A stretch of DNA of 64,000 nucleotides from Planctomycetota bacterium (GTDB taxonomy: Bacteria; Planctomycetota; B15-G4; JADJEK01): the NCBI GenBank assembly GCA_016213895.1, contig JACQZJ010000076.1, forward strand, positions 1,291 through 65,290. The letters are read 5' to 3'. Both the position numbers and the translations under genes were made by a program. The notes below the pieces were generated by a model. That model made no database searches and was not told where the DNA came from. It saw only the letters and a list, made by a program, of their open reading frames with translations. This document shows, piece by piece, positions 1 through 64,000 of the stretch (positions are counted from its first letter, which is position 1; each line of letters begins with the position of its first letter).

Positions 1-680
1 AGGATCAGCGTGGAGTGGACGACCGCGATGCCCGCGGAGCCCTGGCGGCCGTCGTTCGAGAACTCCTCGTTGACGCCGTTGTCGCCCGTCGCGCCGTGGA
101 TCTCGGCGGCGGTCACGCGCACCGTGGAGTTGAGGACATACACGGTCTTGCAGGAATAGTAGAGCTGACTGCAGCCTGGCGCGGCGCCCGGCAGGATGAC
201 CAGGCCGTCGATCGAGACGTTGGCGCAGTCCGCGATTTTCGCGCGTTCGGCGTTGTCGTCTGTGCAGCCGCCCAGGCAGTCGATGGTCACGCGCTCCAGG
301 ATCACCTCTCCCGCGCACTGCAACACCGCCAGGAAGATGGTCTTGGAGTTCGCGGCGAACGTCATGCCGGAGATGCCCGCCCGCTTACCGGCGCCGACTC
401 CCGAGATGGTCACCGGACTGGTCCCGCTCGGCGCCACGGACCGCACGGTGAACGATCCGGCCGCGGCGCGCACGATGATGCCCTTCGACAGCGTGAAGGG
501 CGCGTACGTCCCGGGCTGGACCAGGATGACGTCGCCGTCCGCGCCCGCGAAAATCGCCGCCTGGATCTGGGTGAAGTCGCCGCCGCCGCCGGCGTCCACG
601 ATCCAGACCTTGGCTTCGCAGAGTTGCGTGGCAGACAAGGCGCACAACAGGATGAGCAAGCAGATCCTGGCTCTCATGGC
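1..680 (-). CDS. Partial CDS (5' part inside window, runs off window start): secreted protein with parallel beta-helix-like sequence
   Basis: Manual minus-strand translation from ATG (rc of 678-680) gives MRARICLLILLCALSATQLCEAKVWIVDAGGGGDFTQIQAAIFAGADGDVILVQPGTYAPFTLSKGIIVRAAAGS... This shows a signal peptide followed by motifs typical of right-handed beta-helix proteins. There is no stop before the window edge, so it is absent from the ORF track. Confidence 0.5.
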
Positions 681-822
681 GTCTTCTTCCTGGCTTGGGC
701 CCCGCTTGCGGGGCGAACGTCGTTCCTGAGCTGATGATACCTGCGTTTCCCCGGGTGTCGGGCAAGTACACTTTCCCGGGTGCGTCTGCGATCTCCTGCG
801 GCCGCGACGGAAGGACGGGTTT

Positions 823-1431
823 ATGCAGCGAGCGATCAGGCTGATCGCCAGGGCGTTGCTCGTGCTGAGCGTTCTGCACAGCGTCTTCTGCCTTCTGGTC
901 GGCTTCGTCCTCTCGGGCGCTCCGGATTCGCCGGGCTACGGGCTCGTGGGAGCTGCCGTTCTCGCCTTGCCGTTTCAGTTGTTCGCCTGGCGGAGCCCGG
1001 CGTGGTGTCAGTTCGGGGTGGTCGTGCTGACGTTTCTTCTGATCCGTTTCTGGCGAGAGGCGACACCGGAGTTCGACGTCGGGCTTGAATCCGAGGAAGT
1101 GGCGACTCGTTTCCTCGACCAGCTATCCGCCGGCCATCTCGACGCGGCCTACGCGCTCTGCGCCGAGGGCGTTTCGCGCGAGGAACTCGCGACCCTAGTC
1201 GAGGCGAAGCGGCTGGACCAGATCCAGAGCTTCAGGCTGGTCAGAAGCGACGACGTCCGTCGTCTGACCACGTGGGTCGAATTCACGGTGATCCAGAAGG
1301 CGGCGTCCACGACAGACCAGGAGCCGGAGCGCCTAATTGGCCTGTGGGTCGTGGCTCGGCGTTGGAAGTCGCCGGCCGTCTGCTCGATCGCCTTTGACGG
1401 TCAGGAGGAGATCCCTTTCTCCCGGCAGTGA
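823..1431 (+). CDS. Hypothetical membrane protein (two N-terminal TM segments)
   Basis: 202-aa ORF with a coherent non-artefactual composition and hydrophobic segments LLVLSVLHSVFCLLVGFVL and FGVVVLTFLLIRFW. No recognisable family. Confidence 0.45.
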   Translation: MQRAIRLIARALLVLSVLHSVFCLLVGFVLSGAPDSPGYGLVGAAVLALPFQLFAWRSPAWCQFGVVVLTFLLIRFWREATPEFDVGLESEEVATRFLDQLSAGHLDAAYALCAEGVSREELATLVEAKRLDQIQSFRLVRSDDVRRLTTWVEFTVIQKAASTTDQEPERLIGLWVVARRWKSPAVCSIAFDGQEEIPFSRQ

Positions 1432-1504
1432 ATGGCCGCCGCCGACTCCAGGCGGAGTCGCCGTGCCCGCCCCGGAGTCCGCACACCCCGAACGTGATTC
1501 TGGA

Positions 1505-2938
1505 TCAGGCGCCGCGCCCCGCCTCCAGCCGGATCAGGTCGATCGCCTCGTCCAGGCGGTCCTGGTGCGTGCGGAAGCTCAGGACGCAGATGCGCTGGGT
1601 GAAGCGGCCCTTGACCCAGGCGCCGCTCATCCACACGCGCTGGTGGGCGAGCACGCGCTCGAGGAGCGCGACGTTGGCGCGGTCCTCGTCCTCGCCCGGA
1701 CGGGCCTCGTAGCGGAAGGTCACGAGCGACAGGTCGGGCGGCGCGAGCACGCGGATGCGCGGGATCTCCGCGAGGCGCACGGCGGCGCGCTCGGCGAGGT
1801 CGAGCTTCTCGTCCAGGCAGGCGCGAAACGCCCGCGCGCCGAAGATCTTCAAGGGCAGCCAGACGCGCAGGCCGCGAAAGTCGCGCGACAGCTCCGGCGA
1901 GTACTCGCAGAAGTCCTGCGCGACCGCGTCGTCCTGCAGGGTCGGCAGATACCCGGTCTCGGCCTGGTGGGGGGCGCGGAGATCCGCGCCGTGCCGCACC
2001 AGCAGGCAGCCGGTGCCGTAGGGCAGGAACAGCCCCTTGTGCGGATCGACGGTGATCGAGTCGGCGCGCTCGATGCCGTCGAGGCGCTTCTTGCCGCGCT
2101 CGGTCAGGAGGAAGAAGCCGCCGTAGGCCGCGTCCACGTGCAGCCAGAGGTTCTCGTCGCGGCAGACCTCCGCGATTCCCGGGAGATCGTCCACCACGCC
2201 GGTGTTCGTGGTGCCCGCGCTCGCCACCGCGATGGCGGGCCGGAGCCCCGCGCGCCGGTCGCGGGTCACGGCGTCCCGGAGCGCCGCGGCGTGGAACCTG
2301 AGGTCCTCGCCGGTCTCGATCGTGCGCACGCAGTCGCGCGGGAAGCCGATGACGCGCGCCGCCTTCGCCACCGAGTGGTGCGCCTGATCCGAGACGTACA
2401 CCACGCCGTCCTGGAAGCGTTCGCCGAGCAGCTTGTGGCGCGCGCACACCAGGCCCACCAGGTTGGCGAGCGACCCGCCGCTCGTGAGGATGCCGCGCGC
2501 TTCCTCCCCGAAGCCGGCCATGTCCAGGAACCAGCGCAGCACGTTCATCTCGAGGCGCGCGAGGAGCGGCGCGGGCGCGAACATGCCGGTGTAGCGGTTG
2601 GTGATGTTGGCGATCAGGTCGGCGATGGCCGCGGGCACGATGCCGCCGCCGGGAATGTAGGCGAGGTAGCCGGGCCCGGCCGTGTTGAACGAGCGCGGCG
2701 CGTACTCCCGCACCACCTTGCGCATAAGCTCGCCCGCGTCCGCGCCGTCTTCCGGCAGGGGCTCGATCAGCGCGCGCGCCTCGTCCAGGGCGTTCGCCGC
2801 GTTCGCCGCCGGCTGCTCGGGAAGGGCCCGCAGGTGCTCGAGGACGAGGCTGGCCGCCTGGTCGAGCCAGGCGCGCACCGTGACTTCGTCAGGCTCGAGC
2901 GGATGGCGCGCGCGGGCCGTGCTGGAGTTCTCGCTCAT
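1505..2938 (-). CDS. Pyridoxal-phosphate-dependent decarboxylase, group II (aromatic-L-amino-acid/glutamate decarboxylase family)
   Basis: The ORF carries the DPHKGLFLPYGTGCLL motif (PLP-lysine in DPHK) and SGGSxAN. Length and layout fit the group II decarboxylase fold. The likely start is MSENSS (2938), with an alternative MTEG at 2974. Confidence 0.85.
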   Translation of the reverse strand: MSENSSTARARHPLEPDEVTVRAWLDQAASLVLEHLRALPEQPAANAANALDEARALIEPLPEDGADAGELMRKVVREYAPRSFNTAGPGYLAYIPGGGIVPAAIADLIANITNRYTGMFAPAPLLARLEMNVLRWFLDMAGFGEEARGILTSGGSLANLVGLVCARHKLLGERFQDGVVYVSDQAHHSVAKAARVIGFPRDCVRTIETGEDLRFHAAALRDAVTRDRRAGLRPAIAVASAGTTNTGVVDDLPGIAEVCRDENLWLHVDAAYGGFFLLTERGKKRLDGIERADSITVDPHKGLFLPYGTGCLLVRHGADLRAPHQAETGYLPTLQDDAVAQDFCEYSPELSRDFRGLRVWLPLKIFGARAFRACLDEKLDLAERAAVRLAEIPRIRVLAPPDLSLVTFRYEARPGEDEDRANVALLERVLAHQRVWMSGAWVKGRFTQRICVLSFRTHQDRLDEAIDLIRLEAGRGA

Positions 2939-2990
2939 GCGCCCGAAATGACGCCTTCGCGGACCCTCCGTCAAGGGCCTGCAGCGCGGA

Positions 2991-3431
2991 TCAGCGCGCG
3001 GCCACGATGTGGTCGAAGCGCTGATAGGCCTCGAAGCACAGGGTCAGGAGCGCGGTCGCACCCACGCGTCCGAGCGGGTTGCCCTGCGGATCCCAGGATC
3101 CCTGCTTGCAGCCGTCCTGCCGCTGGCTCCTCACCACGGCCTCGAGCAGATGGCTCTGCCACGCGTCCCAGTCCGCGCCGCCCATCTGGAACATAGCGTA
3201 GGACCCGAAGAACCAGTAGGGGAACTCGGCGGCGCCGGCGGTGCCGTTCTTCTCCCACTCCGGAGGATGCGCTCGCAGGAGCGCGGCAGCCGCGCGCAGC
3301 TCGGCGCCTTCTGGATCCGCGCCGAGCAGGATGAGGCCGAGCAGCGCGGCGGCGGCGGGCCGCTCCGGATGAGCCTCGCTGCTCGCCGCGTCGAGCGCCA
3401 GGCGCAGCCGCTCCTCGAGGAACCTGCGCGC
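2991..3431 (-). pseudogene. In-frame continuation of the VIT-vWA gene downstream of TAG (3432-3434): 146 further codons of the same repeat domain (possible pseudogene, sequencing error or stop-codon readthrough)
   Basis: In the same frame (offset 441 nt, which is 147 codons) the sequence reads ARRFLEERLRL...WEKNGTAGAAEFPYWFFGSYAMFQMGGADWDAWQSHLLEAVVRSQRQDGCKQGSWDPQGNPLGRVGATALLTLCFEAY. There is no Met before MFQMGG, and the QW-like motif continues the upstream domain. Confidence 0.7.
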
Positions 3432-6092
3432 CTAGTCGAGCGCCGTTGGATCGACCGACAGCCCGAAGTCTCGAGCCGACTTCAGAGCCAGCACGACCCA
3501 GCTCGTGAGGACCACGTCCTCGACCCGGTCCGCGCCGTCTCCCATGCGCCAGGCCCCGTCCGGCACGCGCGCCGCGAGCAGGAAGTCGATCCCCTTCTGC
3601 GCGGGGTCCTTCAGGAGCGGCCACTTCGCCAGCCCGCAGCACTCGGTCACGGCCAGCGTGGCGATGGCGTGATCGAGCAGGAAGCCGTCCCGGGACTTGC
3701 CCTCGCCGAAGCCACCGTTCGCCTGGTCCTGCAGGGACAACAGGTGCCTCGCGGCCACTCGGACCCCGTCCCGGTAGGTGCCCTGCTTCGCCGTGTTTCC
3801 CGCTCCGAGGTGCGCGAGGAGGGCCAGTCCGTTCATGCCGGCGTCGCGGCCGACCTCCCCTTCCCCGCCGCATTGGCTCGTGAAGCAGCAGTTGCTGAAC
3901 CTGCTGCTGGACCAGAAGCCGCGCGGATCCTGATGCCTCCTCAGCCACTCCAGGCTTCGCTCCACGTGCTGCAAGACGCGCACTACCTTCTGGCTCGCCT
4001 TGCAGCCGCCCACGCCCAGGACATCGTATTCGCCCCCGTCCATCATTGGCGCGTCGCGGGCGAGCAACTCTCTCACCGTCTCGGGGAGGGCCTCGTCCTT
4101 CTCCGTGTCGTCCTCGGAGACGACCTGCTCGTCGAGCTGGACCGCCTGCTCCGCGATGGGGTCCATCCGGGAAACCGGAGATGCGTTGACTCCCACGTCG
4201 GCCGCCGCGGGGTCGAGCCCGGCCAGCTCCCGGCGCCGCGCGGTCACCCGTTCCAGCGCCGCGTCCAGAGCCGTGGCGTCGCCCGGCGCGAGGCGCGCCC
4301 GGTCCTCGGGCAGGCGCGCGAGAAACGACGTGTACGGGCAGTGCACGCCGGTTTCGAGGGACAGGTCGATCTCCGCCTGGACCAGCTCGTCCTCGGTCGA
4401 GTACCGGCCGCGCTCGAGGGCCGCGAAGTAGGCCTCGTCCGAGAGGCCGGCGCGCAGGCGCAAGGCCCTCTCCAGCCAGCCGAGCTTGGCGCGCGCATAG
4501 AGGTCGCGCGCGACCGGCTCGCCGCGCGCGGCCGGCGCCTCGGCCTGGCCGAAGTCGACGGATGCGCTGAGAGCGCGCTTCCTTCCGTCCAGGATTCCCT
4601 CGACGGTCACGCGCTGCTCGCCCGCGCCGCGCCAGCGGCCCGTGATCACCGCCTGCTCGCCGAGGTAGATGGTGGGAAGCGGCCGCGGCAGCAGGTCGTC
4701 CACCACGCGGCCGTCGATGGTGACGCGCAAGCCGGCGACGGCCGGCGAGGACGTGCGCGCCAGGAACGCGCAGAGGCGCGACTCGATCTCGCCCTCCGGC
4801 CGGAACACCTCCGCGCTGCCGCCTCCGGCCGCGGCGATGCCCTCGAGCAGGGCGGAGTCCACGTCCGCGCCCACGCCGAAGGCGAAGGCGTGCGGAGCGC
4901 CCTCGGCCTGCTGCCGGGCGCACTCGATGATGCGCTCGGGCTGCGTCTCTCCCGCCGTGGGCAGGCCGTCGGTCAAGAACACGGCGAGGCCCACGCGGCC
5001 GTCCTCCCGGCCGCCGGCCGAGCAGGCCGCCTGCACCGCGTCGCCGAGAGCGGTGCCGCCGCCGGCCTCGGCGGTCTCGACGAAGCGCCGGAGCGCCGCG
5101 AGGTTCTCGCCGGTCGCCGGGACCGGCGCGTCCGCGAAGCGGCTCACCACGTCGCTGAAGAGCAGCACGTTCACGCGGTCCCTCTCCCGCAGGTGCTCGA
5201 GCAGCCAGAGCGCGGCGCGCTTCGCCTGCGCGATCTTGGCGCCCTCCATGCTGCCGGACACGTCGAGAGCGAGCGTCACGTCGCGCGGCAGCACCTGGCT
5301 CTCGGCGAGCGCGGGCGGCGTGACCAGGGCGGCGAAGAACGCATCCCCGCACGCGGGCCGGAAGACATGCACCGCGAGCGACGGCTCGGGCGTGGCGACC
5401 CTGGCGGTCACGACCACGTCCTCGCCGAGGAGCGCGCGCGACTTCTCGAGCGAGGCGTGCGCCTCGTGCTCGGAGACGAGGTGTGTTGCCATGCCCTCGG
5501 TGGGGGAGGAGACGTTCTTGATCGGGACCGACGAGCGCACGGCTACGGACACGGTGAGGTCCTGCTCGGTCGAGGCAGCGCCCGCGGCGAGCGCCAGCGG
5601 ATAGACGTAGCGATACTCGTCGTTCAGGAGCGGCAGGGCCTCGATCCAGGTCAGCTCCACCACGGTCGGCTGGTCCGGCAGCACCGGGAAGACCGAGAGG
5701 CGGAAGGCCGAGCGGCCGATCTGCTCCACGAGCGCCGGGTCGCGCTTCTGGCGCACGATGGCGTCGTAGGCGCGACGCGCAATCATGCGCTCGGCGAGGA
5801 ACCCCTCGAGCCGCTGATCGCCCAGCTCGAGCGCCAGGCCGGTCAAGGCCGCGCCTTCTGGCAGCGGGAAGACGTAGAGCGCCTCGAGCGCCCGGCCGTG
5901 GGGGTTCACGAACGTCTGGCGGAGCGTGGTGCGCGCCAGGCCGTCGTGAACCTCGGCCGTGACGCGGTGCGAGCGCACCTGGATGGGAGGGCTGCCGTCC
6001 CGCGGAACCAGGAGCCCGGCGCCGAAGGCGCGCTCACAGGCGAGCGCGGTAAGCACGAGACAGACGGAGAGCGGGAACCGCGACCAGGACAT
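3432..6092 (-). CDS. Secreted VIT (vault/inter-alpha-trypsin) + von Willebrand A domain protein with C-terminal prenyltransferase/terpene-cyclase-like (QW-type) repeats; ORF terminated by in-frame TAG
   Basis: There is an N-terminal signal peptide (MSWSRFPLSVCLVLTALA). A VIT-like N-terminal region is followed by a vWA MIDAS motif (LALDVSGSMEG...TALGDA). The C-terminus carries QDPRGFWSSS, QANGGFGEG and PDGAWRMGDG repeats typical of alpha/alpha-toroid prenyltransferase/SHC-like repeats. Confidence 0.85.
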   Translation of the reverse strand: MSWSRFPLSVCLVLTALACERAFGAGLLVPRDGSPPIQVRSHRVTAEVHDGLARTTLRQTFVNPHGRALEALYVFPLPEGAALTGLALELGDQRLEGFLAERMIARRAYDAIVRQKRDPALVEQIGRSAFRLSVFPVLPDQPTVVELTWIEALPLLNDEYRYVYPLALAAGAASTEQDLTVSVAVRSSVPIKNVSSPTEGMATHLVSEHEAHASLEKSRALLGEDVVVTARVATPEPSLAVHVFRPACGDAFFAALVTPPALAESQVLPRDVTLALDVSGSMEGAKIAQAKRAALWLLEHLRERDRVNVLLFSDVVSRFADAPVPATGENLAALRRFVETAEAGGGTALGDAVQAACSAGGREDGRVGLAVFLTDGLPTAGETQPERIIECARQQAEGAPHAFAFGVGADVDSALLEGIAAAGGGSAEVFRPEGEIESRLCAFLARTSSPAVAGLRVTIDGRVVDDLLPRPLPTIYLGEQAVITGRWRGAGEQRVTVEGILDGRKRALSASVDFGQAEAPAARGEPVARDLYARAKLGWLERALRLRAGLSDEAYFAALERGRYSTEDELVQAEIDLSLETGVHCPYTSFLARLPEDRARLAPGDATALDAALERVTARRRELAGLDPAAADVGVNASPVSRMDPIAEQAVQLDEQVVSEDDTEKDEALPETVRELLARDAPMMDGGEYDVLGVGGCKASQKVVRVLQHVERSLEWLRRHQDPRGFWSSSRFSNCCFTSQCGGEGEVGRDAGMNGLALLAHLGAGNTAKQGTYRDGVRVAARHLLSLQDQANGGFGEGKSRDGFLLDHAIATLAVTECCGLAKWPLLKDPAQKGIDFLLAARVPDGAWRMGDGADRVEDVVLTSWVVLALKSARDFGLSVDPTALD

Positions 6093-6254
6093 GGCATCGG
6101 CCTCCTCGATCGACTCGGTTGGGGACTCTTGCGCGGCCCTTCAACTCGTGGCCGCGTTCGCGCGCCTTGCTGCTCCATCCGAACGGACGCCGCCCTTCCC
6201 GGTTCACGGACTTGACAGACGAACGCACCGGCGACACTCCACGCGCGGTGCGTA

Positions 6255-6520
6255 CATTCCGTGCTTGATCTGACGGGCGGTGCAGTCATTCCGTGCGATC
6301 GCGGGCTCCTGGCCCGCGATCGCCCACGTCCGTCTGGCGCGGACGCTGCGCGCCGCGCCAGACGCCGTGGCTTGATCCGACGGGCGGGGCGCCCGCGGCT
6401 CAGCCGCGGCACCGCGCGTCCACGCGACGCCGCGGCTTGATCCGACGGGCGGGGCGCCCGCGGCTCAGCCGCGGCACCGCGCGTGCACGCGCCGTGCATT
6501 GATTCCGTGCGATCGCCTAC
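6255..6520. repeat. Complex direct-repeat region: two near-identical tandem 65-bp units (6361-6425, 6426-6490) plus degenerate flanking copies; each unit contains a CCGCGG-CTCAG-CCGCGG near-palindrome
   Basis: The unit GCTTGATCCGACGGGCGGGGCGCCCGCGGCTCAGCCGCGGCACCGCGCGT is repeated with 65-bp periodicity. The related stretches cattccgtgcgatcgc (around 6287) and attgattccgtgcgatcgcc (around 6498) flank the units. The region lies in the 680-bp divergent intergenic space between the VIT-vWA gene and the SGNH gene. Confidence 0.85.
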
Positions 6521-6770
6521 CTCAAGTAAGTTGTCCCGAAGCAAGCTCACCTCGCCCTGAGCATCGAGACGGCGCGCCGGTGGAGCGAGCGGCGTTTCCC
6601 CGGATCCCGGGGAAACGGCCGCGATGCTCCCTACGCCAGCCTCCCCTCCGGCTCCGGGGAAACCGCCGCCAGCGCCTCGCGCCCGGCCGCGCCGTGGTAT
6701 CCTGGAATACACGGTCCGAAGGCGCGGGCGCCTGCCCCCCGGCGTTTCCGGATGCGCAAGACGGACCACG

Positions 6771-8009
6771 ATGAAGAAGAAGAACCCGAGCGCGGGCGCG
6801 CGGCGCCGCCGGCTCCTGCCGGCCGCCGTTCTCGCCCTCGCTGTCACGGCGCTCCTGCTCTCTGCCGCCGAGCTGGTGCTGCGCGGCCTGCGCGGCGAAC
6901 CCGGGCTCTACGCGGGCTATCGCTGGCTTTGCGGCACGCACCTCGTGGACCCGACTTTCTCCGAGTTCCGCGCCAGGCAGGAGGAGATCCAGGAAGAGCG
7001 CGCGGCGCAGGGAATGGAGCGGGGCCGCGACCATCCCCTTTTCGGCTGGACCTACAACCCGGGGTTCCACGCCAGCGCCAGCGGCCTCGACATCCGCATC
7101 AACTCGCACGCGCTGCGCGGTCCGGAGTTCCCGGAGGAGAAGCCGCCCGGCGAGATCCGCGTGCTGGCGCTCGGCGGATCGACCACGGCCGGCGAGGAGG
7201 TCGCCGAGGCGGACACGTATCCCGCGCAGCTTGAGCAGATGCTCCGCGAGCGCTTCCCGGGGAAGAACCTCCGCGTCATCAACGCCGGCGTTCCGTCGTA
7301 TCACGTGGAGGACTCGTTCCGCCACTACAGCCTGCGCCTGTTCCGCCTGCGCCCGGACTTCGTCACGATCTACCACGGCATCAATGACGTGCGGCTCTAC
7401 GGCCGCGGCGGGCCGGACATCGCGCCAAAGCAGAACTACTCGGGCCGCGCGCTCTCGCCGTTCGTGTACGAGGGCGACGCGCTTGGCCCGCGCGCGGAAT
7501 CGGCCTTTCGCTGGCTGCTGGGCGCGTTCGCCGACCGGAGCCAGCTCGTGAGCGGCGTGCGCTCGGTCGTGAAGTCGCTCGAACCCAAGGAGGCGCGCGC
7601 GGCAGAGGAGGTCACGCCCGCGGGCATCGCCGCGTTCCAGGCCTACGCCGGCGCTCTCGTGCGGCAGATCCAGGCGAGCAGCGCCGTGCCCGTTCTCGCC
7701 ACGTTCGCCATTGCCTGGCCCGGCCGCTTCGACGAGCACGACCAGTTGAAGATCGACGAGAGCTTCCGCACGTGGCTCAAGAAGCCAGGCCTTTCGCTCG
7801 CCGCCGGCCGGCAGGTGCTCGACCTGCAGAACCGCTTCCTCTTCGAGCTTGCGGCCGAGGAGGGCATCCCCGCCTGCGACGTGGCCGCGGCCGTGCCTGC
7901 CGACCGCGAGCACTTCATCGACGTCTGCCACTTGACGCCGCAGGGCAACCGCCGCATCGCCGCGGCCCTGGCCGACACGCTCGCGCCGCTCATAGCCGCG
8001 CGGCGGTGA
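6771..8009 (+). CDS. SGNH/GDSL-family hydrolase (secreted/membrane-anchored)
   Basis: Starting from MKKKNPSAG there is an N-terminal hydrophobic anchor. The GDS(L)-like block VLALGGSTTAG and a C-terminal DVCHLT (DxxH) are the SGNH catalytic signature. The long upstream part of the ORF is Pro/Arg-rich and probably not translated. Confidence 0.75.
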   Translation: MKKKNPSAGARRRRLLPAAVLALAVTALLLSAAELVLRGLRGEPGLYAGYRWLCGTHLVDPTFSEFRARQEEIQEERAAQGMERGRDHPLFGWTYNPGFHASASGLDIRINSHALRGPEFPEEKPPGEIRVLALGGSTTAGEEVAEADTYPAQLEQMLRERFPGKNLRVINAGVPSYHVEDSFRHYSLRLFRLRPDFVTIYHGINDVRLYGRGGPDIAPKQNYSGRALSPFVYEGDALGPRAESAFRWLLGAFADRSQLVSGVRSVVKSLEPKEARAAEEVTPAGIAAFQAYAGALVRQIQASSAVPVLATFAIAWPGRFDEHDQLKIDESFRTWLKKPGLSLAAGRQVLDLQNRFLFELAAEEGIPACDVAAAVPADREHFIDVCHLTPQGNRRIAAALADTLAPLIAARR

Positions 8010-10154
8010 CGAGGAGCGCGAGCAGCAGCGCGAGCGCCGCGCCGGCTGCCGCGAGCGCCGGGCCGAGTCCCCGCGGCGAGTACTCGAAGACCACCTGATG
8101 CACGCCAGCTTCGAGGAACACGCCGAGCAGGGCGTGGTCGGCGACTCGCAGCTCCGCCTGCTCGCCGTCGACCGTGACCGACCAGCCCGGGTCCCACCCC
8201 TCGGCCAGCACCAGCACGCCCGGGAAGCGCGCTTCGAGCGAGATGACGTGCCGGCCGTCCTGGCTCTTCTCGAGGGTGGCCTCCTGCATCGCTCCCCGGG
8301 ACGGCAGCTCGACCGGAAGCGGACGCTCGACGAGCACGGTCTCGTGGACCGGGAAGGCGCGGTCCGCGAGGCGGCTGAGGCGCTCGGCCGCGTCTTCCAC
8401 GAGTGCGGCCCCGCCGCAGAGGAAGGCGCGCGGCCCGGCCGTGGGCCGCGCGAGCGCGCCCAACCGGTCCTGCTCATCCTCGAACAGAACCGGCAGCCCC
8501 GTGCGCTTTGCCAGGTCGCGATCCGCGTGCACCACCGTGTCCACGTTGAGCAGGTCGAGGAGCGGGTGGGTCAGGCTCGCAAGATCGCGCAGCGGCCGGC
8601 CCACGCGCGGATCGACCGGATCGTAGAGCGGGCCCTCGAGGCACGCGACGAGTTCGGCGCCGCGCGCCGGGACCATGGGCAGGATGCCGTGGATCGATCG
8701 GATGCCGAAGAGGCCGGCGAGCGAAGACGGCAGAACGTTCGGGGCGGCCGCGAACACGCAGATCCGGCCCGGCCTCTCGGAGAGGCGCGCGAGCGAGGGA
8801 GTCCGCGGGTAGTGCTCCTGCTCCGGAGCACGGCGCCGAACTTCCAGGGCGGCCTGGCGCGGCGCTCGAGAATCGCCTGCAGCACGAGTGCGCCCGCCAC
8901 GGGCCAGCAGGCCGCGACCAAGGCCAGCATGCGCTTGATGTTCCCCATGGCGAGCACGTCGGCCCCGGGCACGAGCCGCATGAGCGCCGGGCCAACGAGG
9001 CACGCGGCGAATGCGACGAGCGAGACCAGGACGAGGCGCCGCGCGAACGGTGCGAGCGCGCGGCGAAAGGCCAGCGGCAGCAGCAGGAGCACGAGCACGC
9101 CGCAGTAGAAGGCGTTGTACGGGATGCTGTTCTGGATCTCGTCGCCGAGCCAGCGGCGGTGGGGGAGCCAGGCCTCCATGGTCTGCGCCGGCGCGTCCGG
9201 CAGGCTGAAGTCCGGAGGATGCCCGAACAGCTCCGGCAGCACCGCGGTGGCGAGCGCGGCCGGGGCCAGGCCGCGCTCGGCCGCGGCCTGGCGCGTCTCT
9301 GGCGCCGAGCGGAGCGACGACTCGTAGGCGTCGCCGGAGAGGAGCATCTGCGGCAGGCCGAGCGCCAGGCCGATGAGCAGCGCTGCGGCGAGGACGAACC
9401 CAGCGCGCACGTTCCAGAGGGATCGCTGGAGGGTGGCGAAGAGGATCGTGCCGAAAGCGAGCACGAAGGCGACCTGCGGGAAGCCGGAGAGCATCATCAA
9501 GCCGGTGGCGAGCGCGCCCTCGCTGATTGCGCGCCGGAAGCGCCCTTGCCGCAGCCACTCCACGGCGAGGACCTGCGCCGGCCACCAGGAGATCGTGTAG
9601 ACCTCGTGTGGCGACTGCCAGCGGGTGTAGACCCACGCGGAGAGGGCGAACCCGACGGCCCCGGCCGCCGCGGCCGGTGGCGACGCCCCGAAGGCGCGGC
9701 AGGCGCGGTAGGCGAGAAGGGCGGCGAGGGCAAAGTGGAACCACAGCATCCAGTCGAGCGCCGTCATCGGATCGAGGGGACGCGTCAGCCAGGTGGCGGG
9801 CGAGAAGAAGGGGAAGGGGATGCACGCGACCAGCGGATAGCCAAGCGCCTGCGAGCCGTCCCACCAGGGAAGGCGGCCGCTCTCCTCGATCTGCCGGGCG
9901 CGCATCATGCCCGGCAGCACGAACGCGTCCACGTCTGGCGAGATGGGGTTGATGGGTGGAAGCGGCCCGCTCGCGGCTCTGGCCCAAGGGTGCAGGTCGA
10001 TGCGCGGGTCGTCGCTGGTGAAGGTGCGCGTGCACCGTCCCGCGAAGAGCGGCTGGTAGAGCACGGCGGAGGCCAGCACGGCGCAGGCGAGAGCAGCGAG
10101 CGCTGCCTCCCGCCATCCGAGCTGCTGCTGCGGTCGTTCCGAGGAAGGTAGCAC
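7990..10154 (-). CDS. YfhO-like polytopic membrane protein (putative glycosyl/acyl-transferase-type envelope protein), apparently disrupted by a frameshift near 8850-8875
   Basis: The 527-aa ORF (8571-10154) encodes about 430 aa of credible multi-TM protein up to ...VLQAILERRARPPWKF and then degenerates. A second frame (7990 to about 8870) encodes a credible C-terminal domain (EHYPRTPSLARLSERPGRICVFAAAPNVLPSS...VFEYSPRGLGPALAAAGAALALLLALLVTAARL) ending in a final TM segment. The two halves join only through a +/-1 shift. Confidence 0.6.
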
Positions 10155-10252
10155 CAGACCCCGTCTCCTCCGGCGACCAAGAGGCGGCTATCCTCTGCGC
10201 AGTGTAACCGCGCCGCGGTCAGGATCCGCCCTCTTGCGGCTTCGCAGCAGGC

Positions 10253-11011
10253 ATGAAGACAGAACAGCGCGTGATGCTCGGCGTGGACGTGGAGTCGGAC
10301 TGGGGAAGCGGTTCGCGCTCCGGCATCGAGACGGTGCTGCCGCGCCTGCTGGCGCTGTTTCACGAGTGCGCGGTGCGGGCCACGTTCTTCGTGGTCGGCG
10401 AGCTGGCCGCCGCTTTTCGCGAGCAGGTCGATCCAGGCGGTCCCCACGAAGTGGGCTCGCACGGGTTGACCCACGCGCTCCTCGACCGTCTCGATTGGGA
10501 CGGGGTAATGCGCGAGGTCGTCGGGTCGAAAGAGCGCCTCGAGTCCGCCGGCTACGAGGTCAGGGGCTTCCGCGCGCCGTTCCTGCGGTCGCCTCCCTGG
10601 CTCGCGACCATCGTGAGAGACGCCGGCTACGGGTACGACGCGTCCGAAGGCTCCGTCTACCCCGATCCCCGCGTCTTCTTCTCGCGCTCGCGCCGGCCTC
10701 GCCGCCAGGACGGCCTGCTCCGGCTGGGCGTGTCCACGCTTCGCGATCGCATCACGCCTGCTTCCCTGACCTACCTCAGGCTCTACCATCCGCTCGGGCT
10801 CCGGCTCTTCTCGCCGAGCGCGCACTTCTTTTCCTGCCATCTCCACGAGCTCTTGGAGGCGCGCGGCGGCTGGCAGCGCCTGCCGTCCCCGCTGCGCCGG
10901 CTGCATGGGCGAAAGTCCGGGCAAGCGGCCTTTCGCATCCTCGAGACGCTGCTCCGGCGCCCCGGCCTGCGCTTCGTCAGTTGCCGGGAGTTCCTCGACG
11001 AGGCGCTCTGA
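10253..11011 (+). CDS. Polysaccharide deacetylase (NodB-homology, carbohydrate esterase family 4-like)
   Basis: The motifs LGVDVESDWGSG, ATFFVVGE and the conserved HGLTH histidine motif are present, at about 250 aa. Confidence 0.85.
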   Translation: MKTEQRVMLGVDVESDWGSGSRSGIETVLPRLLALFHECAVRATFFVVGELAAAFREQVDPGGPHEVGSHGLTHALLDRLDWDGVMREVVGSKERLESAGYEVRGFRAPFLRSPPWLATIVRDAGYGYDASEGSVYPDPRVFFSRSRRPRRQDGLLRLGVSTLRDRITPASLTYLRLYHPLGLRLFSPSAHFFSCHLHELLEARGGWQRLPSPLRRLHGRKSGQAAFRILETLLRRPGLRFVSCREFLDEAL

Positions 11012-12434
11012 GCGGATCGCGGGCGGCGAGCGTTCCTTCCTCGGCGTACTCCTCGAGCGTGTTCACCGACCACACGTCGTGCCGCGCTCCGTCGAGCGCG
11101 TTTCTCACCGAGAGCACGCCCGTCATCATCGCGTGGTCCTGGCTGTTGTAGTTGTGGAGCCCCTTGCGGCCCGCGGGGTAGGCGTTCGCGAGCGCGGCGC
11201 CGATCCAGCGCTTGAGGATCTCGCGGTTTCTCCGGTACGCCGCGTCGTAGACGGGATAGGCGTCGAGCGAGCGGTGCACTCGCCCGCCGGCGGCCGCCTT
11301 GGCGTGCGACAGGCCGAGGTGTTCCAGCTCTTGCCGGGCGAGGGCCAGGAGGGACGAATCGTCCAGACCGAAGAGGCCGTCGTCGCGCGCGCAGAAGTAC
11401 TCCATGCCGATCGCGGTGGTGCGGGAGTCGGGGCACATGTCCTCGCTCCAGTTCGCGTAGTTGGTGATGCGCGCGACGCGCACGTCCGGCGCGTGAACGT
11501 AGATCCACTGATCGGGGAAGAGGCTCTGCCGCTCGACGATGAGCACGGCCGTGATCAGGTCGCGGTGCCGGAGCGCCTCGCCCGCGGTCAGGACCTCGGG
11601 GGGCGGCGGCGGATCGAGGGCGCGAACGAGGTTCCGGAGCGTCATGGTCAGATAGAAGTGCGTGCCCGCGAAGGAGCGGCCGGAGGCGGACTCGACGCAC
11701 TCGACCCGGCCGGCCCGGTGGCGCACGCGGACCACGGGCTCGCCGGTCTCGATCCGGCCTCCCCGGCGCAGCACGTCGTCGAGCGCCGACTCCCAGAGCT
11801 GGCCCGCGCCGAGGCGCGGGTAGAGGAAGCGGTCCACCAGCGACCGAGCGCCTCGCCCGCGGAGAGGCCCCAGCACCGCCTTTCGCAGCATCTCGACGAG
11901 AGACAGGCCGCGGATGCGCTGCGCCGCCCAGTCCTTGTCGAGCTCCGCGCACGGGACGCCCCAGACCTTCTCGGTGTAGGTCCTGAAGAACGTCTCGTAC
12001 AGCTCCCGGCCGAAGCGGTTGACCACCCAGTCCTCGAACGACGCCTCCGGCCGCCGGGGCGAAAGCCGCGCGCCGAGGCAATCGCAGAGGGCGCGCGCCG
12101 CCCGCCGCGGGCCGATGCCGCGGAGCGTCTCGCCGAGCGACAGGGGATACGAGTAGAACTTCCCCTCGTAGAAGACGCGCGTGCGGCGCTTCACTTCCAT
12201 GAGCCCCTCGGGGAGCATCTCGCGCCACATCTCCTGGATCTCGTCGCTCTTGGTGTAGAAGCGGTGCGGGCCGAGGTCATAGCGGTGACCCTGCAGCTCC
12301 ATGGTCCGCGCCAGGCCGCCGGCCGCCCTCGGGTCCTGCTCGAGGAGCAGAACCTCCTTGTTCCTCCGCGCCAGCAGCCAGGCCGCGGTCAGGCCGGCCG
12401 GCCCCGCTCCGACAATGACGTGCCTCTCGCCCAC
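10977..12434 (-). CDS. FAD/NAD(P)-binding oxidoreductase (amine-oxidase/UDP-galactopyranose-mutase-like Rossmann protein)
   Basis: HVIVGAGPAGLTAAWLLA is a GxGxxG dinucleotide-binding motif followed by LLLEQDPRAAGGLARTME. The coherent sequence runs for 481 aa to the stop at 10977. There is no ATG upstream of the motif, so a GTG start (VGERHV, around 12434) is inferred. The N-terminal part of the 866-aa track ORF is artefact. Confidence 0.7.
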   Translation of the reverse strand: MGERHVIVGAGPAGLTAAWLLARRNKEVLLLEQDPRAAGGLARTMELQGHRYDLGPHRFYTKSDEIQEMWREMLPEGLMEVKRRTRVFYEGKFYSYPLSLGETLRGIGPRRAARALCDCLGARLSPRRPEASFEDWVVNRFGRELYETFFRTYTEKVWGVPCAELDKDWAAQRIRGLSLVEMLRKAVLGPLRGRGARSLVDRFLYPRLGAGQLWESALDDVLRRGGRIETGEPVVRVRHRAGRVECVESASGRSFAGTHFYLTMTLRNLVRALDPPPPPEVLTAGEALRHRDLITAVLIVERQSLFPDQWIYVHAPDVRVARITNYANWSEDMCPDSRTTAIGMEYFCARDDGLFGLDDSSLLALARQELEHLGLSHAKAAAGGRVHRSLDAYPVYDAAYRRNREILKRWIGAALANAYPAGRKGLHNYNSQDHAMMTGVLSVRNALDGARHDVWSVNTLEEYAEEGTLAARDPLRAPRRGTPGN

Positions 12435-12731
12435 GCGGTCTCCGCGTCCTGCTGCCGGCCGCTCGCGGCCGCGACCCCTTCCCTCGACGACTTCGATCCA
12501 GCGCTTGATGCGACGGAGCGACTCTACCGGTGCGACCGTGCCGGGGACAAGTCCTGCCGCCGCGCCAGCCGGGAGCGGCGCCCATGCCGGCCTCCATACC
12601 TGGAAGGCAGCAGACGCAGCGCTTTCCCCTTGACTTGCCCGCGCTTCGATCGACACAATCGTGGCCGTAGTGAACGGGTCGCTCCAGGGGTTCGATGGGT
12701 CCGGGCATCGCCCGCCGGGAGAGGCGACAGG

Positions 12732-13448
12732 ATGAAGGAGCATCTCGCGTACGACTGGGACGCGGCCGGGGAGCCGGACGGCCTGTCCGTCGTGATCGCG
12801 GCCTTGGAGAGCCTCGAGAACGCCCCGGTCATCTCGCAGCGCGATGCCGTCGACCCGGATCGCGTGGCCGACGTGCTGCTGGACGTGGGGCACCGCTTCG
12901 ACGGCACTCGGCTGCTCTACCTGATGACCGCGCTGCAGCTCGATCGCTTCGACGACCTGGCGTGCGAGATGTGCGCGCGCGAGTACTTGCTGCTCGACGC
13001 CGAAGGGCTGGCCGAGGAAGCAGTGGTCGCGGTGTACACGGGCTGGGTGGACGGCACGCGGCGCCAGCCCTTCGGCGACTGGGCGCGGCGCATCGTGCGC
13101 CACGTGGTGCGGCGCGCCTGCGTGGACCCGAAGCTCGCGGTCTACTCTCCGCCGGGAGGGGACGCGGCCGAGCGGCTGGTCATGGAGATCCTGGCGGAGA
13201 AGGCGAACCGGCTGGACTTCGAGGTGCGGCGAGTCGTCTGGTTCTCGTGGGTGGAGCACATGCGCATCCCGGAGATCGCTCGGGTCACGGGCATGCCCTT
13301 CGAGCGCGTGGAGTGGGTCTTGGCCTCGGTGATGGAGGAGACGCAGAAGACGGTGAAGGACCTGCTCGAGGGCAAGTTGCGGCGAGAAAGCGAGGCCCCG
13401 GGGGACGACTGGAGCATTGAGGAGAAGGAGGGCGGCCATGGAGCCTGA
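12732..13448 (+). CDS. Divergent ECF-type sigma-70 family protein (region 2- and region 4-like segments)
   Basis: The real start is MKEHLAYDWD at 12732; the upstream part of the 847-aa ORF is an artefact. FGDWARRIVRHVVRRA resembles sigma region 2. RRVVWFSWVEHMRIPEIARVTGMPFERVEWVLASVMEETQKTV resembles the region 4 HTH. Confidence 0.5.
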   Translation: MKEHLAYDWDAAGEPDGLSVVIAALESLENAPVISQRDAVDPDRVADVLLDVGHRFDGTRLLYLMTALQLDRFDDLACEMCAREYLLLDAEGLAEEAVVAVYTGWVDGTRRQPFGDWARRIVRHVVRRACVDPKLAVYSPPGGDAAERLVMEILAEKANRLDFEVRRVVWFSWVEHMRIPEIARVTGMPFERVEWVLASVMEETQKTVKDLLEGKLRRESEAPGDDWSIEEKEGGHGA

Positions 13449-14454
13449 ACCCGTTCCCGTTGCCGCGCGCGACCTGATCTGGCATCTGCCCGAGCTGCTG
13501 GAGGGCACGGACCCGGTCCTGGCGCGGCCGCAGGTGCGCGAGTACTTGAAGACCGATCCGGCGGCGGGCGCGTCCATCGAGGCCGTCGCGTTGCTGGCTC
13601 AGGCCATGAGCCGCGGCGCGCAGCGCGTTCGCTCCCTGCCGCGGGCGACCCTGCGGCCGCTCACGCGGCCCGTCGAGAAGGCGCGCCGTTTTTTCAAGAA
13701 GGAGCTGGTGGACCTGCTCTTCGACGCGGGGCTGGCGGAGTTCGACGAGGCCACCAAGGCGACGGGGCTGGCGTTCGACTCGCACCTCGCGAGCAGGTCC
13801 CCACGCTGCGCTGAGGGACTCTCTCGGCCCATCGACGATCTGGCGCGCAGTCTGGAGCTGGACCCTCGGAGCTTCCTGCCCGCGGAGGTCCTTGCCATCC
13901 TCGGGAGCGAACGCTGCTCGCACGTGGGTCGACCTTCTCTGGCGCGCGCGGAGCGCCTCATGCGAGCATGCGACGCCACGCTCCCAGGCCTGGACGGAGT
14001 TCGTTTCTACCTCGTTCTTGTCCCCCAGCTCCAGGGGACCCCGTCCGACGTATCGGTCTGGCTGGACTACGCGGCATCCTCCCGCACCATGTTCACGACA
14101 CATGCCGGGCTCGCCCAGGCGGCGCACGCGGCTGTTGTCGCGGGGCGTCCGGATCAGGCCGTGGACCTGAGTCAGCGCGCCCAGCGTCTGTCACCCGGAT
14201 CCATCTTGGTTCCGTACTTCGTGGCGCTTTACGGAGCGCTCGCCGGCCAGTTGGACGCGCTTCCCTCGCGGGTGGCTGAGTGGTCCAGTTCGATCGGCTC
14301 GTCGCGAGCGGTAGTGGATTTGGCCGCGACGCAGGTGCGCTCCGATGCGGCTCTCTGGCTCAGAGTGCGCGACTTGCATAGCGACGCTCTGTTACGCATG
14401 GCCGCACGTCTGCCCGCGGCGCTCGCCATGGCATTCGACAAGGTGATGCGATGA
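13438..14454 (+). CDS. Hypothetical protein co-translated with the sigma-like gene (11-nt overlap ATGGAGCCTGA)
   Basis: MEPEPVPVAARDLIWHLPELLEG... is a soluble-looking protein of about 339 aa. It overlaps the upstream stop codon, the usual arrangement of a sigma/partner pair. Confidence 0.5.
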   Translation: MEPEPVPVAARDLIWHLPELLEGTDPVLARPQVREYLKTDPAAGASIEAVALLAQAMSRGAQRVRSLPRATLRPLTRPVEKARRFFKKELVDLLFDAGLAEFDEATKATGLAFDSHLASRSPRCAEGLSRPIDDLARSLELDPRSFLPAEVLAILGSERCSHVGRPSLARAERLMRACDATLPGLDGVRFYLVLVPQLQGTPSDVSVWLDYAASSRTMFTTHAGLAQAAHAAVVAGRPDQAVDLSQRAQRLSPGSILVPYFVALYGALAGQLDALPSRVAEWSSSIGSSRAVVDLAATQVRSDAALWLRVRDLHSDALLRMAARLPAALAMAFDKVMR

Positions 14455-14639
14455 AGACCCGACGCTTGCTCGTGGCACTGTGCCTTCTCCTCGCCAGTGA
14501 TCCCGGCCTTGCCGGTCCACGGGAGCCCGTCGTCGCGGGTCGCGTGGCGACAGTCACGGGGGGTGGGCCTAATCCTACTAGTCCAGGCGGCGGTGCCAGG
14601 CCGAGGAGCAAGGACGCGCCCATGCCGCGGCAGCCGTAG
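14451..14639 (+). CDS. Possible small secreted protein (62 aa) with signal peptide
   Basis: MKTRRLLVALCLLLASDPGLAG is a signal-peptide-like N-terminus, and there is an ATGA overlap with the previous gene. The rest is Pro/Gly-rich and the ORF is short. Confidence 0.3.
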   Translation: MKTRRLLVALCLLLASDPGLAGPREPVVAGRVATVTGGGPNPTSPGGGARPRSKDAPMPRQP

Positions 14640-14648
14640 GATCCGGCT

Positions 14649-17600
14649 GTGAGGCCTCGCTCGCGCCTCGCGGGGATCGTTGCGTTGGGTCTGGCCGGGA
14701 TAGCGGCCGCCGTGCTTCTGCTGCTGCGCGGGGGCCCAGGCGACCCCGAGCCCGTGTCCGAGAGCACGCCCGGCGTGGGGGCGGACGTGTCACTGGACGA
14801 GGGCCAGGAGCCGGATGTCGCGGCGCCGGAGGCAGAAGAGAGCCCGGCTCGCGAGGCCGTGCGCCAGGTGCGCGAGATGTGCTTCTTGCTTGGCGGGGAG
14901 CCCGCGGCCGCGACCGAGGTCTTCCTGCTGCCTTGGAGCGAGGAGATTCAGCGCGAGGCCGCATCGCAGGTCGGGCTGCGCAAGGACGTCATCGCGGCCG
15001 AGGCAGCGCGCCACGTGTCGGACGCCTCGGGCAGGCTCGCGGTGGAGCTGCCCGTGCCCCCGTTCTTCGTCGCCGCGCGCGCGCCAGGGTCCGCGCCGTT
15101 CGGCCGCCGCTTCGACTCATGGCCCGAGTCGATCACGCTCGATCTGCCCCTGGAGGAGCGCCTGCGCGGCATCGTCGTGAACACCCTGGGCGGCCCGACG
15201 GCGGGCGCGGTCGTTCTGGCGTACCGTGCCTTCCGCGACGAGTCCAACTTCGACGGCGTGACGGATGACGAGCAGCGCTTCGCCGGCATGTTCTTCGAGA
15301 GCCGGGTGGCAGTGGGCCTGGACGGCCGCTTCGACCTCGGGGGGCTGCCCGCGGCGCGGATCTACGCCATCGCCTACGCTCAGGGCCTGGCGTCCGATCG
15401 CCGTGCCGACTTCGTCTTGCCTTCCGGCGACCTCTGCGAGCTGCTGCTCCGGCCCGCGGTCACGGTGCGGGGCCGGGTGATCGCCGCCGAGTCCGAGCTT
15501 CCCATTGCTGGCGCGCAGGTGTCCCTCTACCAGCGCAACGGGCCCGTGGGCATCTTCGAACAGGAGATCACGGTCACGGACCGCGCGGGGCTGTTCGAGC
15601 TGCGCGCTGCCTACGTGGGGACGGAGCCCCTGAGCTTCCGCGTGGTGAAGCAGGGCTACGCCGCACTCATGGAGCGGGTCGAACGTTCGGCACTCGCTCG
15701 AGGCGAGGGGCTGGTGCTGCGGCTGCTCACCGCGCACCCGGTCGAAGGAACCGTCCGCTCGCAGGCCGGCGAGCCGCTCCCGGACGTGTGGGTCCAGGTC
15801 CACGAGGACGTGACGCTCGATCTCATCCACTTCACGAAGTCGGGCGAGGGCGGGCGCTTCCTGCTCGACTTCGTGGCGCCGGGACGGACCTACACGCTGA
15901 TCGGTTCGGGATACGGCTACTACGTGGAAACGTACGAACGCCTGGACTTGTGCGCGCAGGAGAACCTGGAGATCGTGCTCATGCCGCAGCCGGCGCTGCG
16001 CGGCCGCGCGGTGGTTCCTGATTACCCGCTGAGGAACGGACGGGCGCGTCTCGTCCAGGAGGACGAAGCCGGCAACCGTCTCGAGGTCAAGACGGCGGAC
16101 ATCGACGCGGACACCGGGGAGTTCGAGTTCAAGGACCTGGTCACGATGAACTACCTGCTGGACGTGGCGGCGGAAGGGTATGCCCCGGCGCGCGTCGGCC
16201 GGGTCGGGATCCTCGACCCTCCGGAGAAGAACGAAGTCGAAATCGCGCTGCAGCGCGGCGCCACGCTGCGCGGCCGCGTGTTCGATCGGGGCACGGGCAA
16301 GGCGGTGATCGGCGCCGCGATCGCGCTCGCCGACGTGAATCTCGGAGGCCACGCCCTCGGCGCCCTGCCTCTGGCCGCGGAGAGCACCACGGACGGCGAG
16401 GGGAACTACGTCCTGGAGCACGTGCCGACGGGAGCGCCGCTCCAGGTGACCGTGGATCATCCGGACTACGCCCTGGAACATCCGGATCTCCTGGTCGATC
16501 AGGGTGGCCTGTTCGCCCGTCTGGACGTTGGCCTGCGTCGCGGCGCAACGGTCACGATGACCATCGCCGACGAGCAGGGAGAGCGTTTCTCCGTGCTGGA
16601 AGGCGCGGCCTACAGCCCGGACGGTGCCGCGCGCTACGGCAGAGAGAGCGGTGGGGTGCTCCGCTTCGAGCGTCTACCTCCGGGCAAGACGATTGTGGAC
16701 GCGGGGATTCCGCCGCAAGTGCGCGAGGATCTCCGGCATCGCCACTTCGTTCGCGAGATGGTGCTCGCGGAGGGAGAGGAGCGGGCCGTCGCGTTTTCCC
16801 TCGCGGGCGGAGCGAGGATTCACGGCGTGGCCGGCGGTCCTGGGCTGTGCAACAGGTTCCGTCGGATCAGCATCGCCTCGCGGCCCGTCGAGGGATCTGA
16901 CACGGCGTTCGACCTCTGGACCGAGCCGGATGAGAAGGGCCGCTACGTGCTTCCCGGCGTGCCCCCGGGCCGGCGCTCCGTGTGGGTCGAGCCCGACGAC
17001 GTGGGCAGCGGCTTCAAGATCTCCAAGGTCGTGGACGTGACTCCGGGCGCGGACATCGAGCTGGACTTCTACCTCCCGCTCTCCGGCATCGAGGGCGCGG
17101 TGACGCGAGCGGATGGATCGACGATCGTGGGCGCGCTCGTCGAGGTGCGGCCGTGGGACCAGGCGAAGGGCGCGCCGGCGGAGAGCGCGGACTTCGAGCG
17201 CCAGGAGGCGAAGTCGACCCAGGAGGGCAGGTACTTCCTCGCGGGAGTGAAGCAGGGCACGTATGGCCTTGCGGCCGAAGCGGAGGGCTTCGGCCGCGTG
17301 GAGGACGTGGTCACCGTGCCCGATGAGGAGACGGTCCTCCGCCGCGACGTGGTGCTCGAGCCCGAGGCTCTGCTCGAGGTTCTGGCGACCGACCGGGGCG
17401 GTGCGCCGCTGGCTGAGGTCGAGTGCTCGGCGCGGCGCGCCGGCGGGTCTTGGTCGGCCGCTCTCCCGGTGCGCAAGGAGTGGCTGCCCGAGCGCCGCGT
17501 GTTCTTCGGCGCGGCGAGCGGCGAGTACCTGGTGCGCGCGGCGGCCGAGGGCTTCTTCCCGGCCGAGGTCCAGGCGTCTTGCCGCTCCGGGCAGACCACG

Positions 17601-17909
17601 AACCTGACGATCGCGCTGCGCCGCCGGGGCGTGCTGCGCGTGAAGGTCATCACCGCGGCGGGCGCACCGGCACGATCCATGCCGCTCGAGGTCATCGACG
17701 TCGAGACCGGGACCTCCGCCGGCGCGTGGCTCGCCGCGGGTCTGGTGACGAGCACGCCGTCCTCGGCCGTTACGGACGAGAAGGGGGAGCTGCGTCTGGA
17801 CGGCCTGCCGGAGGGGCAGTTCCGCGTGAGCGGGCTGGGCGTGACCGTGACCGCGCGCGTGGCCGCGGGCGAGGAGGCCGGCCAGGTGACGCTGATGCTG
17901 CCGCAGTGA
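14649..17909 (+). CDS. Giant membrane-anchored protein with multiple carboxypeptidase-regulatory-like (CarboxypepD_reg / transthyretin-like) beta-sandwich repeats
   Basis: An N-terminal TM segment (LAGIVALGLAGIAAAVLLLL) is followed by repeated modules of the pattern TVRGRV...G.P..GA.V.L......TD..G.F.L, for example TVRGRVIAAESELPIAGAQVSLYQ...TVTDRAGLFELR and TLRGRVFDRGTGKAVIGAAIALADV...TTDGEGNYVLEHVPTG. Probable GTG start. Confidence 0.75.
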   Translation: MRPRSRLAGIVALGLAGIAAAVLLLLRGGPGDPEPVSESTPGVGADVSLDEGQEPDVAAPEAEESPAREAVRQVREMCFLLGGEPAAATEVFLLPWSEEIQREAASQVGLRKDVIAAEAARHVSDASGRLAVELPVPPFFVAARAPGSAPFGRRFDSWPESITLDLPLEERLRGIVVNTLGGPTAGAVVLAYRAFRDESNFDGVTDDEQRFAGMFFESRVAVGLDGRFDLGGLPAARIYAIAYAQGLASDRRADFVLPSGDLCELLLRPAVTVRGRVIAAESELPIAGAQVSLYQRNGPVGIFEQEITVTDRAGLFELRAAYVGTEPLSFRVVKQGYAALMERVERSALARGEGLVLRLLTAHPVEGTVRSQAGEPLPDVWVQVHEDVTLDLIHFTKSGEGGRFLLDFVAPGRTYTLIGSGYGYYVETYERLDLCAQENLEIVLMPQPALRGRAVVPDYPLRNGRARLVQEDEAGNRLEVKTADIDADTGEFEFKDLVTMNYLLDVAAEGYAPARVGRVGILDPPEKNEVEIALQRGATLRGRVFDRGTGKAVIGAAIALADVNLGGHALGALPLAAESTTDGEGNYVLEHVPTGAPLQVTVDHPDYALEHPDLLVDQGGLFARLDVGLRRGATVTMTIADEQGERFSVLEGAAYSPDGAARYGRESGGVLRFERLPPGKTIVDAGIPPQVREDLRHRHFVREMVLAEGEERAVAFSLAGGARIHGVAGGPGLCNRFRRISIASRPVEGSDTAFDLWTEPDEKGRYVLPGVPPGRRSVWVEPDDVGSGFKISKVVDVTPGADIELDFYLPLSGIEGAVTRADGSTIVGALVEVRPWDQAKGAPAESADFERQEAKSTQEGRYFLAGVKQGTYGLAAEAEGFGRVEDVVTVPDEETVLRRDVVLEPEALLEVLATDRGGAPLAEVECSARRAGGSWSAALPVRKEWLPERRVFFGAASGEYLVRAAAEGFFPAEVQASCRSGQTTNLTIALRRRGVLRVKVITAAGAPARSMPLEVIDVETGTSAGAWLAAGLVTSTPSSAVTDEKGELRLDGLPEGQFRVSGLGVTVTARVAAGEEAGQVTLMLPQ

Positions 17910-17934
17910 CGGCCCGCGCGCGGCCGGCGACTTG

Positions 17935-19776
17935 CTACTTCCCGGCCGGCTCGCCCAGGAGCGTGCGGATCTCGGCGATGCGCTTCAGGAACTCCTGCGC
18001 CTGTGCGCTGTCCGGGTTGGCCTCGGCCAGCTTGAGGAACGCGCTCTCGGCGCCGTCGAGATCGCCGGAGAAGAACGAGACGTAGCCGAGCAGGAAGCGG
18101 GCGTCGGCGTCGGTGGGGTTCGCGTCCGTAAACACGCGGAGAGCGATGGTGTGCTCGGCCAGGTCATCCGGCCGGCCGTAGAGTTCATGCAGGGACGCGC
18201 CCGCCGCCGGCCACTCGGGCATGACCTCCATGCCGCGGCGGATGAAGAAGGCCGCATACTGGTACTCGCCCAGGGCGAAGAGCGCGTGCGCCAGCGCGAA
18301 CTTGGGGATGGCGTTGTGCGCCTCGGCGAGCATGGCTCGCCGGAACAGGTCGGCCGCGCCGCGGTAGTCGCCCGACTTGAACTTGGCCGCGCCTTGTTCC
18401 AGGCAGGCCACGGCGTTCTCGTCTTCGCCCAGCTCGCGCAGCTCCTCCCCGAGGCGTGCGGGGATTTCCGGCTCCGCCGCGGGCTCGGGAGCTGCCGCGG
18501 GCTCGGCATAGGTCGGGTAGTAGACCACGGTCTCGGAGTAAGACGGAACCGCGACCGGCTGGTAGCTCACGTACGCCGGATAGGCGTAGTGGTTCCAGAT
18601 CGGGTAGTAGCCGAACCAGAAGTGCCACCAGAAGTAGTCGTGGAAGTAGTGGTGGTGGCCGTGGAACAGGTAGTGGTGGTGGTAGTAGGGGTAGTGCCAG
18701 AAGCAGTCGAAGACGCCGCCGACCAGGCCCCAGGCCAGGTAGTCCTCCCAGTCCCAGTCGTCGTAGTCCACGTCCACGTCGACGTCCACGTCGACGTCGC
18801 CGTCATCCACGTCGACATCGACGTCCACGTCCACGTCCTGCGGAACGGCGTCGATGTCCTCCTTGAGGCGGGCGTTCGTGTCCGGCCCGTCCGCGAGCTG
18901 GCCGCGGATCTGGTCGCGCAGCGCGTCGTTCCGGTGCAACCTCGCGCTGGTCGCGTTCCGGCCGGTGTTCAGGGAGACCGGCGATGCCGCCCGGGCAATC
19001 GTCGCGTCCCGGCCGCCGAGGGTCGTGGCGCTGCCGGCCGAGCGGAAGGCCGAGGGCTCCATGCGCGTGCCCAGGCCCGACGAGGTGATGGTGCGCGGGG
19101 TCGAGGAGCGCGAACGCGTGAACGAGTCGACGCTCATGGAGCGGCCGAGGTGGCTCGGCGAAATCGTGTCGGTCGAGGAGAAGCCCGAGCGCGTGCCTCT
19201 CACGAGCGTGCCGGAAGAGCGCAGCCCGTCCGAAGAGGAGCGCGTGAAGGTCCTGGTCGAGGAGCGGGGCGCGCTGGTCAGAGAGCCGCTGCTCCGGTCG
19301 CGGAACACCCTGTTCGAGCGGAAGGACGGTGTGCTGTCGCTGCCGAACGAGCGGCTGCTCGAACCGAAGGACCGGCTGCTGCCGCCGAACGAACGGGTGC
19401 TGCCACCGAAGGACCGGCTGCTGCCGCCGAATGAGCGGGTGCTGCCGCCGAAGGACCGGCTGCCGCCGCCGAACGAACGGTTGCTGCCGCCGAAGGACCG
19501 GCTGCTCGAGCCGAACGAGCGGCTGCTGCCTCCGAAGGAGCGGCTGCTCGACCCAAAGGACCTGCTGCTGCCGCCAAACGATCGGCTGCCGCCGCCGAAG
19601 GACCGGCTGCTCGACCCGAACGACCGGCTGCCGGAGGAGACCCCGCCGCCGCCCGAGCGGCCGCCGCGCGAGCCCGCGTCGAGCAGCGTGACCGGAACCG
19701 CCACGGCGCCGACGAGCAGCACTGCCAGCAGAGTTCCCCTGCGGCCAGGAAGGATGGAACGTGCGATCATGCGCAT
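17935..19776 (-). CDS. Secreted/anchored low-complexity repeat protein: signal/TM, 22 x SRSFGGS heptads, S/T/R-rich tract, (DV)n acidic tract, His/Tyr/Trp-rich block, C-terminal TPR domain
   Basis: The start MRMIARSILPGRRGTLLAVLLVGAVAVPVTLL is preceded by GAGGAGG 7 nt upstream. The tandem heptads SSRSFGG/SSRSFGS/STRSFGG follow, then QDVDVDVDVDVDDGDVDVDVDVDVDYDDWDWEDY, then WHYPYYHHHYLFHGHHHYFHDYFWWHFWFGYYPIWNHYAYPAY. The C-terminal 180 aa look TPR-like (GDYRGAADLFRRAMLAEAHNAIPKFALAHALFALGEYQYAAFF...). Confidence 0.75.
   Translation of the reverse strand: MRMIARSILPGRRGTLLAVLLVGAVAVPVTLLDAGSRGGRSGGGGVSSGSRSFGSSSRSFGGGSRSFGGSSRSFGSSSRSFGGSSRSFGSSSRSFGGSNRSFGGGSRSFGGSTRSFGGSSRSFGGSTRSFGGSSRSFGSSSRSFGSDSTPSFRSNRVFRDRSSGSLTSAPRSSTRTFTRSSSDGLRSSGTLVRGTRSGFSSTDTISPSHLGRSMSVDSFTRSRSSTPRTITSSGLGTRMEPSAFRSAGSATTLGGRDATIARAASPVSLNTGRNATSARLHRNDALRDQIRGQLADGPDTNARLKEDIDAVPQDVDVDVDVDVDDGDVDVDVDVDVDYDDWDWEDYLAWGLVGGVFDCFWHYPYYHHHYLFHGHHHYFHDYFWWHFWFGYYPIWNHYAYPAYVSYQPVAVPSYSETVVYYPTYAEPAAAPEPAAEPEIPARLGEELRELGEDENAVACLEQGAAKFKSGDYRGAADLFRRAMLAEAHNAIPKFALAHALFALGEYQYAAFFIRRGMEVMPEWPAAGASLHELYGRPDDLAEHTIALRVFTDANPTDADARFLLGYVSFFSGDLDGAESAFLKLAEANPDSAQAQEFLKRIAEIRTLLGEPAGK
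19340..19645. repeat. About 14 tandem copies of a 21-bp unit (ccgaaSgaSCggctgctgccg) encoding the SRSFGGS heptads
   Basis: Direct reading of the plus strand shows repeated ccgaacgagcggctgctgccg and ccgaaggaccggctgctgccg units. All three frames on both strands give repetitive ORFs (the 316-aa and 120-aa plus-strand track ORFs are repeat artefacts). Confidence 0.9.
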
Positions 19777-19978
19777 GGGGGGCCTCCTCGTCACGGACGG
19801 GTGACGGCCACGCCAGACCAGCGGAGAGGTGCATTCTAGCCCAAGGACAGCGGGGTGCGCCAGCGGCGCAGCGATCACGCGGCCAGCCGCGCAGACCCCG
19901 GCGCGGATGAACCCGGCGTGGGGAGAAGTCCTCACCGCTTGCCCGTTCAACGACCCGCCGGTGCGGACGGCCGCGGCG

Positions 19979-20476
19979 TCAGGTCTCGCCCACCTCCCTG
20001 CACGCGAAGTCGATGAGCCAGTCGGCGATGTAGTAGCCGCTTTCTCGGATGGCCCGGAGCAGGGGCCCGACTGCTGACACGAGCTCGTGCCTGCGGGCTG
20101 AGACCACCGTACCGACCACGCCCCGGACGCGCAGACCATACGCGAGGACCGCCACCCGTCGCGCCCTCAGGTCGTCGATCAGGAGCAGGCTGGCGCCCCG
20201 CCGGGAGGCGAGGGTGATGGCTTCGGCCTCTCCAGCACCGAAATCCTCGGAGAGGAGCGAATCCGGGGGCCGTTCCAGCTGAACGCGCTCGACCCAGTCC
20301 GCGGCCCTCAGCTCCCTCGATCCCGGGAGGCTCTCACCCTGGATGACGGTTTCGCGCCAGACGGCATCGGGAACCAGGAGTCTGCCGTACAACTTCGCAA
20401 GGAGATCCAGTCGCCCAACAACCGCGAGAGCGATGATGGGCCCGGTGTTGGACACGACGGGCCCGCGCTCAGTCAT
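19979..20476 (-). CDS. DUF3368/COG2405-type PIN-like nucleic-acid-binding protein (putative toxin)
   Basis: The sequence MTERGPVVSNTGPIIALAVVGRLDLLAKLYGRLLVPDAVWRE matches the characteristic N-terminus of the DUF3368 family (PIN-like). At 165 aa it is paired with the upstream UPF0175 gene. Confidence 0.65.
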   Translation of the reverse strand: MTERGPVVSNTGPIIALAVVGRLDLLAKLYGRLLVPDAVWRETVIQGESLPGSRELRAADWVERVQLERPPDSLLSEDFGAGEAEAITLASRRGASLLLIDDLRARRVAVLAYGLRVRGVVGTVVSARRHELVSAVGPLLRAIRESGYYIADWLIDFACREVGET

Positions 20477-20720
20477 CAGCGCACTCCCGCGCGGCCTCGT
20501 CGCGGTCGATGTTGACCACGGAAACGCCCATCCGGCTCGCTCGTCCCAGGAAGTCGACCCGGCTGATCCCGCAGAGCACGGCGGCCTTTCCCGACGAGAC
20601 CCTGCCCAGTTCGAAGAGTTTCAGAGCGAGCAGGAACTTCGCCTCCCGCACGAACTCGTCCCGGGAAAGTCCGGTGGAGAGCAGCACGCTCTCCGGCAAC
20701 TCGATCGTGAGCGGCGGCAT
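20469..20720 (-). CDS. UPF0175-family small protein (putative antitoxin partner of DUF3368)
   Basis: The 83-aa sequence MPPLTIELPESVLLSTGLSRDEFVREAKFLLALKLFELGRVSSGKAAVLCGISRVDFL matches the UPF0175 signature. It overlaps the downstream gene by 8 nt. Confidence 0.65.
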   Translation of the reverse strand: MPPLTIELPESVLLSTGLSRDEFVREAKFLLALKLFELGRVSSGKAAVLCGISRVDFLGRASRMGVSVVNIDRDEAARECADD

Positions 20721-20835
20721 GACCTGATCACCTCTCGCGCAGGGAACTCGACAGAAGCGGACTTCATGTTACACGAGGCTGCGGCAACCGAACACCCATC
20801 GTCCCGGCCTGGGGCGCGGCCGGCTCCCCTCCCCC

Positions 20836-21294
20836 TCAGTCCGCGGACGACGTGTGGTCAAGCACGATCCGCCACTCGTCGCCGATCCGACGGAAGAGCA
20901 GCGTGAACCTGCCCTTGGGCTGATCTTCCGGCCGTTCCAGGAGCCATGCGCCCGTGACCACGGCCGCGTCCTCGGCCAGCACGCGCACCTCGAGGTCGGA
21001 GAACGAGAGCTTGCCCATGCGGCCGGGCTCGCCGTAGGCCGCGTGGTAGCCGTCCCGGGTCTCCTGCCAGCCCCGGCGCACCTTGTCCCCGGACACGAAC
21101 ACCAGCTCGGGCGAACGCAGGTAGCCCTTCATGTACTCGTCGATGAGCCCGGCGTTCCAGGCGCGCTCCTGCTCGGCGAGCACGCCGCGCACCGCCTCCT
21201 CGGCCCGTGTGAACTCGGCCACGGTGAGCCCGGACGGTCCCTGCGTGCAGGCGAGGAACGGCAGAACGAAAAGGCAGCGGAGGGGCGCTATCAT
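20836..21294 (-). CDS. NTF2-like/SnoaL-like (DUF4440-type) lipoprotein
   Basis: The start MIAPLRCLFVLPFLACTQG has a lipobox-like LAC. The mature protein is about 130 aa with W/Y-containing NTF2-like fold segments (RAEEAVRGVLAEQERAWNAG...GAWLLERPEDQPKGRFTLLFRRIGDEWRIVLDH). Confidence 0.55.
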   Translation of the reverse strand: MIAPLRCLFVLPFLACTQGPSGLTVAEFTRAEEAVRGVLAEQERAWNAGLIDEYMKGYLRSPELVFVSGDKVRRGWQETRDGYHAAYGEPGRMGKLSFSDLEVRVLAEDAAVVTGAWLLERPEDQPKGRFTLLFRRIGDEWRIVLDHTSSAD

Positions 21295-21377
21295 GGCGGG
21301 GACGACTCCTGTAGCGGTCGCCGTGGCCGGCTGGCAGTGCGCCATATTATGACTCCGCGGGAGAGGATGCCCGCCGC

Positions 21378-22115
21378 ATGCGGAAGGAGAGCGACGTGAT
21401 GCGACCGGCCATCGCCCTGGACATCGAGACCGTCGGAGTCGGCTGGGACGAGCTGGACGAGCCGACGCGGACCTACCTGGTCACGCGCGCCGCGCGCAAG
21501 ATGGGGCGCGAGGGCATCACCGACGGCAGCGCCGAGGCCCTGGCGCGCGAGGCCCTGGGGCTCTCGCCCGGCACGGGCAGGGTCGTCGCCATCGGCCTGG
21601 TGAACCTGGAATCGGAGCAGGGCGCGCTGCTCTACGAGGGCACGGAAGGGTGGCTCGCGACCGAGCCCAACGCCACGCGCCTCTTCCGCGGCCCGGAAGC
21701 GGCCATCCTGCGCGAGTTCTGGCAGCTGCTCGAGCGCTACGGCCGGATCGTGACCTACAACGGCCGCGGCTTCGACCTGCCCTACGTGTACCTCCGCTCC
21801 GCCCTGCACGGCATCCGCCCGAGCCGCCAGGTGCTCGGCAACCGCTACTCCATCGCCGAGCACTGCGACCTGGCCGAGGTGCTGACCTTCTTCGGCGCCG
21901 CGCAGGAGCGCTTCTCGCTCGACTACTGGTGCCGCCGCTTCGGGATCACGTCGCCCAAGGCCGAGGGCCTGGACGGGTCCCAGGTGAACGCCTTCTACCG
22001 GGACGGCAGGATCGAGGAGATCGCCGAGTACTGCCTGCGGGACGCGGCCGCGACCGCCAAGCTCTACCGCGCCCTGGAAGGCACGCTCATCGACCTGCAG
22101 GGCAAGCGCGCCTGA
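21378..22115 (+). CDS. RNase H-like 3'-5' exonuclease (PolB-exonuclease-related, COG3298-like)
   Basis: AIALDIETVG is the Exo I acidic motif. YNGRGFDLPY, HCDLAEV and YCLRDAAAT are further Exo motifs. Confidence 0.7.
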   Translation: MRKESDVMRPAIALDIETVGVGWDELDEPTRTYLVTRAARKMGREGITDGSAEALAREALGLSPGTGRVVAIGLVNLESEQGALLYEGTEGWLATEPNATRLFRGPEAAILREFWQLLERYGRIVTYNGRGFDLPYVYLRSALHGIRPSRQVLGNRYSIAEHCDLAEVLTFFGAAQERFSLDYWCRRFGITSPKAEGLDGSQVNAFYRDGRIEEIAEYCLRDAAATAKLYRALEGTLIDLQGKRA

Positions 22116-22151
22116 GCGCCGCCCCCCGGGGGGCGCGGTCAGCCGCGCGGG

Positions 22152-22547
22152 TCAGTGGCGGCGCTGGACGTAGTCCTGGAGGATGGCCTCGTGATCGAAG
22201 GCCAGCTCCGGGAGCTGGTCGAGGGGGAAGGCGCGCGCCGTCTTGGCGTCGTCGCCGCCCTTGGGCTCGCCGTCGGCCGTGGCCAGGAAGACCACGCTCA
22301 CCGTGTGACCGCGCGGATCGCGCTCGGGATCGGAGTAGGCGTGGAACTGGCGCCCCAGGGTGACGTCGAGGCTGGTCTCCTCCTTGGCCTCGCGCACCGC
22401 GGCCTGCTCCAAGGTCTCGCCCCACTCCACGAAGCCGCCGGGCAGCGCCCAGCCGAGAGGCTCGTACTTGCGCTCGACCAGGACGACCCCGTCCGCGACC
22501 TGGATGATGAGGTCGACGGTCAGGCGCGGCTGGCGCTGTTCATTCAT
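22152..22547 (-). CDS. NUDIX hydrolase
   Basis: The Nudix box [24 protein letters not shown] is present in a 131-aa protein. Confidence 0.85.
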
Positions 22548-22620
22548 GTGGCGTGCTCCGCGGGAAGCGAATGCGCCACTTTACGCGTCGCTGCGCGGCG
22601 CCGCCAGCCCCTGCGCAGCC

Positions 22621-25600
22621 CTAGCGCGCGACCGGCTCCTTGTACTCGGGGCGCGGCCGCGGCGGGTCGCGCTCGAGCGCGGCCAGAGCCAGCTCCACCG
22701 CCTTCTCGAGCTGCGGATCGCGGCCGGCGATGACCTCCTTCGGCCACTCGATGACCTCGTAGTCCGGGGCCACGCCGATGTTCTCGACCGCCCACTCGCC
22801 GTTCTCGTCCATCACGCCGAAGTTCGCCGCGGTGACGAACCCGCCGTCCATGAGCGCGGGGTAGCCGGAGATGCCGACCAGGCCGCCCCAGGTGCGCGTG
22901 CCCACGAGCGGTCCGACGCCCTCCTTCTGGAAGGCCCACGGCATCCAGTCGCCGCCCGAGCCCGCCGACTCGTTGATGATCATGACCTTCGGCCCTTCGA
23001 TCGTGCCGAAGGGGGTCTGGCCGACCCACCTCTCGCGGTTCATCCAGTAGGAGATCACGTTGCGCGAGAGGATGTCGATCACGTAGTCCGCGGCCTGGCC
23101 GCCGCCGTTGTAGCGCTCGTCCAGGATCACGCCCTGCTTGCCGAGCTGGCTGAAGAAGTCGCGGTCGAAGGCGGCCATGCCGCCGCCCGCCGTATCCGGC
23201 ATGTAGATGTAGGCCAGCCGTCCGCCGGACAGCTCGCTCACGCGCTGGCGGTTCGACTCGATCCAGGAAAGGTGGCGCAGGCCGAACTCGTCCCCGATCG
23301 GCACCACCGTCATGGTGCGCGCGTCGTTGCCGTCGGGCTTCGAGGCGAGCGTGATTTCCACCTGCCGGCCCGCGGTGTTCTCGAAGGCGCGGAAGATGTT
23401 CTCGTCCGCCATGACCGGCCGGCCGTTCACGGTGATCAAGTAGTCGCCGGCGCGTGCGTCCACGCCCGGGCCGGTCAAGGGCGCGCGCAGCCCGGGGTTC
23501 CAGTTCTGCCCGCGGTAGATCCGGGTGATGCGGTAGCGCTGCCGGTCGACCTCGTAGTCGCAGCCGAGCAGGCCGACGGAGACGCCGCCCGGCGGGCCCG
23601 GCATCTCGCCGCCGCCGCAGTACTCGTGGCCGCAGCACAGCTCGCCGATCATCTCGGAGACGAGCACGTTCAGGTCGGCGCGGTGCTTGACGTGCGGTAG
23701 GAAGGCGGACCAGCGCCGCCATATCGCCGGCCAGTCGACGTGGTGCATGTTCGGGTCGTAGAAGTAGTCGCGCTCGATGCGCCACGCCTCGCGCAGGATC
23801 TGCGGCCACTCCTCGGCCGGCTCGACGCGCACCGTCACCCCGCCGATGTTCAGGCCCTTGGCGTCCTGGCCCGAGGCGTTTCGGATCGACCAGCCGCCCC
23901 CCTCGCTGGTGAGCAGCCACTGGCCGTCCCCGGACACGCGGAAGCCGTTGATCCCGCCAGCCAGCGTGTTGCTCTTGCGCGAGTCGAAGTCGAAGCTCTT
24001 GAGTTCGGGCCCGCCCCCGCGCGGCGCCTGGATGAAGAGCAGCTTGTCCTTGCTGCAGGCCAGGTTGTAGTAGATGCCGGAACCGAGCGGCAGGGCCAGG
24101 ATCCGCTGGTCGAGGCCCTCGAGGTCGATGGAGGGCTTCTCCTCCTTCTTCTCTTCCTCTTTCTTCTCCTCGGGCTTGGGCGCCTCCTCTTTCTTCTCCG
24201 CGGCCGGAGCCTCTCCCTCGGCCTTCTTCTCGCCCTCCTGGGGCGCTTTCTCCTCTGCCGCGGCCGCGCCTTCCCCGCCGTCTTCCTTCTTCTCGTCCTT
24301 CTTGTCCTCCTCCTTCTTGTCCTTGTCGGGCTTGTCCTTCTCGTCCTTCTTCTTCGTTGGCCGCGCCGAAGTCGTCCGTGAGCGAGGTGGTGGTGCGGGT
24401 CGCCAGCTCGTAGAGGGAGATGTGGTCGTAGAGAGTGCGCAGGTTGCGGTTCTCGTAGGCGATCCACTTGGAATCGGGCGACCACACGGCCGTGGGCCGC
24501 ACCACGCCGAGGGAGCCCTGCACGCTGCCGAATTCGGTCAGCACGCCGCTCTCGAGCGTGACTAGGCCCAAGCGGTTCCCCTTGTCCGTGAACAGGATGT
24601 GCTTGCCGTCCGGGCTCCAGACCGGGTCGTAGAAGAAGCCGCCGTCGCCGAGGTCGTAGCTGCGGGCGGGCTTTCGGCCGCGCGCGTCTCCCACCATGAG
24701 CTGGTACTCGCCGCTCGCGTCCGAGAGCCATGCGACCTGCTCGCCGTCCGGCGACCAGACCGGGCTGCGCTCGTGCACCCCGGGCGAGTTGGTGAGGTTG
24801 CGCGGGTCGCCGTGCTCGCGCGGCACGGTGATGATCTCGCCGCGCGCCTCGAAGACCGCGCGCTTGCCGTTCGGCGCCACGTCCGCCGCGCGCACCGCGC
24901 CGCCCACCGCCTGCCAGCGCGGCAGGGCGGCCAGGTCGTCGGCGCGGATCCGGATGGCGAGGCGCTCCGAGGTGCGTCGTTCCGGGTCGTAGAGGTGCAG
25001 CGACCCGGCCTGCTCGAAGACGATCACGCCTCCGCCGGCGCTCATGGAGCGGATGTCGAAATCGGTGAAGTAGGTGAGCTGCTCGGCCTTGCCCGAGCCG
25101 GGCGCGTAGCGCCACAAGTTCATGTGGTCGTCGCGGTCCGAGGCGAAGTAGACCTGGCCGTCGAGCCAGCAGGGGAAGGTGTCGGTAGCGTGCGCGTGGG
25201 GGATCTCCTCGACCTCGTGCGTCGCGGGGTCGTAGATCCAGACGGGCGGGACCGTGCCGCCGCGATGCCGCTTCCAGGTGCGGAAGGCGTCGCGGATGGG
25301 GGTGTAGGCGATGCGCGAGGCGTCCGCGTTGTAGGCCGCGTGGTTGGCCTTGGGGATCTCGAGCATGGCGGGCGTGGAGCCGCCGTCGGTTTCTGCCAGG
25401 AAGAGGCGCGGTGCCGGCGCGCCCGAGGCGCGCATGCTGCGGAACAGCACGCGCTTGCCGTCCGGATGCCAGCCGAGCACGCGGTCCTCCCCAGGGTGCC
25501 AGGTCAGGCGGCGCGGCGCCCCGCCCTCGACCGGCACGACGTAGACGTCGGTGTTGCCTTCGTACTGGCCGGAGAAGGCGATGTGGAGTCCGTCGGGGCT

Positions 25601-25840
25601 GAAGCGCGGCGCGACCTCGGCGCCGGAGCTGCTCGTGAGCCGGCGCGCTTCGCCTCCCCTGCGCGGGGCGACCCAGATGTCCGCGGCGTAGACGAAGGCC
25701 ACATGCTCGCGCGAGACCGAGGGGTCCTGGAGCAAGAGGGTCTCCTCGTCGGGCCGCGCGCGCGCGGTTTGCAGGGCGAGGCACAGGAGGAAGGCAACGG
25801 CGCAGGCGGCGCGCCACGGGGACGGGCGGGCTGCGGTCAT
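22621..25840 (-). CDS. Tricorn-protease-like S41 peptidase with N-terminal PD40/TolB-like beta-propellers and a K/E-rich linker; reading frame shifted near 24345-24365
   Basis: The N-terminal frame (25840 to about 24360) has a signal peptide and WD-like PD40 repeats (SPDG...). The C-terminal frame, open upstream of the 438-aa ORF to about 24355, gives KKDEKDKPDKDKKEEDKKDEKKEDGGEGAAAAEEKAPQEGEKK...KPSIDLEGLDQRILALPLGSGIYYNLACSKDKLLFIQAPRGGGPELKSFDFDSRKSNTLAGGINGFRVSGDGQWLLTSEGGGW followed by the S41 peptidase domain. The two parts join only via a 1-nt frame change in gccaacgaagaagaagg. Confidence 0.8.
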
Positions 25841-26022
25841 GGGCGGCTCCTCAGTGGTTCGCGAGAGGGCGGCGAGTCCGGCAATCTACCTCGGCCGGTC
25901 GGGTCGAGCCATCGCGGGGCAATCCTTACTGGAGCGGGGAGGCCCCTGTTGGGAGGAAATCCCCGTCTCGCGGCTGGCGGCGGCTCTGCGGCGCCGCCGC
26001 CCTGTGCTACTTTCGTAAGATC

Positions 26023-27429
26023 ATGGCTGGAGAAGAGCGTTTCGCCGGCGCCGCCGTGACCGCGGAGCTGCTGCGGAAGTACGACCGGCCCGGGCCGCGC
26101 TACACCTCGTATCCCACGGTGCCGGTGTGGAGCGGCAGCTTCGGCCCCGCGGATTACGAACGCCGCCTGCAGCGCGCCGGGCGCGAGGCCCGGGATCTGC
26201 CCTTCTCCCTGTACGTGCACGTCCCCTTCTGCGCCTCGCTCTGCTTCTACTGCGCGTGCAACGTGGTCGTCACCCGCAGGCGCGAGGTGGTGGCGCCGTA
26301 CCTCGCGCACGTGGAGCGCGAGATCGAGCTGGTCTCCGCCCGGATCGGCGAACGGCGCACGGCCACGCAGCTCCACCTGGGCGGCGGCACGCCCACTTAC
26401 CTTGCGCCGGCCGAACTGCGCCGCCTGGTTTCGGCGCTCCGCGCGCGCTTCCAGATCCTGCCAGGCGCCGAGATGGCAATCGAGGTCGACCCGCGCGTCA
26501 CCACGCGCGCGCACCTGGAGGCGCTGTCTTCCCTCGGCTTCAACCGCGTCTCGCTCGGCGTCCAGGACTTCTCGCCGCGCGTGCAGCGCGCGGTGAACCG
26601 CCGCCAAAGCGAGGAAGAGACGCGCGCCGCGGCCGACACGGCGCGCGCGCTCGGCTTCGCCTCGGTCAACGTCGACCTCATGTACGGGCTGCCGGAGCAG
26701 ACCGAGGAGGACTTCGCGCGCACGCTCGACGTGGTCCTCGACCTGCGGCCTGATCGCGTGGCGCTCTTCTCCTACGCCCACCTGCCGTGGCTCAAGCCGG
26801 CACAGGCCTCGTTCGAGCGCAAGGGATACGACCTGCCCGGGGCGGAGCGCAAGTTCGCCATCTTCCGCGCCGCCCACGACCGCTTCCTGAGCGCGGGCTA
26901 CGGCCAGATCGGCATGGACCACTTCGCCCTGGCCGAGGACGAGCTGGCGCGCGCGCGCGACGGCGGCTACCTCTTCCGCAACTTCCAGGGCTACACCGTG
27001 CGGCCCGCGCCCGACTCGCTCGCTTTCGGCGTCACCGGCATCTCGGACGTGGCCGGCTGCTACGCGCAGAGCGCGCGGCAGCTCGAGGAGTACTACCGCT
27101 TCCTGGACAACGGGTCGCTGCCGGTGGTGCGCGGCTGCGAGGTGACCGCCGAGGACGCGCTGCGGCGCGACGTGATCCTGGGCCTCCTCTGCAACTTCAC
27201 GCTCGACCTGGGGAAGATCGAGGAGCGGCACCGCATCGCCTTCGCCGAGCACTTCGCCGCCGAGCTGGCGCAGCTCCGGGACTTCGCGGCCGACGGGCTG
27301 GTCAAGCTCTCCGCGCGCGCCATCGACGTCACGCCGCTCGGGCGCTTCTTCATCCGCAACGTGTGCATGGTCTTCGACGCCCGCCTGCCGCGCGCGGGCG
27401 ACAGGCCGCTCTTTTCTCGCACCGTGTGA
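26023..27429 (+). CDS. hemN: Oxygen-independent coproporphyrinogen III oxidase (radical SAM)
   Basis: The CxxxCxxC cluster CASLCFYCAC and the GGGTPTYL and HemN C-terminal motifs are present, at 468 aa. Confidence 0.9.
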   Translation: MAGEERFAGAAVTAELLRKYDRPGPRYTSYPTVPVWSGSFGPADYERRLQRAGREARDLPFSLYVHVPFCASLCFYCACNVVVTRRREVVAPYLAHVEREIELVSARIGERRTATQLHLGGGTPTYLAPAELRRLVSALRARFQILPGAEMAIEVDPRVTTRAHLEALSSLGFNRVSLGVQDFSPRVQRAVNRRQSEEETRAAADTARALGFASVNVDLMYGLPEQTEEDFARTLDVVLDLRPDRVALFSYAHLPWLKPAQASFERKGYDLPGAERKFAIFRAAHDRFLSAGYGQIGMDHFALAEDELARARDGGYLFRNFQGYTVRPAPDSLAFGVTGISDVAGCYAQSARQLEEYYRFLDNGSLPVVRGCEVTAEDALRRDVILGLLCNFTLDLGKIEERHRIAFAEHFAAELAQLRDFAADGLVKLSARAIDVTPLGRFFIRNVCMVFDARLPRAGDRPLFSRTV

Positions 27430-27460
27430 ACGAACGGCGCCTGGCCCCCTTCGCCGCGGG

Positions 27461-29004
27461 TCAGTTCCCGCCGCTGCCCAGCTCCGCGAGCACCTCGCTG
27501 TCGAGGCCCCAGGTCAGTGTGCTGTCGTACGGGTCCATGTCGATGGCCAGGAGCTGGTACTTCTTGCCCGTGTCCTTGGAGTCGCCGTCCGCGAGCTTGC
27601 GGTAGGCCTCGCCCAGATGGCGGTACATGTGCGGGTTCATGGGATCGAGCTGGATCCCCTTCTGCAGGACCTCGATCGCCTCCTTGGCCTTGTCGTCCTC
27701 GATGAGCAGCTCGCCATAGCCCAGGTAGGTGCTCGGGTTGGTGGTGTACCCCTCGATCGCCTTCTTGAAGAACACGCCCGCGCGGACGTTGCGGTCCCAG
27801 CGCTTGCAGAACATGGCGGCCGCGTGGTAGCCGCGCGCCGACTCCACCTTCATCGAACGGATGTAGTCGTACCACTCCTTCTCGTAGGCATCGAGGTCCT
27901 GGACGCCGAGCGTCTTCTTGAACTGATCGATGGCGAAGTCGCGCTTCACCCACATGAAGTTCGGGTTGCGCGGGTTGGCCTCGCGTTCGGCCGTGCCCCG
28001 CGCCAGCTTGTCGACGTAGGCCTTGAACTTCGGCCGGGTCTTGGCGTTCTCCATGAGCTTGTGGCAGAGCGACCAGGCCCAGGCGTACTTGATGCCGTCC
28101 TGGAACACGCTGTCGCGCAGCAGCCCTTCCAGGTCCTGGTTCTCGCCGCCGTCCATCTCGTCCATGAGTATGACCAGGCGCCCTTCCTGCTGGTGTCCGA
28201 GCGACATCTGCTTGGTGGTCGGATCCCACTGGCTGGCGCCGTAGTACTCGGCCATGCCCTCCTCGATCCAGGGCTCGAGCTGCCAGTTGTCCTTCGTGTG
28301 CAGGAAGAAGAGGTAGTGGTTCAGCTCGTGGAAGAGCACGTCGAGGGTGAGGCGCTCGTCCTGGCGCTCGTAGAAGAAGTTCAGCTCGATTGGGTCGACG
28401 AAGCGGAAGTAGCCCAGGACGTTCTCGCTCACGTTGCCGATCCGCGTGAAGTCCTCGCGCTTGTTGTAGAAGCAGACCTTGAGCTTCTTGCCCTTGGGCT
28501 GCTGCACCTTCCACTCCTTGGCGAAGGTGTCGTAGTAGACCTCGAACATGTCCATGTACTGGCGGCCGACGTCCAGCGGCACGGTGAACTCGAAGGAGAA
28601 GTGCTTGGTGTCCTGCTGGTAGCGGTCGCGCCACTCCTGGTGCTTCCTGTACTCGTCGAGCTGCGCGCGCCGCTCCTGCTGCTGCTTCTCGACGAGCTGG
28701 TCGCGCCGCGCCTTGGGGATCCACTTGCCCTCGAACGGCACCAGGCCCAGGGCGAGCTTCTCGGCCTCCTCGGGGGTCCGCGCCTCGACGCTGCCTCCTC
28801 CCTCGGCGCAGAAGAAGTCCTGCACCAGCTCCTTCGCGACGATGACCGAACCGTGCGGATAGACCACCTCGAAGTCCTTCTCGCGCTCGATGAGCTTGGG
28901 GACCTCGTAGTAGCGCCCGTCCTTGAAGAAGAGCGAGTCGCCCGCCGCGCTGGCCGCGGCGGCGCACACAAGAAACAGCGTGCTCAGGGTCGTTCGCGCG
29001 CGCA
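27461..29004 (-). CDS. Secreted HExxH-motif putative metallopeptidase (DUF1570-like) with C-terminal TPR-like region
   Basis: The real start MRARTTLSTLFLVCAAAASAAG is a signal peptide, with GGAGGGA upstream. The HExxH motif sits in VLFHELNHYLFF. The C-terminal ...YLGYGELLIEDDKAKEAIEVLQKGIQLDPMNPHMYRHLGEAYRKL is TPR-like. The upstream 360 aa of the 911-aa track ORF are artefact. Confidence 0.65.
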
Positions 29005-29019
29005 TGACTCGTCCCTCCG

Positions 29020-30759
29020 TCACTTCGTGCGGCCTTCGGCGTACTTGCCCCACGAGCTGTCCAGGCTGTTCCAGTCCCCGTCGTCCCAGTCCTTGAAGGT
29101 GAGCTGGAAGGCGTCCTCGAGCAGGCGCTCGGCGACCTTCTCGTAGGCCTGGTCGCGTCGCTTGCGGTACTCCTCGTCCTCGGCCTTGAGCCGCTCCTCG
29201 TCGGACATGCCGGCGCCGCTCTTGGCCCCCGACTCCTTCCTGTCCTTCTCCAGGTCGGCCTCGACCTTCTGCACCAGGTCGTAGAGGTTGCCGATGTAGT
29301 GGGTCACGAGGGACGCGGTCTTCTTGTTCTTGCTGCCTGGACCCTCGATGAGGTAGCGCACCACCGAGGCGCACTGCGCCTGGGTGAAGCGCCCGAGCTG
29401 GCCCTGCCACAGCTCGTCTGGCGTGGTCGTGATCAGGGTCTTGACGGGCTTGATCGGCGCCAGCGCCGGGTTCGATCCCTCGAACTTCCGCTGCTCGAGC
29501 ATGGCATCGTTCAGCGCGTCCTCTTCCCACTGCTCGGGATTGAAGACGAGCTTGGAGCCTTTCAGCACCCCGTTGTTCACGTACTCCTGCAGGCCCCACG
29601 AGAGCCAGCGCGGCATCCTGTCCCAGAGCTGGTCGTTCTTGCCCTCCAAGAAGTTGCAGGTGATGTCCGTTGACAGGCCGCGGAACTCGGAAATCCAGCC
29701 GACGCTCTCGGGCTTGGCGAACTCGATCTCGCGCACCGTGCCCGGGACCAAGAGGATCAGGCGCGCACCCGTGGGGATGTCCGCCTCCTTCTCGTACACG
29801 CGGATGATCATGGATTGGACCTGCCCCGAGCCGACCGTGCCGAAGTGCGCCTCCATCCAGTCGCAGACCGCCTCGGCGTGCTGGCCCACTTCCTTGGCGT
29901 ACTTCGGCGGGCAGGCGTGGGCGATGAGGAAGTGCTCGGTCTCGAAGCTGCGCCAGCCCGCGGGCAGGGCGTCGATGCACTTCTTGAAAGCGTCTTCCTT
30001 CTGCTTCTTGCGCCGGGCGAGCAGCTCCTCGGCCGAGAGCTTGTCCTCGTCGACGTCGTCGCCGAGATCCAGGTCCACGGAGGCGCTGTCCGTGTCCTTG
30101 AGCTTGAGGCCGGCCTTGTCGAGCAGCTTGAAGCTGTTGAAGGTCTTCTTGAACTCCGCCGTCAGCTCCTCGAAGTGCTGCTCGGTGCAGCTGCACACGA
30201 TGGCGAACTCGCCGTTCGGCACCTTGAAGGCGCAGGCCATCCAGCGCTGCGGGATGTTGGTGCCCTTCTCGAACTTCATTTCATAAATGGTGGCGTCGAA
30301 GCCCGCGATCTTGGCCGGCTTCTCGCCGTCGAAGAAGAAGCCGGTGATCTGGTCCGAGGCGTACTCCTTGAAGTTCCGGTACAGGCGGCCGTTGATGAGC
30401 CAGCTCACCCGCGTCTTGCCTTCCTCGTTCGCACCCTTCTGGCTCTCCTCCTGCGCCTTGGCCACGTCCGCGGCCGAGCGCTCGGGGAAGAAGTAGGTGG
30501 CCATGTGCCGGTGGAACGTCCAACCGATCTTGCTCGGCAGCGCCTTGGTGCACTTGAAGGTGTCGACCAAGTAGTAGTCGAGGATCAGCCCGGCGAGGTC
30601 GCCCGCGTCCGGCGTCACCTCGAAGTCATCCGGGAGCGAGATGCGGTAGCCGATCTTTTCGTTCACGTGGGCGCCGGCGGCCAGAGCCGGGGCGGCCAGG
30701 AACGCGCACAGCAGAGCCGCGCGCCCAGCCAGGCGGATGGTCTTGTTCATGCATGTCAT
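29020..30759 (-). CDS. Secreted hypothetical protein (K/E/F/W-rich), co-oriented 15 nt upstream of the HExxH protein
   Basis: The start is MTCMNKTIRLAGRAALLCAFLAAPALAAGAHV (signal peptide), with GGGAG upstream. The protein is about 580 aa, coherent and non-repetitive, and matches no family I recognise. Confidence 0.6.
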   Translation of the reverse strand: MTCMNKTIRLAGRAALLCAFLAAPALAAGAHVNEKIGYRISLPDDFEVTPDAGDLAGLILDYYLVDTFKCTKALPSKIGWTFHRHMATYFFPERSAADVAKAQEESQKGANEEGKTRVSWLINGRLYRNFKEYASDQITGFFFDGEKPAKIAGFDATIYEMKFEKGTNIPQRWMACAFKVPNGEFAIVCSCTEQHFEELTAEFKKTFNSFKLLDKAGLKLKDTDSASVDLDLGDDVDEDKLSAEELLARRKKQKEDAFKKCIDALPAGWRSFETEHFLIAHACPPKYAKEVGQHAEAVCDWMEAHFGTVGSGQVQSMIIRVYEKEADIPTGARLILLVPGTVREIEFAKPESVGWISEFRGLSTDITCNFLEGKNDQLWDRMPRWLSWGLQEYVNNGVLKGSKLVFNPEQWEEDALNDAMLEQRKFEGSNPALAPIKPVKTLITTTPDELWQGQLGRFTQAQCASVVRYLIEGPGSKNKKTASLVTHYIGNLYDLVQKVEADLEKDRKESGAKSGAGMSDEERLKAEDEEYRKRRDQAYEKVAERLLEDAFQLTFKDWDDGDWNSLDSSWGKYAEGRTK

Positions 30760-31403
30760 GGAGAACTCCCTCTTCCTTTCCAACCCTTTCACCAATGTTC
30801 CTTCCTCGTTCGGCGCGGCCGATCCCCGGCACGGCGCCAAGGGGGAGGACGCCTGCCGTTGAAGACCGGCCTTCCGCCGCCGGGTTCCGCGGACTACTGT
30901 AGCCGAAGCCGGGCGGGCCGCGATAGACCGGATTTTCGCCGCCGGCAGCGCCCGCCTGGTCCTTCGCGCCGGGCCCGGGGGACGCGTTCCCCCTTTGATG
31001 GCTCGGGTCGCGGGTCTTTGCGTTGATTTTCAAGAAAAAGCGAACGGCGGGGGGCGCGCGGCGGCGTCCGGGCCTGCTGCTGCTCGCGCACCGCGGCCGT
31101 GGCCGTGCCCGTGGCCGGCCTGGCGCTGGCCGGCGCGCTCTGGGAGAGCGGCCGGGTCACGCTGCCCCTGCCCCGCGCGCGGCCCGCGGCCCTGCCCGCG
31201 CCCGAGCAGGCGCGCCGCGCCGGCGACGACTACCTCGTGGTGACGCGGCGGAACGTCGCCAACCTGGAAGCCGCGCTGGCGCGAAACAACAAGTAGGGTC
31301 GAGGCGGCCGGGGCGCCGCTTTCCCGGACGGCCGCATCCTGGCGGCGCATATGATGTCCGTCCCGCCGGCGCGCGCCGGCTTGCACCACGGAGATCGACC
31401 CAG

Positions 31404-32288
31404 ATGCGTTGTCTGCCGCTTGCGTTCTGCTGCCTCGCCTTGGGCTGCGCCGCCTACTGTCCGCCGCGCGAGGTCGCCGCCACCCTGAACCAGGCGGTGC
31501 ACGCCGCGCAGATCCAGATCGAGCGCGAGAACCCCCTGGCGGCGGCGCAGCTCGTCGAGGCGGTGCTGCGCATCGACCCCGAACACGCGAGCGCCCGGCA
31601 GGTGAAGGAGTCGATCTCCTCGCCGCAGGTCGAGTTCCTGTTCGAGCAGAGCCCGATCGGCTCGAACCGCGCGCGCCGCGTGCCGATCGAGCGCTCGCTC
31701 GGCGCGCGCATCGGCCTCTACCTGCCGGACCGGCTGCTCGACCTGCTGGACGTGCTCTCCTTCGACGTGCACCTCGGCCTGGGCGTGCTGGTGAACGTGC
31801 ACGTCACGCGGGCGGTGCAGGTCGGCGCGGGCGGACGCGCCACCGGCGGCTTCGGCTGGCACGACCACCGCTCGCTCGGGGTGCTGGCCCAGACGGAGAG
31901 CGAGTTCGTCCTGCCCGGAGTGGGCGCCCAGGCCTACCTGGGGGCGCTCGCCGGCACCTCCGGCCTGCTGGCGACCGGCGACGCCCTGGCCGGCGTGCAT
32001 GCGCCTTCCGCGGAGCTGTACCAGGAATACCGCGACTACTGGGCGGTGGGCGTCTCGGTCACCGCGGTGGTGGTCGGGCTCGACCTCGACATCCACCCGC
32101 TGGAGATCGCCGACTTCGCGGCCGGCCTTTGCACCTTCGACTTCCTGTACGACGACCTCGCCGCGACCACGGGCCTGGGGCTTTCGCACACCGAGCGCGC
32201 GCTGCTTTGGCAGCTGTCCGACATCGGCCGCTCCCAGCGCACGATGGAGGCGTACCTCGCGACCGTGGAGGCGGAGCGCGGGAAGTAA
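31404..32288 (+). CDS. Hypothetical lipoprotein
   Basis: The start is MRCLPLAFCCLALGCAAYCP (lipobox LALGC). The 294 aa downstream look like a real protein. The upstream 380 bp of the 421-aa track ORF are Arg/Gly-rich artefact. Confidence 0.5.
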   Translation: MRCLPLAFCCLALGCAAYCPPREVAATLNQAVHAAQIQIERENPLAAAQLVEAVLRIDPEHASARQVKESISSPQVEFLFEQSPIGSNRARRVPIERSLGARIGLYLPDRLLDLLDVLSFDVHLGLGVLVNVHVTRAVQVGAGGRATGGFGWHDHRSLGVLAQTESEFVLPGVGAQAYLGALAGTSGLLATGDALAGVHAPSAELYQEYRDYWAVGVSVTAVVVGLDLDIHPLEIADFAAGLCTFDFLYDDLAATTGLGLSHTERALLWQLSDIGRSQRTMEAYLATVEAERGK

Positions 32289-32303
32289 CCCCTGGGGGCG
32301 AAC

Positions 32304-33023
32304 ATGGACTGGGCACTGGTGACCGGCGCGAGCCGGGGGATCGGGCGGGCGATCGCGCTGGCGCTGGCGCGCCTGCCGGCGCACGTGGTGGTCAACTACA
32401 AGTCGTCGCGCGAGCAGGCCGAGGGGGTCGCGGCCGAGATCGGCGCCGCGGGCGGATCGGCCGAGGCGTGCGGCTTCGACGTCGCGGACGCGGCCGCCGC
32501 CGAGCGCGAGGTGCGGCGCCTGATCGAGCGGCGCGGCGCGCCCTACGCCGTGGTCAACAACGCCGGCGTGGTGCGGGACGAGCTCATGGTCTGGCTGACG
32601 CCGGCGGAATGGGAGAGCGTCATCGCCACCAACCTGGGCGGCTTCTTCAACGTGACGCGCCTCTGCCTCAAGGACATGCTGGTGGCGCGGCGCGGCCGCA
32701 TCATCAACGTCAGCTCGGTCGCCGGGCAGCAAGGGAACGCGGGCCAGGTGAGCTACGCGGCTTCCAAGGCCGGTCTGAACGGCGCCACCATGGCCCTGGC
32801 GCGCGAGGTGGCGCGGCGCGGCATCACCGTGAACGCCGTCGCCCCGGGCTACGTCGAAACGGAGATGACTCGTTCTCTCGACGCGGCTACACTGCAGAAG
32901 GCGATCCCGATCGGCCGCTTCGGCCGGCCGGAGGAGGTCGCTTCCCTGGTCGCGTTCCTCTGTTCCGACGGCGCTGCCTACATCACCGGCCAGGTCATTG
33001 CGGTGAACGGAGGTCTGGTCTAG
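32304..33023 (+). CDS. fabG: 3-oxoacyl-ACP reductase (SDR family)
   Basis: TGASRGIGRAIA is the cofactor-binding motif. The NNAG, S...YAASKAG catalytic triad (YxxxK) and PGYVETEMT are also present, at 239 aa. Confidence 0.9.
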   Translation: MDWALVTGASRGIGRAIALALARLPAHVVVNYKSSREQAEGVAAEIGAAGGSAEACGFDVADAAAAEREVRRLIERRGAPYAVVNNAGVVRDELMVWLTPAEWESVIATNLGGFFNVTRLCLKDMLVARRGRIINVSSVAGQQGNAGQVSYAASKAGLNGATMALAREVARRGITVNAVAPGYVETEMTRSLDAATLQKAIPIGRFGRPEEVASLVAFLCSDGAAYITGQVIAVNGGLV

Positions 33024-33313
33024 TGGCAGGTTCCGAGTCCGCGGATCCCGGCGTCGAGGCCGTCGTGAACCGCATCATGATCGACGAGTTCGAGTGCGCG
33101 GAGGCGGCGCTGCGGCCCGAGGCCCTGCTGAACGAGTACCTCAGCCTCGACAGCCTGGACGGCGTCGATCTGGTCGTGGCCCTGGAGAAGGCGTTCCGCT
33201 GCCGCATCGCCGAGGAAGAAGCGCGCGGCATCAAGACGCTCGGGGACATCTACGCGAAGGTTCGCTCCCGGCTTGCCGGCGCCGCGGCGCCCGCGGACGG
33301 AGGGGGTGCTTGA
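33024..33313 (+). CDS. Acyl carrier protein
   Basis: LDSLDGVDLVVALEKAF is the phosphopantetheine-attachment motif DSL. A GTG start immediately after the fabG TAG (TAGTG) gives the expected helix-I spacing. Confidence 0.75.
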
Positions 33314-33597
33314 GCGGCGCGGCCGAGCCTCCCGCGGAGTTCATTCCGCACCGGCCGCCGATCCTTTGCGTGGACGAGATCGTCGAGATGGCGGAGGAGC
33401 GCGTGGTGTGCGCGGGGCTGGTGCAGGCCGGGCCGCACGCGTGCGCGGGCGAGATGTGGGAGGAGGGGCTGATCGAGGGGCTGGCGCAGGCGGCCGGGGT
33501 GATGCACGGCGCGCTCCTCAGGAAGCGCGGCCTGCCTCCCGGCTTGGGGCTGCTCGTCGGGATCCGCGGATTCGCGGTGCGGCGCCGCGCGCGCTGA
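33311..33597 (+). CDS. Short hot-dog-fold protein, FabZ/FabA-like N-terminal segment (IPHRPP motif), non-canonical start
   Basis: FIPHRPPILCVDEIVEM matches the FabZ LPHRYPFLLVDRV block. Only about 95 aa are open, and a TTG/CTG start overlaps the ACP stop. Confidence 0.45.
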
Positions 33598-33603
33598 AGT
33601 GTC

Positions 33604-33625
33604 CCCTCTCCCCTTGGGGAGAGGG
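33604..33625. other. Perfect 10-bp inverted repeat hairpin (CCCTCTCCCC-TT-GGGGAGAGGG) between two hot-dog genes
   Basis: The hairpin is read directly from the sequence. It lies between the TGA at 33595-97 and the GTG at 33631, just upstream of the AAGGAGG RBS of the next gene. Confidence 0.8.
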
Positions 33626-33630
33626 CCAGG

Positions 33631-34026
33631 GTGAGGGGTAAGGAGGTCGACGCGCTGCGCGTGGTCTGGCACGGCCACTACCTCACCTACTTCGAGGAGG
33701 GGCGCACCGCGTTCGGCCGGGAGTACTCCCTCGGCTACGAGCAGATCCTCGCCGCGGGCTGCGTCGCGCCCCTGGTGCGGGTGGAGGTCGACTTCCTGGC
33801 GCCGGCGACGTACGGGGACCTGCTCAGCGTGCGCACGCGCATGCACGCGGCCAGCGGCGCGCGCCTCGACTTCTCGTACCTGATCACGGACGGCGCCGGC
33901 CGCAGCCTCGCGGCCGGGTCCTCGGTGCAGGTCTTCACCGAGCTGGACGGGACCCTGGTGCTGACGCGTCCCCCCTTCTTCGAGCGCTTCCTGGCCGAGA
34001 ATGCCGGGCGGATGAGGGCGGGATGA
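33631..34026 (+). CDS. 4HBT/YbgC-like acyl-CoA (or acyl-ACP) thioesterase, hot-dog fold
   Basis: VVWHGHYLTYFEEGRTAFGRE matches the 4HBT block (HxNYLxYFExxRxxx). The gene is 131 aa, has an AAGGAGG RBS, and overlaps the next gene via ATGA. Confidence 0.7.
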   Translation: MRGKEVDALRVVWHGHYLTYFEEGRTAFGREYSLGYEQILAAGCVAPLVRVEVDFLAPATYGDLLSVRTRMHAASGARLDFSYLITDGAGRSLAAGSSVQVFTELDGTLVLTRPPFFERFLAENAGRMRAG

Positions 34027-34439
34027 GCGCACGCGGCGGGGCGGCGGGGCTGCGCGAGGAGGCGGCGGGCTGCTTGACCGCCGTCGAGCCGGGCGCGGGC
34101 GCGCTCAGCGCGACCTTCCTCTTCCCGCGGGATCTCGCCGTGTTCGCCGGGCACTTTCCCGGCTCTCCGCTGGTGCCCGGGGTCTACCTGGTCGAGGCGG
34201 TGCGCGCGGCGCTGGAGCGGGCGCGCGGCCGCTCCCTCAGGCTGGTCGAGGTGCGGGACGCGCGCTTCACGGCGCCGGTCCTGCCGGGCGACCTGGTGCG
34301 CGTGGAGGTGGCGCACGCGGGCGGCGCTCCGCCCTGGTCGTGCCAGGCGGTCCTGTCGCGGCGCGGGGAGGTCGCGGCGCGCATCGAACTCGTGCTGGCG
34401 CTCGAGGAAGGGCAACGGGACGCGGACCCTGGGCTATGA
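34023..34439 (+). CDS. FabZ-like 3-hydroxyacyl-ACP dehydratase (hot-dog fold)
   Basis: FAGHFPGSPLVPGVYLVEAVRAA matches the FabZ catalytic block FxGHFPxxPVMPGVLxxEA. Confidence 0.75.
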   Translation: MSARGGAAGLREEAAGCLTAVEPGAGALSATFLFPRDLAVFAGHFPGSPLVPGVYLVEAVRAALERARGRSLRLVEVRDARFTAPVLPGDLVRVEVAHAGGAPPWSCQAVLSRRGEVAARIELVLALEEGQRDADPGL

Positions 34440-34482
34440 TGGCGGTACCGCCCGCGCCGGGGCGCAAGGCGGCGAGAGAACC

Positions 34483-35715
34483 GTGAGCCTGGAACAGCGA
34501 GTCGTCGTCACCGGCATGGGGGCGATCTCCTGCCTCGGAGAGAGCCTGGAGGAGATCGCGCGCGCCCTGCGCGAGGGGCGCTCCGGCGTGGTCTACGCGC
34601 CTGAGCGCAAGGAGCGCGGCTTCCGCTCGGCGCTCATGACGCGCCTGCCGGAGGTAGACGTCAAGGGCGAGCTGGATCGTAAGGCGCGCAAGTTCATGCC
34701 CGAGGCCGCGGTCTACTGCGCCCTCGCCGCCAACCGCGCGCTCCGCTCCGCGCATCTCCGCCGCGAGCAGGTGGCGCGCCCGGACGCCGGCATCATCATC
34801 GGCAACGACTCCTCCTCGGAGTGCCTGCCGGAGATGATGGCCACGCTGCAGCAGTACGGCGAGTCGCACTTCCTCGGCTCGAACATGGTCATCAAGGTCA
34901 TGAACTCGACCGTGTCCATGAACCTCGGGCCGTACCTCGGTGCCAAGGGCATCAACCTGACGATCAGCGCGGCGTGCAGCAGCGGCGCGCACGCTCTCGG
35001 TCTCGCCTACCAGCTCATCCGCTCCGGCGCGCAGCGCCTGATCTTCGCCGGCGGCGCCCAGGAGACCAACTGGGTGTCGATGGTGAGCTTCGACGCGCTC
35101 AACACCTTCAGCGTGCGCCACGAGGACCCGCGCGCCGCGTCGCGGCCGTTCGACCGCGGCCGCGACGGCCTCGTGCCCGGCGGCGGCGGCGCGCTGCTCG
35201 TGCTGGAGAGCCTGGAGAGCGCGCGCGCGCGCGACGCGCGCATCTACGGCGAGATCGTGGGCTACGCCTTCTCCTCGGACGGCGACCATCTGACGCTGCC
35301 TTCCGGGGACGGCGCGCTGCGCTGCATGCGGGCGGCGCTGGCCGCGGCCGGGATCGCGCCGCGCGACGTGGACTACATCAACGCCCACGCCACATCGACG
35401 CCGCAGGGCGACCAGGTGGAGGCCGGCGCCATCCACGAGCTGTTCGGCGCCGCCGGCCCGCCGGTCTCCTCGACCAAGTCGATGACCGGCCACGAGTGCT
35501 GGATGGCGGGCGCCTCCGAGGCGATCTACTGCCTGCTCATGATGCAGGACGGCTTCCTCGCCCCGAACATCAACTTCGAGGCGTTCGACGAGCAGACGCC
35601 CGAGATCAACGTCATCGCCGAGACGCTCACCGGCGAGGCGGACGTCGTGCTGTCGAACTCCTTCGGGTTCGGCGGCACGAACGCATGCCTCGTGCTGAAG
35701 CGCTTCCGGCAGTAG
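34483..35715 (+). CDS. Beta-ketoacyl-ACP synthase (KAS I/II-type)
   Basis: The active-site Cys is in ISAACSSGAHA. The His residues are in INAHATSTPQGD and MTGHECWMAGASE, followed by C-terminal NSFGFGGTNA, at 410 aa. Confidence 0.9.
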   Translation: MSLEQRVVVTGMGAISCLGESLEEIARALREGRSGVVYAPERKERGFRSALMTRLPEVDVKGELDRKARKFMPEAAVYCALAANRALRSAHLRREQVARPDAGIIIGNDSSSECLPEMMATLQQYGESHFLGSNMVIKVMNSTVSMNLGPYLGAKGINLTISAACSSGAHALGLAYQLIRSGAQRLIFAGGAQETNWVSMVSFDALNTFSVRHEDPRAASRPFDRGRDGLVPGGGGALLVLESLESARARDARIYGEIVGYAFSSDGDHLTLPSGDGALRCMRAALAAAGIAPRDVDYINAHATSTPQGDQVEAGAIHELFGAAGPPVSSTKSMTGHECWMAGASEAIYCLLMMQDGFLAPNINFEAFDEQTPEINVIAETLTGEADVVLSNSFGFGGTNACLVLKRFRQ

Positions 35716-35731
35716 GGAGGGGCGGGCGGCA

Positions 35732-37210
35732 GTGGCGCAGGCCGACGTCGTCGTCATCGGCGCAGGGCTGTCGGGGCTGGTTTGCGCCATCCTCCAGGCC
35801 GAGACCGGGCGCAGGGTGGTCGTGCTCGAGCGCCACGATGTGCCCGGCGGCTACCAGCAGCAGTTCCAGCGCAAGGGCACGGTGTTCGACGTCGGCTACC
35901 ACTACATGGGCTCGACCGCCCCCGGGCGGCCCATGCGCCAGTTCCTGGAGTACCTGCGCATCTGGGACAGGCTGCGCCTCTTGCCGCTTCCCGAGGACGC
36001 GGCCATCGAGGTGGCGAACGGCGCGCGGCGCTTCGCTTACCCGAACGGCTGGGCGCGCTTCCGGGAGAAGGCGCTCGCCGCCTGGCCGCACGAACGGGCG
36101 GGGCTCGAGCGCATGTTCCAGGACATTCCCGCCGTGACCGGGGAGTACAAGTGGTTCGACCTGGCGCGCGGCAAACCGTACGCGCACCCGCTCGACCTCG
36201 GGTTCACGTCGATCTCACTCGCGGAGTACCTGCGGCCGCTGGTGCAGGACCCCTGGCTCCTGCAGGTGCTGGGGGTGCAGGCCTTCAACCTGGGACTGCT
36301 GGCGCACGAGGCGCCGTGGGTCAAGTACGCCCTCGCCCTGCGCTCGAACTTCGACCTGACCAGCCGCATCGCCGGCGGCGGCGGCGCGCTGGTCGCGGCG
36401 CTGGTGGAGCGCGGCCGCGAACTCGGCGTGGACTACCACCTGCGCTCCGAGGTCGTGGGCTTCGAGTGCGCGCAGCGGCGCGTGCGGCGCGTGCGCACCG
36501 CCGACGGCGGCGCCTACGCGGCCGACCTGTTCATCGCCGCCTGCCACCCGAAGGCGGTCCTGGCGCGCATCCGCGACGAGGACGTCAGCCCGGTTTTCAA
36601 GGAGCGCGTGCAGAGCATGAAGGACTCGCGCGGCGCGCTGCAGGTGTTCCTGCGCCTCAAGGAGCTGCCGCGCTCGCTCGGCCGCTCCTGCCTGATGATC
36701 GTGGACGAGGAGGAGGCGCGCCGCGATCCGCCGATCCACATCGTGCTGGTGTGCAACCCCGCCGCCGTCGAGGGGCCGGAGCTCGGCGGCCCGCGCCTGG
36801 AGCTCATGACCTTCCTGGAGCACGCGCCGTTCGCCTCCTGGGCCGGGACGCAGGCCATGCGGCGCGGGGCGGAGTATGAGCGCTTCAAGTGGGCCCTCGC
36901 GCAGCGCGTCATCGACTTGACCACGCGCTTCGCGCCCGAGCTGCCGGAGCTGATCGAGGACATGTACGCGTCGACTCCGCTCACCGACGAGTGGTACACG
37001 CTGAACGCGCACGGCGCGGTCTTCGGCGTGAGCCACGACGTGACCCAGCAGGGCCTGGCGCGGCCGCTGCCGCGCGTGCGCCTGCGCAACCTCTTCTTCA
37101 GCGGGCACTCGATCCAGATGCCCGGCATCTGCGGCGTCTTCATAAACGCCTTCGACACGTGCGAGATGCTGCGCGGCGACGGCGCGCTCTTCGCCGCGGT
37201 CGCGACCTGA
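35732..37210 (+). CDS. FAD-dependent oxidoreductase of the phytoene-desaturase/CrtI-like family
   Basis: VVVIGAGLSGLVCA...VLERHDVPGGY is the dinucleotide-binding fold. The 492-aa length and overall layout match CrtI-type amine-oxidase-fold enzymes. Confidence 0.8.
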   Translation: MAQADVVVIGAGLSGLVCAILQAETGRRVVVLERHDVPGGYQQQFQRKGTVFDVGYHYMGSTAPGRPMRQFLEYLRIWDRLRLLPLPEDAAIEVANGARRFAYPNGWARFREKALAAWPHERAGLERMFQDIPAVTGEYKWFDLARGKPYAHPLDLGFTSISLAEYLRPLVQDPWLLQVLGVQAFNLGLLAHEAPWVKYALALRSNFDLTSRIAGGGGALVAALVERGRELGVDYHLRSEVVGFECAQRRVRRVRTADGGAYAADLFIAACHPKAVLARIRDEDVSPVFKERVQSMKDSRGALQVFLRLKELPRSLGRSCLMIVDEEEARRDPPIHIVLVCNPAAVEGPELGGPRLELMTFLEHAPFASWAGTQAMRRGAEYERFKWALAQRVIDLTTRFAPELPELIEDMYASTPLTDEWYTLNAHGAVFGVSHDVTQQGLARPLPRVRLRNLFFSGHSIQMPGICGVFINAFDTCEMLRGDGALFAAVAT

Positions 37211-37339
37211 GGCGGCGTCTCGTCGTCCTTGCCGGAGAATCGCGGCACCGAGAGAGAGCGCGCGCATTAAAGCCCTCTGTTCGGAGTCGCGCCGCAGGCG
37301 CGGCTTCCCACCCAGTTCACAGAAGGACGGAGGACTGAC

Positions 37340-37849
37340 ATGCTTTCGCGTCGTTCCATGGTGGCGGCCTGCGCCGTGCTGCTCGGCGTCGCAGCCTTCG
37401 GCTTCACCTCGCACGCGGGCCCGGGCTCGACCGCGTGCATCTTCGGCGACACGCACGGCGACTGGCAGACGCCCACGCTCGTGACCCAGGGGTACGCAAA
37501 GGGCCTGCTCTACACGACCAGCGGCACCCTGATGTTCAAGATGGACGCCAAGCTCACGCTCGGGCCGGCGACGTCCGCGACCCAGAAGAGCGGCTACGTC
37601 AAGGGCTACCTCTGGGCCGTGAACAGCCCGACGCCGTCGAGCCAGCCGTACGCCTACGTCCTGGGCAAGTGGGTCGGCGACAGCACCGGCCACGGCAAGT
37701 TCAGCGCGAGCATCTACAAGCTGCCGACGACGACGCCCGTTCCGGCGCCGATCGGCCAGATCAGCGGGGAGTTCTACGATCCGCCGATCTCGACCACTCC
37801 CTATGACCCGGTCGGGAAGTACAAGGGCACGTGGCACATGTGCTTCTGA
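37340..37849 (+). CDS. Small secreted hypothetical protein
   Basis: There is a signal peptide (MLSRRSMVAACAVLLGVAAFGFTSHA). The protein is 169 aa, rich in T/P/Y/G, ends in C-terminal HMCF, and belongs to no recognised family. Confidence 0.5.
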   Translation: MLSRRSMVAACAVLLGVAAFGFTSHAGPGSTACIFGDTHGDWQTPTLVTQGYAKGLLYTTSGTLMFKMDAKLTLGPATSATQKSGYVKGYLWAVNSPTPSSQPYAYVLGKWVGDSTGHGKFSASIYKLPTTTPVPAPIGQISGEFYDPPISTTPYDPVGKYKGTWHMCF

Positions 37850-37928
37850 GGCCGAGGTTCACCCAGCAGGAGGCCGGGCTCCCTCGGGGGACCGGCCTCT
37901 CTTCTTGCATCGACGGCCGGCCGCGGGC

Positions 37929-38666
37929 ATGCTCGGCAGGGTGATCTCCACGGCACGCTCTCGCCCTATCCTGCTTGCGGCCCTGCTTCCAGCGCTGGCC
38001 GCCTGCTCCCTCTTCACTCGGTCGAGCGAGGCGGATCTGAGGAGGGTCGAGAGCTTCGGCGCGGGCAGGGTGGCGGGAGCGGTGGGGAACAAGCTCGTGG
38101 CGCACTTCGCGCCCGGGACGGAGGTCTACTCCTTCGACCACGAGGAGGGGGGGATCACTGTCGCGGTCACCGAGGTCGAGAACGACTACGACCGGCTGCG
38201 CATCGTGGCGCACCTCACCCTGCGGAGCCGCTTCGCGGAGGAGCTGCGCTTCACGCTCGCCGACGTGCGGCTCGACTACCGGGGCGTGGAGTACGGTGCG
38301 CAGGACGCCGCGCTTTGGCGCGAGAAGTCCGGGTTGAAGCCAGGCGTGGAGGAGAGCCGGTCCTGGGCCTTCCCGATCGGCACCTGGGTGGACGCCGGGA
38401 TCTACCAGGTGACGATTCGCGCCTTCCACCGCTCCGTGGACGGGCGCCTCGCGCCCGTCGCTTTCCAGGTCGCCTTCCCGATCAAGGTCCCGGGCGAGAA
38501 GCGTTCGCGGCTGTTCGGATGGGAGCCGGAGGGGGCGGTGAGCGGAGCGGTCGCGGCCGCTTCCCCGGCCTCCGGGGCCGGATCGCGACTCCCGGTGCAT
38601 CGAGCGCGCGACGAACGTCGAGCGGCTCTACGAGGCGTAGGCGAAGCAGGCGGTTCGTCGTGGTGA
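37929..38666 (+). CDS. Hypothetical lipoprotein
   Basis: The start is MLGRVISTARSRPILLAALLPALAACSLF (lipobox LAAC). The upstream part of the ORF is artefact. The C-terminal about 35 codons overlap the conserved 60-bp element, so the true stop is uncertain. Confidence 0.5.
   Translation: MLGRVISTARSRPILLAALLPALAACSLFTRSSEADLRRVESFGAGRVAGAVGNKLVAHFAPGTEVYSFDHEEGGITVAVTEVENDYDRLRIVAHLTLRSRFAEELRFTLADVRLDYRGVEYGAQDAALWREKSGLKPGVEESRSWAFPIGTWVDAGIYQVTIRAFHRSVDGRLAPVAFQVAFPIKVPGEKRSRLFGWEPEGAVSGAVAAASPASGAGSRLPVHRARDERRAALRGVGEAGGSSW
38559..38617. repeat. Copy A of a conserved ~60-bp element (GCTTCCCCGGCCTCCGGGGCCGGATCGCGACTCCCGGTGCATCGAGCGCGCGACGAACG)
   Basis: It aligns base-by-base with copies at 41599-41656 and 51274-51333. 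Confidence 0.8.
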
Positions 38667-38836
38667 AGGTACGCAGGGTGACGTGGTACGTCGTCGCTGC
38701 CGGCTCCTTCGCCGGGGAAGCGCCGCTCCGGTGCAACGTACTTGCGGACGGCGGTCGCGGGCCGGAGCCCGCTCCCGCCCCGGAATGAACGCGCCGCGCA
38801 GGGCGCGCGGCGCCGGAGAGGACGCGCGGGCGCGCC

Positions 38837-40462
38837 TCAGTCCAGTTCCGGGGCAAGGGGGGTGATGTGCGTGCCGTCACTGCTCACGTTCCCGATGAAG
38901 CTGGCGATCGTGCCGCTCTTGGCGAAGTCGATGCGGTTCTTCTTGGCCGTGTTGTCGTTGATCACGGCGTTGGTGCCGTTGTTCTCGATTCCCTCGGCGG
39001 CGTTGTCCGTGGCCGTGTTGTTGGTGAGTGAGTTGCCGTTTCCGGACTGCTCGTCGAAGCCGTCCCGGCCGTTGCCCTTGGCCTCGTTGTCGATCACGTC
39101 CATGCTGTTGCCGGACAGATAGAAGCCGTCGCCGGAGCAGCCCTTGGCCACGTTCTTGGCCAGGTCGTGGCCGTTGCCCTCGATGTGGAACACGTCGCGG
39201 CTCTGGCCGCCGCAGTCCTCCACGATGTTCAGCTTGATGCTGAAGTTCGTGCAGTTGGAGGTGACCTGGATGCCGTGCGATCCAGAGCCCTTCACCCTGT
39301 TGCTCCGCACCACGCCGTTCACCACCGCCACCCCGTCGACACGGATGCCCTCGCTGTTGCCGAACACCTCCTCGCAGACGTTGCCGATGATGCGCGGCAG
39401 CAAGCCCTCGTAGCGGATGGCCTCGTTCGACACTCGGCGGATGCGGTTGTCCTCCACCGTGTTGCCATCGCCGTCAATGTTGATGCCGTAGTTGGCGATG
39501 TCGAGGAGGCTGTTCTCCTCCACCGCGTTCGAGTTCCCGGACATGTAGATTCCGTAGTTCGCTATGGAGCGCAGCTTGTTGTTCCGCACCAGGGTGCCGT
39601 TGCCCGACATGTAGATGCCCCAGTTCGAGTTGTAGGCGATGTCGTTGTCGAGGACCTGGGCGTCGTCTCCCTCGATGTAAACGCCCCAGTTGTCTCCGTA
39701 GCGGAGCACGTTGTTCCTCACCACGGCGTTGTTGCCGTTGACGCAGTAGCACCAGTTGCCGTTGTGGAGCGCCTTGCAGTCCTCGATCAGGCAATCCGCG
39801 CCGATGATCTCGACCGCGTGTCCGTTCACGTAGTCGAAGGAGCACTTGGCCACGCGAGCCGAGTTGCCGGTGATGCGGATGGCGTCGCCCGCGCAGTGCT
39901 TGACCGTGAGCTTCGAGACGAGCGTCACGTCTCCCGTCGCCAGCACGCAGCGGCCGAAGGTGCCCCACGAGGCGCAGTCGGCGATCACGGCGCTGTTCGC
40001 GGTCTCGACGTAGACGTCGGCCGTCTCGTTGGCCGTGAAGTCGCATCCCTTGACCGCGAGCTGGTCCTGCTTGCCGTGGACGCCGTAGCCGCCGAGGCCG
40101 CCGTTGTTCAGGGCGTTCTTGATCGTGAAGCCGTGGATGGTGACCTCGCTGGAGTCGACCAGGATGCCCGGGCCGGCGCCCGCGCCGCCCGCTGGCCGGG
40201 CGTCGATCGTCACCTTGCCCGCCGCCTTGAGCGTGAGTCCGTTCTTCCCGGCCGGGATCGAGACGTTCTCCTGGTACAGGCCCTTCTTGACCAGGACGGT
40301 GTCGTTCGGGCCGGCGAGGTTGACGCCGGACTGGATGGTGGGATGAGGCCCGCCCTTCTTGACGACGATCGTGGCGGCGTGCGCCGAGCCCGCGAGGAGC
40401 AGGATGGCCAGAAGTGCGAAGAGGCGTGCACCGGAGGTGCCGTGGGCCTTGTGATTGAACAT
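38837..40462 (-). CDS. Secreted right-handed parallel beta-helix repeat protein (pectate-lyase/NosD-like fold)
   Basis: There is a signal peptide (LFALLAILLLAGSAHA). Many N/G-rich PbH1-type repeats follow (NNVLRYGDNWGVYIEGDDAQVLDNDIAYNSNWGIYMSGNGTLVRNN...). Confidence 0.8.
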   Translation of the reverse strand: MFNHKAHGTSGARLFALLAILLLAGSAHAATIVVKKGGPHPTIQSGVNLAGPNDTVLVKKGLYQENVSIPAGKNGLTLKAAGKVTIDARPAGGAGAGPGILVDSSEVTIHGFTIKNALNNGGLGGYGVHGKQDQLAVKGCDFTANETADVYVETANSAVIADCASWGTFGRCVLATGDVTLVSKLTVKHCAGDAIRITGNSARVAKCSFDYVNGHAVEIIGADCLIEDCKALHNGNWCYCVNGNNAVVRNNVLRYGDNWGVYIEGDDAQVLDNDIAYNSNWGIYMSGNGTLVRNNKLRSIANYGIYMSGNSNAVEENSLLDIANYGINIDGDGNTVEDNRIRRVSNEAIRYEGLLPRIIGNVCEEVFGNSEGIRVDGVAVVNGVVRSNRVKGSGSHGIQVTSNCTNFSIKLNIVEDCGGQSRDVFHIEGNGHDLAKNVAKGCSGDGFYLSGNSMDVIDNEAKGNGRDGFDEQSGNGNSLTNNTATDNAAEGIENNGTNAVINDNTAKKNRIDFAKSGTIASFIGNVSSDGTHITPLAPELD

Positions 40463-40534
40463 GGTCCTGTTCTCCTGTGCCGGCCGTACTTCGCCATTCT
40501 AGCGAAAGGGCTTGGCCTCGCGGCAGGACACTGG

Positions 40535-41438
40535 TCAGGGTGCGGGCGCGGCGAGAAAGACCAGGGGTTCTCCCGGGAGGATGGGGTCCGCGCGCCTGGC
40601 GGGCAGAATGAGCACGGCGTCCGCTTCCAGCGTGACGCGCCGGCCGTCCGGGTAGGCGCCGAGCGCCGTGCCGCGCGCCGCGGGCTGGAGGTTCCGCTCC
40701 ATGCCCTCGAACCAGCGGAAGCCTCCGGCCTCGCACAAGAGCACGTCCCGGACCTCGAGCCTCTCCTTCCTGCCGCGCGTGCGGAAGGCCCGCCCCAGGA
40801 TCATGCCGAGCCCGGCCATGAGGTTGATCATCTCGTCGCGGGCGAAGCGCAGCAGGTCCCTGGGCTCCTCGAGGCAGCCCAGCTCGTAGCGCACGCCCAC
40901 GCCGCCGCAGGCGAAGAGGACGCGGTCGAGAGGGGCGCCCGCGGCGCAGGGCAGCGGGTCGGAGATGAGCACGCGGGCCGCGAGCAGGTTCGTGACCTCG
41001 ATGTGGCGCGGGCAGGCGAGGGGCGCCTGCTGCACGAGGAAGCCGCGGCCGGGCGCGGCGCCTGCGTGGAAGTCGACCAGGATCTCGATCTCCGCTTCGG
41101 CCAGGAGGCGCACGATCTCCCGCGCGCGCCGTTCCTCGTAGGCTCCGGGCGGCCGCGCCAAGGCGGCCGGGTGGAAGCAGCGGTCCAGATCGACGCCGTC
41201 CTTCGACCAGGGCAGGTCCTGGGCGAGGGCGCGCGGGTTGGAGGCGAGCAGGAGCACTTTCCCCTCGGACAGTCCGAGCTCGTCCGTGGCGAACATGGCC
41301 AGGAGCTGCTGGATGGCATCGACCGGCGCGGGCTCGTCTCCGCGCACGCCGCCGGCGATGCACAGGCTCGGCCCGCTCGACCCCGAGTCGATCAGGCACA
41401 CGCCGCTGTCTCGGATCCGCTCGACCATAGGACCGGGA
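40535..41438 (-). CDS. Succinylglutamate desuccinylase/aspartoacylase (AstE/AspA) family protein
   Basis: The start is MVERIRDSGVCLIDSGSSGPSLCIAGGVRGDEP. HAGAAPG and VLLCEAGGFRWFEGME fit the M14-like deacylase family. The upstream 70 codons of the track ORF are probably not translated. Confidence 0.65.
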
Positions 41439-41598
41439 ACCGTCTGCAGGTTGCACCGCAGGATAGAGAGCGACTTCGCTTGGGGGAACCGAGACGAGCG
41501 AAGGCGATGGGCGTTGGAAGGACGCGAAGAGGGAGAGGAGGAGCTCGCGGCTGTCTGCCCGGATCCGGAGGGGAGCGCGGTGAGAGGAGCGTCGCAGC

Positions 41599-41656
41599 CG
41601 CTTTCCCGGTTCCGGGGCCGGGTGCGCGCCTTCCGGTGCATGGTGTGCGCGACGAA
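41599..41656. repeat. Copy B of the conserved ~60-bp element, in the divergent region between the AstE-like and GT2-fusion genes
   Basis: The sequence is GCTTTCCCGGTTCCGGGGCCGGGTGCGCGCCTTCCGGTGCATGGTGTGCGCGACGAATG. Confidence 0.8.
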
Positions 41657-41796
41657 TGATGCCTGGCCTGCTGGCGGCGGAGGCGACGCGGGCGGCTCGG
41701 CGCGGACGTGCCGCCGAAGCCGCGGGCGAAGGGCCCGCGCCTGCCAACCATGAACGCGCCGAAGACGGCGCGGGGCATCGGCTAGGATCGGCCGGG

Positions 41797-44412
41797 ATGA
41801 GGCCCTGCGTCATTGTTCCGGCCTACGAGAACGAGCGCACCGTCGCCGCGGTGGCGCGCGGCGCCGCGGCGCTGGGGCTTCCGGTCATCGTCGTGGACGA
41901 CGGGTCGCGCGATCGCACGGCCGAGGCCGCGCGGGAGATCGACGGCGTGACCGTGCTGCGCCACGAGCGGAACCAGGGGAAGGGCGCGGCCCTGCGGAGC
42001 GGGTTCTTGGCGGCCGCGGAGCGGGGATTCACGCACGCGCTGACCATCGACGCGGACGGCCAGCACCTGCCCGAGGACATTCCGCGTTTGCTGGAAGCCG
42101 CGCGCGCGGAGCCCGCGGCGCTCATCCTCGGCGCGCGCGACCTGGCCGCGGCCGGGGCCGGGCGCGGCTCGCGCTTCGGCCGCGCCTTCTCGAACTTCTG
42201 GACCCTGGTCGAGACCGGGCTCCGGCTCGAGGACACGCAGAGCGGATTCCGCCTCTATCCCCTCGGGGCGCTCGCGGCGTTGCGCCTCGAGGCCAGCGGC
42301 TACGACTTCGAGATCGAGGCGCTGGTCAAGGCCGCCTGGAGCGGCGTGCCCGTGCGCTCCGTCCCGGTGCGCGCGCGCTACTTCCAGGGAGCGGAGCGCG
42401 TGTCGCACTTCCGGCCGTTCCTGGACTTCGCCCGCATCAGCCGCCTGAACACGCGCCTGGTGACGCTGCGCATCTGTCTGCCGCGAGCCTGCCTGGCAGC
42501 CCTGTTCCGGCGCGATCTGGCCCATCTCTCCTGGCCGCGGCGTCTGTGGCGAGGCCTCGCGCTCGCCCGCGGCCGCGCGCGGCGCAGGGTCCCTCTGCCG
42601 TTCCTGCTGCTTCCGGCCGGAACCGGCCTCGTGCTCGCGGCCGCGGCGCTGCAGGGCGCGGCGCGGGTCGTCTCGTTCGCGGGCGCGCTCGGGCTCCTCG
42701 CCGGCGCCGCCGCCATCCTGGCGTTTCTCTTCCGGCGCGCCGAGCTCTTCCTGGCGGCCTTCCTGCCGGCCGCGGTCGGACTGCTGCTGGCGCTCGGTGT
42801 CGCGGGCTTCCTGGGCGGCGTTTCTCCAGGTCCGGCCGCGGGCGCCGCGCTTGCCGCGGCACTCGCGCTCGAGGCGGCCGCCCTGCTCCTCGCCTATCTG
42901 CGCCGCTTCCGCGGGCAGAAGGACCGCGTCGCCCTGGTCGCCTGGAGCGTGCCCGTCACGGCCGCGCTCGCCGCCCTCGCCTGGCGCGCCGGCCTGGGAC
43001 CGCCGTGGCCGCAAGGCTGGCCGGCCCTGGTCGCGGGAACGTGCGGCGTGCTGCTCCTCTCGCCCTTCTGCTGCCGCGCCGTGCTGGTGCGCGCCGGGCC
43101 AAACGGCACGCCCGCGCCCGCGAACATGCTCGCGGCCCTGCGCGTGTTCTGGCTGATGCTCGCCGGTGGCGCGCGGCACTTCCTGGCGCGCGCGCCGGGC
43201 GCGAACCGGCGAGCGGCGCAGCGCGCCGCGGTCGATCGCATCCAGGCCATCGCCCGCGCCATCCAGCAGGGCGTGCCGCTCGGCCGGCGCGTCTTCCTCG
43301 GTCTGGAGCGCATCCCGCGCGGCCAGCCCTGCGTCGTGGTCGCGAACCACGAGTCCATGTACGACATCATGGCAGCTCTCGCCCTGCCGCTGCCCCTTCG
43401 CATCCTCGCCAAGAGGTGGGTGTGGAGGATGCCCGTGCTCGGGGCCATGGTGCGCGCCGCCGGCTACATCCTGGTCGAGGAGGATCGCACGGAGGCCCTG
43501 TTCGAACAGGCGGCCCGTTCGCTCGCGGAAGGCGTCTCGCTTCTCGTCTTTCCCGAGGGGACGCGCAGCCGCAGCGGCAGGATGGGCCGCTTCCACAACG
43601 GCGCCTTCGCCATCGCGCGGCGCTGCGGCGTGCCCGTGCTGCCGGTGGCCATGGTGAACACGCGCGAGACGGTTCCGCCGGGCACCTGGTGGGTGGGGGA
43701 GCACGACGCGCGCATCGTCGTGCTCGAGGCCATGGACCCGGGCGCCTTCAGCGGCGAGGGCGCCGACCGCAGGATGGCTCGCGCGGCGCGCGAGCGCATC
43801 GCCGCGTGCTGCCGCGACCTCTGGCTCGAGACCCAGTACGGGCCGGTCTGGCATCGCATCCTCTCCGGCATGTACCGCTGCCGGGGACTGCGCGCGAACG
43901 CGGCCGCGCGCGGGATCCGGAGCGATCCGTTCCTTCACGCCCTGCCGCGCCTCTGCGCGGGGAACGGGCGCGTCCTCATCCTCGGCTGCGGCTTCGGTCT
44001 CAGCGCCGCGCGCCTGGCGCTCGCCTATCCGGCGCGCGAGATCATCGCGGTCGGGCCGCCCGGCCGCGCGCTGCGCGCCGCGCGCGCCGCCCTGGGGGAC
44101 CGCTTCCCCGTCGCCTTCGTCGCGGCGGATCCAGCCGCGTGCGAGGCGCCGCCGGCGCAGTGGACCATCCTCGACGTCCTGGCTCTGCGCCAGGAGGCGT
44201 TTCCCGCGCTCTTGCGGCGCGTGGCCGGGGTCGCGGCGCCGGGCGCGCGCCTGCTGCTGCGCGGCCGGCAGGGCGACTGCGAGCGAGCGCTCGCGGAATG
44301 CGGCTTCGCCGTGGACGAGGAGCGCGGCGACCTCTGCCGGGCCGGAGAGGTCGTGCTCCTCTGCACCCCGCGGGCGTTCAGCCCGTCTGGCGGAACGTCG
44401 CGGTGCGGTTGA
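41797..44412 (+). CDS. Tri-domain fusion: GT2 glycosyltransferase + polytopic membrane region + lysophospholipid-acyltransferase (PlsC-type HX4D) + class I SAM methyltransferase
   Basis: The start is MRPCVIVPAYENERT. The GT2 region has the motifs VVDDGSRDRT...TIDADGQH. The membrane region has Ala/Leu-rich TM runs. The acyltransferase region has VVANHESMYD (HX4D) and FPEGTRS. The C-terminal region has VLILGCGFG (GxGxG SAM motif). Confidence 0.8.
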   Translation: MRPCVIVPAYENERTVAAVARGAAALGLPVIVVDDGSRDRTAEAAREIDGVTVLRHERNQGKGAALRSGFLAAAERGFTHALTIDADGQHLPEDIPRLLEAARAEPAALILGARDLAAAGAGRGSRFGRAFSNFWTLVETGLRLEDTQSGFRLYPLGALAALRLEASGYDFEIEALVKAAWSGVPVRSVPVRARYFQGAERVSHFRPFLDFARISRLNTRLVTLRICLPRACLAALFRRDLAHLSWPRRLWRGLALARGRARRRVPLPFLLLPAGTGLVLAAAALQGAARVVSFAGALGLLAGAAAILAFLFRRAELFLAAFLPAAVGLLLALGVAGFLGGVSPGPAAGAALAAALALEAAALLLAYLRRFRGQKDRVALVAWSVPVTAALAALAWRAGLGPPWPQGWPALVAGTCGVLLLSPFCCRAVLVRAGPNGTPAPANMLAALRVFWLMLAGGARHFLARAPGANRRAAQRAAVDRIQAIARAIQQGVPLGRRVFLGLERIPRGQPCVVVANHESMYDIMAALALPLPLRILAKRWVWRMPVLGAMVRAAGYILVEEDRTEALFEQAARSLAEGVSLLVFPEGTRSRSGRMGRFHNGAFAIARRCGVPVLPVAMVNTRETVPPGTWWVGEHDARIVVLEAMDPGAFSGEGADRRMARAARERIAACCRDLWLETQYGPVWHRILSGMYRCRGLRANAAARGIRSDPFLHALPRLCAGNGRVLILGCGFGLSAARLALAYPAREIIAVGPPGRALRAARAALGDRFPVAFVAADPAACEAPPAQWTILDVLALRQEAFPALLRRVAGVAAPGARLLLRGRQGDCERALAECGFAVDEERGDLCRAGEVVLLCTPRAFSPSGGTSRCG

Positions 44413-46638
44413 CGAGGAAGACCTTCTTCTCGGTCTTGCCCGTATCCGGCCAGGTGACGCTGATGCGTACCTTGCCGCGGTAGTCGCCCAGGCCGAAGTG
44501 CAGCGTGTAGCCGTCCTGGGAGGTCGTGCCGCGCCCGCCGTTCTGCTCGCGCACCAAGGAGAACGCCGCCTCGCCCTCGGCGGGCTCCGCCACCACGCGC
44601 GCCCCCACGCCGAAGCGGTTCCTCTTGCGACCCACCAGGTTCACCTTGACCCAGTGGTTGGCGTTGCCGCGATTGCGGAAGAGCTTCATGCCCGAGCCGG
44701 AGCCGATCACCAGGTCGAGGTCGCCGTCGTCGTCGTAGTCGAACCACGCCTGCCCCCAGCCGTTGAAGGCGATCGCGCGGCCGCGGCAGGTGATGGGCTG
44801 GAAGCGGCCCGCGCCGTCGTTCTGGTACAGGCAGGAGGGCACGCCCTCGTAGGTGCACGTCACCGAGAGGTCGAGGTCGCCGTCGTTGTCGAGGTCGGCG
44901 AAGGCCGGATCGGAGTGCGTCTCCTGGAAGCGGATGCCGCGCGCGCGCCGTTCCTCCGAGAAGGCGAAACCCTGCGCCGCGCCGCCGTTGAGATAGAGCA
45001 TGGACAGGTTCGAGAAGCCCTGCACGATGAAGCGCGGGTGGGCGAGGTTGGCGCAGAACAGGTCGAAGTCGCCGTCGTTGTCGATGTCCCCCCAGACCGA
45101 GCCGATGGTGTGGCCGTAGTACTGGTGTTCGCGCCGGTCGGCCTCGCCCTGCAGGCCGATCTCGGCAGCTAGGTCGATGAACTTGCCCTTGCCGTCGTTC
45201 CGGAACAGGAAGTTCGGGTTGAGCCGGTAGTTCGAGACGTACACGTCCTGGTCGCCGTCCGCGTCGAAGTCGCAGGCGGCCACGCCGCGCCCGCAGCGCG
45301 CGGCCACGGCCAGGATGCCCGCGTCCTGGGAAACGTCGCGGAAGGTGCCGTCGCGGTTGTTCCGGACCAACAGGTCCGGGTGCCCCACGGCCATGGGCTC
45401 TTCGTACACGGCCAGGTAGAAGTCGAGGAAGCCGTCGCCGTCCAGGTCGAGCCAGGCCGCCCCCTCGGGCTGCGCCTCGACCTTGAGCGCCGCGAGCCCG
45501 GCCTGGTCGGTGACGTCGCGGAACGCGTACTTCTCCTTCTTGCCGCCGTTTTGCAGCAGGAAGGGGTGGGGCGCCGCGGGAAGGAGCAGGTCGAGGTCGC
45601 CGTCGTTGTCGTAGTCGCCGAACAGGGCCGAACCGCCGCGCGCCTTGATCCCGGCCTGCTCGGTGACGTCCAGGAACGAGCGCCCGCCCTCGTTCCGCAG
45701 GAGCACGCCCGAGCAGCACAGGTCGGGATCGCCGTCTTCGTCATAGTCGGCGGCCGCGACGCGCCCGTGCCGCATCCCTTCGAGGCCGGCTTCCTTCGTG
45801 ACGTCGTCGAAGACCGCTCCCGGCTCCGCCTCGCGCGCCGTGAGCGGGTTCTCGGCCGCGTCCAGGCAGCCGCTGAGCGAGCAGGCCAGCACCAGGTTGT
45901 TGAAGGCGCCGTCGCAGTCGACGTCGCACCTCTCGCGCTTCTCCAGGTCGCCGGCGCCGGATGCGTCCGCGCCCGCGTAGCTCTGCGCGCGCGCCGCCTC
46001 GTCCCAGGCCAGGGCGAAGGCGCGGCGCGCGAGGTCGAGCGTCTTCTCGCCGCCGCTGCCGGCGCGCACGTGCGCCTGGCAGTAGAGCGTGAGGAGCGCG
46101 CGCTCTGCCGCCGGGCTGCCCTTGGCCCGCTCCAGCCACTGGTCGAAGCAGCCGGCGAAGCGCTCCGCGGCCGCCGCGTCGCCGCTTTTCAGCGCGGCCA
46201 TGAGCAGGCGCGACGCTGGAGTGCTGGAGTAGGGGCTGTCCGGGAAGGCGGCAAACAGCGCGCCCCAGCACTTCTCGTTGAACGCGGGATCGAAGTTGGC
46301 CCAGCAGTGCATGTAGATGGCGTCCACGACCTCGGCCAGGGGCGAGCCGAACGCGCCGAGGGAGTCCTGCGCGTGGAAGCCGCCCTGCTCCAGGGCCTGC
46401 AGCTCCTTGACGCTCTCGTCGAACTTCATCTGGCCGGCGAGGGCCACGGCGAGGAAGGCGCGCGCGGCCAGGTCCTCGGCGTCCGCGGCCAGGCGCTCGG
46501 CGCACAGCTTCTCCAGCTCGGCGAAGCTCGAGCCCTCCTTGAGCGCGGAGGCGCGCTGGAAGAAGTCCGCGTCGCTCTGCCGCGGCGCCGCCAGGAGGAG
46601 CGTCAAGAGCCAGTGCGCGGCGAGCCAGTGAGCAGGCA
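44378..46638 (-). CDS. Secreted CRTAC1-family protein: N-terminal TPR-like region, FG-GAP/VCBS repeats, C-terminal ASPIC/UnbV domain
   Basis: The start is MPAHWLAAHWLLTLLLAAP (signal peptide), with AGGAGGAA upstream. DxDGDGxxD repeats recur (DYDEDGDPDL, DYDNDGDLDL, DLDGDGFLDF, DFDADGDQDV, DIDNDGDFDL, DLDNDGDLDL, DYDDDGDLDL). The C-terminal HWVKVNLVGRKRNRFGVGARV...GGRGTTSQDGYTLHFGLGD is the UnbV_ASPIC signature. Confidence 0.75.
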
Positions 46639-46685
46639 TGGGTTCCTCCTGCGCGGGAAGCGGCCGCTCGAGAGCATAGCGACCG

Positions 46686-49600
46686 TCAGCCCGCCTGTTC
46701 GGCGCCGGCCGGCGCCCGCGGCGCCGTGAAGCGTCCCGTGGCAAGCCAGCGCAGGCAGTTCTTCAGGTCCTCGAAGATGAGGTAGAAGGTCGGCAGGATG
46801 ACGAGCGTGATGACCGTGGCGAACAGCAGGCCGAAGACGAGCGACACCGCCATGGGAATGAGGAACTGCGCCTGGAAGCTCTGCTCGAGCATGAGCGGGA
46901 AGAGGCCGGCGACGGTGGTGACCGTGGTGAGGATGATGGGGCGCAGGCGGATGCGCGCGCTCTCGACCACCGCCTCGAACAGGGGCGCGCCCTGCGCGCG
47001 GTCGTGGTTGACGCGGTGCACCAGGATGAGGCTGTCGTTGACCACGATCCCGGCCAGGCCCACGGCGCCGATCATCGACAGCAGGGTGAAGGGGTAGCCG
47101 GTGAGGTAGTGGCCGAGGACCGCCCCGACGAGCGAGAAGGGGATCACGGCCATGACGATGAGCGGCTGGGTGTAGGAGCGGAAGAGCACGGCGATCAGGG
47201 CGTAGATCCCGAGCAGCGCCGCCGGGAAGCCGATGGCCAGCGAGCCGAGCGCCTCGCGCCGTTCCTTCTCCAGGCCCTCGAAGCTGACCGACACGCCGGG
47301 GAACTCCTGGCCGATGCCGGCGAGCCGCTCGCTGAGGTCGGCCGTGATCTCCTCGACGTTGGCGCGCGCCTTGTCGACCTGGGCGGTCACGGTCACCGCC
47401 CGCTTGCCGTCCGCGCGCTGCAGCATGGCGTAGCCGCGCGCCGTGCTCAGGACCGCGACTTCGTCGAGCGGCACGCGGCCTCCGCCGTCAGTCGCGATCC
47501 TCAGCCGTCCCAGGTCCGCCAGGTCGCGCCGCGCCGCCTCCGGCAGGAGGACGCGCACCTTGACCTCGTCCTCCTTCTCCTGCAGCTCCTGAGCCTCGAA
47601 GCCGAACACCGCGTTTCTGAGCTGCGCGGCCAGTCCCTGCGTGGTCAGGCCGAGGGAGCGCGCGCCGTCCTGCAGCCGGAAGCGCGCCTCGAGCTTCCCT
47701 TCGCGCAGGTCCTTCTCCACCTCGCTCACCCCGCCGTAACCGGCGAGCAGCTCGCGCACGCGGTCGGCCGCGCGCGACGCCTGCTCCAGGTCCTCGCTGC
47801 GCACGCGCGCCTCGATGTCCGCCCCGCGCTGGCCGCCGCTTTCCGCGCGGAAGGCAAGACGATCGACGCCGCTGATGGCAGCGCTGCGCGCGCGCATCTC
47901 CTCGATGATGCGTGCCGAGCTGCGCAGGCCGCGCAGCTCGCGCTCCTCGCCCGTGAGCAGCTCGATGCGCAGCTGGCCGATCGTGGCGGGATCGGCCACG
48001 TTCTCCTGCCCGCGGTCGTTGAAGGACGCGCCGGCCACGGAGTAGACGCTCGCCACCTCCGCGTACTCCTGGACCATGCGCTCCAGATCGGCGATCACCT
48101 CGACGGTGCGCTCCTCCGGCGTGCCGGCCGCCATCTCCAGGTTGACGGTGACCGCCTCGGCGTCGATGTCCTGGATCAGCACGAACGGCACGATGCCGCC
48201 GGCCACGAGCCCGAGGATGGCGAAGAACACGCCCAAGGAGGAGGCCGCGACCGGGTAGCGCCAGCGCAGGATGAAGCGCACCAGCCGCTCGAAGCTGTTC
48301 TTGAGCCTGCGGTCGAGCAGCTCGTCCCGCGCCGCGGCCACGCGCGCGGCCAAGGCGCGCGTGCGGAACAGGAATCTCCGCGGCAGGCGGCGCGGGTGCC
48401 CGAGGTGGCTCGGCAGGATGAGGAACGCCTCGACCAGCGAGACGCTGAGCGCCGCGATCACGACCACCGGGATCACGCCGAGGAAGTCGCCCCAGATCCC
48501 GCGGATGAAGGCGAGCGGCAGGAAGGCGATGATCGTGGTCAAGACCGCTGCCAGGACCGGCATCGCGACCTCGTTCGCGCCCTGGACCGCCGCCTCCGCG
48601 GGCGGCATGCCCTCGTCGATCTTGGCGTGGATGTTCTCCCCGATGACGATGGCGTCGTCGACGAGCATGCCGAGCACGATGATCAGGGCGAAGAGCGAGA
48701 GCAGGTTGATGGTCGTGCCCCAGAGCGCCATCACCGTGAACGCCCCGAGCAGGGCGACCGGCATGCCCAGGGCGACCCAGAAGGAGGTGCGCACGCTGAG
48801 GAAGAGGGCCAGGGAGATGATGATCAGGATCAAGCCGGAGCGCGCGTTCCTGAGCATCAGGTCGAGGCGCTGCCCGATGAAGCGCGACAGGTCGTTCGTC
48901 ACGCGGAGCGTGGCGGCGCCGCCAAGCAGCTCGCCGTGCGCCGCGACGTACGCCTTCACCTTGGCGGCGATGTCGAGCGCGTCCTGCTCGGGCGTCTTGA
49001 ACACGACGAGCGAGACCGCCGGCTTGCCGCCGAAGCGGCTCTGCATGACGCGGTCCTCGAAGGTGTCGCGCAGGCGCGCGACGTCCGCGAGGCGCAAGGC
49101 CGTGCCGTCCGGCCGCGCCTCGACCACGAGCTCCTCGAGCTCCGCCGCGCGCCGCGCCTCGCCCATGGTGCGGATGCGGACGTTGCCGGTGGCGCTTTTC
49201 AGCTGCCCGCCCGGAGCGTCCAGGTTCCCCGCCGCCAGCGCGCGCCCGACCTGGTCGAAGGTCAGGCCGTGCTCCTCGAGCTTCTCGGGCAGGACCTCGG
49301 CCCAGATCTCCGGGCGGCGCACGCCCAGCACGTACACCTCGGACACGCCCTCCAGGTCGAGAAGGTCGTCGCGCGCGTCGAACGCGGCCTGGCGCAGGCG
49401 CTCCTCGGGCACGTCGCCCGTGACCACGATGGAGATGACCGGCACGTAGGGCCGCACCTCCACGATCTCCGGGTCCTCGGCCGACTCGGGGAACTCGGGC
49501 TTGACCTGGTCGATCTCGCTGCGGATCGAGTTGAGCACGCGCTCGCGGTCGGCGTCGTCCTCCATGGTCACGACCACGGCGGTCAGACCCTCGAGCACCG

Positions 49601-49847
49601 AGGAGCGGATCTCCTTGATGCCGTCGATGTCGCGGATCTCGCGCTCGATGCGCAGGGTGATGGCGCGCTCCACGTCCTCGGGCGTGGCGCCGGGGAAGGG
49701 CACGATGATGGAGATCTGCTCGGCGTCCAGCGCCGGGAAGAACTCGCGCACCAGCGTGAACCAGAAGTAGAGCCCGCTGGCGATGATCCCCGCCATCAGC
49801 AGGTTGACGGCCACGGGGTTGTCGACCGAGAAGCGCGGGAGGTTCAC
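46686..49847 (-). CDS. RND-family efflux transporter (AcrB/CzcA-like inner membrane pump)
   Basis: VNLPRFSVDNPVAVNLLMAGII is the typical RND N-terminus (GTG start). The length (about 1050 aa) and the 12-TM plus two periplasmic loop layout fit the family. The GTG overlaps the MFP stop (GTGA). Confidence 0.9.
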   Translation of the reverse strand: MNLPRFSVDNPVAVNLLMAGIIASGLYFWFTLVREFFPALDAEQISIIVPFPGATPEDVERAITLRIEREIRDIDGIKEIRSSVLEGLTAVVVTMEDDADRERVLNSIRSEIDQVKPEFPESAEDPEIVEVRPYVPVISIVVTGDVPEERLRQAAFDARDDLLDLEGVSEVYVLGVRRPEIWAEVLPEKLEEHGLTFDQVGRALAAGNLDAPGGQLKSATGNVRIRTMGEARRAAELEELVVEARPDGTALRLADVARLRDTFEDRVMQSRFGGKPAVSLVVFKTPEQDALDIAAKVKAYVAAHGELLGGAATLRVTNDLSRFIGQRLDLMLRNARSGLILIIISLALFLSVRTSFWVALGMPVALLGAFTVMALWGTTINLLSLFALIIVLGMLVDDAIVIGENIHAKIDEGMPPAEAAVQGANEVAMPVLAAVLTTIIAFLPLAFIRGIWGDFLGVIPVVVIAALSVSLVEAFLILPSHLGHPRRLPRRFLFRTRALAARVAAARDELLDRRLKNSFERLVRFILRWRYPVAASSLGVFFAILGLVAGGIVPFVLIQDIDAEAVTVNLEMAAGTPEERTVEVIADLERMVQEYAEVASVYSVAGASFNDRGQENVADPATIGQLRIELLTGEERELRGLRSSARIIEEMRARSAAISGVDRLAFRAESGGQRGADIEARVRSEDLEQASRAADRVRELLAGYGGVSEVEKDLREGKLEARFRLQDGARSLGLTTQGLAAQLRNAVFGFEAQELQEKEDEVKVRVLLPEAARRDLADLGRLRIATDGGGRVPLDEVAVLSTARGYAMLQRADGKRAVTVTAQVDKARANVEEITADLSERLAGIGQEFPGVSVSFEGLEKERREALGSLAIGFPAALLGIYALIAVLFRSYTQPLIVMAVIPFSLVGAVLGHYLTGYPFTLLSMIGAVGLAGIVVNDSLILVHRVNHDRAQGAPLFEAVVESARIRLRPIILTTVTTVAGLFPLMLEQSFQAQFLIPMAVSLVFGLLFATVITLVILPTFYLIFEDLKNCLRWLATGRFTAPRAPAGAEQAG

Positions 49848-51190
49848 CGCGCGCTCCCGGCCTGCTCGGCGGACTCGATGGCCTGGACGGCCGCGGGCTC
49901 CACGCCCGCCGCGCTCTCCGCGACGCGGATCAGCGAGCCGCCGGCGATCCTCTCGAGGTTGGTGACGATGACCTCGTCGCCTTCCTCCAGCCCCGCGTCG
50001 ACCAGGGCGACGCTGGGCAGCAGGCGCAGCACGTGCGGCTGCCTCGGCGTCGCGATCGCCTCGCCCGCGTCCTTCCCCGCCTCGCGCTCCGCCACGTAGA
50101 CCTGCTCGCCGACGAAGGCGATGCGCGGGATGGCGGCCACTCCCTCGAAGCGCCTGCCGTCGATGGTCGCCACCACGAACGCGCCGGGCGCCAGCGCGGA
50201 CGGCTGCTCCGCGCCGGAAACCACCAGGAAGGCGTTGAAGGTGCGATTCACGGCGTCCACGTCCGGGGAGACGCGGGCCACCTGGCCGCGCCACGCCACC
50301 TCCCCGCCCTCGCTCAGGCGGATGAGCGCGGCGCTTCCGGCCTCGACCTCGCCGAAGCGCGCGGCCGGGAGCGCGACCGGCACCTCGATGCGCGAGAGAT
50401 CGATGATCTCGAAGAGCACGGCTCCCTGCGCCACGCGCGCGCCCGGCTCGGCGAAGCGCGCGCTGATGCGCCCGGCGTAGGGCGCGCGCACCACGGCGCG
50501 CTCCAGGTCGAGCTCCGCCTGCGCGAGCGCGGCCTCGGCGCGCGCCACGTCCGCCTCGTCGCTCATTCGGCGCGCGGACGAGCCCGCGGCCTCGGCCTCG
50601 AGCTGCAGGACCTGGCGCTCGAGCAGCAGCGTGGCGCGGCGCTGCTGGTCCAGCTCCTGGCGCGAGACCGTGTCGTCGCCGGCGAGCAGCTCGCTGCGCT
50701 CCAGCTCCTGGCGCGAGGTCTCGTGCTCGCGCCGCGCCACCGCGAGGCGCTTCTCCGTGCCAGCGCTCTCGATCAGCGTGCGCGCCAGGCGCGCGCGCCC
50801 CCCCTCGACCTCGGCGCGCGCGCGCGCCGCGGCGTTCTCCAGGTCGCGGGCATCGATCTGCACCAGCTCGGCGCCTTGCAGCACGGCGGCGCCCGCCTCC
50901 AGGTCGGCGGAAACCCAGGCCACGACGCCCGCCACCTCGGCCGCGACCTGGGCCCGGCGCAGCGCCGCCGCCTTGCCGTAGCCGGTCAGCGGCTCGACGA
51001 AGGGGCCGAAGGAGACGCGCGCCACGCGCACCGCGGGCCGGCGCAACGCGCCGGTGCTGCGCTCCGGGGGCTTGCGGCTCGCGGCCAGCTCGGAGAGAGT
51101 CCAGGCGCCGGCGGCGAGGAACATCGCCGCCAGTCCGATCGAGACCAAGATCCGCCACCTCAGGGCGGCTGGCGCGCGCGTAGAGGGCAT
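49844..51190 (-). CDS. RND efflux membrane-fusion (periplasmic adaptor, HlyD-like) protein
   Basis: The start is MPSTRAPAALRWRILVSIGLAAMFLAAGAWTL (TM anchor). Coiled-coil and lipoyl/beta-barrel-like segments follow (VVRAPYAGRISARFAEPGARV...). The upstream part of the 1348-aa track ORF is artefact. Confidence 0.8.
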   Translation of the reverse strand: MPSTRAPAALRWRILVSIGLAAMFLAAGAWTLSELAASRKPPERSTGALRRPAVRVARVSFGPFVEPLTGYGKAAALRRAQVAAEVAGVVAWVSADLEAGAAVLQGAELVQIDARDLENAAARARAEVEGGRARLARTLIESAGTEKRLAVARREHETSRQELERSELLAGDDTVSRQELDQQRRATLLLERQVLQLEAEAAGSSARRMSDEADVARAEAALAQAELDLERAVVRAPYAGRISARFAEPGARVAQGAVLFEIIDLSRIEVPVALPAARFGEVEAGSAALIRLSEGGEVAWRGQVARVSPDVDAVNRTFNAFLVVSGAEQPSALAPGAFVVATIDGRRFEGVAAIPRIAFVGEQVYVAEREAGKDAGEAIATPRQPHVLRLLPSVALVDAGLEEGDEVIVTNLERIAGGSLIRVAESAAGVEPAAVQAIESAEQAGSAR

Positions 51191-51273
51191 CCGCCGACTG
51201 TACCGCGCCGCGCGGGGCTTCGCAGCTTCTTGGTTGGGAACCGGAGGGGTTGGTCCGTGGAGCGATCGCGGGC

Positions 51274-51333
51274 GCTTCCCTGGTTCCCGGGGACGGATGC
51301 ACGCCTTCCGGTGCATCGTGCGCGCGACGATCG
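51274..51333. promoter_or_regulatory. Copy C of the conserved ~60-bp element; contains a perfect 7-bp inverted repeat GATGCAC-N8-GTGCATC (51296-51317); candidate operator in the divergent MFP-RND / ECF-sigma promoter region
   Basis: The sequence is GCTTCCCTGGTTCCCGGGGACGGATGCACGCCTTCCGGTGCATCGTGCGCGCGACGATCG. The palindrome was read directly from the sequence. Confidence 0.6.
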
Positions 51334-51458
51334 TCGTGTGGCTTTTCGAGGCGGAGGCGATGCTGGCGATCCAGAGTCGTGAAGGTGCGCCGGGTGCAGT
51401 GTGTTCGGCGCGCGCTCCGTGGGCTTGCAGTGCGCGGCCGGCTAGGAGACAATCCAAG

Positions 51459-51545
51459 GAATGGCGGCGAGGAGACTCGCCACCAGTCCGATCGAGACCA
51501 GGTTCCGCCACTTCAGGGCGGCTGGCGCTGACGCGGAGGGCCCGA
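51459..51545. repeat. Degenerate direct duplicate (~85% identity) of the 5' coding end of the MFP gene (51095-51190) located in the intergenic region
   Basis: Compare gcggcgaggaacatcgccgccagtccgatcgagaccaagatccgccacctcagggcggctggcgc with gcggcgaggagactcgccaccagtccgatcgagaccaggttccgccacttcagggcggctggcgc. The start codon is lost in the copy. Confidence 0.8.
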
Positions 51546-51595
51546 CCGTGCCGCGGCGCGCGCCGGCCCGCGAGAGTGCGAAGGCCCAGCGCACC

Positions 51596-52258
51596 ATGGC
51601 GCAGGACGACAGGCAGCTCGGACCGCCGTCGAGCAGGATCCTCCTGACTCGCGTTCGCGCCGGGGACGACGACGCGTATCGCGAGATGTTCGCGCGGTAC
51701 ACCGAGCGCCTGGAGAAGAGGATGGTCTCGGCGCTCGGGCCCAAGCTGCGCCGCCGCCTGGGGGTCGACGACCTCCTCCAGGACGTGTGGACGCAGTTCA
51801 GCCGGAATGCCGGCCGCCTGGAGTACCGCGGCGGCGGGTCGCTCTACCGCTGGCTGTGCCGCGTGGCGGACAACGTGGTGCGCATGGCCCAGCGCGCGCA
51901 CGTGGTGTCGGATTGCCGCGCCGTGGCGCGCGAGGACACGTTCCAGCCGGCGCCCGGCTCCAGCGGGTTCGAGGCGCGCCTGCCGGCGTCCATCGACCCG
52001 TCGCCGTCGGCCGCGGCCTCGAACACGGAGCGCCTCGAGGCCCTCTCGCGCCTGCTCGGGCGGCTCTCGGACGACCACCGCGGGGTGATCCGGCTGGTCT
52101 ACGTGGAGCGGCGCTCGGTGGCGGATGCTGCCCAGGTCCTGGAACGATCGCCGAACGCCGTCAAGAAGCTGCTCGGCCGCGCCATGGCGCGCTGCGCCGA
52201 GCTCGCGGCCAGCGATTCCTTCGCGGCGTACCGCTCGGATGTCGAGCTGCGCGGGTAG
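51596..52258 (+). CDS. ECF (group IV) sigma-70 factor
   Basis: Starting from MAQDDRQLGPPSSRILLTRVRAGDDDAYREMFARYTERL there is a region 2 block (DLLQDVWTQF), and a region 4 block LSDDHRGVIRLVYVERRSVADAAQVLERSPNAVKKLLGRAMARC. Confidence 0.8.
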   Translation: MAQDDRQLGPPSSRILLTRVRAGDDDAYREMFARYTERLEKRMVSALGPKLRRRLGVDDLLQDVWTQFSRNAGRLEYRGGGSLYRWLCRVADNVVRMAQRAHVVSDCRAVAREDTFQPAPGSSGFEARLPASIDPSPSAAASNTERLEALSRLLGRLSDDHRGVIRLVYVERRSVADAAQVLERSPNAVKKLLGRAMARCAELAASDSFAAYRSDVELRG

Positions 52259-52276
52259 CGCGGGCAGCGCGCGAGC

Positions 52277-55417
<3,141 letters not shown>

Positions 55418-55505
55418 TGCGCGGTGCGGCGGCGACGCGGCATGGCCTGCCGGCCGAGGGGTCGATCGGCCTTTCCCGTCCGACGCTGCGGAGGGCCAAT
55501 CCGGC

Positions 55506-57095
55506 TTACTGGAAGGTGAGCGTCAGTCCGCTGCTGGCCGAGAAGCCGTTGACGGTCAGGGCGTCGGCGACGAAGGCCTGCGTGTGGACGGACTGGCCGG
55601 CGAGACCGGGCGGGACGACCGCGGCGACCGCGGCCTGGCCGCCGGAGTCGGTGAACAGCAGAAGGAGCGGCCCGACGAGCGGCCACACGTTCAGGGTGCA
55701 TGGCCCGGCCGGCACGCTCGCCGGCTGCGCGCCGAAGACCAGGAGCGCCGGGTTGTAGGGCACGCCCTCGTCCAGGAGCAGCGTCACGGCCGCGAAGGCC
55801 TTGAGGTCGCAGGGCGCCTCGATCACGAGCCGCGGCGCCTTGCCGCTCCCACCTGGGCAGCCGGACCCGAAGGGGCTCACGCCGTCGCAGCGGCCGGAGA
55901 TGAGGTCCACGCGCCACTGTTTGTGGTCGGACGTGATGGGCACGCGCCGGAAGTAGTCGCCGAAGCCGTCGCCGTCGACATCCTCGACGCCGGTGACCAT
56001 CCGGCCGGGCGTGCGGGCCAGCAGGTCGAGGCTGCCGCCGCGCCGGATCTCCATGTCATCGGAGACGCCATAGCGGATGTAGTCGGCCACGGCGTCGCCG
56101 TTGATGTTGCCGAGGCCGTCCATGGGGCTGTTGTCGCTGACAGACACCACGGACAGTTCCAGCACCGCGCTGCTTGTTCCATCGAGGAGCGAGATTGCCG
56201 GAGTCGATCCTCCGGCGACGCCCAGCGACCACGCCAGCACGTCGCAGGTACCATCGGCGTTCACGTCGCCTGCAGCTCCGGCCTCCCAACCGAGGAAGTC
56301 CAGATACCCACCGGTCCAGCAGCGCAGAAGCGACGCGTCGAAGCCCGAAAGCTCGTAGACGGCCCCGGCACCCGCCGGCTCGCCCGGGGCCCCCACGACG
56401 AAGTCGGGGCGGCCGTCCTGATTCACGTCCCCGACGGAGTCAGCAGACCGACCGTGGGTGGCCATCCAGACCGTGCCGTGAAGGTCGAACAGGACCGCGC
56501 CGTTCATGCCCGAGAACACCTGCACGCGGCCCGCGTCCATCACGCCCAAGACGTCCGCCGTGGGACTGGCCACGAGCCAGTCGGGAAACCCGTCGAGGTT
56601 CACATCCCCGAGGCCGGTGACGGTTCCACCGAATATGTCGTAGGCGGCGCTTCCGAAGCCGGTCCAGAGCGTGCCGGCGCCGCCGCCCCCTTCGATGCGC
56701 GCCATGCCCGCCCACGTGGCGACCGTACTGTCCTGAGGAGTCCCGATCAGGAGGTCATCGAAGCCGTCCCCGTTCACGTCGCCCACCGCGGAGACCTCGC
56801 CCGTGTGGTCCTCGGCGTTCTGCCCGAAGAACGTGGCAAGAGGACTCGTGCAGGAGATCGTCGAGTACACGAACACGGCTCCGGCATTCGGCGCCACTGT
56901 CGAATCGCGGAGATCCGACAGCGCGAGGTCCGGAAAGCCGTCACCGTTGAAGTCGCCGACTCTGCACAGGCCGTAGCCGAACTCGCTGTCGTTCGTACCA
57001 CCAAGCCAGGAGCAGAGGGTGCCCTGTGCCTCTGCCCTCCCACCGATGAGCCAGGAGATGCACAAGAGAAGGGTCGATGTCAGGCATCTTGTCAT
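55506..57095 (-). CDS. Secreted FG-GAP repeat (integrin-alpha-like beta-propeller) protein
   Basis: There is a signal peptide, and repeated GDVNGDGFDD, GDVNLDGFPD, GDVNQDGRPD and GDVNADGTCD blocks. Confidence 0.75.
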   Translation of the reverse strand: MTRCLTSTLLLCISWLIGGRAEAQGTLCSWLGGTNDSEFGYGLCRVGDFNGDGFPDLALSDLRDSTVAPNAGAVFVYSTISCTSPLATFFGQNAEDHTGEVSAVGDVNGDGFDDLLIGTPQDSTVATWAGMARIEGGGGAGTLWTGFGSAAYDIFGGTVTGLGDVNLDGFPDWLVASPTADVLGVMDAGRVQVFSGMNGAVLFDLHGTVWMATHGRSADSVGDVNQDGRPDFVVGAPGEPAGAGAVYELSGFDASLLRCWTGGYLDFLGWEAGAAGDVNADGTCDVLAWSLGVAGGSTPAISLLDGTSSAVLELSVVSVSDNSPMDGLGNINGDAVADYIRYGVSDDMEIRRGGSLDLLARTPGRMVTGVEDVDGDGFGDYFRRVPITSDHKQWRVDLISGRCDGVSPFGSGCPGGSGKAPRLVIEAPCDLKAFAAVTLLLDEGVPYNPALLVFGAQPASVPAGPCTLNVWPLVGPLLLLFTDSGGQAAVAAVVPPGLAGQSVHTQAFVADALTVNGFSASSGLTLTFQ

Positions 57096-57127
57096 CGCCG
57101 GTTCCTCGCTACGTTCTGATTACCTGA

Positions 57128-57711
57128 TCAGGGCACCAGGAAGGTCGCCACGAACATGTCCTTGGAACCGCCGGAGTTGGCTTGCGCCGCCGGGGTCGGA
57201 ATCGGCAACGACGAGCCGTCCGTGGCGCCGAGGCCGTCCGCTCCTTCCACCCGGATGGAGAGGTCGTTTACCGCGGCCGGGTGGTCCACGAGCAGGTCGT
57301 AGCGCGGCGCGCCGCCTTCGCACGTCAGCCGGACGTCGACGCCCGGAGACGCGTCCGGCCAGGTGAGATGGTCGTAGGCGGGGACCCTCGGCCGCCAGCC
57401 AGAGGGATCGCCGATCAGGAAGTGGAAGAGGCCCTTCTGGTCAGCGGGCGCCCAGATGGCGGAGCGAGGAGTCTCCAGGTGGAAGGCGACCATCTGAGCC
57501 CGAAGGCTCGGGCCAGCGCCGGTGATGGGAATCACCTGGAAGCCGTCGTCGGTCGAGAGCATCTGGAAGCAGCCCGCGCGCGCCCGGAAGCGGGGCGCCT
57601 CCGCGGTCGAGTCGGCGGCGAAGAGCGACGGCACCAGGGAGGCCCGGATGTCCTTCAGCTCGAGCGCGGTGGAAGCGTCAGTCAGCAGAAGAGAAGAGAA
57701 GAGAAGAGCAT
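57128..57711 (-). CDS. Hypothetical secreted protein
   Basis: Manual extension of the 168-aa ORF upstream to the ATG gives MLFSSLLLTDASTALELKDIRASLVPSLFAADSTAEA... (signal-like). There is no family match. Confidence 0.4.
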
Positions 57712-57954
57712 GGAGAGCCTCCTTCGGTGCTACGTGTCCTAATCCAACGTGTTGAGGATACCCGGTTTCCGCGCCGTGGCAACGGGTTTCTCAGGCCGGG
57801 GCCTGTGCCACATCCTGGCGGCGCCGCAACCAAACGCAGCGACTCCCCGGGCGACTGCTTCGGCGCCGCCGCGATGTGAAGATCCTGGCGGCTCGTGGCA
57901 CAGAAGCCCGCGGCCGTTTGTGCGCCGTAGCGGTCTGCCGTAGCATGCCGGCGC

Positions 57955-59694
57955 ATGGAGTTCGCCCGACTCGCGCGCGCGGCGCTCGTGGCCGTGCTGT
58001 TCGTGTGCGCCTGCGAAGCGCTGGCGCGGCGCGCCGGCTTCCTCGATCCCACGGTCATCGACGATCCCTACCTCGGCCTGCCCGGCTCGGGGCCGCTCTA
58101 CCGGCCGGCGCGGGCGCAGGACGGCGCGGCCTGGTTCGAGCGTTCCCCGAACAAGGAGAGCTACCGTCCCGAGCGCTTCCCGCGCGACAAGGACCCGGCC
58201 GAGTACCGCGTGTTCTGCATCGGCGGCTCCTCGGTGCGGTCCATCGCCTTCGTCGAGCCGGACGCCTCCTTTCCGCGCCTGATCGAGATCTACCTCGAGG
58301 CGCTCCTGCCGGGACGGGTGCCGCGCGTGGTGAACGCCGGCGGCGGCGGCGCCGGCTCCATCCAGAACCTCGAGGTGCTGCGCGAGGTCCTCGACCACGA
58401 GCCCGACCTGATCGTGGTCTATCCAGAGGGCGGCGAGAAGAACTACATCCCGCCGTCCCCGCAGGGCGTGCTGGCGCGGCGCGACGACACGAGCGCCCTG
58501 CGCGTCGGCGCGCGCCGCCTGCTCGCCCGCCTGCGCGTCTACCACGCGGTTCGGCTGGCCTTCCAGGGGCTCCTGCCGCGCGCGCGCGGCGGCGACGCAA
58601 GGCTCTCGGCCTTCTCGGCCTTCGCCATGTACGCCACGTCGCGCGCTTTCGCCAAGGACAGTTTCACGCGTCTGTTCGAGCTGAAGGCGGATCGGCCGCC
58701 GGTGCTCATGCGCCACGTCATTCCCGCCGAGGAAGTGGCGCTCGCTCAGGCGCGCCTGCGGAAGAACCTGGCGGCCATGGCCGAGTGCGCCGCGGGGCGC
58801 GGCGTGCCGCTCCTCTTCGTGCAGCCGCAGCGCAACCTGAAGTCGTCCTTCTACCTGCGCTTCCACATCGACCCGGACGAGCTCCGGCCGGACGCGCTCG
58901 AGGAGTGGCGCGCGGCCTACGCCGCGGGCCTCGCGGCCAAGCGTGCCGGGCGCCACGAGCAAGCGCTCGCGCACCTCTCTGCGGTGCGCGCGTGCTACGT
59001 CGAGGATCGGGACGAGATCCTGGCCTTCTACCTGGCCGAGTGCCTGGAGGCGCTGGGGCGGAAGGACGAAGCCCTCGAGGAGTACGCGCGACCCTACCGC
59101 AGGCACCCGCTGCACGACCTCCTGCGCGAGGTCGCGGCCGCGCAGGGCGTCCCGCTGGTCGATCCCTTCCCCGCCCTGGTCGAGGCGGCCGCGGGCGGCG
59201 CGCCCGGTTACGACCTGTTCATCGACTCGTTTCACCCGGCCGCGGAGACGAACCGCATCATCGCGCGCGCCGTGGTCGAGGCGCTCGCGCGTCACGGCCT
59301 GGCGCCAGGACTGGTCCAGCTTGACGGCGCCGCGCTCGCGGCCGCCGAGCGCGCCGTGGCCGAGGTGGTCGCGCGCGCCGCGCCGCCGCCGCATACGCTC
59401 ATGCTGCGCGCCATCCTCGCCCGGGACTTCGCCGAGGCGGCGCGCATCGGCCGAGCCATTCCCGAGGCGCAGCTCGTGGGCGACCCGCGGCGCGGCGTGC
59501 CGGGCGAGATGGTGGTCGAGCCGCTTTACCTCGGGTGGGCGCTCGCGCGCCTGGGCAGGTGGCAGGAGGCGCGCGCGCTGCACGCGCAGCTTTCCGCCAC
59601 CTGGGGCCGGCGCGGCGCGCGCCTGCCGCCCCTCGACACGGACGAGGCCATGATCCGGAACGTCTTCTCCGGCGACGTGTTCGCCTGGTTCTGA
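57955..59694 (+). CDS. Membrane-anchored SGNH-fold hydrolase/acyltransferase-like protein (DltD/AlgX-type) with TPR-like C-terminal half
   Basis: There is an N-terminal TM (LVAVLFVCACEAL). The GDS-like block VFCIGGSSV and the DSFHP (DxxH) block are present. The C-terminal helical repeats are TPR-like (EALGRKDEALEEYARPY...). Confidence 0.65.
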   Translation: MEFARLARAALVAVLFVCACEALARRAGFLDPTVIDDPYLGLPGSGPLYRPARAQDGAAWFERSPNKESYRPERFPRDKDPAEYRVFCIGGSSVRSIAFVEPDASFPRLIEIYLEALLPGRVPRVVNAGGGGAGSIQNLEVLREVLDHEPDLIVVYPEGGEKNYIPPSPQGVLARRDDTSALRVGARRLLARLRVYHAVRLAFQGLLPRARGGDARLSAFSAFAMYATSRAFAKDSFTRLFELKADRPPVLMRHVIPAEEVALAQARLRKNLAAMAECAAGRGVPLLFVQPQRNLKSSFYLRFHIDPDELRPDALEEWRAAYAAGLAAKRAGRHEQALAHLSAVRACYVEDRDEILAFYLAECLEALGRKDEALEEYARPYRRHPLHDLLREVAAAQGVPLVDPFPALVEAAAGGAPGYDLFIDSFHPAAETNRIIARAVVEALARHGLAPGLVQLDGAALAAAERAVAEVVARAAPPPHTLMLRAILARDFAEAARIGRAIPEAQLVGDPRRGVPGEMVVEPLYLGWALARLGRWQEARALHAQLSATWGRRGARLPPLDTDEAMIRNVFSGDVFAWF

Positions 59695-59697
59695 ACC

Positions 59698-59859
59698 ATG
59701 CGTGAGTCACAGCGAGTCGTTCGGCGCGCGCGCCGGCTGCTCGGCCTGGCCTGGAGCGAACTGCTCGTTCCCGTGCTGGTCGCGGCCGGGCTCTTCTTCA
59801 TCGCCGTGGCCCTGATCGAGGGCTCGCCGCTTGAGCCGTTCCTGTACGCGGTGTTCTGA
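59698..59859 (+). CDS. Candidate 53-aa single-TM membrane peptide immediately downstream of the SGNH-TPR gene (not in ORF track)
   Basis: Translation gives MRESQRVVRRARRLLGLAWSELLVPVLVAAGLFFIAVALIEGSPLEPFLYAVF. The ATG lies 3 nt after the upstream TGA. The size and topology are reminiscent of DltX-like peptides. Confidence 0.35.
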   Translation: MRESQRVVRRARRLLGLAWSELLVPVLVAAGLFFIAVALIEGSPLEPFLYAVF

Positions 59860-59888
59860 GCGCGGCGCGTCCTTGCGCGGGCGCCGGG

Positions 59889-61088
59889 CTACCCCGCGCC
59901 GAACAGCGCCGCGAAGTAGGCGAGAGCCGGCTCCAGGCGGCTCGGGTCGATCGCGACCAGCACCCAGGTCAGGCACACGAAGTGGAAGGTGAGGAGGACG
60001 CAGAGGACGCGGTAGAGACGCGAAGCGGCGAGCCGCTTCTTCAGGCGGAAGCGCCGCCGCAGCCACTGCGTCCAGGCTTGGTGCAGGGAGAGGCCGGCGC
60101 CGTGCAGGAAGCCCCACGCGATCCAGCCGGCGTTCGGCCCGTGCCACAGGCCGCAGAGCGTCATGGACACGAGGGCGGCGAGATGCGGCCGCAGGCGCGA
60201 GGCCGAGCGGCCAGAGAGCGGCAGGAACAAGTAGTCGCGGATCCAGAAGGAGAGCGACAGGTGCCAGCCGCGCCAGAACTCGGCGATGCTGCCGCGCAGA
60301 TAGGGATTGTCGAAGTTCTCCGCCAGGCGGATGCCGAGCAGGCGCGCCGCGCCGATCGCCAGGTCGCTGTAGCCCGCGAAGTCGAAGTAGGCGAAGAGGG
60401 CCACGGCGTAGAGCGCGCTCCAGGCGCGCCACCAGGGTGGGCCGGGCGCATCGGGCGCGAAGGAGAGGATGGGCGCGGCCCACTGCAGCAAGATCGAGCC
60501 GAGCACCACGCGCTTCAGCAGGCCGAAGAAGATCCGCTTCACGCCTTCCCCGACGTCGGCGAGATCGGGCCGGCCGAGACGGTCGAAGGTCTCCTTGAAG
60601 TGATCGGCGCGCTCGATGGGGCCGGCGATGAGCGCCGGGAAGAACGAGTTGTAGGCCAGGAAGTCGAGGAGGCCGAAATGCAGCGTTCCTTGGCGGCGCG
60701 CGTCCAGCACGAAGTGCAGCGCGCGCAGCGTGTAGTAGGACGCGCCGATGAAGAGCACGAGGCGCGATCCAGCCAAGTTGCTGGCGCTGGCGCCGGCGCT
60801 CGCCGCGGCGAGGAACGGGAGCTTGGGCAGGAAGAGGAAGGCGAGCAGCGGAGCCGCGGCCAGCCAGAGGAGGGCCCGCGGCGCCCCGCGCGCCGCGACG
60901 CGCGCCGCGGCGAAGGCCAGGCAGGACGCCGCCAGGAAGAGCAGCGGGGCGAGCGGATGGAACAGGTAGAGGAAGGCGGCGTTGAACAGGAGCAGCAGGC
61001 CGCGCTTCGCCCTTCCGGGGAGCGGCAAGAGCAGCGCCCCGGCCGCGGCCGCCAGGAACAGGAGCGCGCCGCTGCTGATCACGTCCAC
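59889..61088 (-). CDS. MBOAT-family membrane-bound O-acyltransferase (DltB/AlgI-like)
   Basis: The protein is polytopic. It has the conserved MBOAT histidine block TLCGLWHGPNAGWIAWGF and the WRGWHLSLSFWIRDYLFLPL block. GTG/ATG start. Confidence 0.85.
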   Translation of the reverse strand: MDVISSGALLFLAAAAGALLLPLPGRAKRGLLLLFNAAFLYLFHPLAPLLFLAASCLAFAAARVAARGAPRALLWLAAAPLLAFLFLPKLPFLAAASAGASASNLAGSRLVLFIGASYYTLRALHFVLDARRQGTLHFGLLDFLAYNSFFPALIAGPIERADHFKETFDRLGRPDLADVGEGVKRIFFGLLKRVVLGSILLQWAAPILSFAPDAPGPPWWRAWSALYAVALFAYFDFAGYSDLAIGAARLLGIRLAENFDNPYLRGSIAEFWRGWHLSLSFWIRDYLFLPLSGRSASRLRPHLAALVSMTLCGLWHGPNAGWIAWGFLHGAGLSLHQAWTQWLRRRFRLKKRLAASRLYRVLCVLLTFHFVCLTWVLVAIDPSRLEPALAYFAALFGAG

Positions 61089-61094
61089 GGGCGG

Positions 61095-61364
61095 TCACCG
61101 GCGCGCGGCGATGTAGCGCACGATCTTGTCGATGGACTCGAAGCGCTCGACCGAGGCGTCGCCGTCCGGCACCCTGACGCCGTACGCGCGCTCGATCAGG
61201 AGCAGGAGCTCGGCCAGGCCGAAGGAGTCGAGGATGCCCTCTTCCGCGAGCGACTGGGAATCGGCGGGCAGGAGCGCGGGATCGCCGCCGATCTTGGCCA
61301 GGAAGTGGGCGCGCAGCGGAGCGCGGTCGACGGCGGCGGCGTCACTCATGGTCCGTTCCGGCAC
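61095..61364 (-). CDS. Small acyl/peptidyl carrier protein (DltC-like)
   Basis: At about 85 aa, it has a phosphopantetheine-site-like LDSFGLAELLLLIERAYG (DSxG + helix). It overlaps the 3' end of the ligase gene. Confidence 0.7.
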   Translation of the reverse strand: MPERTMSDAAAVDRAPLRAHFLAKIGGDPALLPADSQSLAEEGILDSFGLAELLLLIERAYGVRVPDGDASVERFESIDKIVRYIAARR

Positions 61365-63051
61365 TTCTCTTCCGCGGCTCGATCTCGTGCAGGCGGCGCA
61401 GGTTGGGGATGCGGGCGATCTTACCGCTGGAGGTCTTGTAGAGCCACTTGTGCGGCGCGACGAACACGCGCTCGCAGCGCGCGTTCAGGCGCTGGAAAAC
61501 CTGGCGCCTGACGAAGCGCACGATGTCCGCGTGCACCGCGGGGTCCTCGGATTTCGACTCGGCGATCACGATCAGCTTCTGCGTGCCCGTTTCCTCGTCC
61601 GCCACGCCGATGGCGGCCACGCGGCCGGCGACCACGGCCGGGTGCTCGGCGGCCAGATACTCGACGTCCTGCGGGTAGATGTTGTCGCCGCCGATGATGA
61701 TCAGGTCGCTCTTGCGGCCGGTGACGTAGAGGATGCCGCCGGCGCGATAGCCGAGGTCGCCGCTGAAGTACCAGCCGTCCGCCACGCGCTCGGCCGTCGC
61801 CTCCGGGTTGTTGTGGTAGCCGTGGAACAGGCACGCCGAGCGGATGGCGATCTCGCCCACGCGCCGCTCGGGCAGCTCCTGGCGGCTGTCGTCCACGATC
61901 TTGAAGGCCGTGCCGGCGAATCCGCGGCCCACGCCCAGCAGGCGCAGGGCGCGCGGGTGCTCCGGGGGCACGGGCGCGGCCTCGTGCCTCTCCTGCAGAG
62001 CGAGGCGGTCGATGCAGTCCACCTGGATCGGCTCGCGATGGCCGGCGCCGATGACCGAGTTCACCACCTCGGCCATGCCGTAGACGATGCCGAGCGCCTC
62101 GCGGCGGAAGCCGGCGCCGGCGAAGCGCGCCGCGAACATCTCATGGCTGTCGTGGAGGCACGGCTCGGCGCCGTTGCCGCACAAGCGCAGAGAGGAGAGG
62201 TCGATGCCCGCGAGCTCCTCCTCGCGCACGCGCTTGGTCATGAAGTTGAAGGCGAAGTTCGGCTGCCAGTAGACCGTCGCGCGGAAGCGCGTGATCGCCT
62301 CGAGCGCGATCGCCGGCCGGGCCACCCAGTGGACGGGCGAGATGAGCACGAACTCGGCGCCGAGCACGAGCGGGTGGATGGCGGCGCACACGAGGCCCCA
62401 GTCGTGATAGAGCGGCACCCAGGTGACGAAGACGTCGCGCGCGTCCATCTCGAAGAAGCCGCCCACGCCGGCGCACTCGGCCAGGATCGCTCGGTGCGAG
62501 AGCTCCGCCCCCTTCTGCAGGCCGGTGCTGCCGGACGAGTACTGGATGAGCGCCACGTCTTCCGGCCCGGCGGCATGCGGCTCTCCGGCCGGCGGCGCAT
62601 CCGCGTCCACCTCCTCCATGACGATGAGACGCGGCGCGAGCTCGGCGGCGCCGGCGAGCAGCCCGACCAGCTCCCGCGCCAGCTCCGCGTAGGCGATGAC
62701 CGCGTGCGGCCGCGTGCGCAGCGCCAGCGCGCGCAGGTCCTCGCGGTACTTCTCGGCGTGCAGCTTGCCCGTCGGGAAGGGCAGGAAGGCCGGGATGGCG
62801 CCGAGCCACATGGCGCCGTAGAAGGCCGGGAGCATGTCCGGGTGGTGGCGCAGGATGATGAGCACCACCTGGCCGGGGAGAGTTCCGGCCGCGGCGAGGC
62901 GCGCCGCGTACTGGCGCGTCCGGCGCTCCAGGTCCGCGTAGGTCTGCAGCGCGGGCGGGCCGTCCGGGAAGAGGTAGCGCGCGTGCGTACGTTCTGGCGT
63001 GGCGCGCGCGCGCCGGCAAAGGACGTCTATGATCGTGCGCGGTTCGGTCAT
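61342..63051 (-). CDS. AMP-dependent synthetase/ligase of the fatty-acyl-AMP ligase (FAAL)/DltA-like type
   Basis: The AMP-binding motif I is IQYSSGSTGLQKGAELSH. YGMAEV, GWYFSGDLGY and SSGKIAR (A10 lysine) are also present, at 569 aa. Confidence 0.85.
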   Translation of the reverse strand: MTEPRTIIDVLCRRARATPERTHARYLFPDGPPALQTYADLERRTRQYAARLAAAGTLPGQVVLIILRHHPDMLPAFYGAMWLGAIPAFLPFPTGKLHAEKYREDLRALALRTRPHAVIAYAELARELVGLLAGAAELAPRLIVMEEVDADAPPAGEPHAAGPEDVALIQYSSGSTGLQKGAELSHRAILAECAGVGGFFEMDARDVFVTWVPLYHDWGLVCAAIHPLVLGAEFVLISPVHWVARPAIALEAITRFRATVYWQPNFAFNFMTKRVREEELAGIDLSSLRLCGNGAEPCLHDSHEMFAARFAGAGFRREALGIVYGMAEVVNSVIGAGHREPIQVDCIDRLALQERHEAAPVPPEHPRALRLLGVGRGFAGTAFKIVDDSRQELPERRVGEIAIRSACLFHGYHNNPEATAERVADGWYFSGDLGYRAGGILYVTGRKSDLIIIGGDNIYPQDVEYLAAEHPAVVAGRVAAIGVADEETGTQKLIVIAESKSEDPAVHADIVRFVRRQVFQRLNARCERVFVAPHKWLYKTSSGKIARIPNLRRLHEIEPRKRSAGTDHE

Positions 63052-63101
63052 GCGAAACGTCTCGCGGGCCGGGCCATACAGTAGGGCTCGAGGAGGGCCG
63101 C

Positions 63102-63437
63102 ATGTCCGAGTTCCCGGAGTTCATTCGCGACCTGCCGCAGGCTGACGTTCCCATTTCCGGCGTGACCGGCCGCCTGCTGCAGGGCGAGCGGAACCAGGTG
63201 GTCTTCTTCTCCTTTGCGCGGGACGTGGCCGTGCCCGAGCACAGCCACGGCGCGCAGTGGGAGATCGTGGTCGCGGGCGAGGTGCGGCTGACGCTCCAGG
63301 GCGAGGAGCGGACCTACCGCGCGGGAGAGAGCTTCTTCGTGCCCGCGGGGGCGCAGCACAGCGCACAGGTGCGCGCCGGCTTCCGCTCCATCGCCGTCTT
63401 CGATCAGGCGGACCGCTATCGCGCTCTTCCCGCGTGA
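63102..63437 (+). CDS. Cupin-domain protein
   Basis: At 111 aa, it has a PEHSHGAQWEIVVAGEV (cupin motif 1 with His) and a GESFFVPAGAQHSAQ (motif 2). Confidence 0.75.
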   Translation: MSEFPEFIRDLPQADVPISGVTGRLLQGERNQVVFFSFARDVAVPEHSHGAQWEIVVAGEVRLTLQGEERTYRAGESFFVPAGAQHSAQVRAGFRSIAVFDQADRYRALPA

Positions 63438-63454
63438 CGCGGGCGGCGCCGCTC

Positions 63455-64000
63455 ACTTGCGGCGCAGGCAGAGCGCGGCGTTCCCCTTGTGGCGCGCCTC
63501 GCGGCCGTGCGCGAGGCCCGCGGCGCGCGCGGGCCGCTTCAGTCCCTCCATCTGGCTGGTCCCCACGGCGAGGAGGAGCAGGCCCTTGCCGTCCGCGCGC
63601 AGGGCAGCCCCGCAGGCGCTGAGCGTCGCGGCCAGGGCGCGCGGCCCTTCCTTCCACAGGAGGGGGCCTGCGATCAGGTCGTAGCCGGGGTCAAGGGCGC
63701 CGGCTGGAGCCGGGAGCCAGGGCGTCGCGGCGAGCGCGGGGGCCGGGACGAGCCGCGTCTCCTCCGTCCGTCCCCAGGCCTGCAGCGCGGCCGCGATGTT
63801 GGCGCGCGCCGCTTGCTCGGCCAGCGTGTCGCGCCCGAGCAGCGCGATCTCGGCGGGACGGCGCGTCTCGAGCAGCAGGGCCGGGAGGAAGCCGTGCTCG
63901 GGATTGAAGGCCAGGATGCGCTCGCCTCCCGCGGCCGGAGCGAGCGCCTGCGCTGCGAGGCGCGCCAGGAGGGGCGTGCGATGGTGGGGGGAATCGAACT
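63455..64000 (-). CDS. Partial CDS (3' end in window): possible small-domain SAM methyltransferase-like protein
   Basis: Manual minus-strand translation ending ...GKGLLLLAVGTSQMEGLKRPARAAGLAHGREARHKGNAALCLRRK* is coherent over about 180 codons. The match to a family is tentative. Confidence 0.35.

Follow-up and report, generated by a model that had tools for sequence, protein, structure and literature searches.

Organisation of the interrupted gene

The window, i.e. the whole stretch of 64,000 nucleotides of Planctomycetota DNA under analysis, carries on its minus strand an 886-codon open reading frame (ORF) that ends at a TAG and is continued in the same frame by 146 further codons (Table 1), the whole gene amounting to 1,033 codons with the TAG codon included. 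This ORF corresponds to the NCBI entry MBI4879907.1, named 'VWA domain-containing protein' (100% identical database entry P0044), and accounts for 86% of the ancestral gene, counted from the N-terminus, while the extension is left untranslated if the TAG acts as a stop. The coordinates, the 886-aa ORF, the TAG and the 146 further codons given in the initial annotation were all reproduced. The tail has a GC3 of 0.89 and contains neither a second stop nor a frameshift. Because the first ATG, GTG or TTG past the TAG lies about 80 codons downstream, namely the ATG opening an ORF at 2991..3194, re-initiation or a split gene encoding two polypeptides was rejected. Regarding the neighbourhood, a gene for a PLP-dependent decarboxylase (1505..2938, minus strand) begins about 50 nt past the TGA, which is a normal spacing for the long gene, whereas the short gene would leave a coding-like 'spacer' of about 490 nt.

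Table 1. Features of the interrupted gene, with their positions in the window
Feature	Positions	Strand	Basis or remark
ORF of 886 codons	3432..6092 including the stop (codons 6092..3435)	minus	ATG start; ends at TAG
In-frame TAG, codon 887	3432..3434	minus	Context ctc gac TAG gcg cgc (GAC TAG GCG)
Same-frame extension, 146 codons and TGA (2991-2993)	2991..3431	minus	Toroid helices 7-12 and the ancestral C-terminus of the family
Putative signal peptide (hydrophobic N-terminal segment, residues ~1-24)	6021..6092	minus	MSWSRFPLSVCLVLTALACERAFGAG; low-confidence model helix
VIT domain, residues 40-148	5649..5975	minus	Pfam PF08487, E = 6.9e-25
vWA domain, residues 271-428	4809..5282	minus	Pfam PF00092, E = 1.2e-13
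Acidic disordered linker, residues ~630-700	3993..4205	minus	pLDDT <50 for residues 630-701
(α/α)6 toroid, residues 701-1024, 12 long helices	3021..3992	minus	AlphaFold model

The N-terminal hydrophobic segment may be read as a signal peptide, and the vWA domain retains an intact metal-binding MIDAS site (D277-x-S279-x-S281, T347 and D375), the residues of which are invariant in 27 sequences. The linker is the stretch that diverges most from the closest orthologue. In the AlphaFold model (mean pLDDT of 83), the TAG falls in the loop joining toroid helix 6 (856-875) and helix 7 (889-900), the helices encoded by the tail covering residues 889-1024; with the TAG thus placed between predicted helices 6 and 7, the annotated product MBI4879907.1 would lack half the barrel.

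The label of 'QW-type repeat' proposed in the initial annotation stands as a weak similarity only: a family profile matches squalene-hopene cyclase (E = 3e-10) as well as thioester-containing protein 1 (E = 7e-4), while SQHop_cyclase_C scores below the Pfam cut-off on the window protein. The tail alone has no Pfam match and its homology is visible by family-level comparison only. None of the motifs DxDD, DDxxD and CGEQ occurs in the toroids of the window protein and of six of the seven orthologues checked, the exception (P0054) exhibiting one DSDD at residue 800. Despite the toroid fold, the window protein is not filed as a class II terpene cyclase since the catalytic motif is missing, and its toroid probably serves in binding rather than in catalysis. 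Across the family, the C-termini are modular, relatives having HEAT repeats, two toroids or nothing after the VIT-vWA part, and the toroid paralogues of about 510 aa are membrane-anchored.

Homology and constraint across the stop codon

Full-length orthologues of about 1,000-1,050 aa and the standalone paralogues of about 510 aa align without break over the TAG site, with a query coverage across the stop of 92-100% in the homologue matches, which bears out the earlier view that a single in-frame TAG splits one VIT/vWA/toroid gene of about 1,030 codons. Taken alone, the 146-residue tail gave 97 BLASTP matches to family members (E from 5e-57, in a range of 5e-57 to 1e-30), so the toroid domain does continue past the TAG, as had been suggested. 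Since 86 of these 97 alignments reach both C-termini, the TGA at 2991-2993 is the ancestral stop. By homology, the gene belongs to a conserved Planctomycetota family encoding predicted secreted VIT-vWA-(α/α)6 toroid proteins and is intact but for the TAG.

A comparison of orthologues at the site, as proposed in the initial annotation, gave a sense codon at the TAG column in 26/26 aligned full-length orthologues, the column itself being variable (G, D, A, R, E, V, T, L, Q). It had also been envisaged that orthologues might end at the TAG and that the downstream part might not be conserved; instead, the C-termini of orthologues coincide with the TGA and the identity of the tail to the closest orthologue (L001/P0045) is 74.7% vs. 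75.4% upstream of the TAG, which speaks against a gene that is naturally short. In this closest orthologue, which is 73% identical over residues 1-1033 and has an intact ORF, the site reads GCC GGA ACG with GGA opposite the TAG. As all three bases of the codon differ and both flanking codons differ too, the site is a fast-evolving loop and not a conserved codon with one odd base. No relative above 73% identity was found in the genome or metagenome collections searched, and a metagenome scan with a 201-aa C-terminal query found no relative. In one independent and distant orthologue (L013/P0109), the corresponding C-terminal half of the toroid is genuinely missing, so such truncated forms do occur in assembled genomes. 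Besides, P0068 was considered as a second truncated orthologue and rejected, as this partial entry continues homologously.

The argument that pure chance would not keep 440 nt open is invalid at about 72% G+C. From the local base composition, the chance of 146 codons staying open is about 0.087 (P ~0.09), and over the length of this gene, about 1,033 codons, two of the non-coding frames have 0 and 1 stops, respectively. At 72% G+C, an open frame past a stop thus carries little weight, and it is homology that identifies the split.

Regarding selection, ω is 0.57 (95% CI 0.32-1.02) downstream of the TAG vs. 0.44 (0.30-0.63) in the upstream half of the toroid (bootstrap P = 0.22). Window-specific changes affect 5 conserved sites out of 62 downstream vs. 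10 out of 89 upstream, and the last helix shows a cluster of four replacements specific to the window (V1022A, Y1024Q, Y1026F and R1028H). Relaxed selection on the tail was rejected, considering the non-significant relative-rate asymmetry (Fisher P = 0.21-0.24), a downstream proportion of changes not above the upstream one and similar ω values. With a downstream constraint no weaker than the upstream one, the lesion would be either young or an error; the absence of relaxation is predicted by an error and equally by a very recent mutation.

Origin of the in-frame TAG

The TAG has the appearance of a recent nonsense mutation of an ordinary kind or of a consensus error, and not of programmed readthrough. 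These first two options were already among those listed in the initial annotation, and it is to them that the evidence points. On balance, we lean towards one nonsense substitution in the sequenced population having made the TAG in a conserved gene that is otherwise intact, the TAG base then being presumably real rather than a consensus error. A single substitution would have turned a variable loop codon into TAG, the likely predecessor being GAG (Glu), CAG (Gln) or TTG (Leu), since these amino acids occur at the column and their codons are one step from TAG. Translation would stop at codon 887 because TAG, to judge from its use at other gene ends in the window, is read as an ordinary terminator in this organism. 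In the window, TAG ends 8 of the 32 coding-like (GC3-supported) open frames, that is 25%. Besides that of the split gene, the other seven are normal protein ends, e.g. those of a FabG-like gene (closing on NGGLV) and of an ECF sigma factor, the TAG of which precedes a distinct kinase gene that has an ATG start. The product would keep the signal peptide, the VIT domain, the MIDAS-competent vWA domain and the linker; as only helices 1-6 of the 12-helix toroid would be left, the half-toroid would very probably be unfolded or lost, while the N-terminal VIT-vWA module may still work. The 441 nt past the TAG would then represent a young and undecayed gene remnant.

A consensus, base-call or strain-mixing error, the real gene being intact and encoding the full 1,033-aa protein, is a less probable explanation, though one to be taken seriously. 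The source is a 91,735-bp contig of a metagenome-assembled genome (MAG), and the tail matches the remainder of the gene in conservation, with ω not significantly raised and the reading frame undisturbed. In addition, the window contains a second broken gene, encoding a Tricorn-like protease, with a frameshift at about 24340-24373 beside a purine-rich low-complexity run, i.e. a typical place for an assembly error, and this frameshift could indicate that the MAG consensus is imperfect. Against an error, most of the window is taken up by long unbroken ORFs reaching about 1,000-1,100 codons, which shows that errors are not widespread in the assembly; substitution errors are rare in a short-read consensus; and the site belongs to a fast-evolving loop, where TAG departs from the GGA of the closest orthologue at every base. 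Moreover, bacteria frequently carry real pseudogenes with a single lesion (PMC9122581).

Leaky or programmed amber readthrough, as put forward in the initial annotation, would occasionally insert an amino acid at the UAG and yield a small amount of a full-length, possibly functional isoform next to the predominant 886-aa one; this is improbable. With an intact tail and no restart codon nearby, readthrough would be the only route to a full-length protein, and in disrupted Salmonella genes readthrough is most frequent at UAG, albeit at a low level and with C as the commonest 3' base (Feng et al., 2022, PMC9122581). At the present locus, however, the extension is conserved but the TAG is not, given the 26 sense codons in the orthologues, and a 126-nt segment comprising the stop and the sequence beyond it is no more stably folded than its shuffled versions (z = -1.24; 20 of 200 shuffles as good), with no Rfam motif matched after the stop. 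The TAG-G context, for which a comparison with readthrough-promoting contexts had been suggested, is ordinary, as it is also found at two genuine terminators of the window (22621 and 35715), and the 3' base is not the C favoured in Salmonella. A short isoform ending in half a toroid would make no obvious structural sense, and a background of readthrough, roughly 0.01-1%, such as any UAG may show, does not amount to a programmed element. The proposal of two isoforms thus finds no support in orthologues, stop codon context or RNA structure. Less probable still is a real UAG partly read through via a near-cognate tRNA or an unlinked suppressor, giving a regulated two-isoform secreted adhesin; if true, the main product would be a VIT-vWA protein ending in a disordered tail, and the minor one a full-length form that includes the toroid.

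There is only a very slight chance that the loss of the C-terminal half-toroid was advantageous or neutral and that this lineage relies on the 886-aa protein as its functional form. Such a selected truncation would be consistent with the modular C-termini of the family and with the distant orthologue devoid of the same toroid half, but an old truncation should show decay of the tail, which is undecayed, and a closed 12-helix barrel cut after helix 6 seems unlikely to leave a folded domain. Least probable of all is the recoding of TAG as pyrrolysine or its reassignment to another amino acid, which has in its favour only that TAG is the codon of pyrrolysine and that the frame continues past it, while TAG closes a quarter of the coding-like frames at normal protein ends, the codon is not conserved in orthologues, the window contains no tRNA genes, no PylS/PylB/PylC/PylD-like domain occurs among the about 35 window ORFs scanned, and a literature search on pyrrolysine and Planctomycetes gave no paper with either term in its title or abstract. 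Two other same-frame ORF pairs with a single stop between their members (30999-33023 and 51446-55417) considered as signs of genome-wide TAG recoding were rejected, being neighbouring genes with their own ATG starts.

Significance and comparison with known systems

The finding, an ordinary one, matters mainly for annotation: MBI4879907.1 (886 aa) stops short of the end of a 1,033-codon gene and may merit a flag as disrupted. Independently of the stop codon, the family combining VIT-vWA with a motif-less toroid is widespread in Planctomycetota and uncharacterised, which is of modest interest.

As for the pyrrolysine UAG of methylamine methyltransferase genes, an in-frame UAG lies here within a conserved ORF; unlike it, this UAG has no counterpart in the orthologues, TAG often serves as terminator, and the window contains no pyl genes or tRNA(CUA). 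The predicted 12-helix toroid and the profile matches recall the toroids of squalene-hopene cyclases, prenyltransferases and thioester-domain proteins (PF13243; 2sqc, 2pn5), from which the window toroid differs by the missing DxDD, DDxxD and CGEQ motifs and by a Pfam score below the cut-off. As in the inter-alpha-trypsin inhibitor heavy chains, a VIT domain precedes a vWA domain with a full MIDAS in the N-terminal ~600 residues, and a Foldseek comparison of this part with inter-alpha-inhibitor heavy chain 1 (6fpy) gave E = 8e-31 and a target-normalised TM-score of 0.73; unlike these heavy chains, to which it is 19% identical, the window protein is bacterial, predicted to be secreted and ends in a C-terminal (α/α)6 toroid. 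Regarding the lesion itself, it differs from the bacterial single-lesion pseudogenes caused by in-frame nonsense codons, among them 'pseudo-pseudogenes' with UAG readthrough at a low level (PMC9122581), in being known from MAG sequence alone and in having G instead of C, the commonest base in that study, as its 3' neighbour, and it resembles them in combining one premature UAG in a conserved, otherwise intact gene with a coding-like downstream part and intact orthologues.

Homology across the TAG codon

The 886-codon ORF starting at an ATG is terminated by a TAG (ctc gac TAG gcg cgc), past which the frame is unchanged for 146 codons until a TGA (Table). The split of one ~1,030-codon gene, as proposed in the initial annotation, is confirmed since homology spans the stop, but its argument that chance could not keep 440 nt open fails: at a G+C content of ~72%, the probability of 146 codons being open by chance is ~0.087, and over the gene, two non-coding frames run through ~1,033 codons with 0 and 1 stops. 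The split-gene conclusion stands because of homology.

The C-terminal 354 residues, queried with X in place of the stop, matched ~510-aa Planctomycetota proteins at 45-49% identity and 92-100% query coverage, and the full 1,033-residue reading matched dozens of 1,000-1,050-aa proteins at 97-100% coverage. The top non-self match, P0045, is encoded at locus L001 (DYIW01000303.1, in a MAG labelled Phycisphaera mikurensis) by a single unbroken ORF and exhibits 73% identity over residues 1-1033; no closer relative was found in species-representative genomes or JGI metagenome contigs. The 146-aa tail alone gave 97 BLASTP matches in the retrieved family (best E = 5e-57), and in 86 of them the alignment reached both C-termini, which makes the TGA the ancestral terminator; rather than ending at the TAG position, orthologues end at the equivalent of this TGA, with the tail conserved. 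A PLP-dependent decarboxylase gene begins ~50 nt further on. A separately initiated second polypeptide is unlikely, since the next ATG, GTG or TTG lies ~80 codons 3' of the TAG.

NCBI lists the 886-aa product, at 100% identity, as MBI4879907.1 ('MAG: VWA domain-containing protein [Planctomycetes bacterium]'), encoded on a 91,735-bp contig. The public annotation therefore carries the truncated ORF, and the useful result is a corrected gene model for the vWA gene.

Features of the window and of the full-length reading
Feature	Strand	Position	Remark
886-codon ORF	minus	6092..3435	ATG start
TAG	minus	3434..3432	
TGA	minus	2993..2991	
ORF opened by next ATG		2991..3194	
PLP-dependent decarboxylase gene		1505..2938	
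Tricorn-like protease gene	minus	22621..25840	frame switch ~24340-24373
AcrB/RND transporter frame	minus	46686-51512	1,608 codons, stop to stop; domain at codons 560-1580
Three small ORFs	minus	19979-21480	three frames
Region lacking GC3 signal		27430-29020	~1.6 kb
VIT		residues 40-148	Pfam, E = 7e-25
vWA		residues 271-428	Pfam, E = 1e-13
Acidic linker, disordered		residues 630-701	AlphaFold model
Toroid helices 1-6		residues 701-719, 750-763, 774-787, 804-822, 825-840, 856-875	AlphaFold model
Toroid helices 7-12		residues 889-900, 910-922, 930-941, 956-970, 972-987, 1008-1024	AlphaFold model

Origin and age of the stop

At the TAG position L001 carries GGA (Gly), and the codons on both sides differ as well (window GAC TAG GCG vs. 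L001 GCC GGA ACG). Across the 27-sequence alignment this column holds G, D, A, R, E, V, T, L or Q, and a stop in no orthologue. As E, Q and L lie one nucleotide from TAG, a single substitution in the codon of such a tolerated residue could plausibly have produced it. Compared with L001, amino-acid identity is 75.4% upstream of the TAG and 74.7% downstream, the Nei-Gojobori ω is 0.44 (95% CI 0.30-0.63) in the upstream toroid half and 0.57 (0.32-1.02) downstream (bootstrap P = 0.22), window-specific changes at conserved sites number 10/89 and 5/62, respectively, and the asymmetry relative to L001, 5:1 downstream and 20:18 upstream, lacks significance (Fisher P = 0.21); the tail harbours neither frameshift nor second stop. 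The tail has thus not been neutral for any measurable time, and the TAG must be very recent or else not real.

A real nonsense allele is, on balance, the probable origin, as the window is otherwise full of long, intact ORFs and substitution errors are rare in short-read consensus. An artefact, for which the perfectly preserved tail and a second lesion in the window speak, is possible without being probable. This second lesion disrupts the Tricorn-like protease gene, where the frame switch adjoins AACGAAGAAGAAGG as a Lys/Glu-rich low-complexity linker begins, with the PD40 β-propeller in one frame, C1/PDZ/S41 in another and GC3 shifting alongside; a pseudogene and an assembly error are the two candidate explanations. 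Also counted for the real nonsense allele is the frequent occurrence of bacterial pseudogenes with a single lesion (PMC9122581).

Leaky or programmed amber readthrough, as initially proposed, is not supported, and functional readthrough appears improbable: orthologues do not share the amber but have sense codons, the 126 nt around and 3' of the TAG show no more stable folding than shuffled sequences (z = -1.24), and no Rfam match occurs near it even at E ≤ 1. In Salmonella, the UAG of disrupted genes is read through at a low, unprogrammed level (PMC9122581); by analogy, the same leakiness could yield traces of full-length protein here, as background and not as a designed element.

A selected truncation is very improbable. 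L013/P0109, an independent orthologue (41% identity; ENA ERZ26222911 ctg990696, 3001-5682), loses homology ~10-20 residues past the equivalent of the TAG, its Arg/Pro/Ser-rich end looks out of frame, and the C-terminal half-toroid was not found in any frame downstream. VIT-vWA proteins end in a single toroid (~1,030 aa), a tandem pair of toroids (P0050, 1,423 aa), HEAT repeats (~1,250 aa) or no such module (~700-800 aa). This lability of the C-terminal module in evolution makes a tolerated truncation plausible rather than proven. Such interchangeable C-termini in Planctomycetota are seen in P0050, P0062, P0064, P0091 and others.

Regarding recoding, the 32 stop-to-stop frames with coding-type GC3 in the window, including the gene under study, are terminated by 22 TGA, 8 TAG and 2 TAA. 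TAG also ends a FabG-like reductase (terminal residues NGGLV) and an ECF sigma factor, six codons beyond which a distinct Ser/Thr kinase gene begins at an ATG of its own, and G is the next base at two genuine TAG stops. Because TAG is a common terminator, at genuine ends, and neither tRNA in the window nor pyrrolysine-type enzyme among ~35 ORFs scanned was found (nor any Rfam family in the window), pyrrolysine or a reassigned codon is not supported and its probability is close to negligible. The TAG is no recoding signal; the gene, conserved but uncharacterised, carries in this MAG an ordinary premature stop or a consensus error.

Elsewhere in the window, the 561 codons upstream of the AcrB/RND domain, in the same frame and without Pfam hit, may be a fused adaptor, another gene or open GC-rich sequence. 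The three small ORFs give a weak PIN-like, a UPF0175 antitoxin-like and a DUF4440/SnoaL-like match, the first two of which look like a small toxin-antitoxin-type pair. In the ~1.6-kb region, the strong GC3 signal of the neighbours is missing in all frames, with long ORFs on both strands.

Protein architecture and structural relatives

The AlphaFold model, with 27 family members as input (mean pLDDT 83), predicts a β-rich VIT domain and a vWA domain in the N-terminal part and a toroid of 12 long helices. The TAG (codon 887) falls in the modelled helix 6-helix 7 loop, where a stop would take away half of the closed barrel. The MIDAS residues D277-x-S279-x-S281, T347 and D375 are invariant across the family. 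Planctomycetota MAGs commonly encode standalone toroid paralogues of ~510 aa (P0001-P0031; loci L004-L009), with at least two in the MAG of L001; these proteins combine a hydrophobic helix at the N-terminus with an acidic linker and a Gly-rich segment.

With respect to known systems, inter-alpha-inhibitor heavy chain 1 (6fpy) is matched by the N-terminal ~600 residues (E = 8e-31, target-normalised TM-score 0.73). The toroid gives a sub-threshold Pfam match to SQHop_cyclase_C only, and by profile resembles squalene-hopene cyclase (E = 3e-10) and insect thioester-containing protein (E = 7e-4). It exhibits no DxDD, DDxxD or CGEQ motif; of seven orthologues checked, six lack them too and the seventh, P0054, carries one DSDD. 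The toroid is probably a non-catalytic binding module.

Follow-up and report, generated by a model that had tools for sequence, protein, structure and literature searches.

A 613-residue exported TPR protein with repetitive, acidic and aromatic segments represents a large unnamed family of Planctomycetota

The question raised by this locus is what a single bacterial protein could do with tandem RSFGG heptads, an alternating Val/Asp tract, a segment dominated by His and aromatic residues and a C-terminal TPR domain, and whether a chain of this kind is produced at all. The gene lies in a 64,000-nucleotide stretch of contig JACQZJ010000076.1 from a Planctomycetota bacterium, referred to here as the window. 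The order of parts described in an earlier note on this DNA has been retained: an export signal, repeats, an S/T/R-rich linker, an acidic tract, an aromatic/His block and the TPR domain follow one another along the chain (Table 1).

Table 1. Features of the gene and its product, with window coordinates.
Feature	Residues	Coordinates	Strand	Basis or remark
Complete CDS, 613 aa + stop	1-613	17935..19776	(-)	ORF calls and frame comparison with L005
Ribosome-binding site GAGGAGG		19783..19789	(-)	6 nt 5' of the ATG, read directly
Signal peptide (predicted)	1-34	19675..19776	(-)	Sole hydrophobic segment of the protein
Gly/Arg lead-in of mature protein, GSRGGRSGGGGVSS	35-48	19633..19674	(-)	Conserved in relatives
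Tandem heptads [S/G][S/T/N]RSFG[G/S], 14 units	49-146	19339..19632	(-)	Exact count and Tandem Repeats Finder
Degenerate repeats and basic S/T/R-rich disordered linker, net +15	147-305	18862..19338	(-)	Composition, pLDDT <50
Short linear motif copy 1, LGRSMSVDSF	210-219	19120..19149	(-)	Pattern match
Short linear motif copy 2, LGTRMEPSAF	235-244	19045..19074	(-)	Pattern match; identical in L005
Acidic tract, net -21	306-350	18727..18861	(-)	Composition, charge
Aromatic/His block, WHYPYYHHHYLFHGHHHYFHDYFWWHFWFGYYPIWNHYAYPAY	360-402	18571..18699	(-)	43 aa, 74% His/Tyr/Trp/Phe
Tyr/Val/Pro-rich segment, VSYQPVAVPSYSETVVYYPTYAE	403-425	18502..18570	(-)	Family-conserved
TPR domain, net acidic	440-608	17953..18459	(-)	Pfam, AlphaFold2

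Reading Frame and Translation

Judged from its sequence, the 613-aa gene is real and is translated along its whole length. This conclusion is drawn from the ribosome-binding site, a GC3 of 0.92, an excess of synonymous changes and a low divergence of the sense frame in comparison with the orthologue L005, and the diversity of codons within the repeats. L005 comes from a separate assembly and is 93% identical; the low-complexity region is present there too, and the motif GACGAGGAGG is kept 5' of its gene. In the heptad region the two genes are separated by 39 synonymous and 19 amino-acid changes, and of the six reading frames the sense frame has the lowest divergence (17.6% of residues, against at least 37% for each of the other five). 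The 14 heptad units hold only 79% identity to one another at the DNA level, with the invariant R-S-F-G encoded by five Arg, three Ser and four Gly codons across the units.

That the repeats are an assembly error or untranslated DNA, both raised in the earlier note, and that the annotated 422-aa product is the true protein can be regarded as extremely unlikely. The public NCBI annotation (P0001) does hold only the last 422 aa, beginning with a GTG start at residue 192, long ORFs do arise by chance in DNA of 70% GC, and GC3 likewise reaches 0.91 in the antisense ORF at 18854-19804 on the plus strand. However, the independent assembly of L005 carries the same region, and the units of the window gene differ from one another at synonymous sites; the figure of 14 copies is the count in the assembly. 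The frame divergences given above contradict an untranslated ORF, the positions of the ribosome-binding site and signal peptide are conserved, and a signal peptide with a low-complexity arm is found in frame 5' of the called start at 13 other loci. Most homologues are cut short in public annotation just as the window protein is. The antisense ORF was considered as a gene and rejected; its GC1, GC2 and GC3 values are gene-like, but at the amino-acid level it diverges from L005 twice as much as the sense frame does. Scanning for a promoter and terminator found none, as expected at this GC content.

Signal Peptide and Export

The product is, with strong support from sequence comparison, a Sec-exported precursor that is probably cut after Ala34. 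The hydrophobic N-terminus has four Arg in its n-region, an 18-aa core and Pro at position -7, followed by a predicted signal peptidase I site, L-D-A34|G35, which is of the A-x-A type by the -3/-1 rule. The export reading is based on this single N-terminal hydrophobic segment, on the AxA|G/Q site seen in 14 of 14 full-length relatives, and on the Cys-rich aromatic blocks of many members; the same site recurs in about 20 more distant members. The hydrophobic segment itself had been recognized before as a signal or TM anchor, of which the anchor is given up here, as the conserved AxA site reads better as a cleavable signal peptide. The mature protein opens with a lead-in that is kept as G-x-R-G/K-G and then a Gly run in L002, L005, L006, L007 and L009-L013. 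Basic residues directly after the cleavage site disfavour Sec export in E. coli, and those just past the site are therefore counted against the best explanation given below.

TPR Domain and Nearest Known Proteins

The mature protein is predicted, with strong support from modelling, to consist of about 400 disordered residues and a folded C-terminal TPR domain of about 170 residues. AlphaFold2 is confident in the TPR only, with pLDDT above 90 at residues ~440-607 and below 50 at residues 1-350, and the model displays the helix-turn-helix repeat array by which the TPR superfamily is recognized. Pfam matches agree (TPR_19, 1.6e-12 and 48 bits with a cut-off of 25; TPR_2, 8.6e-9 and 35.3 bits with a cut-off of 27; TPR_8, 26.2 bits with a cut-off of 25.7), confirming the globular TPR C-terminus that had been proposed. 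The C-terminal part of the protein has a net charge of -15. It also carries a family signature, NA[VI]PKFA.AHALFALG.Y, at residues 488-505 and a non-TPR insert, WP..G..L..LYG, at residues 522-534, the columns of which are invariant or nearly so in A1 and A2.

HMM searches, a check that the earlier note had proposed, returned generic TPR models only when Pfam and NCBIfam were searched with the window protein and 30 family members, and PDB searches likewise gave generic TPRs only, the nearest folds being peptide-binding TPRs. Sub-threshold matches to PrsT, LcrH, MamA and YbgF were set aside as generic TPR similarity, and the YTV cell-wall profile PF07639 gave no match at E<=1 in the window protein and none in the 30 members. 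The closest known counterparts of the domain are the generic peptide-binding TPRs of HOP (TPR1), Sgt2, P58IPK, PEX5 and consensus CTPR. Its helix A1 (LEQGAAKF) has neither the Lys nor the Asn of the K-x-x-G-N "carboxylate clamp", and unlike the cytosolic TPRs of the HOP, Sgt2, P58IPK and PEX5 type it belongs to an exported protein with its own signature and insert. In comparing the protein to CpoB/YbgF (TIGR02795), it scores 24.9 bits against a cut-off of 90.1 and lacks both the coiled-coil N-domain and the nearby tol-pal genes, none of which occur near the window gene or at related loci; CpoB in turn has no aromatic block, and the disordered arm of the window protein is much longer.

A Family Restricted to Planctomycetota

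The earlier note had recognized no described protein of this architecture. This stands insofar as neither a curated family nor a paper covers it; literature searches by repeat string and on disordered, periplasmic and TPR proteins of planctomycetes retrieved none. The protein is far from unique, as about 300 (299) cluster representatives are found at E<1e-30. One search gave 25 matches, and the locus set comprised 12 loci from Phycisphaerales or other Planctomycetota. All named members are from Planctomycetota, the closest being Phycisphaerales, and the family spans hundreds of sequence clusters with usually one or two copies per genome.

The shared plan is an AxA signal peptide, a basic disordered arm rich in S/G/T/P (+10 to +45), a Trp/Tyr block immediately before the TPR, and an acidic TPR domain, to which a periodic charged tract is often, optionally, added. 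Among 34 full-length members sampled, 33 have an arm whose net charge lies between +10 and +45 and a C-terminal part between -5 and -34; in the remaining one, P0053, the criterion applied recognized no aromatic block. The window protein fits this plan, its block by the family measure being 63 aa with 7 Trp, 13 Tyr, 7 Phe and 11 His. Sequence comparison strongly supports a family that is large, has no name, is confined to Planctomycetota and follows a fixed plan. It supports equally strongly that individual lineages fill the slots of this plan in their own way, here with the RSFGG heptads, the (DV)5-DDG-(DV)5 tract and an enrichment in His.

The gene neighbourhood indicated no partner gene across 10 loci. 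Neighbours in the window are a CarboxypepD_reg protein, a PIN/UPF0175 pair, a DUF4440 gene, a PolB-exo-like gene, a NUDIX gene and a tricorn-like S41 protease, and the synteny of the tricorn-like protease, NUDIX, PolB-exo-like and DUF4440 genes is kept, among these 10 loci, in close Phycisphaeraceae relatives only. Among the loci compared, a DUF4440 gene adjoins the family gene only in L003, in the distant L020 and in the window itself; this one distant recurrence was considered too weak to serve as a functional link.

Heptad Repeats and the Basic Arm

The arm begins with the heptads, of which 14 carry an exact RSFG in place of the roughly 22 first estimated; Tandem Repeats Finder gives a 21-nt unit in 14.3 copies. 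Repeat number, whose variation among orthologues the earlier note had suggested checking, differs in L005, which has 9 RSFG units, or 13 looser ones, and indels. The arm has a net charge of +30 over residues 34-305 by segment count, or +27 over 277 residues by the measure of the family survey. Within it, the two short linear motifs of Table 1 belong to the pattern LG.[PSTR][MI]...[SATQR]F, which was matched 22 times among 21 relatives where shuffled sequences predict 0.014, a ratio to be read with the pattern having been derived from the same sequences. The N-terminal 313 residues as a query matched only themselves and four marginal low-complexity sequences, so that this search gave no evidence of the arm as a module shared with other domains.

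The repeats had been likened to FG-type cohesive repeats, and a barrier of the FG-nucleoporin kind would indeed find 14 F-G dipeptides amid Ser/Gly-rich disordered sequence. Such a barrier is barely credible here. Every unit contains Arg at a spacing of just 7 residues, whereas FG-nucleoporins combine conserved FG motifs with largely uncharged spacers, neither of which is seen, and are found in the cytoplasm or pore, whereas the window protein carries a cleavable export signal that is conserved family-wide, its location being deduced from that signal. At the family level the resemblance fails, as orthologous arms have SSRSYSP repeats, SRSSYG, Gly runs or S/T/R/K/P-rich sequence instead of FG. 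With eukaryotic condensate proteins of the sticker-and-spacer kind, such as those with FUS-type RGG/Tyr-rich regions, the protein shares Arg and aromatic residues in Ser/Gly spacers, an aromatic block and charge segregation; unlike them it is bacterial, exported and without an RNA-binding domain, and the likeness is compositional only. Features of this kind favour multivalent cation-pi association.

The Acidic Val/Asp Tract

The (DV)n tract previously described is present as DVDVDVDVDV-DDG-DVDVDVDVDV-D at residues 314-337. Within it, VDVDVDVDV-DDGD-VDVDVDVDV (residues 315-336, 18769-18837) has the two-strand pattern of MAX1/VD1, in which hydrophobic and charged residues alternate strictly on either side of a turn of four residues. 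The acidic tract has one amino-acid change in 45 codons relative to L005 despite 8 synonymous changes, and the DV repeat itself is unchanged. In other relatives the charged tract varies in kind: sister lineages have an acidic-aromatic one, and L008-L013 have (KY)n.

Two peptides are the closest parallels. VD1 of the MAX1 series, VDVDVDVDV-DPPT-DVDVDVDV, is a designed β-hairpin that gels in acetate buffer with 150 mM NaCl (PMC12940918). Like the window tract it has two alternating Val/Asp strands flanking a four-residue turn. The turn is D-Pro-Pro-Thr in VD1 and DDGD in the window tract, and VD1 is a free peptide whereas the natural tract sits inside a 613-aa protein. The peptide V(DV)4, of similar Val/Asp alternation, used as Ac-V(DV)4, is soluble alone and co-assembles with a cationic partner to form amyloid (PMC5770463). 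Differing from the MAX1-series gelators, the window tract is given no strand by AlphaFold2 (pLDDT 36-46), a method that is uninformative for conditional folding, and sister lineages carry the acidic-aromatic or (KY)n tracts in its place. The natural tract nearly reproduces a chemist-designed, charge-gated hydrogel former.

The Aromatic/His Block

The block had been described as about 50 aa with more than 70% aromatic residues and His; the composition holds at 74%, and the length is 43 aa, with 11 His, 11 Tyr, 5 Trp and 5 Phe. Its pLDDT of 57-74 is followed by a weak β-hairpin prediction in the adjoining VSYQPVAVPSYSETVVYYPTYAE (strands at 404-410 and 413-422, pLDDT ~55). The family-conserved core is W.x.FGYYP[IV]Y..Y.YP.YV, and across 131 members Trp and Tyr are the constant of the block.

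Metal binding, mineral deposition or adhesion had been suggested for this segment. In such a role the His/Asp-rich residues 306-402 would chelate Cu, Zn, Ni or Fe and so buffer metal or nucleate mineral, or the block would act as a wet cell-surface adhesive. The 11 His in 43 residues do adjoin 21 acidic residues, part of the family shows similar tracts rich in His and Asp (at least 7 His in 36 of 131 members; HHDDDDDHHHHHDHHHH in P0167 is an example), and an exported protein is placed where metals and surfaces are met. Set against this, His makes up a median of 5% of the blocks, 14 members have at most 3 His and Cys together, some with none, and even the 93% orthologue replaces two block His with Trp and Pro. 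In Hpn-like and His-rich-tail proteins the His clusters are conserved among orthologues; here they are not. The counts of His and Cys across the family are weakly anticorrelated (Spearman -0.34), as would fit interchangeable metal ligands; with so low a coefficient, and with some members having neither residue, His/Cys interchange was not accepted as evidence of a metal site. The Pfam and NCBIfam searches also matched no known metal-binding family, and neither an outer-membrane secretion signal nor a surface-sorting signal was recognized. As His is not conserved in the block, a metal or biomineral role would be lineage-specific at best; sequence comparison leaves metal binding possible for this lineage, not as a family trait, and the proposal as a whole is unlikely.

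A membrane-surface anchor would make use of the conserved residues instead: once the signal peptide is removed, the Trp/Tyr block would lodge at the interface of either the inner or the outer membrane to hold the TPR there, while the basic arm would attach to lipopolysaccharide or to the head groups of anionic lipids. On the Wimley-White interfacial scale the 43-aa block sums to -20.9 kcal/mol (-12.2 if its His are protonated), Trp/Tyr richness is its sole universally conserved property, and the arm is net basic in all sampled members. The energy is, however, a calculation from composition, with no amphipathic periodicity behind it; the composition suits protein-protein or protein-glycan stacking equally well, and the pLDDT of the block may instead indicate packing on the TPR. 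This anchor is unlikely.

Small carbohydrate-binding modules typically have aromatic platforms with Cys, and the block could by analogy stack its Trp and Tyr on sugar rings, with the TPR bringing a partner, perhaps an enzyme, to polysaccharide or to the wall. Such glycan or peptidoglycan binding would be in keeping with an exported protein and with Trp/Tyr-dominated blocks that hold 3-8 Cys in many members. It is nevertheless very unlikely: no carbohydrate-binding family matches at E<=1, nor does any in 30 family members, the block has no confident fold, and the window protein has a single Cys, in a family where odd Cys counts outnumber even ones (70 vs 39).

Proposed Function

The best reading is that of an exported scaffold or adaptor acting in the cell envelope, held tentatively at close to, though short of, an even chance and suggested by composition. 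The TPR domain would dock a short peptide ligand, for which the conserved LGRxMxxxSF motifs, offered by the arm of its own chain or of an adjacent one, are candidates. Many weak contacts, Arg-aromatic and electrostatic, may arise among the basic arm (+30), acidic tract (-21), aromatic block and acidic TPR; these would lead to self-association or to the coating of anionic envelope surfaces in a manner sensitive to pH, salt or divalent cations. Once its charge is neutralized, the V/D tract might adopt an amphipathic β-hairpin. The full-length AlphaFold2 model shows no rise in confidence at the LGRxMxxxSF motifs (pLDDT 34-42); this, with no β structure in the V/D tract, means that the model supports neither docking nor the hairpin. 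The replacement of the tract in relatives by acidic-aromatic or (KY)n sequence also counts against this reading.

A bolder proposal, which has only a small chance of being correct, is that of a phylum-wide, undescribed class of exported proteins that form a gel or condensate, gated by a stimulus, at the cell surface or within the periplasm. Assembly would be driven by the Arg/aromatic arm, by the aromatic block and by a hairpin switch of the form (VD)n-turn-(VD)n, and would respond to pH, to cations or to a partner; the TPR would bring in clients. Where a genome encodes one paralogue with an acidic tract and another with a (KY)n tract, as does the source of L006 and L008, the two might join through complementary charged strands.

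Possible Implications for the Planctomycete Envelope

For nearly all members of the family, gene callers leave out both the signal peptide and the entire low-complexity arm. Databases consequently show short, cytoplasmic-looking "TPR proteins", and the architecture is hidden. The envelope of Planctomycetota is unusual and as yet little understood, and the family is a plausible missing component of it.

Architecture of the full-length protein

An ORF scan gives 734 aa as the longest form of the minus-strand ORF terminating at 17935; the 613-aa form read in the earlier note is borne out by a GAGGAGG lying 6 nt upstream of its ATG at 19776, and the stop of a PIN gene lies ~200 nt upstream of the same ATG. 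About 22 heptads had been claimed, whereas the translation of the assembled sequence holds 14 exact RSFG units, one per 7 residues in register, and Tandem Repeats Finder reports a 21-nt unit in 14.3 copies. The (DV)n acidic tract and the block more than 70% aromatic or His were both found as described, as was the TPR C-terminus, which lies above Pfam cut-offs (TPR_19, 1.6e-12). Net charge is strongly segregated along the protein (Table).

Modelling with AlphaFold2 and the family alignment, for residues 300–613 and for the full length, indicates that the TPR is the sole confidently folded part (pLDDT >90 at residues 440–607). Residues 1–350 have pLDDT <50, the aromatic block reaches 57–74 and a weak hairpin is seen at residues 404–422; confidence does not rise at the motifs of the basic N-terminal arm, and the V/D tract is modelled without any strand.

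Table. Coordinates of the target gene, its parts, its neighbours and miscalled stretches at related loci (window coordinates unless a residue range or locus is named)
Feature	Position	Strand	Description
Target gene, full	17935–19776	minus	613 aa
Target gene, public call	17935–19200	minus	422 aa
RSFG heptads	residues 49–146; 19333–19633 (Tandem Repeats Finder)	minus	net charge +15
S/T/R linker			net charge +15
Arm motif copies	residues 210–219 and 235–244	minus	LG.[PSTR][MI]...[SATQR]F
DV repeat of the acidic tract	residues 314–337; 18769–18837	minus	DVDVDVDVDV-DDG-DVDVDVDVDV-D, read in translation; net charge of the whole acidic tract -21
Aromatic/His block	residues 360–402	minus	43 residues; 11 His, 11 Tyr, 5 Trp, 5 Phe (74%)
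TPR part			net charge -9
1,086-aa protein	14649–17909	plus	N-terminal hydrophobic segment, at least 4 CarboxypepD_reg/PEGA-like domains
PIN-domain toxin	19979–20476	minus	overlaps antitoxin by 8 nt; target next in transcription order
UPF0175 antitoxin	20469–20720	minus	between DUF4440 gene and target
DUF4440 gene (SnoaL-like)	20836–21345	minus	first in transcription order
DUF4440/SnoaL-like genes elsewhere	L003 3513–3977; L020 6720–7973		same strand as, and upstream of, the relative
Miscalled stretches	L001 1063–1845; L002 3893–5001; L003 3977–5001		signal peptide and arm

Translation of the N-terminal half

The public entry for the target gene (P0001, 'MAG: tetratricopeptide repeat protein [Planctomycetes bacterium]') starts from a GTG at residue 192; as it holds 422 aa only, the reality of the N-terminal half was worth testing. 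Four lines of sequence evidence point to translation of all 613 aa. First, an orthologue (L005) from an independent assembly labelled Phycisphaera mikurensis isolate FI88_71_9, 93% identical in its C-terminal part, shares the start context GACGAGGAGG; it too begins with a signal peptide, and its repeat region is related, though not identical. Second, of the codon changes between the aligned heptad regions 39 are synonymous and 19 alter the amino acid, with nucleotide differences favouring third positions (15/20/48 at codon positions 1/2/3), a pattern that fits a coding frame. Third, among the six frames amino-acid divergence is lowest in the sense frame, at 17.6% in the heptads (at least 37% in the other five) and 27.6% over residues 1–305 (at least 38%). 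Fourth, the 14 repeat units are only 79% identical in DNA, and the invariant R-S-F-G is written with 5 Arg, 3 Ser and 4 Gly codons; these synonymous-site differences show that selection maintains the heptad peptide, and that it is no fresh or collapsed DNA repeat. Both scenarios that the earlier note had named as refuting its reading, an assembly artefact and an untranslated ORF, are contradicted by these four lines and are scarcely credible. Repeat number does vary between orthologues, as the same note had proposed to check, with 9 RSFG (13 looser units) plus indels in L005.

A plus-strand antisense ORF (18854–19804, 316 aa) was considered as a gene and rejected. It mirrors the repeats as PPKDRLL/PPNERLL heptads, with a GC3 of 0.91 and gene-like GC1/GC2, and all six frames were compared because it shares third-position phase and has this composition; as its amino-acid sequence diverges from L005 about twice as much as the sense frame does, it is put down to high GC and third-position phase.

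A family truncated by gene callers

The C-terminal 305 residues matched 25 proteins, and a genome scan gave 12 loci, labelled Phycisphaeraceae, Phycisphaerales or Phycisphaera (7), only Planctomycetota bacterium (4) or only bacterium (1). An exhaustive profile search yielded 299 cluster representatives at E<1e-30; the 6,588 matches at E<1e-10 consist largely of generic TPR proteins. All named members are 'tetratricopeptide repeat protein [Planctomycetota]'. The claim that no described protein has this architecture holds for Pfam, NCBIfam, the PDB and the literature searched, where no description of architecture or family was found, but the protein is not alone given the 299 representatives.

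The family is systematically truncated by gene callers. Database entries mostly begin at an internal Met, often that of the conserved arm motif LGRxM (MSVDSF..., MTLDRF...), and the DNA upstream of short entries is open in frame in every case, as far back as a Met that is followed by a signal peptide and then by a long stretch of low complexity. Gene calls at L002 and L003 leave false 'intergenic' gaps of ~1 kb there, and those at L001 put a false ORF of 260 aa, read in a different frame, over it.

The plan is constant in 33 of the 34 full-length members sampled; in the 34th, P0053, the criterion applied picked out no aromatic block. Each has an N-terminal hydrophobic segment closing with AxA and then G or Q, an arm of 137–386 residues (net +10 to +45), an aromatic block of 39–104 residues in which Trp and Tyr predominate, and a C-terminal part of net -5 to -34. 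The 'signal/TM anchor' proposed earlier stands as a hydrophobic segment; with the AxA site conserved across the family it is read as a probable signal peptide by the von Heijne rules, since small residues at -3/-1 are conserved, Pro occurs at -7 in close relatives, the n-region is short and basic, and there is no other hydrophobic segment. There is strong support for translation and export of the target as a precursor that is mostly disordered apart from its folded TPR, and for its place in a Planctomycetota-specific family.

At the C-terminus, P0122 and P0164 follow their TPR with an extra domain of ~110 aa (...LVGTWVAKAGNTTITLSVDD...FKWSA...) that no Pfam entry matches. Endings in ...GG (PPGG, TEGG, PVGG, SGG, AGG, HGG, GEGG, GGGG) are common (P0004–P0010, P0012, P0013, P0030, P0032, P0034); the target ends in PAGK, and L005 runs on to ...EQPPEPVEK.

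Conserved and variable elements

The TPR signature NA[VI]PKFA.AHALFALG.Y and a non-TPR insert, WP..G..L..LYG, are conserved family-wide, with invariant positions G462, F466, L499, A501, G503, A508, W522, Y533 and L546. The TPR domain itself is ordinary; its helix A1 reads LEQGAAKF, and the 'carboxylate clamp' K-x-x-G-N is absent from the sequence. The arm motif LG.[PSTR][MI]...[SATQR]F is conserved among Phycisphaerales-type members; 21 sequences contain it 22 times, compared with an expectation of 0.014 by shuffling, and the count is descriptive because the pattern was derived from the same sequences. A more distant clade (L014–L016, P0018, P0040–P0051) has another motif, [RK]P.F[KENHR][YF], such as RPDFKY, at a comparable place.

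The heptads are not conserved across the family. Arms are filled with SRSFGG heptads in the window and L005, SSRSYSP in L002, SRSSYGS in L001/L007, Gly runs with R/H/N in L009–L013 and S/T/R/K/P-rich sequence in L014–L016. The earlier note likened the heptads to cohesive FG-type repeats; an arm resembling FG-nucleoporins is highly improbable, since relatives do not conserve F-G and the protein is an exported one.

The C-terminal half of the aromatic block (W.x.FGYYP[IV]Y..Y.YP.YV.Y.P) and the Tyr/Val/Pro segment after it are conserved family-wide. A calculated interfacial energy of -20.9 kcal/mol for the block would suit a membrane-interface anchor, though this role is judged quite unlikely; glycan or peptidoglycan binding by the block is very unlikely, no carbohydrate-binding family having been matched. 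His content varies: across 131 blocks the median is 5%, with at least 7 His in 36 members and no more than 3 His+Cys in 14, and His and Cys counts are only weakly anticorrelated (rho -0.34). The distant clade has a Cys-rich block, such as CCSCCGCPWWDCIWC, instead of a His-rich one, and of 3 amino-acid changes in 55 codons between the target (residues 351–405) and L005, 2 remove a His, both within the 43-residue block. Metal binding, biomineral formation or adhesion is plausible for His/Asp-rich lineages, the window's among them, but is not a family trait and is on the whole unlikely.

The charged tract differs in kind: the target has (DV)n, sister lineages have an acidic-aromatic tract (DW/DY/DF), and L008–L013 have (KY)n. 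The target's acidic tract shows 1 amino-acid change and 8 synonymous changes in 45 codons against L005, with the DV repeat itself identical. In the genome CAZYQW01 (binchicken_co31_357), two paralogues, L006 and L008, carry acidic DW/DY and basic (KY)n tracts at the same position; judging from sequence, such complementary alternating strands might co-assemble.

Gene neighbourhood

The target converges on the CarboxypepD_reg protein, with a stop-to-stop gap of 25 nt, and on the far side of the DUF4440 gene are PolB-exo-like and NUDIX genes and one for a tricorn-like S41 protease. The order tricorn, NUDIX, exo, (DUF4440), target recurs in L001–L003; as the UPF0175/PIN pair is absent at the same position there, it resembles an insertion peculiar to one lineage. 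In more distant members the neighbours are unrelated, with one exception, a DUF4440 gene directly upstream in L020. A same-strand upstream DUF4440/SnoaL-like gene occurs at three loci (Table) and is absent in five others; a functional link is possible but weak, and no functional partner could be deduced from gene context at the compared loci.

Proposed role

The overall reading preferred here, at somewhat less than an even chance, is that the protein would act as a scaffold or adaptor of the cell envelope. It is suggested by the TPR being the most constrained part and like peptide-docking TPRs, by an arm whose conserved short motifs are of a type recognised by these domains, and by a basic-arm/acidic-TPR polarity universal in the family. 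The composition, with Arg and aromatic residues set among Ser/Gly spacers ahead of a densely aromatic block, is also one that favours multivalent cation-π association.

The V/D tract is nearly the sequence of VD1 (VDVDVDVDV-DPPT-DVDVDVDV), a designed gelator that sets to a hydrogel in acetate buffer containing 150 mM NaCl (PMC12940918), and V(DV)4, soluble alone, becomes amyloid once mixed with a cationic alternating peptide (PMC5770463). By these likenesses a charge-gated hairpin is chemically plausible in the target, with the charge of the tract possibly neutralised by the protein's own arm; the AlphaFold2 models lend it no support, and the tract is not family-wide. The description of the protein is far more secure than the mechanism; the family is solid and sizeable, and its phylum an unusual one.

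Follow-up and report, generated by a model that had tools for sequence, protein, structure and literature searches.

A probable reduced sub-cluster of the aryl-polyene family, with a CrtI-fold flavoprotein beside its ketosynthase, in a planctomycete bacterium

Organisation of the operon

Seven open reading frames, all on the forward strand, occupy positions 32304–37210 of the 64-kb stretch of planctomycete DNA analysed here (the window), where the original prediction had placed them, and each has a third-position GC of 0.92–0.97 (Table 1). They encode a ketoreductase (KR), an acyl carrier protein (ACP), two hot-dog dehydratases (DH) flanking a 4HBT thioesterase (TE), a ketosynthase (KS) and a CrtI-fold flavoprotein. 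The TAG stop codon of the KR (FabG) gene shares one base with the GTG start codon of the ACP gene ('TAGTG'), the gene for hot-dog 1 starts with TTG in a TTGA overlap with the ACP gene, and that for hot-dog 2 overlaps the TE gene by ATGA. A metagenome-assembled genome (MAG) of a sister species (L004) and a second, independent assembly of this strain (L210) show the same order with the same 1–4 nt overlaps. The predicted set of seven packed, overlapping and co-directional genes is thus borne out by the reading frames, the coding GC, the domain matches and the conserved order.

The operon probably begins with a predicted lipoprotein gene, the coding signal of which starts near 31390 and which stops 15 nt short of the KR gene; in the sister MAG it holds the same position with 82–83% identity. 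Its product matched no family in a Pfam search, and the DUF3261-like lipoprotein of full aryl polyene (APE) clusters was rejected as a counterpart, the two being unrelated on comparison. All eight genes, as well as a fusion gene further downstream, are under purifying selection relative to the sister species (dN/dS 0.10–0.39).

Table 1. Features of the locus (positions in the window)
Feature	Position	Strand	Evidence or property
Predicted lipoprotein	31401..32288	+	295 aa, lipobox LALGC
KR, 3-oxoacyl-ACP reductase, ApeQ/FlxB-like	32304..33023	+	adh_short E = 9e-57
ACP, dedicated, 96 aa, DSLD phosphopantetheine site	33023..33313	+	PP-binding and ACP models
Hot-dog 1, ApeP-like DH, truncated allele, 95 aa (intact: 141)	33310..33597	+	
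44-nt replacement with palindromic repeat	33597..33640	none	Alignments and blastn
4HBT TE, ApeK-like (YbgC-type), N-terminally truncated allele, 131 aa (intact: 151)	33631..34026	+	
Hot-dog 2, ApeI-like FabZ/FabA-type DH, 138 aa	34023..34439	+	FabA, ApeI-like and fabZ models
KS, FabB-like beta-ketoacyl-ACP synthase	34483..35715	+	KAS I model, 421 bits
CrtI-fold FAD flavoprotein, 492 aa	35732..37210	+	Amino_oxidase and NAD_binding_8 matches
GT2-acyltransferase-methyltransferase fusion, 871 aa	41797..44412	+	Pfam GT2, Acyltransferase, Methyltransf_25

A lesion in two adjacent genes

Alignments and blastn comparison with the intact alleles place a replacement of 205 nt of coding sequence by 44 nt at 33597–33640, the new sequence carrying a palindromic repeat (CCCTCTCCCCTTGGGGAGAGGG and CCAGGGTGAGGGG). 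This single event cuts both the ApeP-like DH gene and the TE gene: hot-dog 1 has lost about 46 C-terminal residues that alignment shows to be conserved in ApeP of E. coli and in homologues from Desulfuromonadales, and the only possible start codon of the TE falls within the inserted repeat. The repeat occurs once in the window, and its 35-nt motif is found in more than 120 metagenome contigs of 42–72% GC with unrelated flanks. Intact genes of 141 and 151 codons' worth of product are present in L210, a public assembly otherwise 100% identical, and in the sister species (L004). The lesion is allele-specific and known from this copy only, and the allele in the window is probably impaired. Hot-dog 1 is indeed truncated, as had been noticed, but not hot-dog 1 only, since the TE is cut at its N-terminus; the short protein does not speak for the suggested heterodimeric design, because the same deletion/insertion clips the TE and both genes are intact in L210 and the sister.

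Such damage could mean that a once-complete APE cluster is being lost by deletion and that the operon is a non-functional remnant. One event has truncated two genes here, an MMPL domain has been deleted from the downstream FlxT/FlxU-like fusion, and the window lacks many essential APE genes. We consider decay quite improbable, however, given an intact and 100% identical allele in another assembly, a sister species with every gene intact and its translational-coupling overlaps kept, a fusion that is full length and conserved, and the dN/dS values above. Because these are low even for what is left of the two truncated genes (0.26–0.29 against the sister), the lesion is recent or polymorphic rather than a sign of long-standing decay.

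Core enzymes

Six of the products are one-to-one homologues of E. coli CFT073 ApeQ, ApeF, ApeP, ApeK, ApeI and ApeR. The KR, which contains the S...YxxxK motif, is 46% identical to ApeQ; its best NCBIfam model is FlxB (301.6 bits, below the cut-off of 340), and it exceeds two generic FabG cut-offs (290.9 vs 273 and 256.4 vs 222). The ACP gives model matches down to E = 3e-15, although its scores fall short of all the ACP cut-offs listed, and is 37% identical to ApeF, with no match to E. coli ApeE; its dN/dS against the sister is 0.13. In both L004 and L210, PF22817 (ApeP-like) matches the 141-aa form of hot-dog 1 and PF22818 (ApeI-like) also matches the intact alleles, and identities to E. coli ApeP and ApeI are 25% and 28%, respectively, which upholds the proposed pairing of an ApeP-like with an ApeI-like protein. 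Hot-dog 2 has both the GHFPGxPxxPG histidine motif and the helix glutamate, and an ApeI-like gene lies immediately upstream of the KS in nearly all relatives' loci that extend that far. The TE matches 4HBT_2 (E = 5e-13) and scores 66.5 bits on TIGR00051 (cut-off 68.7), where the intact sister protein, 29% identical to ApeK, reaches 77.4.

The KS matches ketoacyl-synt (E = 9.5e-36 and 3.7e-34) and the KAS I model (E = 4e-126), and with its Cys-His-His triad intact it is predicted to be an active KS, not a chain-length factor (CLF). Its nearest solved structures are those of FabB (335–349 bits; ApeR-type structures, 243–263), and among the E. coli Ape KSs it is nearest to ApeR (221 bits, 33% identity; ApeO, 131). 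It is 72–75% identical to the flavoprotein-adjacent KS of full clusters.

A housekeeping fatty acid synthase operon would account for a FabB-like KS and for a KR above generic FabG cut-offs, but it is given almost no credence and is refuted as far as sequence evidence can do so: fabD, fabH, plsX, fabI and acc genes are all lacking near the operon, the KS does not reach the equivalog cut-offs for FabB and FabF (421 vs 630 and 351 vs 494), the ACP falls below those listed for ACPs, the dehydratases match ApeP-like and ApeI-like models, and the relatives' contexts are APE-type. The Ape homologies, these contexts and the missing fabD, fabH and plsX support a dedicated type II FAS/PKS set of the APE/xanthomonadin/flexirubin type, as first proposed, rather than the fab operon.

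The CrtI-fold flavoprotein

The flavoprotein matches Amino_oxidase (E = 1.2e-18) and NAD_binding_8, and its AF2 model (pLDDT 85.9) is closest in fold to 4rep (Foldseek E = 1e-26, TM 0.77) and 4dgk, at about 16% identity. It has in common with the CrtI, CrtD, CrtISO and RetSat flavoenzymes the fold, an N-terminal GxGxxG FAD site, a C-terminal PGxG and a conserved G-x-x-F-G-x-S...Q...RP region. It differs from them in that low identity, in scores of 67–79 bits on curated carotenoid-enzyme models with far higher cut-offs (238–640), CrtISO alone giving a full-length match, and in its partners, which are KS, DH and ACP rather than crtB/crtE. Its homologues carry the JGI name all-trans-retinol 13,14-reductase, an automatic annotation.

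Of 33 flavoprotein loci from several phyla, 19 have a KS no more than 400 nt from the flavoprotein gene, including all ten loci with at least 36% identity; among the loci examined, the flavoprotein's clade is found only beside KS genes. No other gene of this cluster subfamily is linked as faithfully. CrtI-family/FAD oxidoreductases, FlxV and FlxK, are on record in flexirubin clusters (PMC12968099, PMC3992019), and CrtI homologues have been reported in FAS-like clusters of the anammox bacterium Kuenenia and of Desulfotalea (PMC2649909, PMC4790861), those of Kuenenia showing no phytoene desaturation (PMC4790861). The flavoprotein, a regular KS partner with published counterparts, is therefore not the unusual addition it had been taken for.

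Relatives' clusters and the downstream fusion protein

The closer flavoprotein relatives (55–66% identity, Planctomycetota) lie in flexirubin/xanthomonadin-type APE clusters, arranged as ApeI-like, KS, flavoprotein. These clusters also hold GT2_DUF2062, MMPL-AT-MT, ACP, LolA, lipid A-type acyltransferase and lipoprotein genes, and some add a halogenase, FkbO-type chorismatase, TAL, AMP-ligase, KS/CLF, B12-radical SAM or KR. In Desulfuromonadales, homologues at 25–29% identity occur in FabG-KS-flavoprotein-KS-ACP-AT...ApeP-LolA-MMPL-ApeI-TE clusters. Several relatives likewise have a split cluster, with no KR, ApeP, TE or KS/CLF within ±10 kb (L001, L005, L087), so that genes missing here may lie elsewhere in the genome. 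B12-radical SAM genes occur in L003, L086 and the Uabimicrobium loci L009/L010; the complete genome of Ca. Uabimicrobium amorphum has a stand-alone B12-radical SAM-ACP-KS-flavoprotein unit amid unrelated genes.

Some 4.4 kb downstream of the operon, a fusion gene joins an FlxT/ApeJ-like GT2, an ApeD-like lysophospholipid acyltransferase and the C-terminal methyltransferase part of FlxU, and lacks the MMPL transporter domain. Its product shares 57% identity with the L003 GT2_DUF2062 protein, 39% with residues 788–1163 of the L003 MMPL-AT-MT protein, and 39% and 36% with E. coli ApeJ and ApeD. The sister MAG has the same 871-aa fusion at 80% identity, with the same neighbours (dN/dS 0.33), and the fusion is probably the pathway's attachment enzyme.

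These contexts bear on a further explanation, that the operon is no longer an APE pathway but a self-sufficient, fatty-acid-type module for a non-aryl specialised envelope lipid, for example one whose acyl chain is polyunsaturated or partly saturated. In that case the flavoprotein would be an enoyl/polyenoyl reductase (RetSat-like) or acyl-ACP desaturase, and the fusion would place the acid on a lipid with no need for LolA/MMPL export. The 64 kb contain no genes for starter activation, CLF or export, yet two species conserve the remainder and purifying selection acts on it; exactly the MMPL part is lost from a fusion that is otherwise well conserved; and the stand-alone Uabimicrobium unit, the same parts list in Kuenenia kuste3603-3608 (PMC4790861), the FabB-like KS, the JGI names and the CrtISO match all fit. 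Against this, every homologue at 55–66% identity lies in a cluster with APE hallmarks (TAL, chorismatase, halogenase, LolA, MMPL), the JGI names are automatic, and the frequency of split clusters makes a gene's absence from the window weak evidence. We regard an autonomous pathway as unlikely, if worth weighing.

Comparison with known clusters

Like the APE cluster of E. coli CFT073 and Xenorhabdus doucetiae (PMC8253772 and studies by Grammbitter et al. that it cites), the operon combines a type II KS/KR/DH cycle lacking an enoyl reductase with a lipoprotein gene at the cluster's edge. The E. coli cluster differs in gene order and in having the ApeC/ApeO KS-CLF, ApeH/ApeE for starter loading, ApeG and ApeL/M/N for export, none of which is in the window; the planctomycete operon adds the flavoprotein, and its KS is nearer FabB than ApeR-type structures. 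Half of 18 E. coli ape deletion mutants lacked APE-related metabolites, hence the pigment depends on many of the cluster's genes (PMC8253772).

The FlxA-Y clusters of Flavobacterium johnsoniae and Chitinophaga pinensis (PMC3992019, PMC12968099) share the FlxB-type KR, the FlxT-like GT2 and FlxU acyltransferase-methyltransferase part found in the fusion, and the FlxV and FlxK oxidoreductases; flexirubin and xanthomonadin pathways also have the TAL or FkbO-type chorismatase and halogenase of the closer planctomycete relatives. The window differs in lacking TAL, chorismatase, ligase, KS/CLF, LolA, lipid A-type acyltransferase and MMPL, and no dialkylresorcinol genes were seen in it; the KR is under the FlxB cut-off, and identity between the flavoprotein and the gene at the FlxV position in L014, a Bacteroidota locus, is only about 27%.

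The clusters of Kuenenia (kuste3603-3608, kuste3335-3352) and Desulfotalea psychrophila (PMC2649909, PMC4790861), likened here by parts list, have an ACP, a FabZ-type DH, a FabB/F-type KS and a 'phytoene desaturase' homologue adjoining KS genes, as the flavoprotein does. Their B12-radical SAM accompanies some planctomycete relatives and is absent from this operon; a nearby radical SAM gene was rejected for this role as a genuine HemN. Kuenenia is an anammox bacterium, whereas the source organism here (71% GC) is not.

Proposed identity and chemistry

The window contains no KS/CLF pair, aryl-acid ligase with its ACP, TAL, chorismatase, LolA, MMPL or DUF3261. Since several defining APE genes are missing from 64 kb, the aryl-polyene product that had been envisaged cannot be claimed from this locus alone. 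We favour, as the probable reading, a lineage-specific reduced sub-cluster of the aryl-polyene type II PKS/FAS family, in the flexirubin/xanthomonadin branch, carried by a Planctomycetota MAG that probably belongs to the Phycisphaerae. The missing genes, a KS nearer FabB than ApeR-type structures, the two truncated genes of this allele and the failure of the Kuenenia CrtI homologues to desaturate phytoene (PMC4790861) weigh against it. In the chemistry proposed for it, the KS would extend an ACP-bound acyl chain by malonyl units, and the KR with the ApeP/ApeI DH pair would convert every beta-keto group to a trans double bond; as the operon has no canonical enoyl reductase, the chain may remain unsaturated or conjugated. 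The TE could serve in chain release or proof-reading, and the fusion would attach the acid to a membrane lipid. The cluster type is already known and this locus is a reduced variant of it, the point of interest being the KS-flavoprotein pair: the flavoprotein, a candidate desaturase, saturase or isomerase, may act on a C=C bond in the chain and alter that bond's redox or geometric state, and in its closest relatives it always adjoins the KS.

Organisation of the operon

The window has a GC content of ~71%. Real reading frames were picked out by third-position GC, and the seven forward-strand open reading frames of the original prediction sit exactly where it had placed them. All seven gene assignments are upheld by Pfam and NCBIfam matches.

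Coordinates of the operon genes and associated features in the window
Feature	Position	Strand	Remarks
Ketoreductase (KR)	32304-33023	+	ORF, Pfam, NCBIfam
ACP	33023-33313	+	GTG start overlaps last base of KR TAG stop
Hot-dog 1 (ApeP-like dehydratase)	33310-33597	+	TTG start, TTGA overlap
4HBT thioesterase	33631-34026	+	Pfam, NCBIfam
Hot-dog 2 (ApeI-like dehydratase)	34023-34439	+	ATGA overlap
KS	34483-35715	+	Pfam, NCBIfam
FAD oxidoreductase (flavoprotein)	35732-37210	+	Pfam, NCBIfam
Predicted lipoprotein gene	31401-32288		Ends 15 nt upstream of operon
GT2-acyltransferase-methyltransferase fusion	41797-44412		4.4 kb downstream, four unrelated genes between

The nearest species representative is a sister MAG from African mine water (GCA_020723465.1, labelled Phycisphaera mikurensis), whose flavoprotein is 89% identical; a protein of a 'Planctomycetes bacterium' MAG, on a 91.7-kb contig, matches the flavoprotein at 100% identity. 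The locus of the sister MAG, L004, holds the same eight genes with overlaps of 1-4 nt, and the lipoprotein gene upstream is kept with the operon in the sister species. The other neighbours of the operon are unrelated, and include HemN, TPR/DUF1570, secreted, beta-helix and AstE/AspA-like proteins. The radical SAM gene at 26023-27429 was considered as a cluster partner like those of relatives and rejected, as it matches HemN at 530 bits against a cut-off of 325. A scan for promoters and terminators, which is uninformative for Planctomycetota, found none inside the operon. Contigs of the sister MAG end right after the flavoprotein gene (L004) and right before the beta-helix gene (L088); the two small secreted/lipoprotein genes that lie between these in the window (37340-38666) are either unassembled or absent there, and are present in L210, an independent assembly of the same strain as the window.

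Relationship to aryl polyene enzymes

The aryl polyene (APE)-type ancestry proposed for the locus is borne out by homologies to E. coli Ape proteins, as well as by the APE-type contexts of its relatives. In BLASTP comparisons with the APE cluster proteins of E. coli CFT073, the KR is 46% identical to ApeQ (E = 6e-63) and is thus of the ApeQ type; it also matches Pfam adh_short (E = 9e-57), and its best NCBIfam model is the flexirubin reductase FlxB (NF053542; 301.6 bits, below the cut-off of 340). The ACP shares 37% identity with ApeF and has no match to ApeE, the thioesterase is 29% identical to ApeK, hot-dog 2 is 28% identical to ApeI, and the intact form of hot-dog 1 is 25% identical to ApeP. 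Intact alleles (L004, L210) match PF22817 and PF22818, which together with BLASTP confirms the expected ApeI and ApeP dehydratase pair, the ApeP-like gene of the window being without its last ~46 codons.

The KS, with its Cys-His-His triad intact in translation, is less easily placed. Among the E. coli Ape ketosynthases it is nearest to ApeR (33% identity, 221 bits, vs 131 bits for ApeO), yet FabB structures (335-349 bits) outscore the ApeR-type structures 7f27 and 4ewg (243-263 bits). Its standing as an ApeR orthologue is therefore not clear-cut, and by these sequence scores it is closer to FabB than to the ApeR-type structures. Whether the operon is simply a housekeeping type II fatty acid synthase can be judged from its surroundings and model scores. 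The genes fabD, fabH, plsX and fabI are all absent nearby, the KS scores 421 bits against the KAS I (FabB) model and 351 bits against the FabF model (cut-offs of 630 and 494), and the ACP scores no higher than 56 against cut-offs of at least 65. As far as sequence can tell, a housekeeping role is excluded, as the original prediction had held.

The lesion in the window allele

In the sister locus L004, hot-dog 1 has 141 aa (Pfam ApeP-like) and the thioesterase 151 aa. Alignment of the DNA shows that a short foreign segment in the window replaces about 205 nt, and with them the coding sequence for the final ~46 residues of the ApeP-like protein and the initial ~20 residues of the thioesterase. 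L210, a Logan assembly of run SRR12113406 made independently of the window's assembly, is identical to the window over 33641-38590 (100%) and nearly so over 30893-33596 (99.93%), and has the 205 nt intact where the window has 44 nt (33597-33640). E. coli ApeP and deltaproteobacterial homologues conserve the ApeP segment that is missing from the window allele, and a look-up in public assemblies found no record of the truncated thioesterase product. Another possibility, that the 95-aa hot-dog and 131-aa thioesterase are halves of a 211-239-aa protein encoded upstream of the ApeI-like gene in relatives, was rejected, as that protein is an unrelated lipoprotein.

The 44 nt include a palindrome and a tail, CCCTCTCCCCTTGGGGAGAGGG CCA GGGTGAGGGG. 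A 35-nt form of the motif (window 33604-33638), CCCTCTCCCCNNGGGGAGAGGGNNNGGGTGAGGGG, occurs in at least 120 metagenome contigs (loci L089-L168 among them). Among the matches listed, the contigs range from 42 to 72% GC with unrelated flanks, and some carry inverted pairs of the motif that overlap; the motif resembles a short palindromic repeat common to very different taxa. A repeat dispersed in this genome was rejected as the source of the insert, given its single copy within the 64-kb window. The RNA fold of the motif is no better than that of shuffled sequences (z = 0.0), and no Rfam family is found anywhere in the window.

With both L004 and L210 intact, the truncation is a recent event that is specific to this allele, or possibly to this assembly, and that involves a ubiquitous short repeat. 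The proposal that a truncated hot-dog reflects a heterodimeric design is not upheld, the lesion being confined to the window allele. A former cluster in decay is an alternative reading of the locus. Relaxed selection on the truncated genes was rejected, however, as dN/dS for their remnants (0.26-0.29) is in line with the 0.10-0.39 of the intact genes, as would be expected of a recent event.

Missing functions and the downstream fusion

Several APE functions have no counterpart in the window. It holds a single KS gene in 64 kb, with no other ketoacyl-synt match in Pfam scans of its genes and no further locus in tblastn searches using the second KS and CLF of L003, the full flexirubin/xanthomonadin-type cluster of a relative, so that the KS/CLF pair (ApeO/ApeC) is not represented. 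There is likewise no match within the window to ApeH, to the AMP-ligase of L003 or to an ApeE-like ACP, no Lyase_aromatic or FkbO domain that would mark an aromatic ammonia-lyase (TAL) or chorismatase, and no match to the LolA, MMPL and DUF3261 export set (ApeL/M/N). The genes at 31401-32288, 37340-37849 and 37926-38666 were rejected as cryptic LolA/DUF3261 analogues (hhalign probability <4% against the relatives' proteins). The sole AMP-binding enzyme of the window (61342-63051) is a fatty acyl-AMP ligase (FAAL); with the ACP beside it at 61-63 kb it was rejected as an ApeH/ApeE pair, as it belongs to a FAAL-ACP-DltB-like MBOAT set and is unlike ApeH or the L003 ligase. In several relatives the APE genes are split over two or more loci; three of their loci (L001, L005, L087) are without KR, ApeP, thioesterase and KS/CLF within +/-10 kb. 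By analogy with this split, the missing functions may lie elsewhere in the present genome.

One further APE function, lipid attachment, is represented by the GT2-acyltransferase-methyltransferase fusion downstream of the operon. At its N-terminus it is 57% identical to the L003 FlxT-like GT2 and at its C-terminus 39% identical to the acyltransferase-methyltransferase part of the L003 FlxU-like protein, with the MMPL part absent. What are elsewhere two proteins, FlxT (GT2 + DUF2062) and FlxU (MMPL + acyltransferase + methyltransferase), are represented here only as one fused protein without MMPL, which is 39% identical to E. coli ApeJ and 36% to ApeD. This 871-aa fusion is also present in the sister MAG (80% identity, dN/dS 0.33), among the same neighbours, and within the limits of a word-indexed search the 918-aa fusion matched itself and the sister protein. 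Taken together, the operon and this transporter-less fusion indicate that the lineage keeps a rearranged, reduced set of genes, and the locus represents a known cluster type in a new, reduced form.

The CrtI-fold flavoprotein

The flavoprotein has the CrtI fold (AF2 model pLDDT 85.9; best Foldseek matches 4rep and 4dgk, 16% identity). Carotenoid enzymes share this fold, but the neighbours of the flavoprotein are FAS/PKS genes, and its scores against CrtD (78.8, cut-off 549.7), the crtI family (77.8, cut-off 238.1) and CrtISO (66.5, cut-off 586.9) place it outside these families; it falls well short of all curated cut-offs for carotenoid enzymes. In a word-indexed search, ~78 public proteins were at least 47% identical, with the next at 29% or less; an exhaustive search found full-length proteins at least 47% identical in only two 50%-identity clusters, and 321 clusters at E 1e-30 or better.

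Homologues that are 55-66% identical show the order ApeI-like, KS, flavoprotein in nearly every context fetched. In most of these, genes for GT2+DUF2062, MMPL-acyltransferase-methyltransferase, ACP, LolA, a lipid A-type acyltransferase and a lipoprotein come before the trio. Individual contigs add a tryptophan-halogenase-like protein, FkbO/Hyg5-type chorismatase, aromatic ammonia-lyase, AMP-ligase, KS/CLF pair, B12-radical SAM or KR, and these contexts are flexirubin/xanthomonadin-type APE clusters. More distant homologues in Desulfuromonadales (25-29%) lie in FabG-KS-flavoprotein-KS-ACP-acyltransferase...ApeP-LolA-MMPL-ApeI-TE clusters. Overall, a KS lies no more than 400 nt from the homologue in 19 of 33 loci, and in all 10 of those at 36% identity or more.

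Possible counterparts have also been recorded in the literature. Flexirubin clusters list FlxK, an NAD(P)/FAD oxidoreductase, and FlxV, a 'phytoene desaturase' (PMC12968099; PMC3992019), FlxV being discussed as a reductase by way of speculation only (PMC3992019); the flavoprotein shares 27% identity with the gene that occupies the FlxV position in L014, a Bacteroidota locus. CrtI-like amine oxidoreductases are recorded in FAS-II-like clusters of Kuenenia and Desulfotalea (PMC2649909), and the two Kuenenia proteins made no lycopene in E. coli (PMC4790861). From these records and the contexts in relatives, the flavoprotein is a regular, uncharacterised member of such clusters, and not the unusual addition that it had been taken for.

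Leads to its function are weak: the only single-stretch, full-length model match is to CrtISO, and many homologues are named retinol saturase by JGI. With the CrtI/CrtISO/RetSat superfamily as a guide, the enzyme could be a desaturase, a saturase or an isomerase. Two double-length homologues, P0104 (1009 aa) and P0105 (1044 aa), match the flavoprotein in two stretches and may, from their sequences, be tandem fusions of two such enzymes.

Proposed pathway

Whereas the homologies, synteny, selection and lesion are shown, the chemistry and product of the operon are inferred as follows. The KS would condense malonyl-ACP onto an ACP-bound chain, and the KR and the ApeP/ApeI dehydratase pair would turn each beta-keto group into an enoyl group. 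With a canonical enoyl reductase lacking, the chain would stay unsaturated or conjugated. The flavoprotein would alter a double bond in its redox state or its geometry, the thioesterase would free or proof-read the chain, and the fusion protein would link the acid to a lipid as an ester.

The more interesting alternative to a reduced APE-type route is that the pathway is autonomous and makes a non-aryl lipid. Its fullest form is that the FabB-like KS and the flavoprotein make up an autonomous module acting on ACP-bound chains, recurrent across phyla and in this lineage uncoupled from aryl polyene synthesis. Together with the KR, dehydratases, ACP and thioesterase, the module would produce a non-aryl envelope lipid, either polyunsaturated or selectively saturated, with the flavoprotein as an acyl/polyenoyl-ACP desaturase, reductase or isomerase of a new kind. 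The KS-flavoprotein pair occurs both beside APE-type genes and in Ca. Uabimicrobium amorphum, where four genes (B12-rSAM, ACP, KS, flavoprotein) form a unit of their own, surrounded by unrelated genes. This unit lies at about 6900-11500 in L009 and L010, loci from two chromosomes of Candidatus Uabimicrobium, of which one is annotated as a complete genome. In its parts list the unit is similar to the anammox kuste3603-3608 cluster, and the anammox ladderane-candidate clusters have the same parts list as the KS-flavoprotein module. We nevertheless consider this full proposal rather unlikely, and retain the reading of the locus as a reduced variant of a known cluster type.

For the organism, the finding is an ordinary one, namely a reduced member of a known pigment/lipid pathway with a lesion in the window copy. 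To our knowledge, no activity has ever been assigned to the CrtI-like flavoprotein of the flexirubin/xanthomonadin branch and of the FAS-like clusters of anammox bacteria and Desulfotalea. The main value of the locus is as a compact test bed for the reaction of this KS-associated enzyme. At ~5 kb, the operon (KR, ACP, two dehydratases, thioesterase, KS and flavoprotein) is among its smallest natural contexts, and hence a convenient construct for probing the KS-flavoprotein pair.

Other loci in the window

A second amine-oxidase-fold flavoprotein, on the reverse strand at 10977-12443, belongs to the uncharacterised PRK07208 family (556 bits, cut-off 389), and its context is unrelated to the cluster. 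Also on the reverse strand, 59889-63051 encodes in a row the fatty acyl-AMP ligase (569 aa), a small carrier protein (89 aa) and a DltB-like MBOAT (399 aa), adjoined on the forward strand (57955-59694) by a protein with a partial GDSL-lipase match; the row resembles an independent acyl-transfer/lipid-modification system with no connection to the operon. Finally, a tricorn-type protease on the reverse strand (22621-25855) appears to be split over two reading frames that change near 24300, with the PD40 beta-propeller at 24356-25855 and the Tricorn_C1/PDZ/S41 part at 22621-24252; the split reflects a frameshift, a pseudogene or an error in sequencing.

Follow-up and report, generated by a model that had tools for sequence, protein, structure and literature searches.

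The stretch of planctomycete DNA analysed here (the window, 64 kb) carries three look-alike plus-strand stretches whose GCTTCC motifs start at 38559 (copy A), 41600 (copy B) and 51274 (copy C); the original prediction had the first and last of these exactly, placed the second at 41599, and described the surrounding genes as we find them. Copy A (38501–38825) occupies the entire spacer between two convergent genes, overlapping the 3′ end of an ORF with a lipobox (37803–38666) that runs into the element in the frame plot and reaches its TGA inside it, at +163 of the element start, and facing a beta-helix gene with its stop codon at 38837. Copy B (41541–41705) sits in the 368-bp spacer between divergent AstE-like and GT2/acyltransferase genes (true starts at about 41428 and about 41797, respectively), and copy C (51214–51400) lies between an MFP gene on the minus strand (ATG at 51190) and an ECF sigma gene (ATG at 51596). 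A fourth, partial copy that had gone unreported (copy D; 6582–6678, nhmmer match 6678→6597, E = 2.3e-05) is on the minus strand, opposite to copies A–C and without a switch in GC skew. Copies B, C and D are all in divergent promoter regions.

The similarity among A, B and C is far above chance level, but the 60 bp originally given for the conserved element is too short: the three copies align over 165–230 nt, a MAFFT alignment places homology across about 180 columns, and an nhmmer profile recovers copy A at 38501–38699 (E = 1.4e-53), copy B at 41541–41740 (E = 1.2e-43) and copy C at 51219–51419 (E = 4.1e-56). Judged by coverage with other family members, the repeated DNA spans 38504–38825, 41538–41705 and about 51214–51396. 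The 60-mer is the best-conserved 5′ half of an interrupted hairpin of ~190 nt, here named E. Copies of the family differ by 1-nt indels in the alignment, which rules out an ORF and makes the repeat non-coding.

The element belongs to a larger family. In a fragmented metagenome-assembled genome (MAG DYIW01) labelled Phycisphaera mikurensis, whose flanking genes are ~80–91% identical to those of the window, the core pattern matches on 17 contigs and nhmmer detects, likewise on 17 contigs, at least 25 further copies, frequently arranged in tandem with a spacing of 311–505 bp, bringing the family to at least 29 copies in the only two genomes (one of them this fragmented MAG) from which it is known. 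The copies fall into subfamilies and head-to-tail arrays; A, B and C represent three different subfamilies, each of them resembling MAG copies more closely than the other two, copy B shares 92% identity with a MAG copy at a non-orthologous locus (L010), and the two copies at L004 are tandem units that are 99% identical. Turnover between these relatives is fast: neither A nor B is present on the orthologous MAG contig (L034), C and D are common to both genomes, and the differences consist of presence or absence, internal deletion between short direct repeats, and array length. No clean empty site could be aligned, given how far the spacer orthologous to that of copy B has diverged. Throughout the family, copies are extragenic or clip only the final codons of genes. 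Ten loci, about half of the total, are found at the 3′ ends of genes and not in promoter regions; every one of these ten copies is sense-oriented, and the stop codon falls between −22 and +163 relative to the start of the element. The adjoining genes are housekeeping genes that are mutually unrelated in function, and include those for Ppx/GppA, spermidine synthase, a histidine kinase, GGT, FtsW, Mfd, an aminoacyl-tRNA synthetase and a beta-CASP nuclease.

Copy A, the sole complete unit in the window as judged by nhmmer and family coverage, folds on the plus strand into a rod-like E hairpin (38543–38730; minimum free energy −110.8 kcal/mol, z = −2.55) with outer stems CGGAGCGG/CCGCTCCG, CGCTTCCCCGGC/GCCGGGGAAGCG, GGGGCCGG/CCGGCTCC and GCGAC/GTCGC. 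The closing helices are identical in 16 of 16 full copies, both in RNAalifold and in single-sequence minimum-free-energy folds, and 96.3% of the cells in these outer helices are paired, compared with 39–54% when the partners are slid. Eleven of the outer pairs show double (compensatory) changes, values that 0 of 500 shuffles attain; the compensatory states occur in at least seven different combinations, and many such changes maintain the outer ~30 base pairs. Pairing reaches only 70–78% in the interior helices, which hold, in their 5′ strand, a near-invariant core (CCGGTGCATCGAGCGCGCGACGA; 38592–38614 in copy A, 41633–41655 in copy B and 51308–51330 in copy C; column conservation about 0.9) that forms the centre of the earlier 60-mer. 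The invariant segment measures 23–45 nt, the 5′ half is conserved at ~0.9 identity, and opposite the core T-to-C changes in the partner strand turn G.U into G-C (pairs 69/123 and 71/121). The long-range helices contain 17 G.T and 3 A.C pairs. Relative to shuffles, both strands of E fold about equally well (z = −2.55 and −2.69), so that the strand bias derives only from these wobble counts and from orientation.

The full unit (~190–420 nt) is a mosaic of a ~40–55-nt leader, the ~190-nt E and a trailer of up to ~165 nt with two smaller GC-rich hairpins, one of them REP-like; the modules of the family comprise E, Ha, Hb, M3 and M4. In copy A these parts are the leader (38501–38540), the E hairpin (38541–38733) and a shortened trailer (38734–38825). 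The first trailer hairpin, Ha (38750–38787, plus strand; GGCGGTCGCGGGC-CGGA-GCCCGCTCCCGCC, then CCGGAATG), resembles a REP palindrome, with a 12–13-bp stem and a 4–5-nt loop that are inside the REP range, and recurs 3′ of E in MAG copies, and an exact match to it was found; the tetranucleotide ahead of it is GTAG in about 4 of 14 copies and otherwise GAAG, GACG or GTCG. The second is Hb-like (38791–38813, plus strand; GCGCCGCGC-AGG-GCGCGCGGCGC), ends 24 nt before the beta-helix stop codon and has the counterpart CACCGCGCG-AAGA-CGCGCGGTG in MAG arrays. Because conservation extends beyond the inverted arms, by 40–55 nt on the left and by up to ~165 nt on the right, the arms cannot be classed as terminal inverted repeats and the element has no defined ends.

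The other window copies are fragments, and three of the four are unable to form the full rod. Copy B comprises the leader and the 5′ ~two-thirds of E, and without the 3′ arm its rod cannot form. Copy C comprises the leader and an E that is cut off after profile column ~183, having lost the 3′ arm that its MAG orthologue retains together with about 490 further nt of repeat modules. Copy D consists of a leader (6678→6631) and a collapsed E hairpin (6630→6582; GGAGC-AT-CGCGGC-C-GTTTCCCCGG GAT CCGGGGAAAC-GCCGC-TC-GCTCC) from which the core and the rest of a ~140-nt interior between two CCGGGG motifs are gone; its MAG orthologue (L023/L024) has a full E, a comparison that makes copy D the product of deletion from a full copy. 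The remainder of the D locus (6270–6581, minus strand) is again a mosaic, made up of the trailer module M3 (6581→6509), a truncated Ha, a 65-nt module in tandem duplicate (6361–6490) and a complete Ha hairpin with GGAATG (~6286–6325).

Copy C is bracketed by a direct duplication of ~155 nt. The left part (51059–51214) forms the MFP gene's current 5′ end and the right part (51412–51563; 81–82% identical) is a decayed pseudo-5′-end of the same gene that contains an in-frame TAG and lies immediately before the ECF sigma start; the same arrangement surrounds the MAG orthologue (L015). Copy C also contains the perfect palindrome GATGCAC-N8-GTGCATC noted previously (51296–51317, plus strand). This palindrome occurs in no copy other than C and its orthologue L015a, being absent from A, B and 20 other family members checked. 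Column pair 46/162 is A-U only in L015a, where the distinctive A of GATGCAC is matched by a compensating T in the distal arm of the large hairpin; the palindrome of copy C therefore looks incidental.

Pfam searches of the 64-kb window and of about 110 kb of MAG loci identified no transposase or RAYT, no parent insertion sequence is present in the sequence examined, and the family had no matches in viral contigs, plasmids or metagenomes. Short target-site duplications are absent at A, B, D and four MAG loci, the 155-nt duplication at C being the only one, and no conserved target motif flanks the left end of the copies. Rfam 15 gave no covariance-model match at the gathering score across the whole window, and for copies A and C and a MAG array it gave sub-threshold chance matches only, with none beyond chance even at E ≤ 10. 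No T-run follows the E or trailer hairpins, and E is therefore not a canonical intrinsic terminator.

We consider it probable that the family is a previously undescribed, lineage-specific, non-coding interspersed repeat of a Phycisphaera-like planctomycete that belongs to the REPIN/ERIC/BIME class of palindromic repeats. On this reading it is a repeat of the ordinary bacterial ‘junk or selfish’ kind and not a regulator binding site, in keeping with the original preference for a dispersed repeat over a typical operator, given the at least 25 further copies beside unrelated genes in the related genome. Like REPs and REPINs, the unit is repetitive, extragenic, palindromic and multi-copy (4 window loci and 25 MAG copies). 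Its size and lack of coding capacity are also those of a MITE (<600 bp); terminal inverted repeats at the very ends of the element and a short target-site duplication for each copy, both expected of a MITE, are missing.

Among the closest known systems are REPINs. Compensatory hairpin changes and tandem arrays that include flanking sequence have been described for them (PMC3116915). E and REPINs share an extragenic, multi-copy distribution with subfamilies, two complementary arms that form a long hairpin in single-stranded DNA or RNA and in which compensatory changes are common, tandem arrays of near-identical units including their flanks, and quick turnover between related strains with decayed singlets common. 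However, whereas a REPIN pairs two inverted REPs of 20–40 bp in a hairpin of ~70–110 nt, the co-varying arms of E are not short tagged REPs (they lack the conserved unpaired GTAG/CGTC tag), the hairpin is about twice as long (~190 nt) and interrupted, its large asymmetric interior contains the segment that is conserved best, neither the 64-kb window nor the MAG loci yielded a RAYT, and the phylum differs. The modular organisation recalls BIMEs and clusters of GTAG/CGTC-tagged REPs, which are mosaics of intergenic hairpin modules (Di Nocera et al. 2013, PMC3733652). Both combine several hairpin modules within intergenic DNA; they lie between unidirectional or convergent genes and sometimes extend into ORF ends, although the modules of the E family are much longer, the main one is not a REP and GTAG is confined to about 4 of 14 Ha hairpins.

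The long rod-like fold of the whole unit and its presumed co-transcription with neighbours are reminiscent of ERIC/IRU, YPAL and the Neisseria Correia elements (NEMIS), imperfect palindromes of 100–170 bp in transcribed intergenic DNA for which an effect on mRNA stability has been proposed. They carry defined terminal inverted repeats, show TA target duplications and occur in either orientation, whereas E has no defined termini or target-site duplication, shows a sense bias at 3′ ends and resides in a planctomycete; no sequence similarity to them was found. Intrinsic (Rho-independent) terminators have stems of 7–20 bp, and terminator hairpins without a U-tract occur in high-GC bacteria. E shares with terminators a GC-rich hairpin 0–22 nt from, or overlapping, the stop codon of a co-oriented gene, but is a branched or interrupted rod of ~190 nt without a T-run, and is found in promoter regions too.

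The strongest competing explanation, to which we assign perhaps one chance in five, is that E is primarily a functional structured RNA (either a small RNA present in multiple copies or a cis-acting mRNA module located in 3′ UTRs and 5′ leaders) in which an RNA-binding protein or RNase recognises the rod and its invariant segment, the repeat character being secondary. The strong covariation of the outer helices, the excess of G.U-type pairs on the given strand, the G.U-to-G-C changes opposite the core, the high conservation of the 5′ half and the invariable sense orientation at gene 3′ ends all argue for this explanation, as does the reversed orientation of copy D with no skew switch, which points to a constraint linked to transcription rather than replication. 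However, covariation and tandem arrays of this kind are also on record for selfish REPINs, most window copies cannot adopt the full rod, the neighbouring genes are unrelated, turnover is fast, promoter and terminator signals and an Rfam match are lacking, and the sense bias could stem from the sense strand supplying stop codons to clipped ORFs. A small RNA, one of the possibilities in the original prediction, is at most a candidate: the element combines a strongly co-varying structure with a sense-strand bias but has no Rfam match.

It is improbable that E serves as an end module, in RNA or DNA form, of a non-autonomous IS200/IS605- or IS110-type derivative, a PATE-like element with a scaffold resembling a guide or bridge RNA that is mobilised in trans by a single-copy enzyme encoded elsewhere. 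Such RNAs are structured and their size range includes ~190 nt, and the strand-specific fold, subterminal hairpins, lack of target-site duplication and GTAG-like tag on one trailer hairpin in a minority of copies would suit such an origin; by contrast, no TnpA, TnpB, IscB or IS110 gene was found in the 64 kb or within ~4 kb of the 17 MAG loci, and the absence of Rfam matches and of a left-flanking target motif, along with the orientation of copy D, weighs against it. More improbable still, and largely refuted, is the earlier proposal of a promoter or operator module through which a dimeric regulator would co-control the neighbouring divergent operons: B, C and D do lie in divergent promoter regions and in copy C a perfect 7-bp dyad flanks an 8-nt spacer, yet the dyad is restricted to C and L015a instead of recurring in all copies upstream of regulated genes, ten loci are at gene 3′ ends, the adjoining genes share no function, the similarity spans ~190–400 nt, and no sigma-70-like promoter or promoter-like hexamer was predicted in 36–54 kb. 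Passive relics of segmental duplication or gene conversion in this 45-kb region, suggested by the duplication around copy C and the clear tandem duplication at L004, are refuted by the 25 copies on 17 other contigs with unrelated flanks and by the three subfamilies of A, B and C.

Under the preferred reading, a repeat of the REPIN/ERIC/BIME kind, the element would be a non-autonomous mobile or recombining palindrome, copied as DNA by an enzyme encoded elsewhere or through recombination and tandem duplication, with the folded strand being what the copying machinery or selection sees. The copies at gene ends are probably co-transcribed, because they are always in sense orientation, and a complete copy such as A would place a very stable hairpin at the 3′ end of the mRNA, where it may act, as REP/BIME elements do, as a barrier to 3′ exonucleases or as a terminator without a U-tract. 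A role as such a 3′-end hairpin is plausible, and complete E copies may influence mRNA stability as suggested for ERIC, YPAL and NEMIS. Copies B and C would be decayed 5′ fragments in divergent promoter regions, for which no specific regulatory role is expected. A more specific and rather unlikely version of the RNA hypothesis is that E is an orientation-constrained structured RNA domain, installed by the Phycisphaera-like lineage at mRNA 3′ ends and in 5′ leaders, whose co-varying stem of ~30 bp presents the invariant CCGGTGCAT..GCGCGACGA to a dedicated RNA-binding protein or nuclease; if so, the family would represent a lineage-specific signal for post-transcriptional control or processing, or an RNA that guides its own copying.

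The three stretches of the original prediction, described as a conserved element of about 60 bp, are present in the window sequence at the positions given and are genuinely similar, but the 60-bp limit was too narrow, with homology extending over ~180 columns in a three-way alignment. A profile built from these three copies places copy A at 38501–38699, copy B at 41541–41740 and copy C at 51219–51419 (all on the plus strand; E-values 1e-43 to 1e-56) and also recovers a fourth copy, which is partial and lies on the minus strand (6678 to 6597; copy D). The window has a G+C content of 71%. When a 23-nt core, CCGGTGCATNGNGNGCGCGACGA, was scanned against one genome per species, it matched 17 contigs of a single MAG (DYIW01, GCA_020723465.1; labelled Phycisphaera mikurensis at NCBI), the remaining matches being scattered chance, and a profile search found 25 copies on those 17 contigs. 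The window's organism and this MAG are related: contigs L015 and L034 of the MAG are syntenic with the window over 38.8–54 kb (~78–91% identity), and L023 and L024 over 2.7–12.4 kb. The core pattern had six matches in a metagenome scan, all chance, and none in viral contigs; a blastn comparison of copy A with plasmids returned nothing. Rfam gave no match to the whole window at gathering score and nothing credible at E <= 10 for copies A, C and a MAG array. Given that the core scan singled out one MAG and that the other searches gave chance matches or none, the family is lineage-specific and is not catalogued as an RNA family; we found no description of it in Rfam or the literature searched.

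Alignment of the extended copies revealed a mosaic unit whose main module, a ~190-nt segment (E), lies between a leader (...GGGGCK TCGCGGCTG.TTGG.TGGGA.CCGGAGGG..GTGAGC) and a trailer composed of module M3, a REP-like hairpin, Ha (GGCGGTCGCGGGC-CGGA-GCCCGCTCCCGCC, then CCGGAATG), and a further hairpin, Hb (CACCGCGCG-AAGA-CGCGCGGTG); in some copies, a different module (M4) replaces the 3' arm. The original 60-mer corresponds to the left arm of E and a near-invariant interior core, which together form its best-conserved part (column identity ~0.9). Copy A is the only window copy with both arms (rod 38543–38730) and also carries part of the trailer, and copies B and C, which lack the 3' arm, extend only to profile columns ~170 and ~183. 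Copy D (6582–6678) has kept its outer stems and lacks the ~140 nt of interior between two CCGGGG motifs, so that a 3-nt loop joins the stems; in the MAG, the orthologue of copy D is a full element. Near copy D, a 65-nt minus-strand unit is tandemly duplicated at 6361–6490 (97% identity). This unit is another mosaic module, comprising two hairpins and GTCGGATC, and it also follows truncated E copies at four MAG loci (L016, L026, L015 and L012).

The 5' part of E (GGAGCG-ATC-GCRGC-C-GYTTCCCYGG...GGGRNCGG...GCGAC) has a distal partner (GTCGC...CC-GNYCCC...CCRGGGAARC-GCYGC-TC-CGCTCC), which makes E a long interrupted hairpin. The same closing helices were obtained by RNAalifold (16 complete copies, alignment A2) and in 16 of 16 single-sequence MFE folds. 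Standard pairs occupy 96.3% of the cells of this structure, compared with 39–54% when the 3' partners are slid by 1–3 columns; changes on both sides occur at eleven pairs, and the observed pairing, double-change counts and covariation score were reached by none of 500 shuffles. As at least seven different combinations of the compensatory states were seen (states include, for example, G-C/A-U at pairs 14/190 and 37/170, and three each at 38/169 and 49/159), a single inherited event does not account for them. G.T pairs outnumber A.C pairs by 17 to 3 in the long-range helices, an excess that indicates that the given strand folds best (for copy A, -110.8 kcal/mol on the plus strand and -98.1 on the minus strand; z ~ -2.6 for both). 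For interior helices modelled on copy A, pairing across the family reaches only 70–78%, and we therefore do not claim a conserved interior fold.

The 17 MAG loci and the four window loci have neighbouring genes with housekeeping or envelope functions that are unrelated to one another, and a Pfam scan of ~60 ORFs beside the copies found no transposase domain. At ten loci, the element adjoins a real, co-oriented gene at that gene's 3' end, and the orientation is sense in every case, with the stop codon 5–22 nt upstream of the element or 35–163 nt inside it; several genes take their stop codon from the element. An antisense 3' neighbour occurs only once, on the far side of copy A: the genes flanking this copy converge, and it fills the spacer to within 12 nt of the stop of the beta-helix gene. 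All remaining loci lie in promoter spacers, divergent or tandem. As copy D lies on the strand opposite to copies A–C and cumulative GC skew has no switch across the window, orientation follows the neighbouring gene and not replication direction. The promoter scan of 36–54 kb returned no promoters, terminator-like sites were at chance level with none inside the element, and no U-tract follows the hairpin.

Codon-position GC profiles show that the coding signal stops before the element begins, and these profiles, together with 1-nt indels between copies, indicate that the element is non-coding; the indels break the frame of both readings tested (a minus-strand one starting at the ATG from GGTGCAT and a plus-strand one starting at the GTG after GGAGG), which rules out a coding function. 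The ORF at 37803–38666 loses its coding signal at ~38520 and then runs into copy A as far as a TGA. The AstE-like gene truly starts at ~41428 (297 aa, in agreement with the Logan gene call) and the GT2 gene at ~41797, which places copy B in a 368-bp divergent spacer; copy C is flanked by the starts of the MFP gene (51190, minus strand) and the ECF sigma gene (51596). Mechanical ORF calling puts the starts of minus-strand ORFs 37761–38600 and 40535–41641 at an ATG complementary to the conserved GGTGCAT, and both of these starts are artefacts. Elsewhere in the window, a 21-nt (7-codon) tandem repeat of ~16 units (19288–19623), unrelated to the family, lies inside a TPR-containing ORF (17935–20166, minus strand), and a pyrimidine-rich TCCTCCTTCTTCTC-type low-complexity repeat (24140–24343) in a tricorn/S41 peptidase ORF (22621–24537, minus strand) probably encodes a Lys/Glu-rich linker. 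An exact-protein look-up of the window's kinase gene gave no record.

Copies C and D are common to both genomes, and no element is present at the copy-A and copy-B sites in the MAG contig orthologous to 38.8–51 kb; there, divergence of the spacers or the end of synteny hides the exact insertion boundaries. The MAG is longer by ~490 nt at the copy-C locus, where it has the 3' arm, a trailer and a second E. Comparison of L015 (2581–3085) with the window (51396–51406) places GGTG microhomology at the junction where these repeat modules are missing, which points to their deletion from the window lineage. Paired MAG copies are 311–505 bp apart, and two units on L004 are 99% identical. Copies A, B and C fall in different subfamilies, and copy B is as close to a non-orthologous MAG copy (92% identity) as copy C is to its orthologue, L015a (91%). 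A ~155-nt stretch from the 5' end of the MFP gene is directly duplicated on the two sides of copy C (51059–51214 and 51412–51563; 81–82% identical). A 4-nt difference gave the left-hand repeat its ATG (51190), and the right-hand repeat, which lies immediately upstream of the ECF sigma start, has decayed into a pseudo-5'-end interrupted by an in-frame TAG. This layout is also found in L015 and is thus older than the split; at ~155 nt, the duplication is far too long to be a transposition target duplication, and no flanking duplication was found at the other copies searched (A, B, D and four MAG loci).

Taken together, the evidence is best explained by an interspersed repeat of the REPIN/ERIC/BIME class that is non-autonomous and forms a hairpin. 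The family resembles REPINs in its compensatory hairpin changes and its tandem arrays that include flanking sequence, both of which have been described for REPINs (PMC3116915), and REP clusters, as well as REPs that reach into ORF ends, have been described across phyla including the PVC group (PMC3733652). As neither a transposase nor a target-site duplication was found at the copies scanned and the element has no defined termini, we do not assign it to the MITE or REP–RAYT groups. Both the sense bias and the wobble asymmetry point to complete copies being tolerated within mRNAs, or selected there, and such copies would form a very stable, U-tract-free hairpin at the 3' end. A purely RNA-level function is a live rival that we consider rather unlikely. 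The operator or promoter-module reading of the original prediction is essentially excluded: the GATGCAC-N8-GTGCATC dyad of copy C recurs only in L015a, where the distal arm has a T opposite its unusual A (pair 46/162), which makes the dyad a by-product of the large hairpin and not a family feature. Integron attC sites (no RYYYAAC/GTTRRRY ends and no cassettes) and retron ncRNA, 6S RNA or group II intron domains (the element is multi-copy, with no associated gene and no Rfam match) were rejected.

Identification of the interspersed repeat family removes a false regulatory lead, rules out control of the AstE/GT2 and MFP-RND/ECF-sigma promoter regions by one regulator common to both, and explains spurious ORF starts and extended C termini. 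It also explains breaks in short-read assemblies of this lineage at its sites, and thus matters for assembly and annotation. A Logan short-read contig (L037, SRR12113406) matches window 38763–41648 exactly and terminates within copies A and B, as a high-copy repeat would be expected to cause; its beta-helix protein is 100% identical to that of the window, which indicates that the window's organism is present in this run. The family is a new member of a well-known kind of element and its interest is modest. To our knowledge, REP-like elements have barely been described in Planctomycetota, to which a large, well-structured palindromic repeat family is now added. Its unusually clean covariation provides a data set for asking what maintains such hairpins and, together with the all-sense copies at gene 3' ends, makes the family a usable test case for whether they are kept for mobility (as single-stranded DNA) or for an effect on mRNA.
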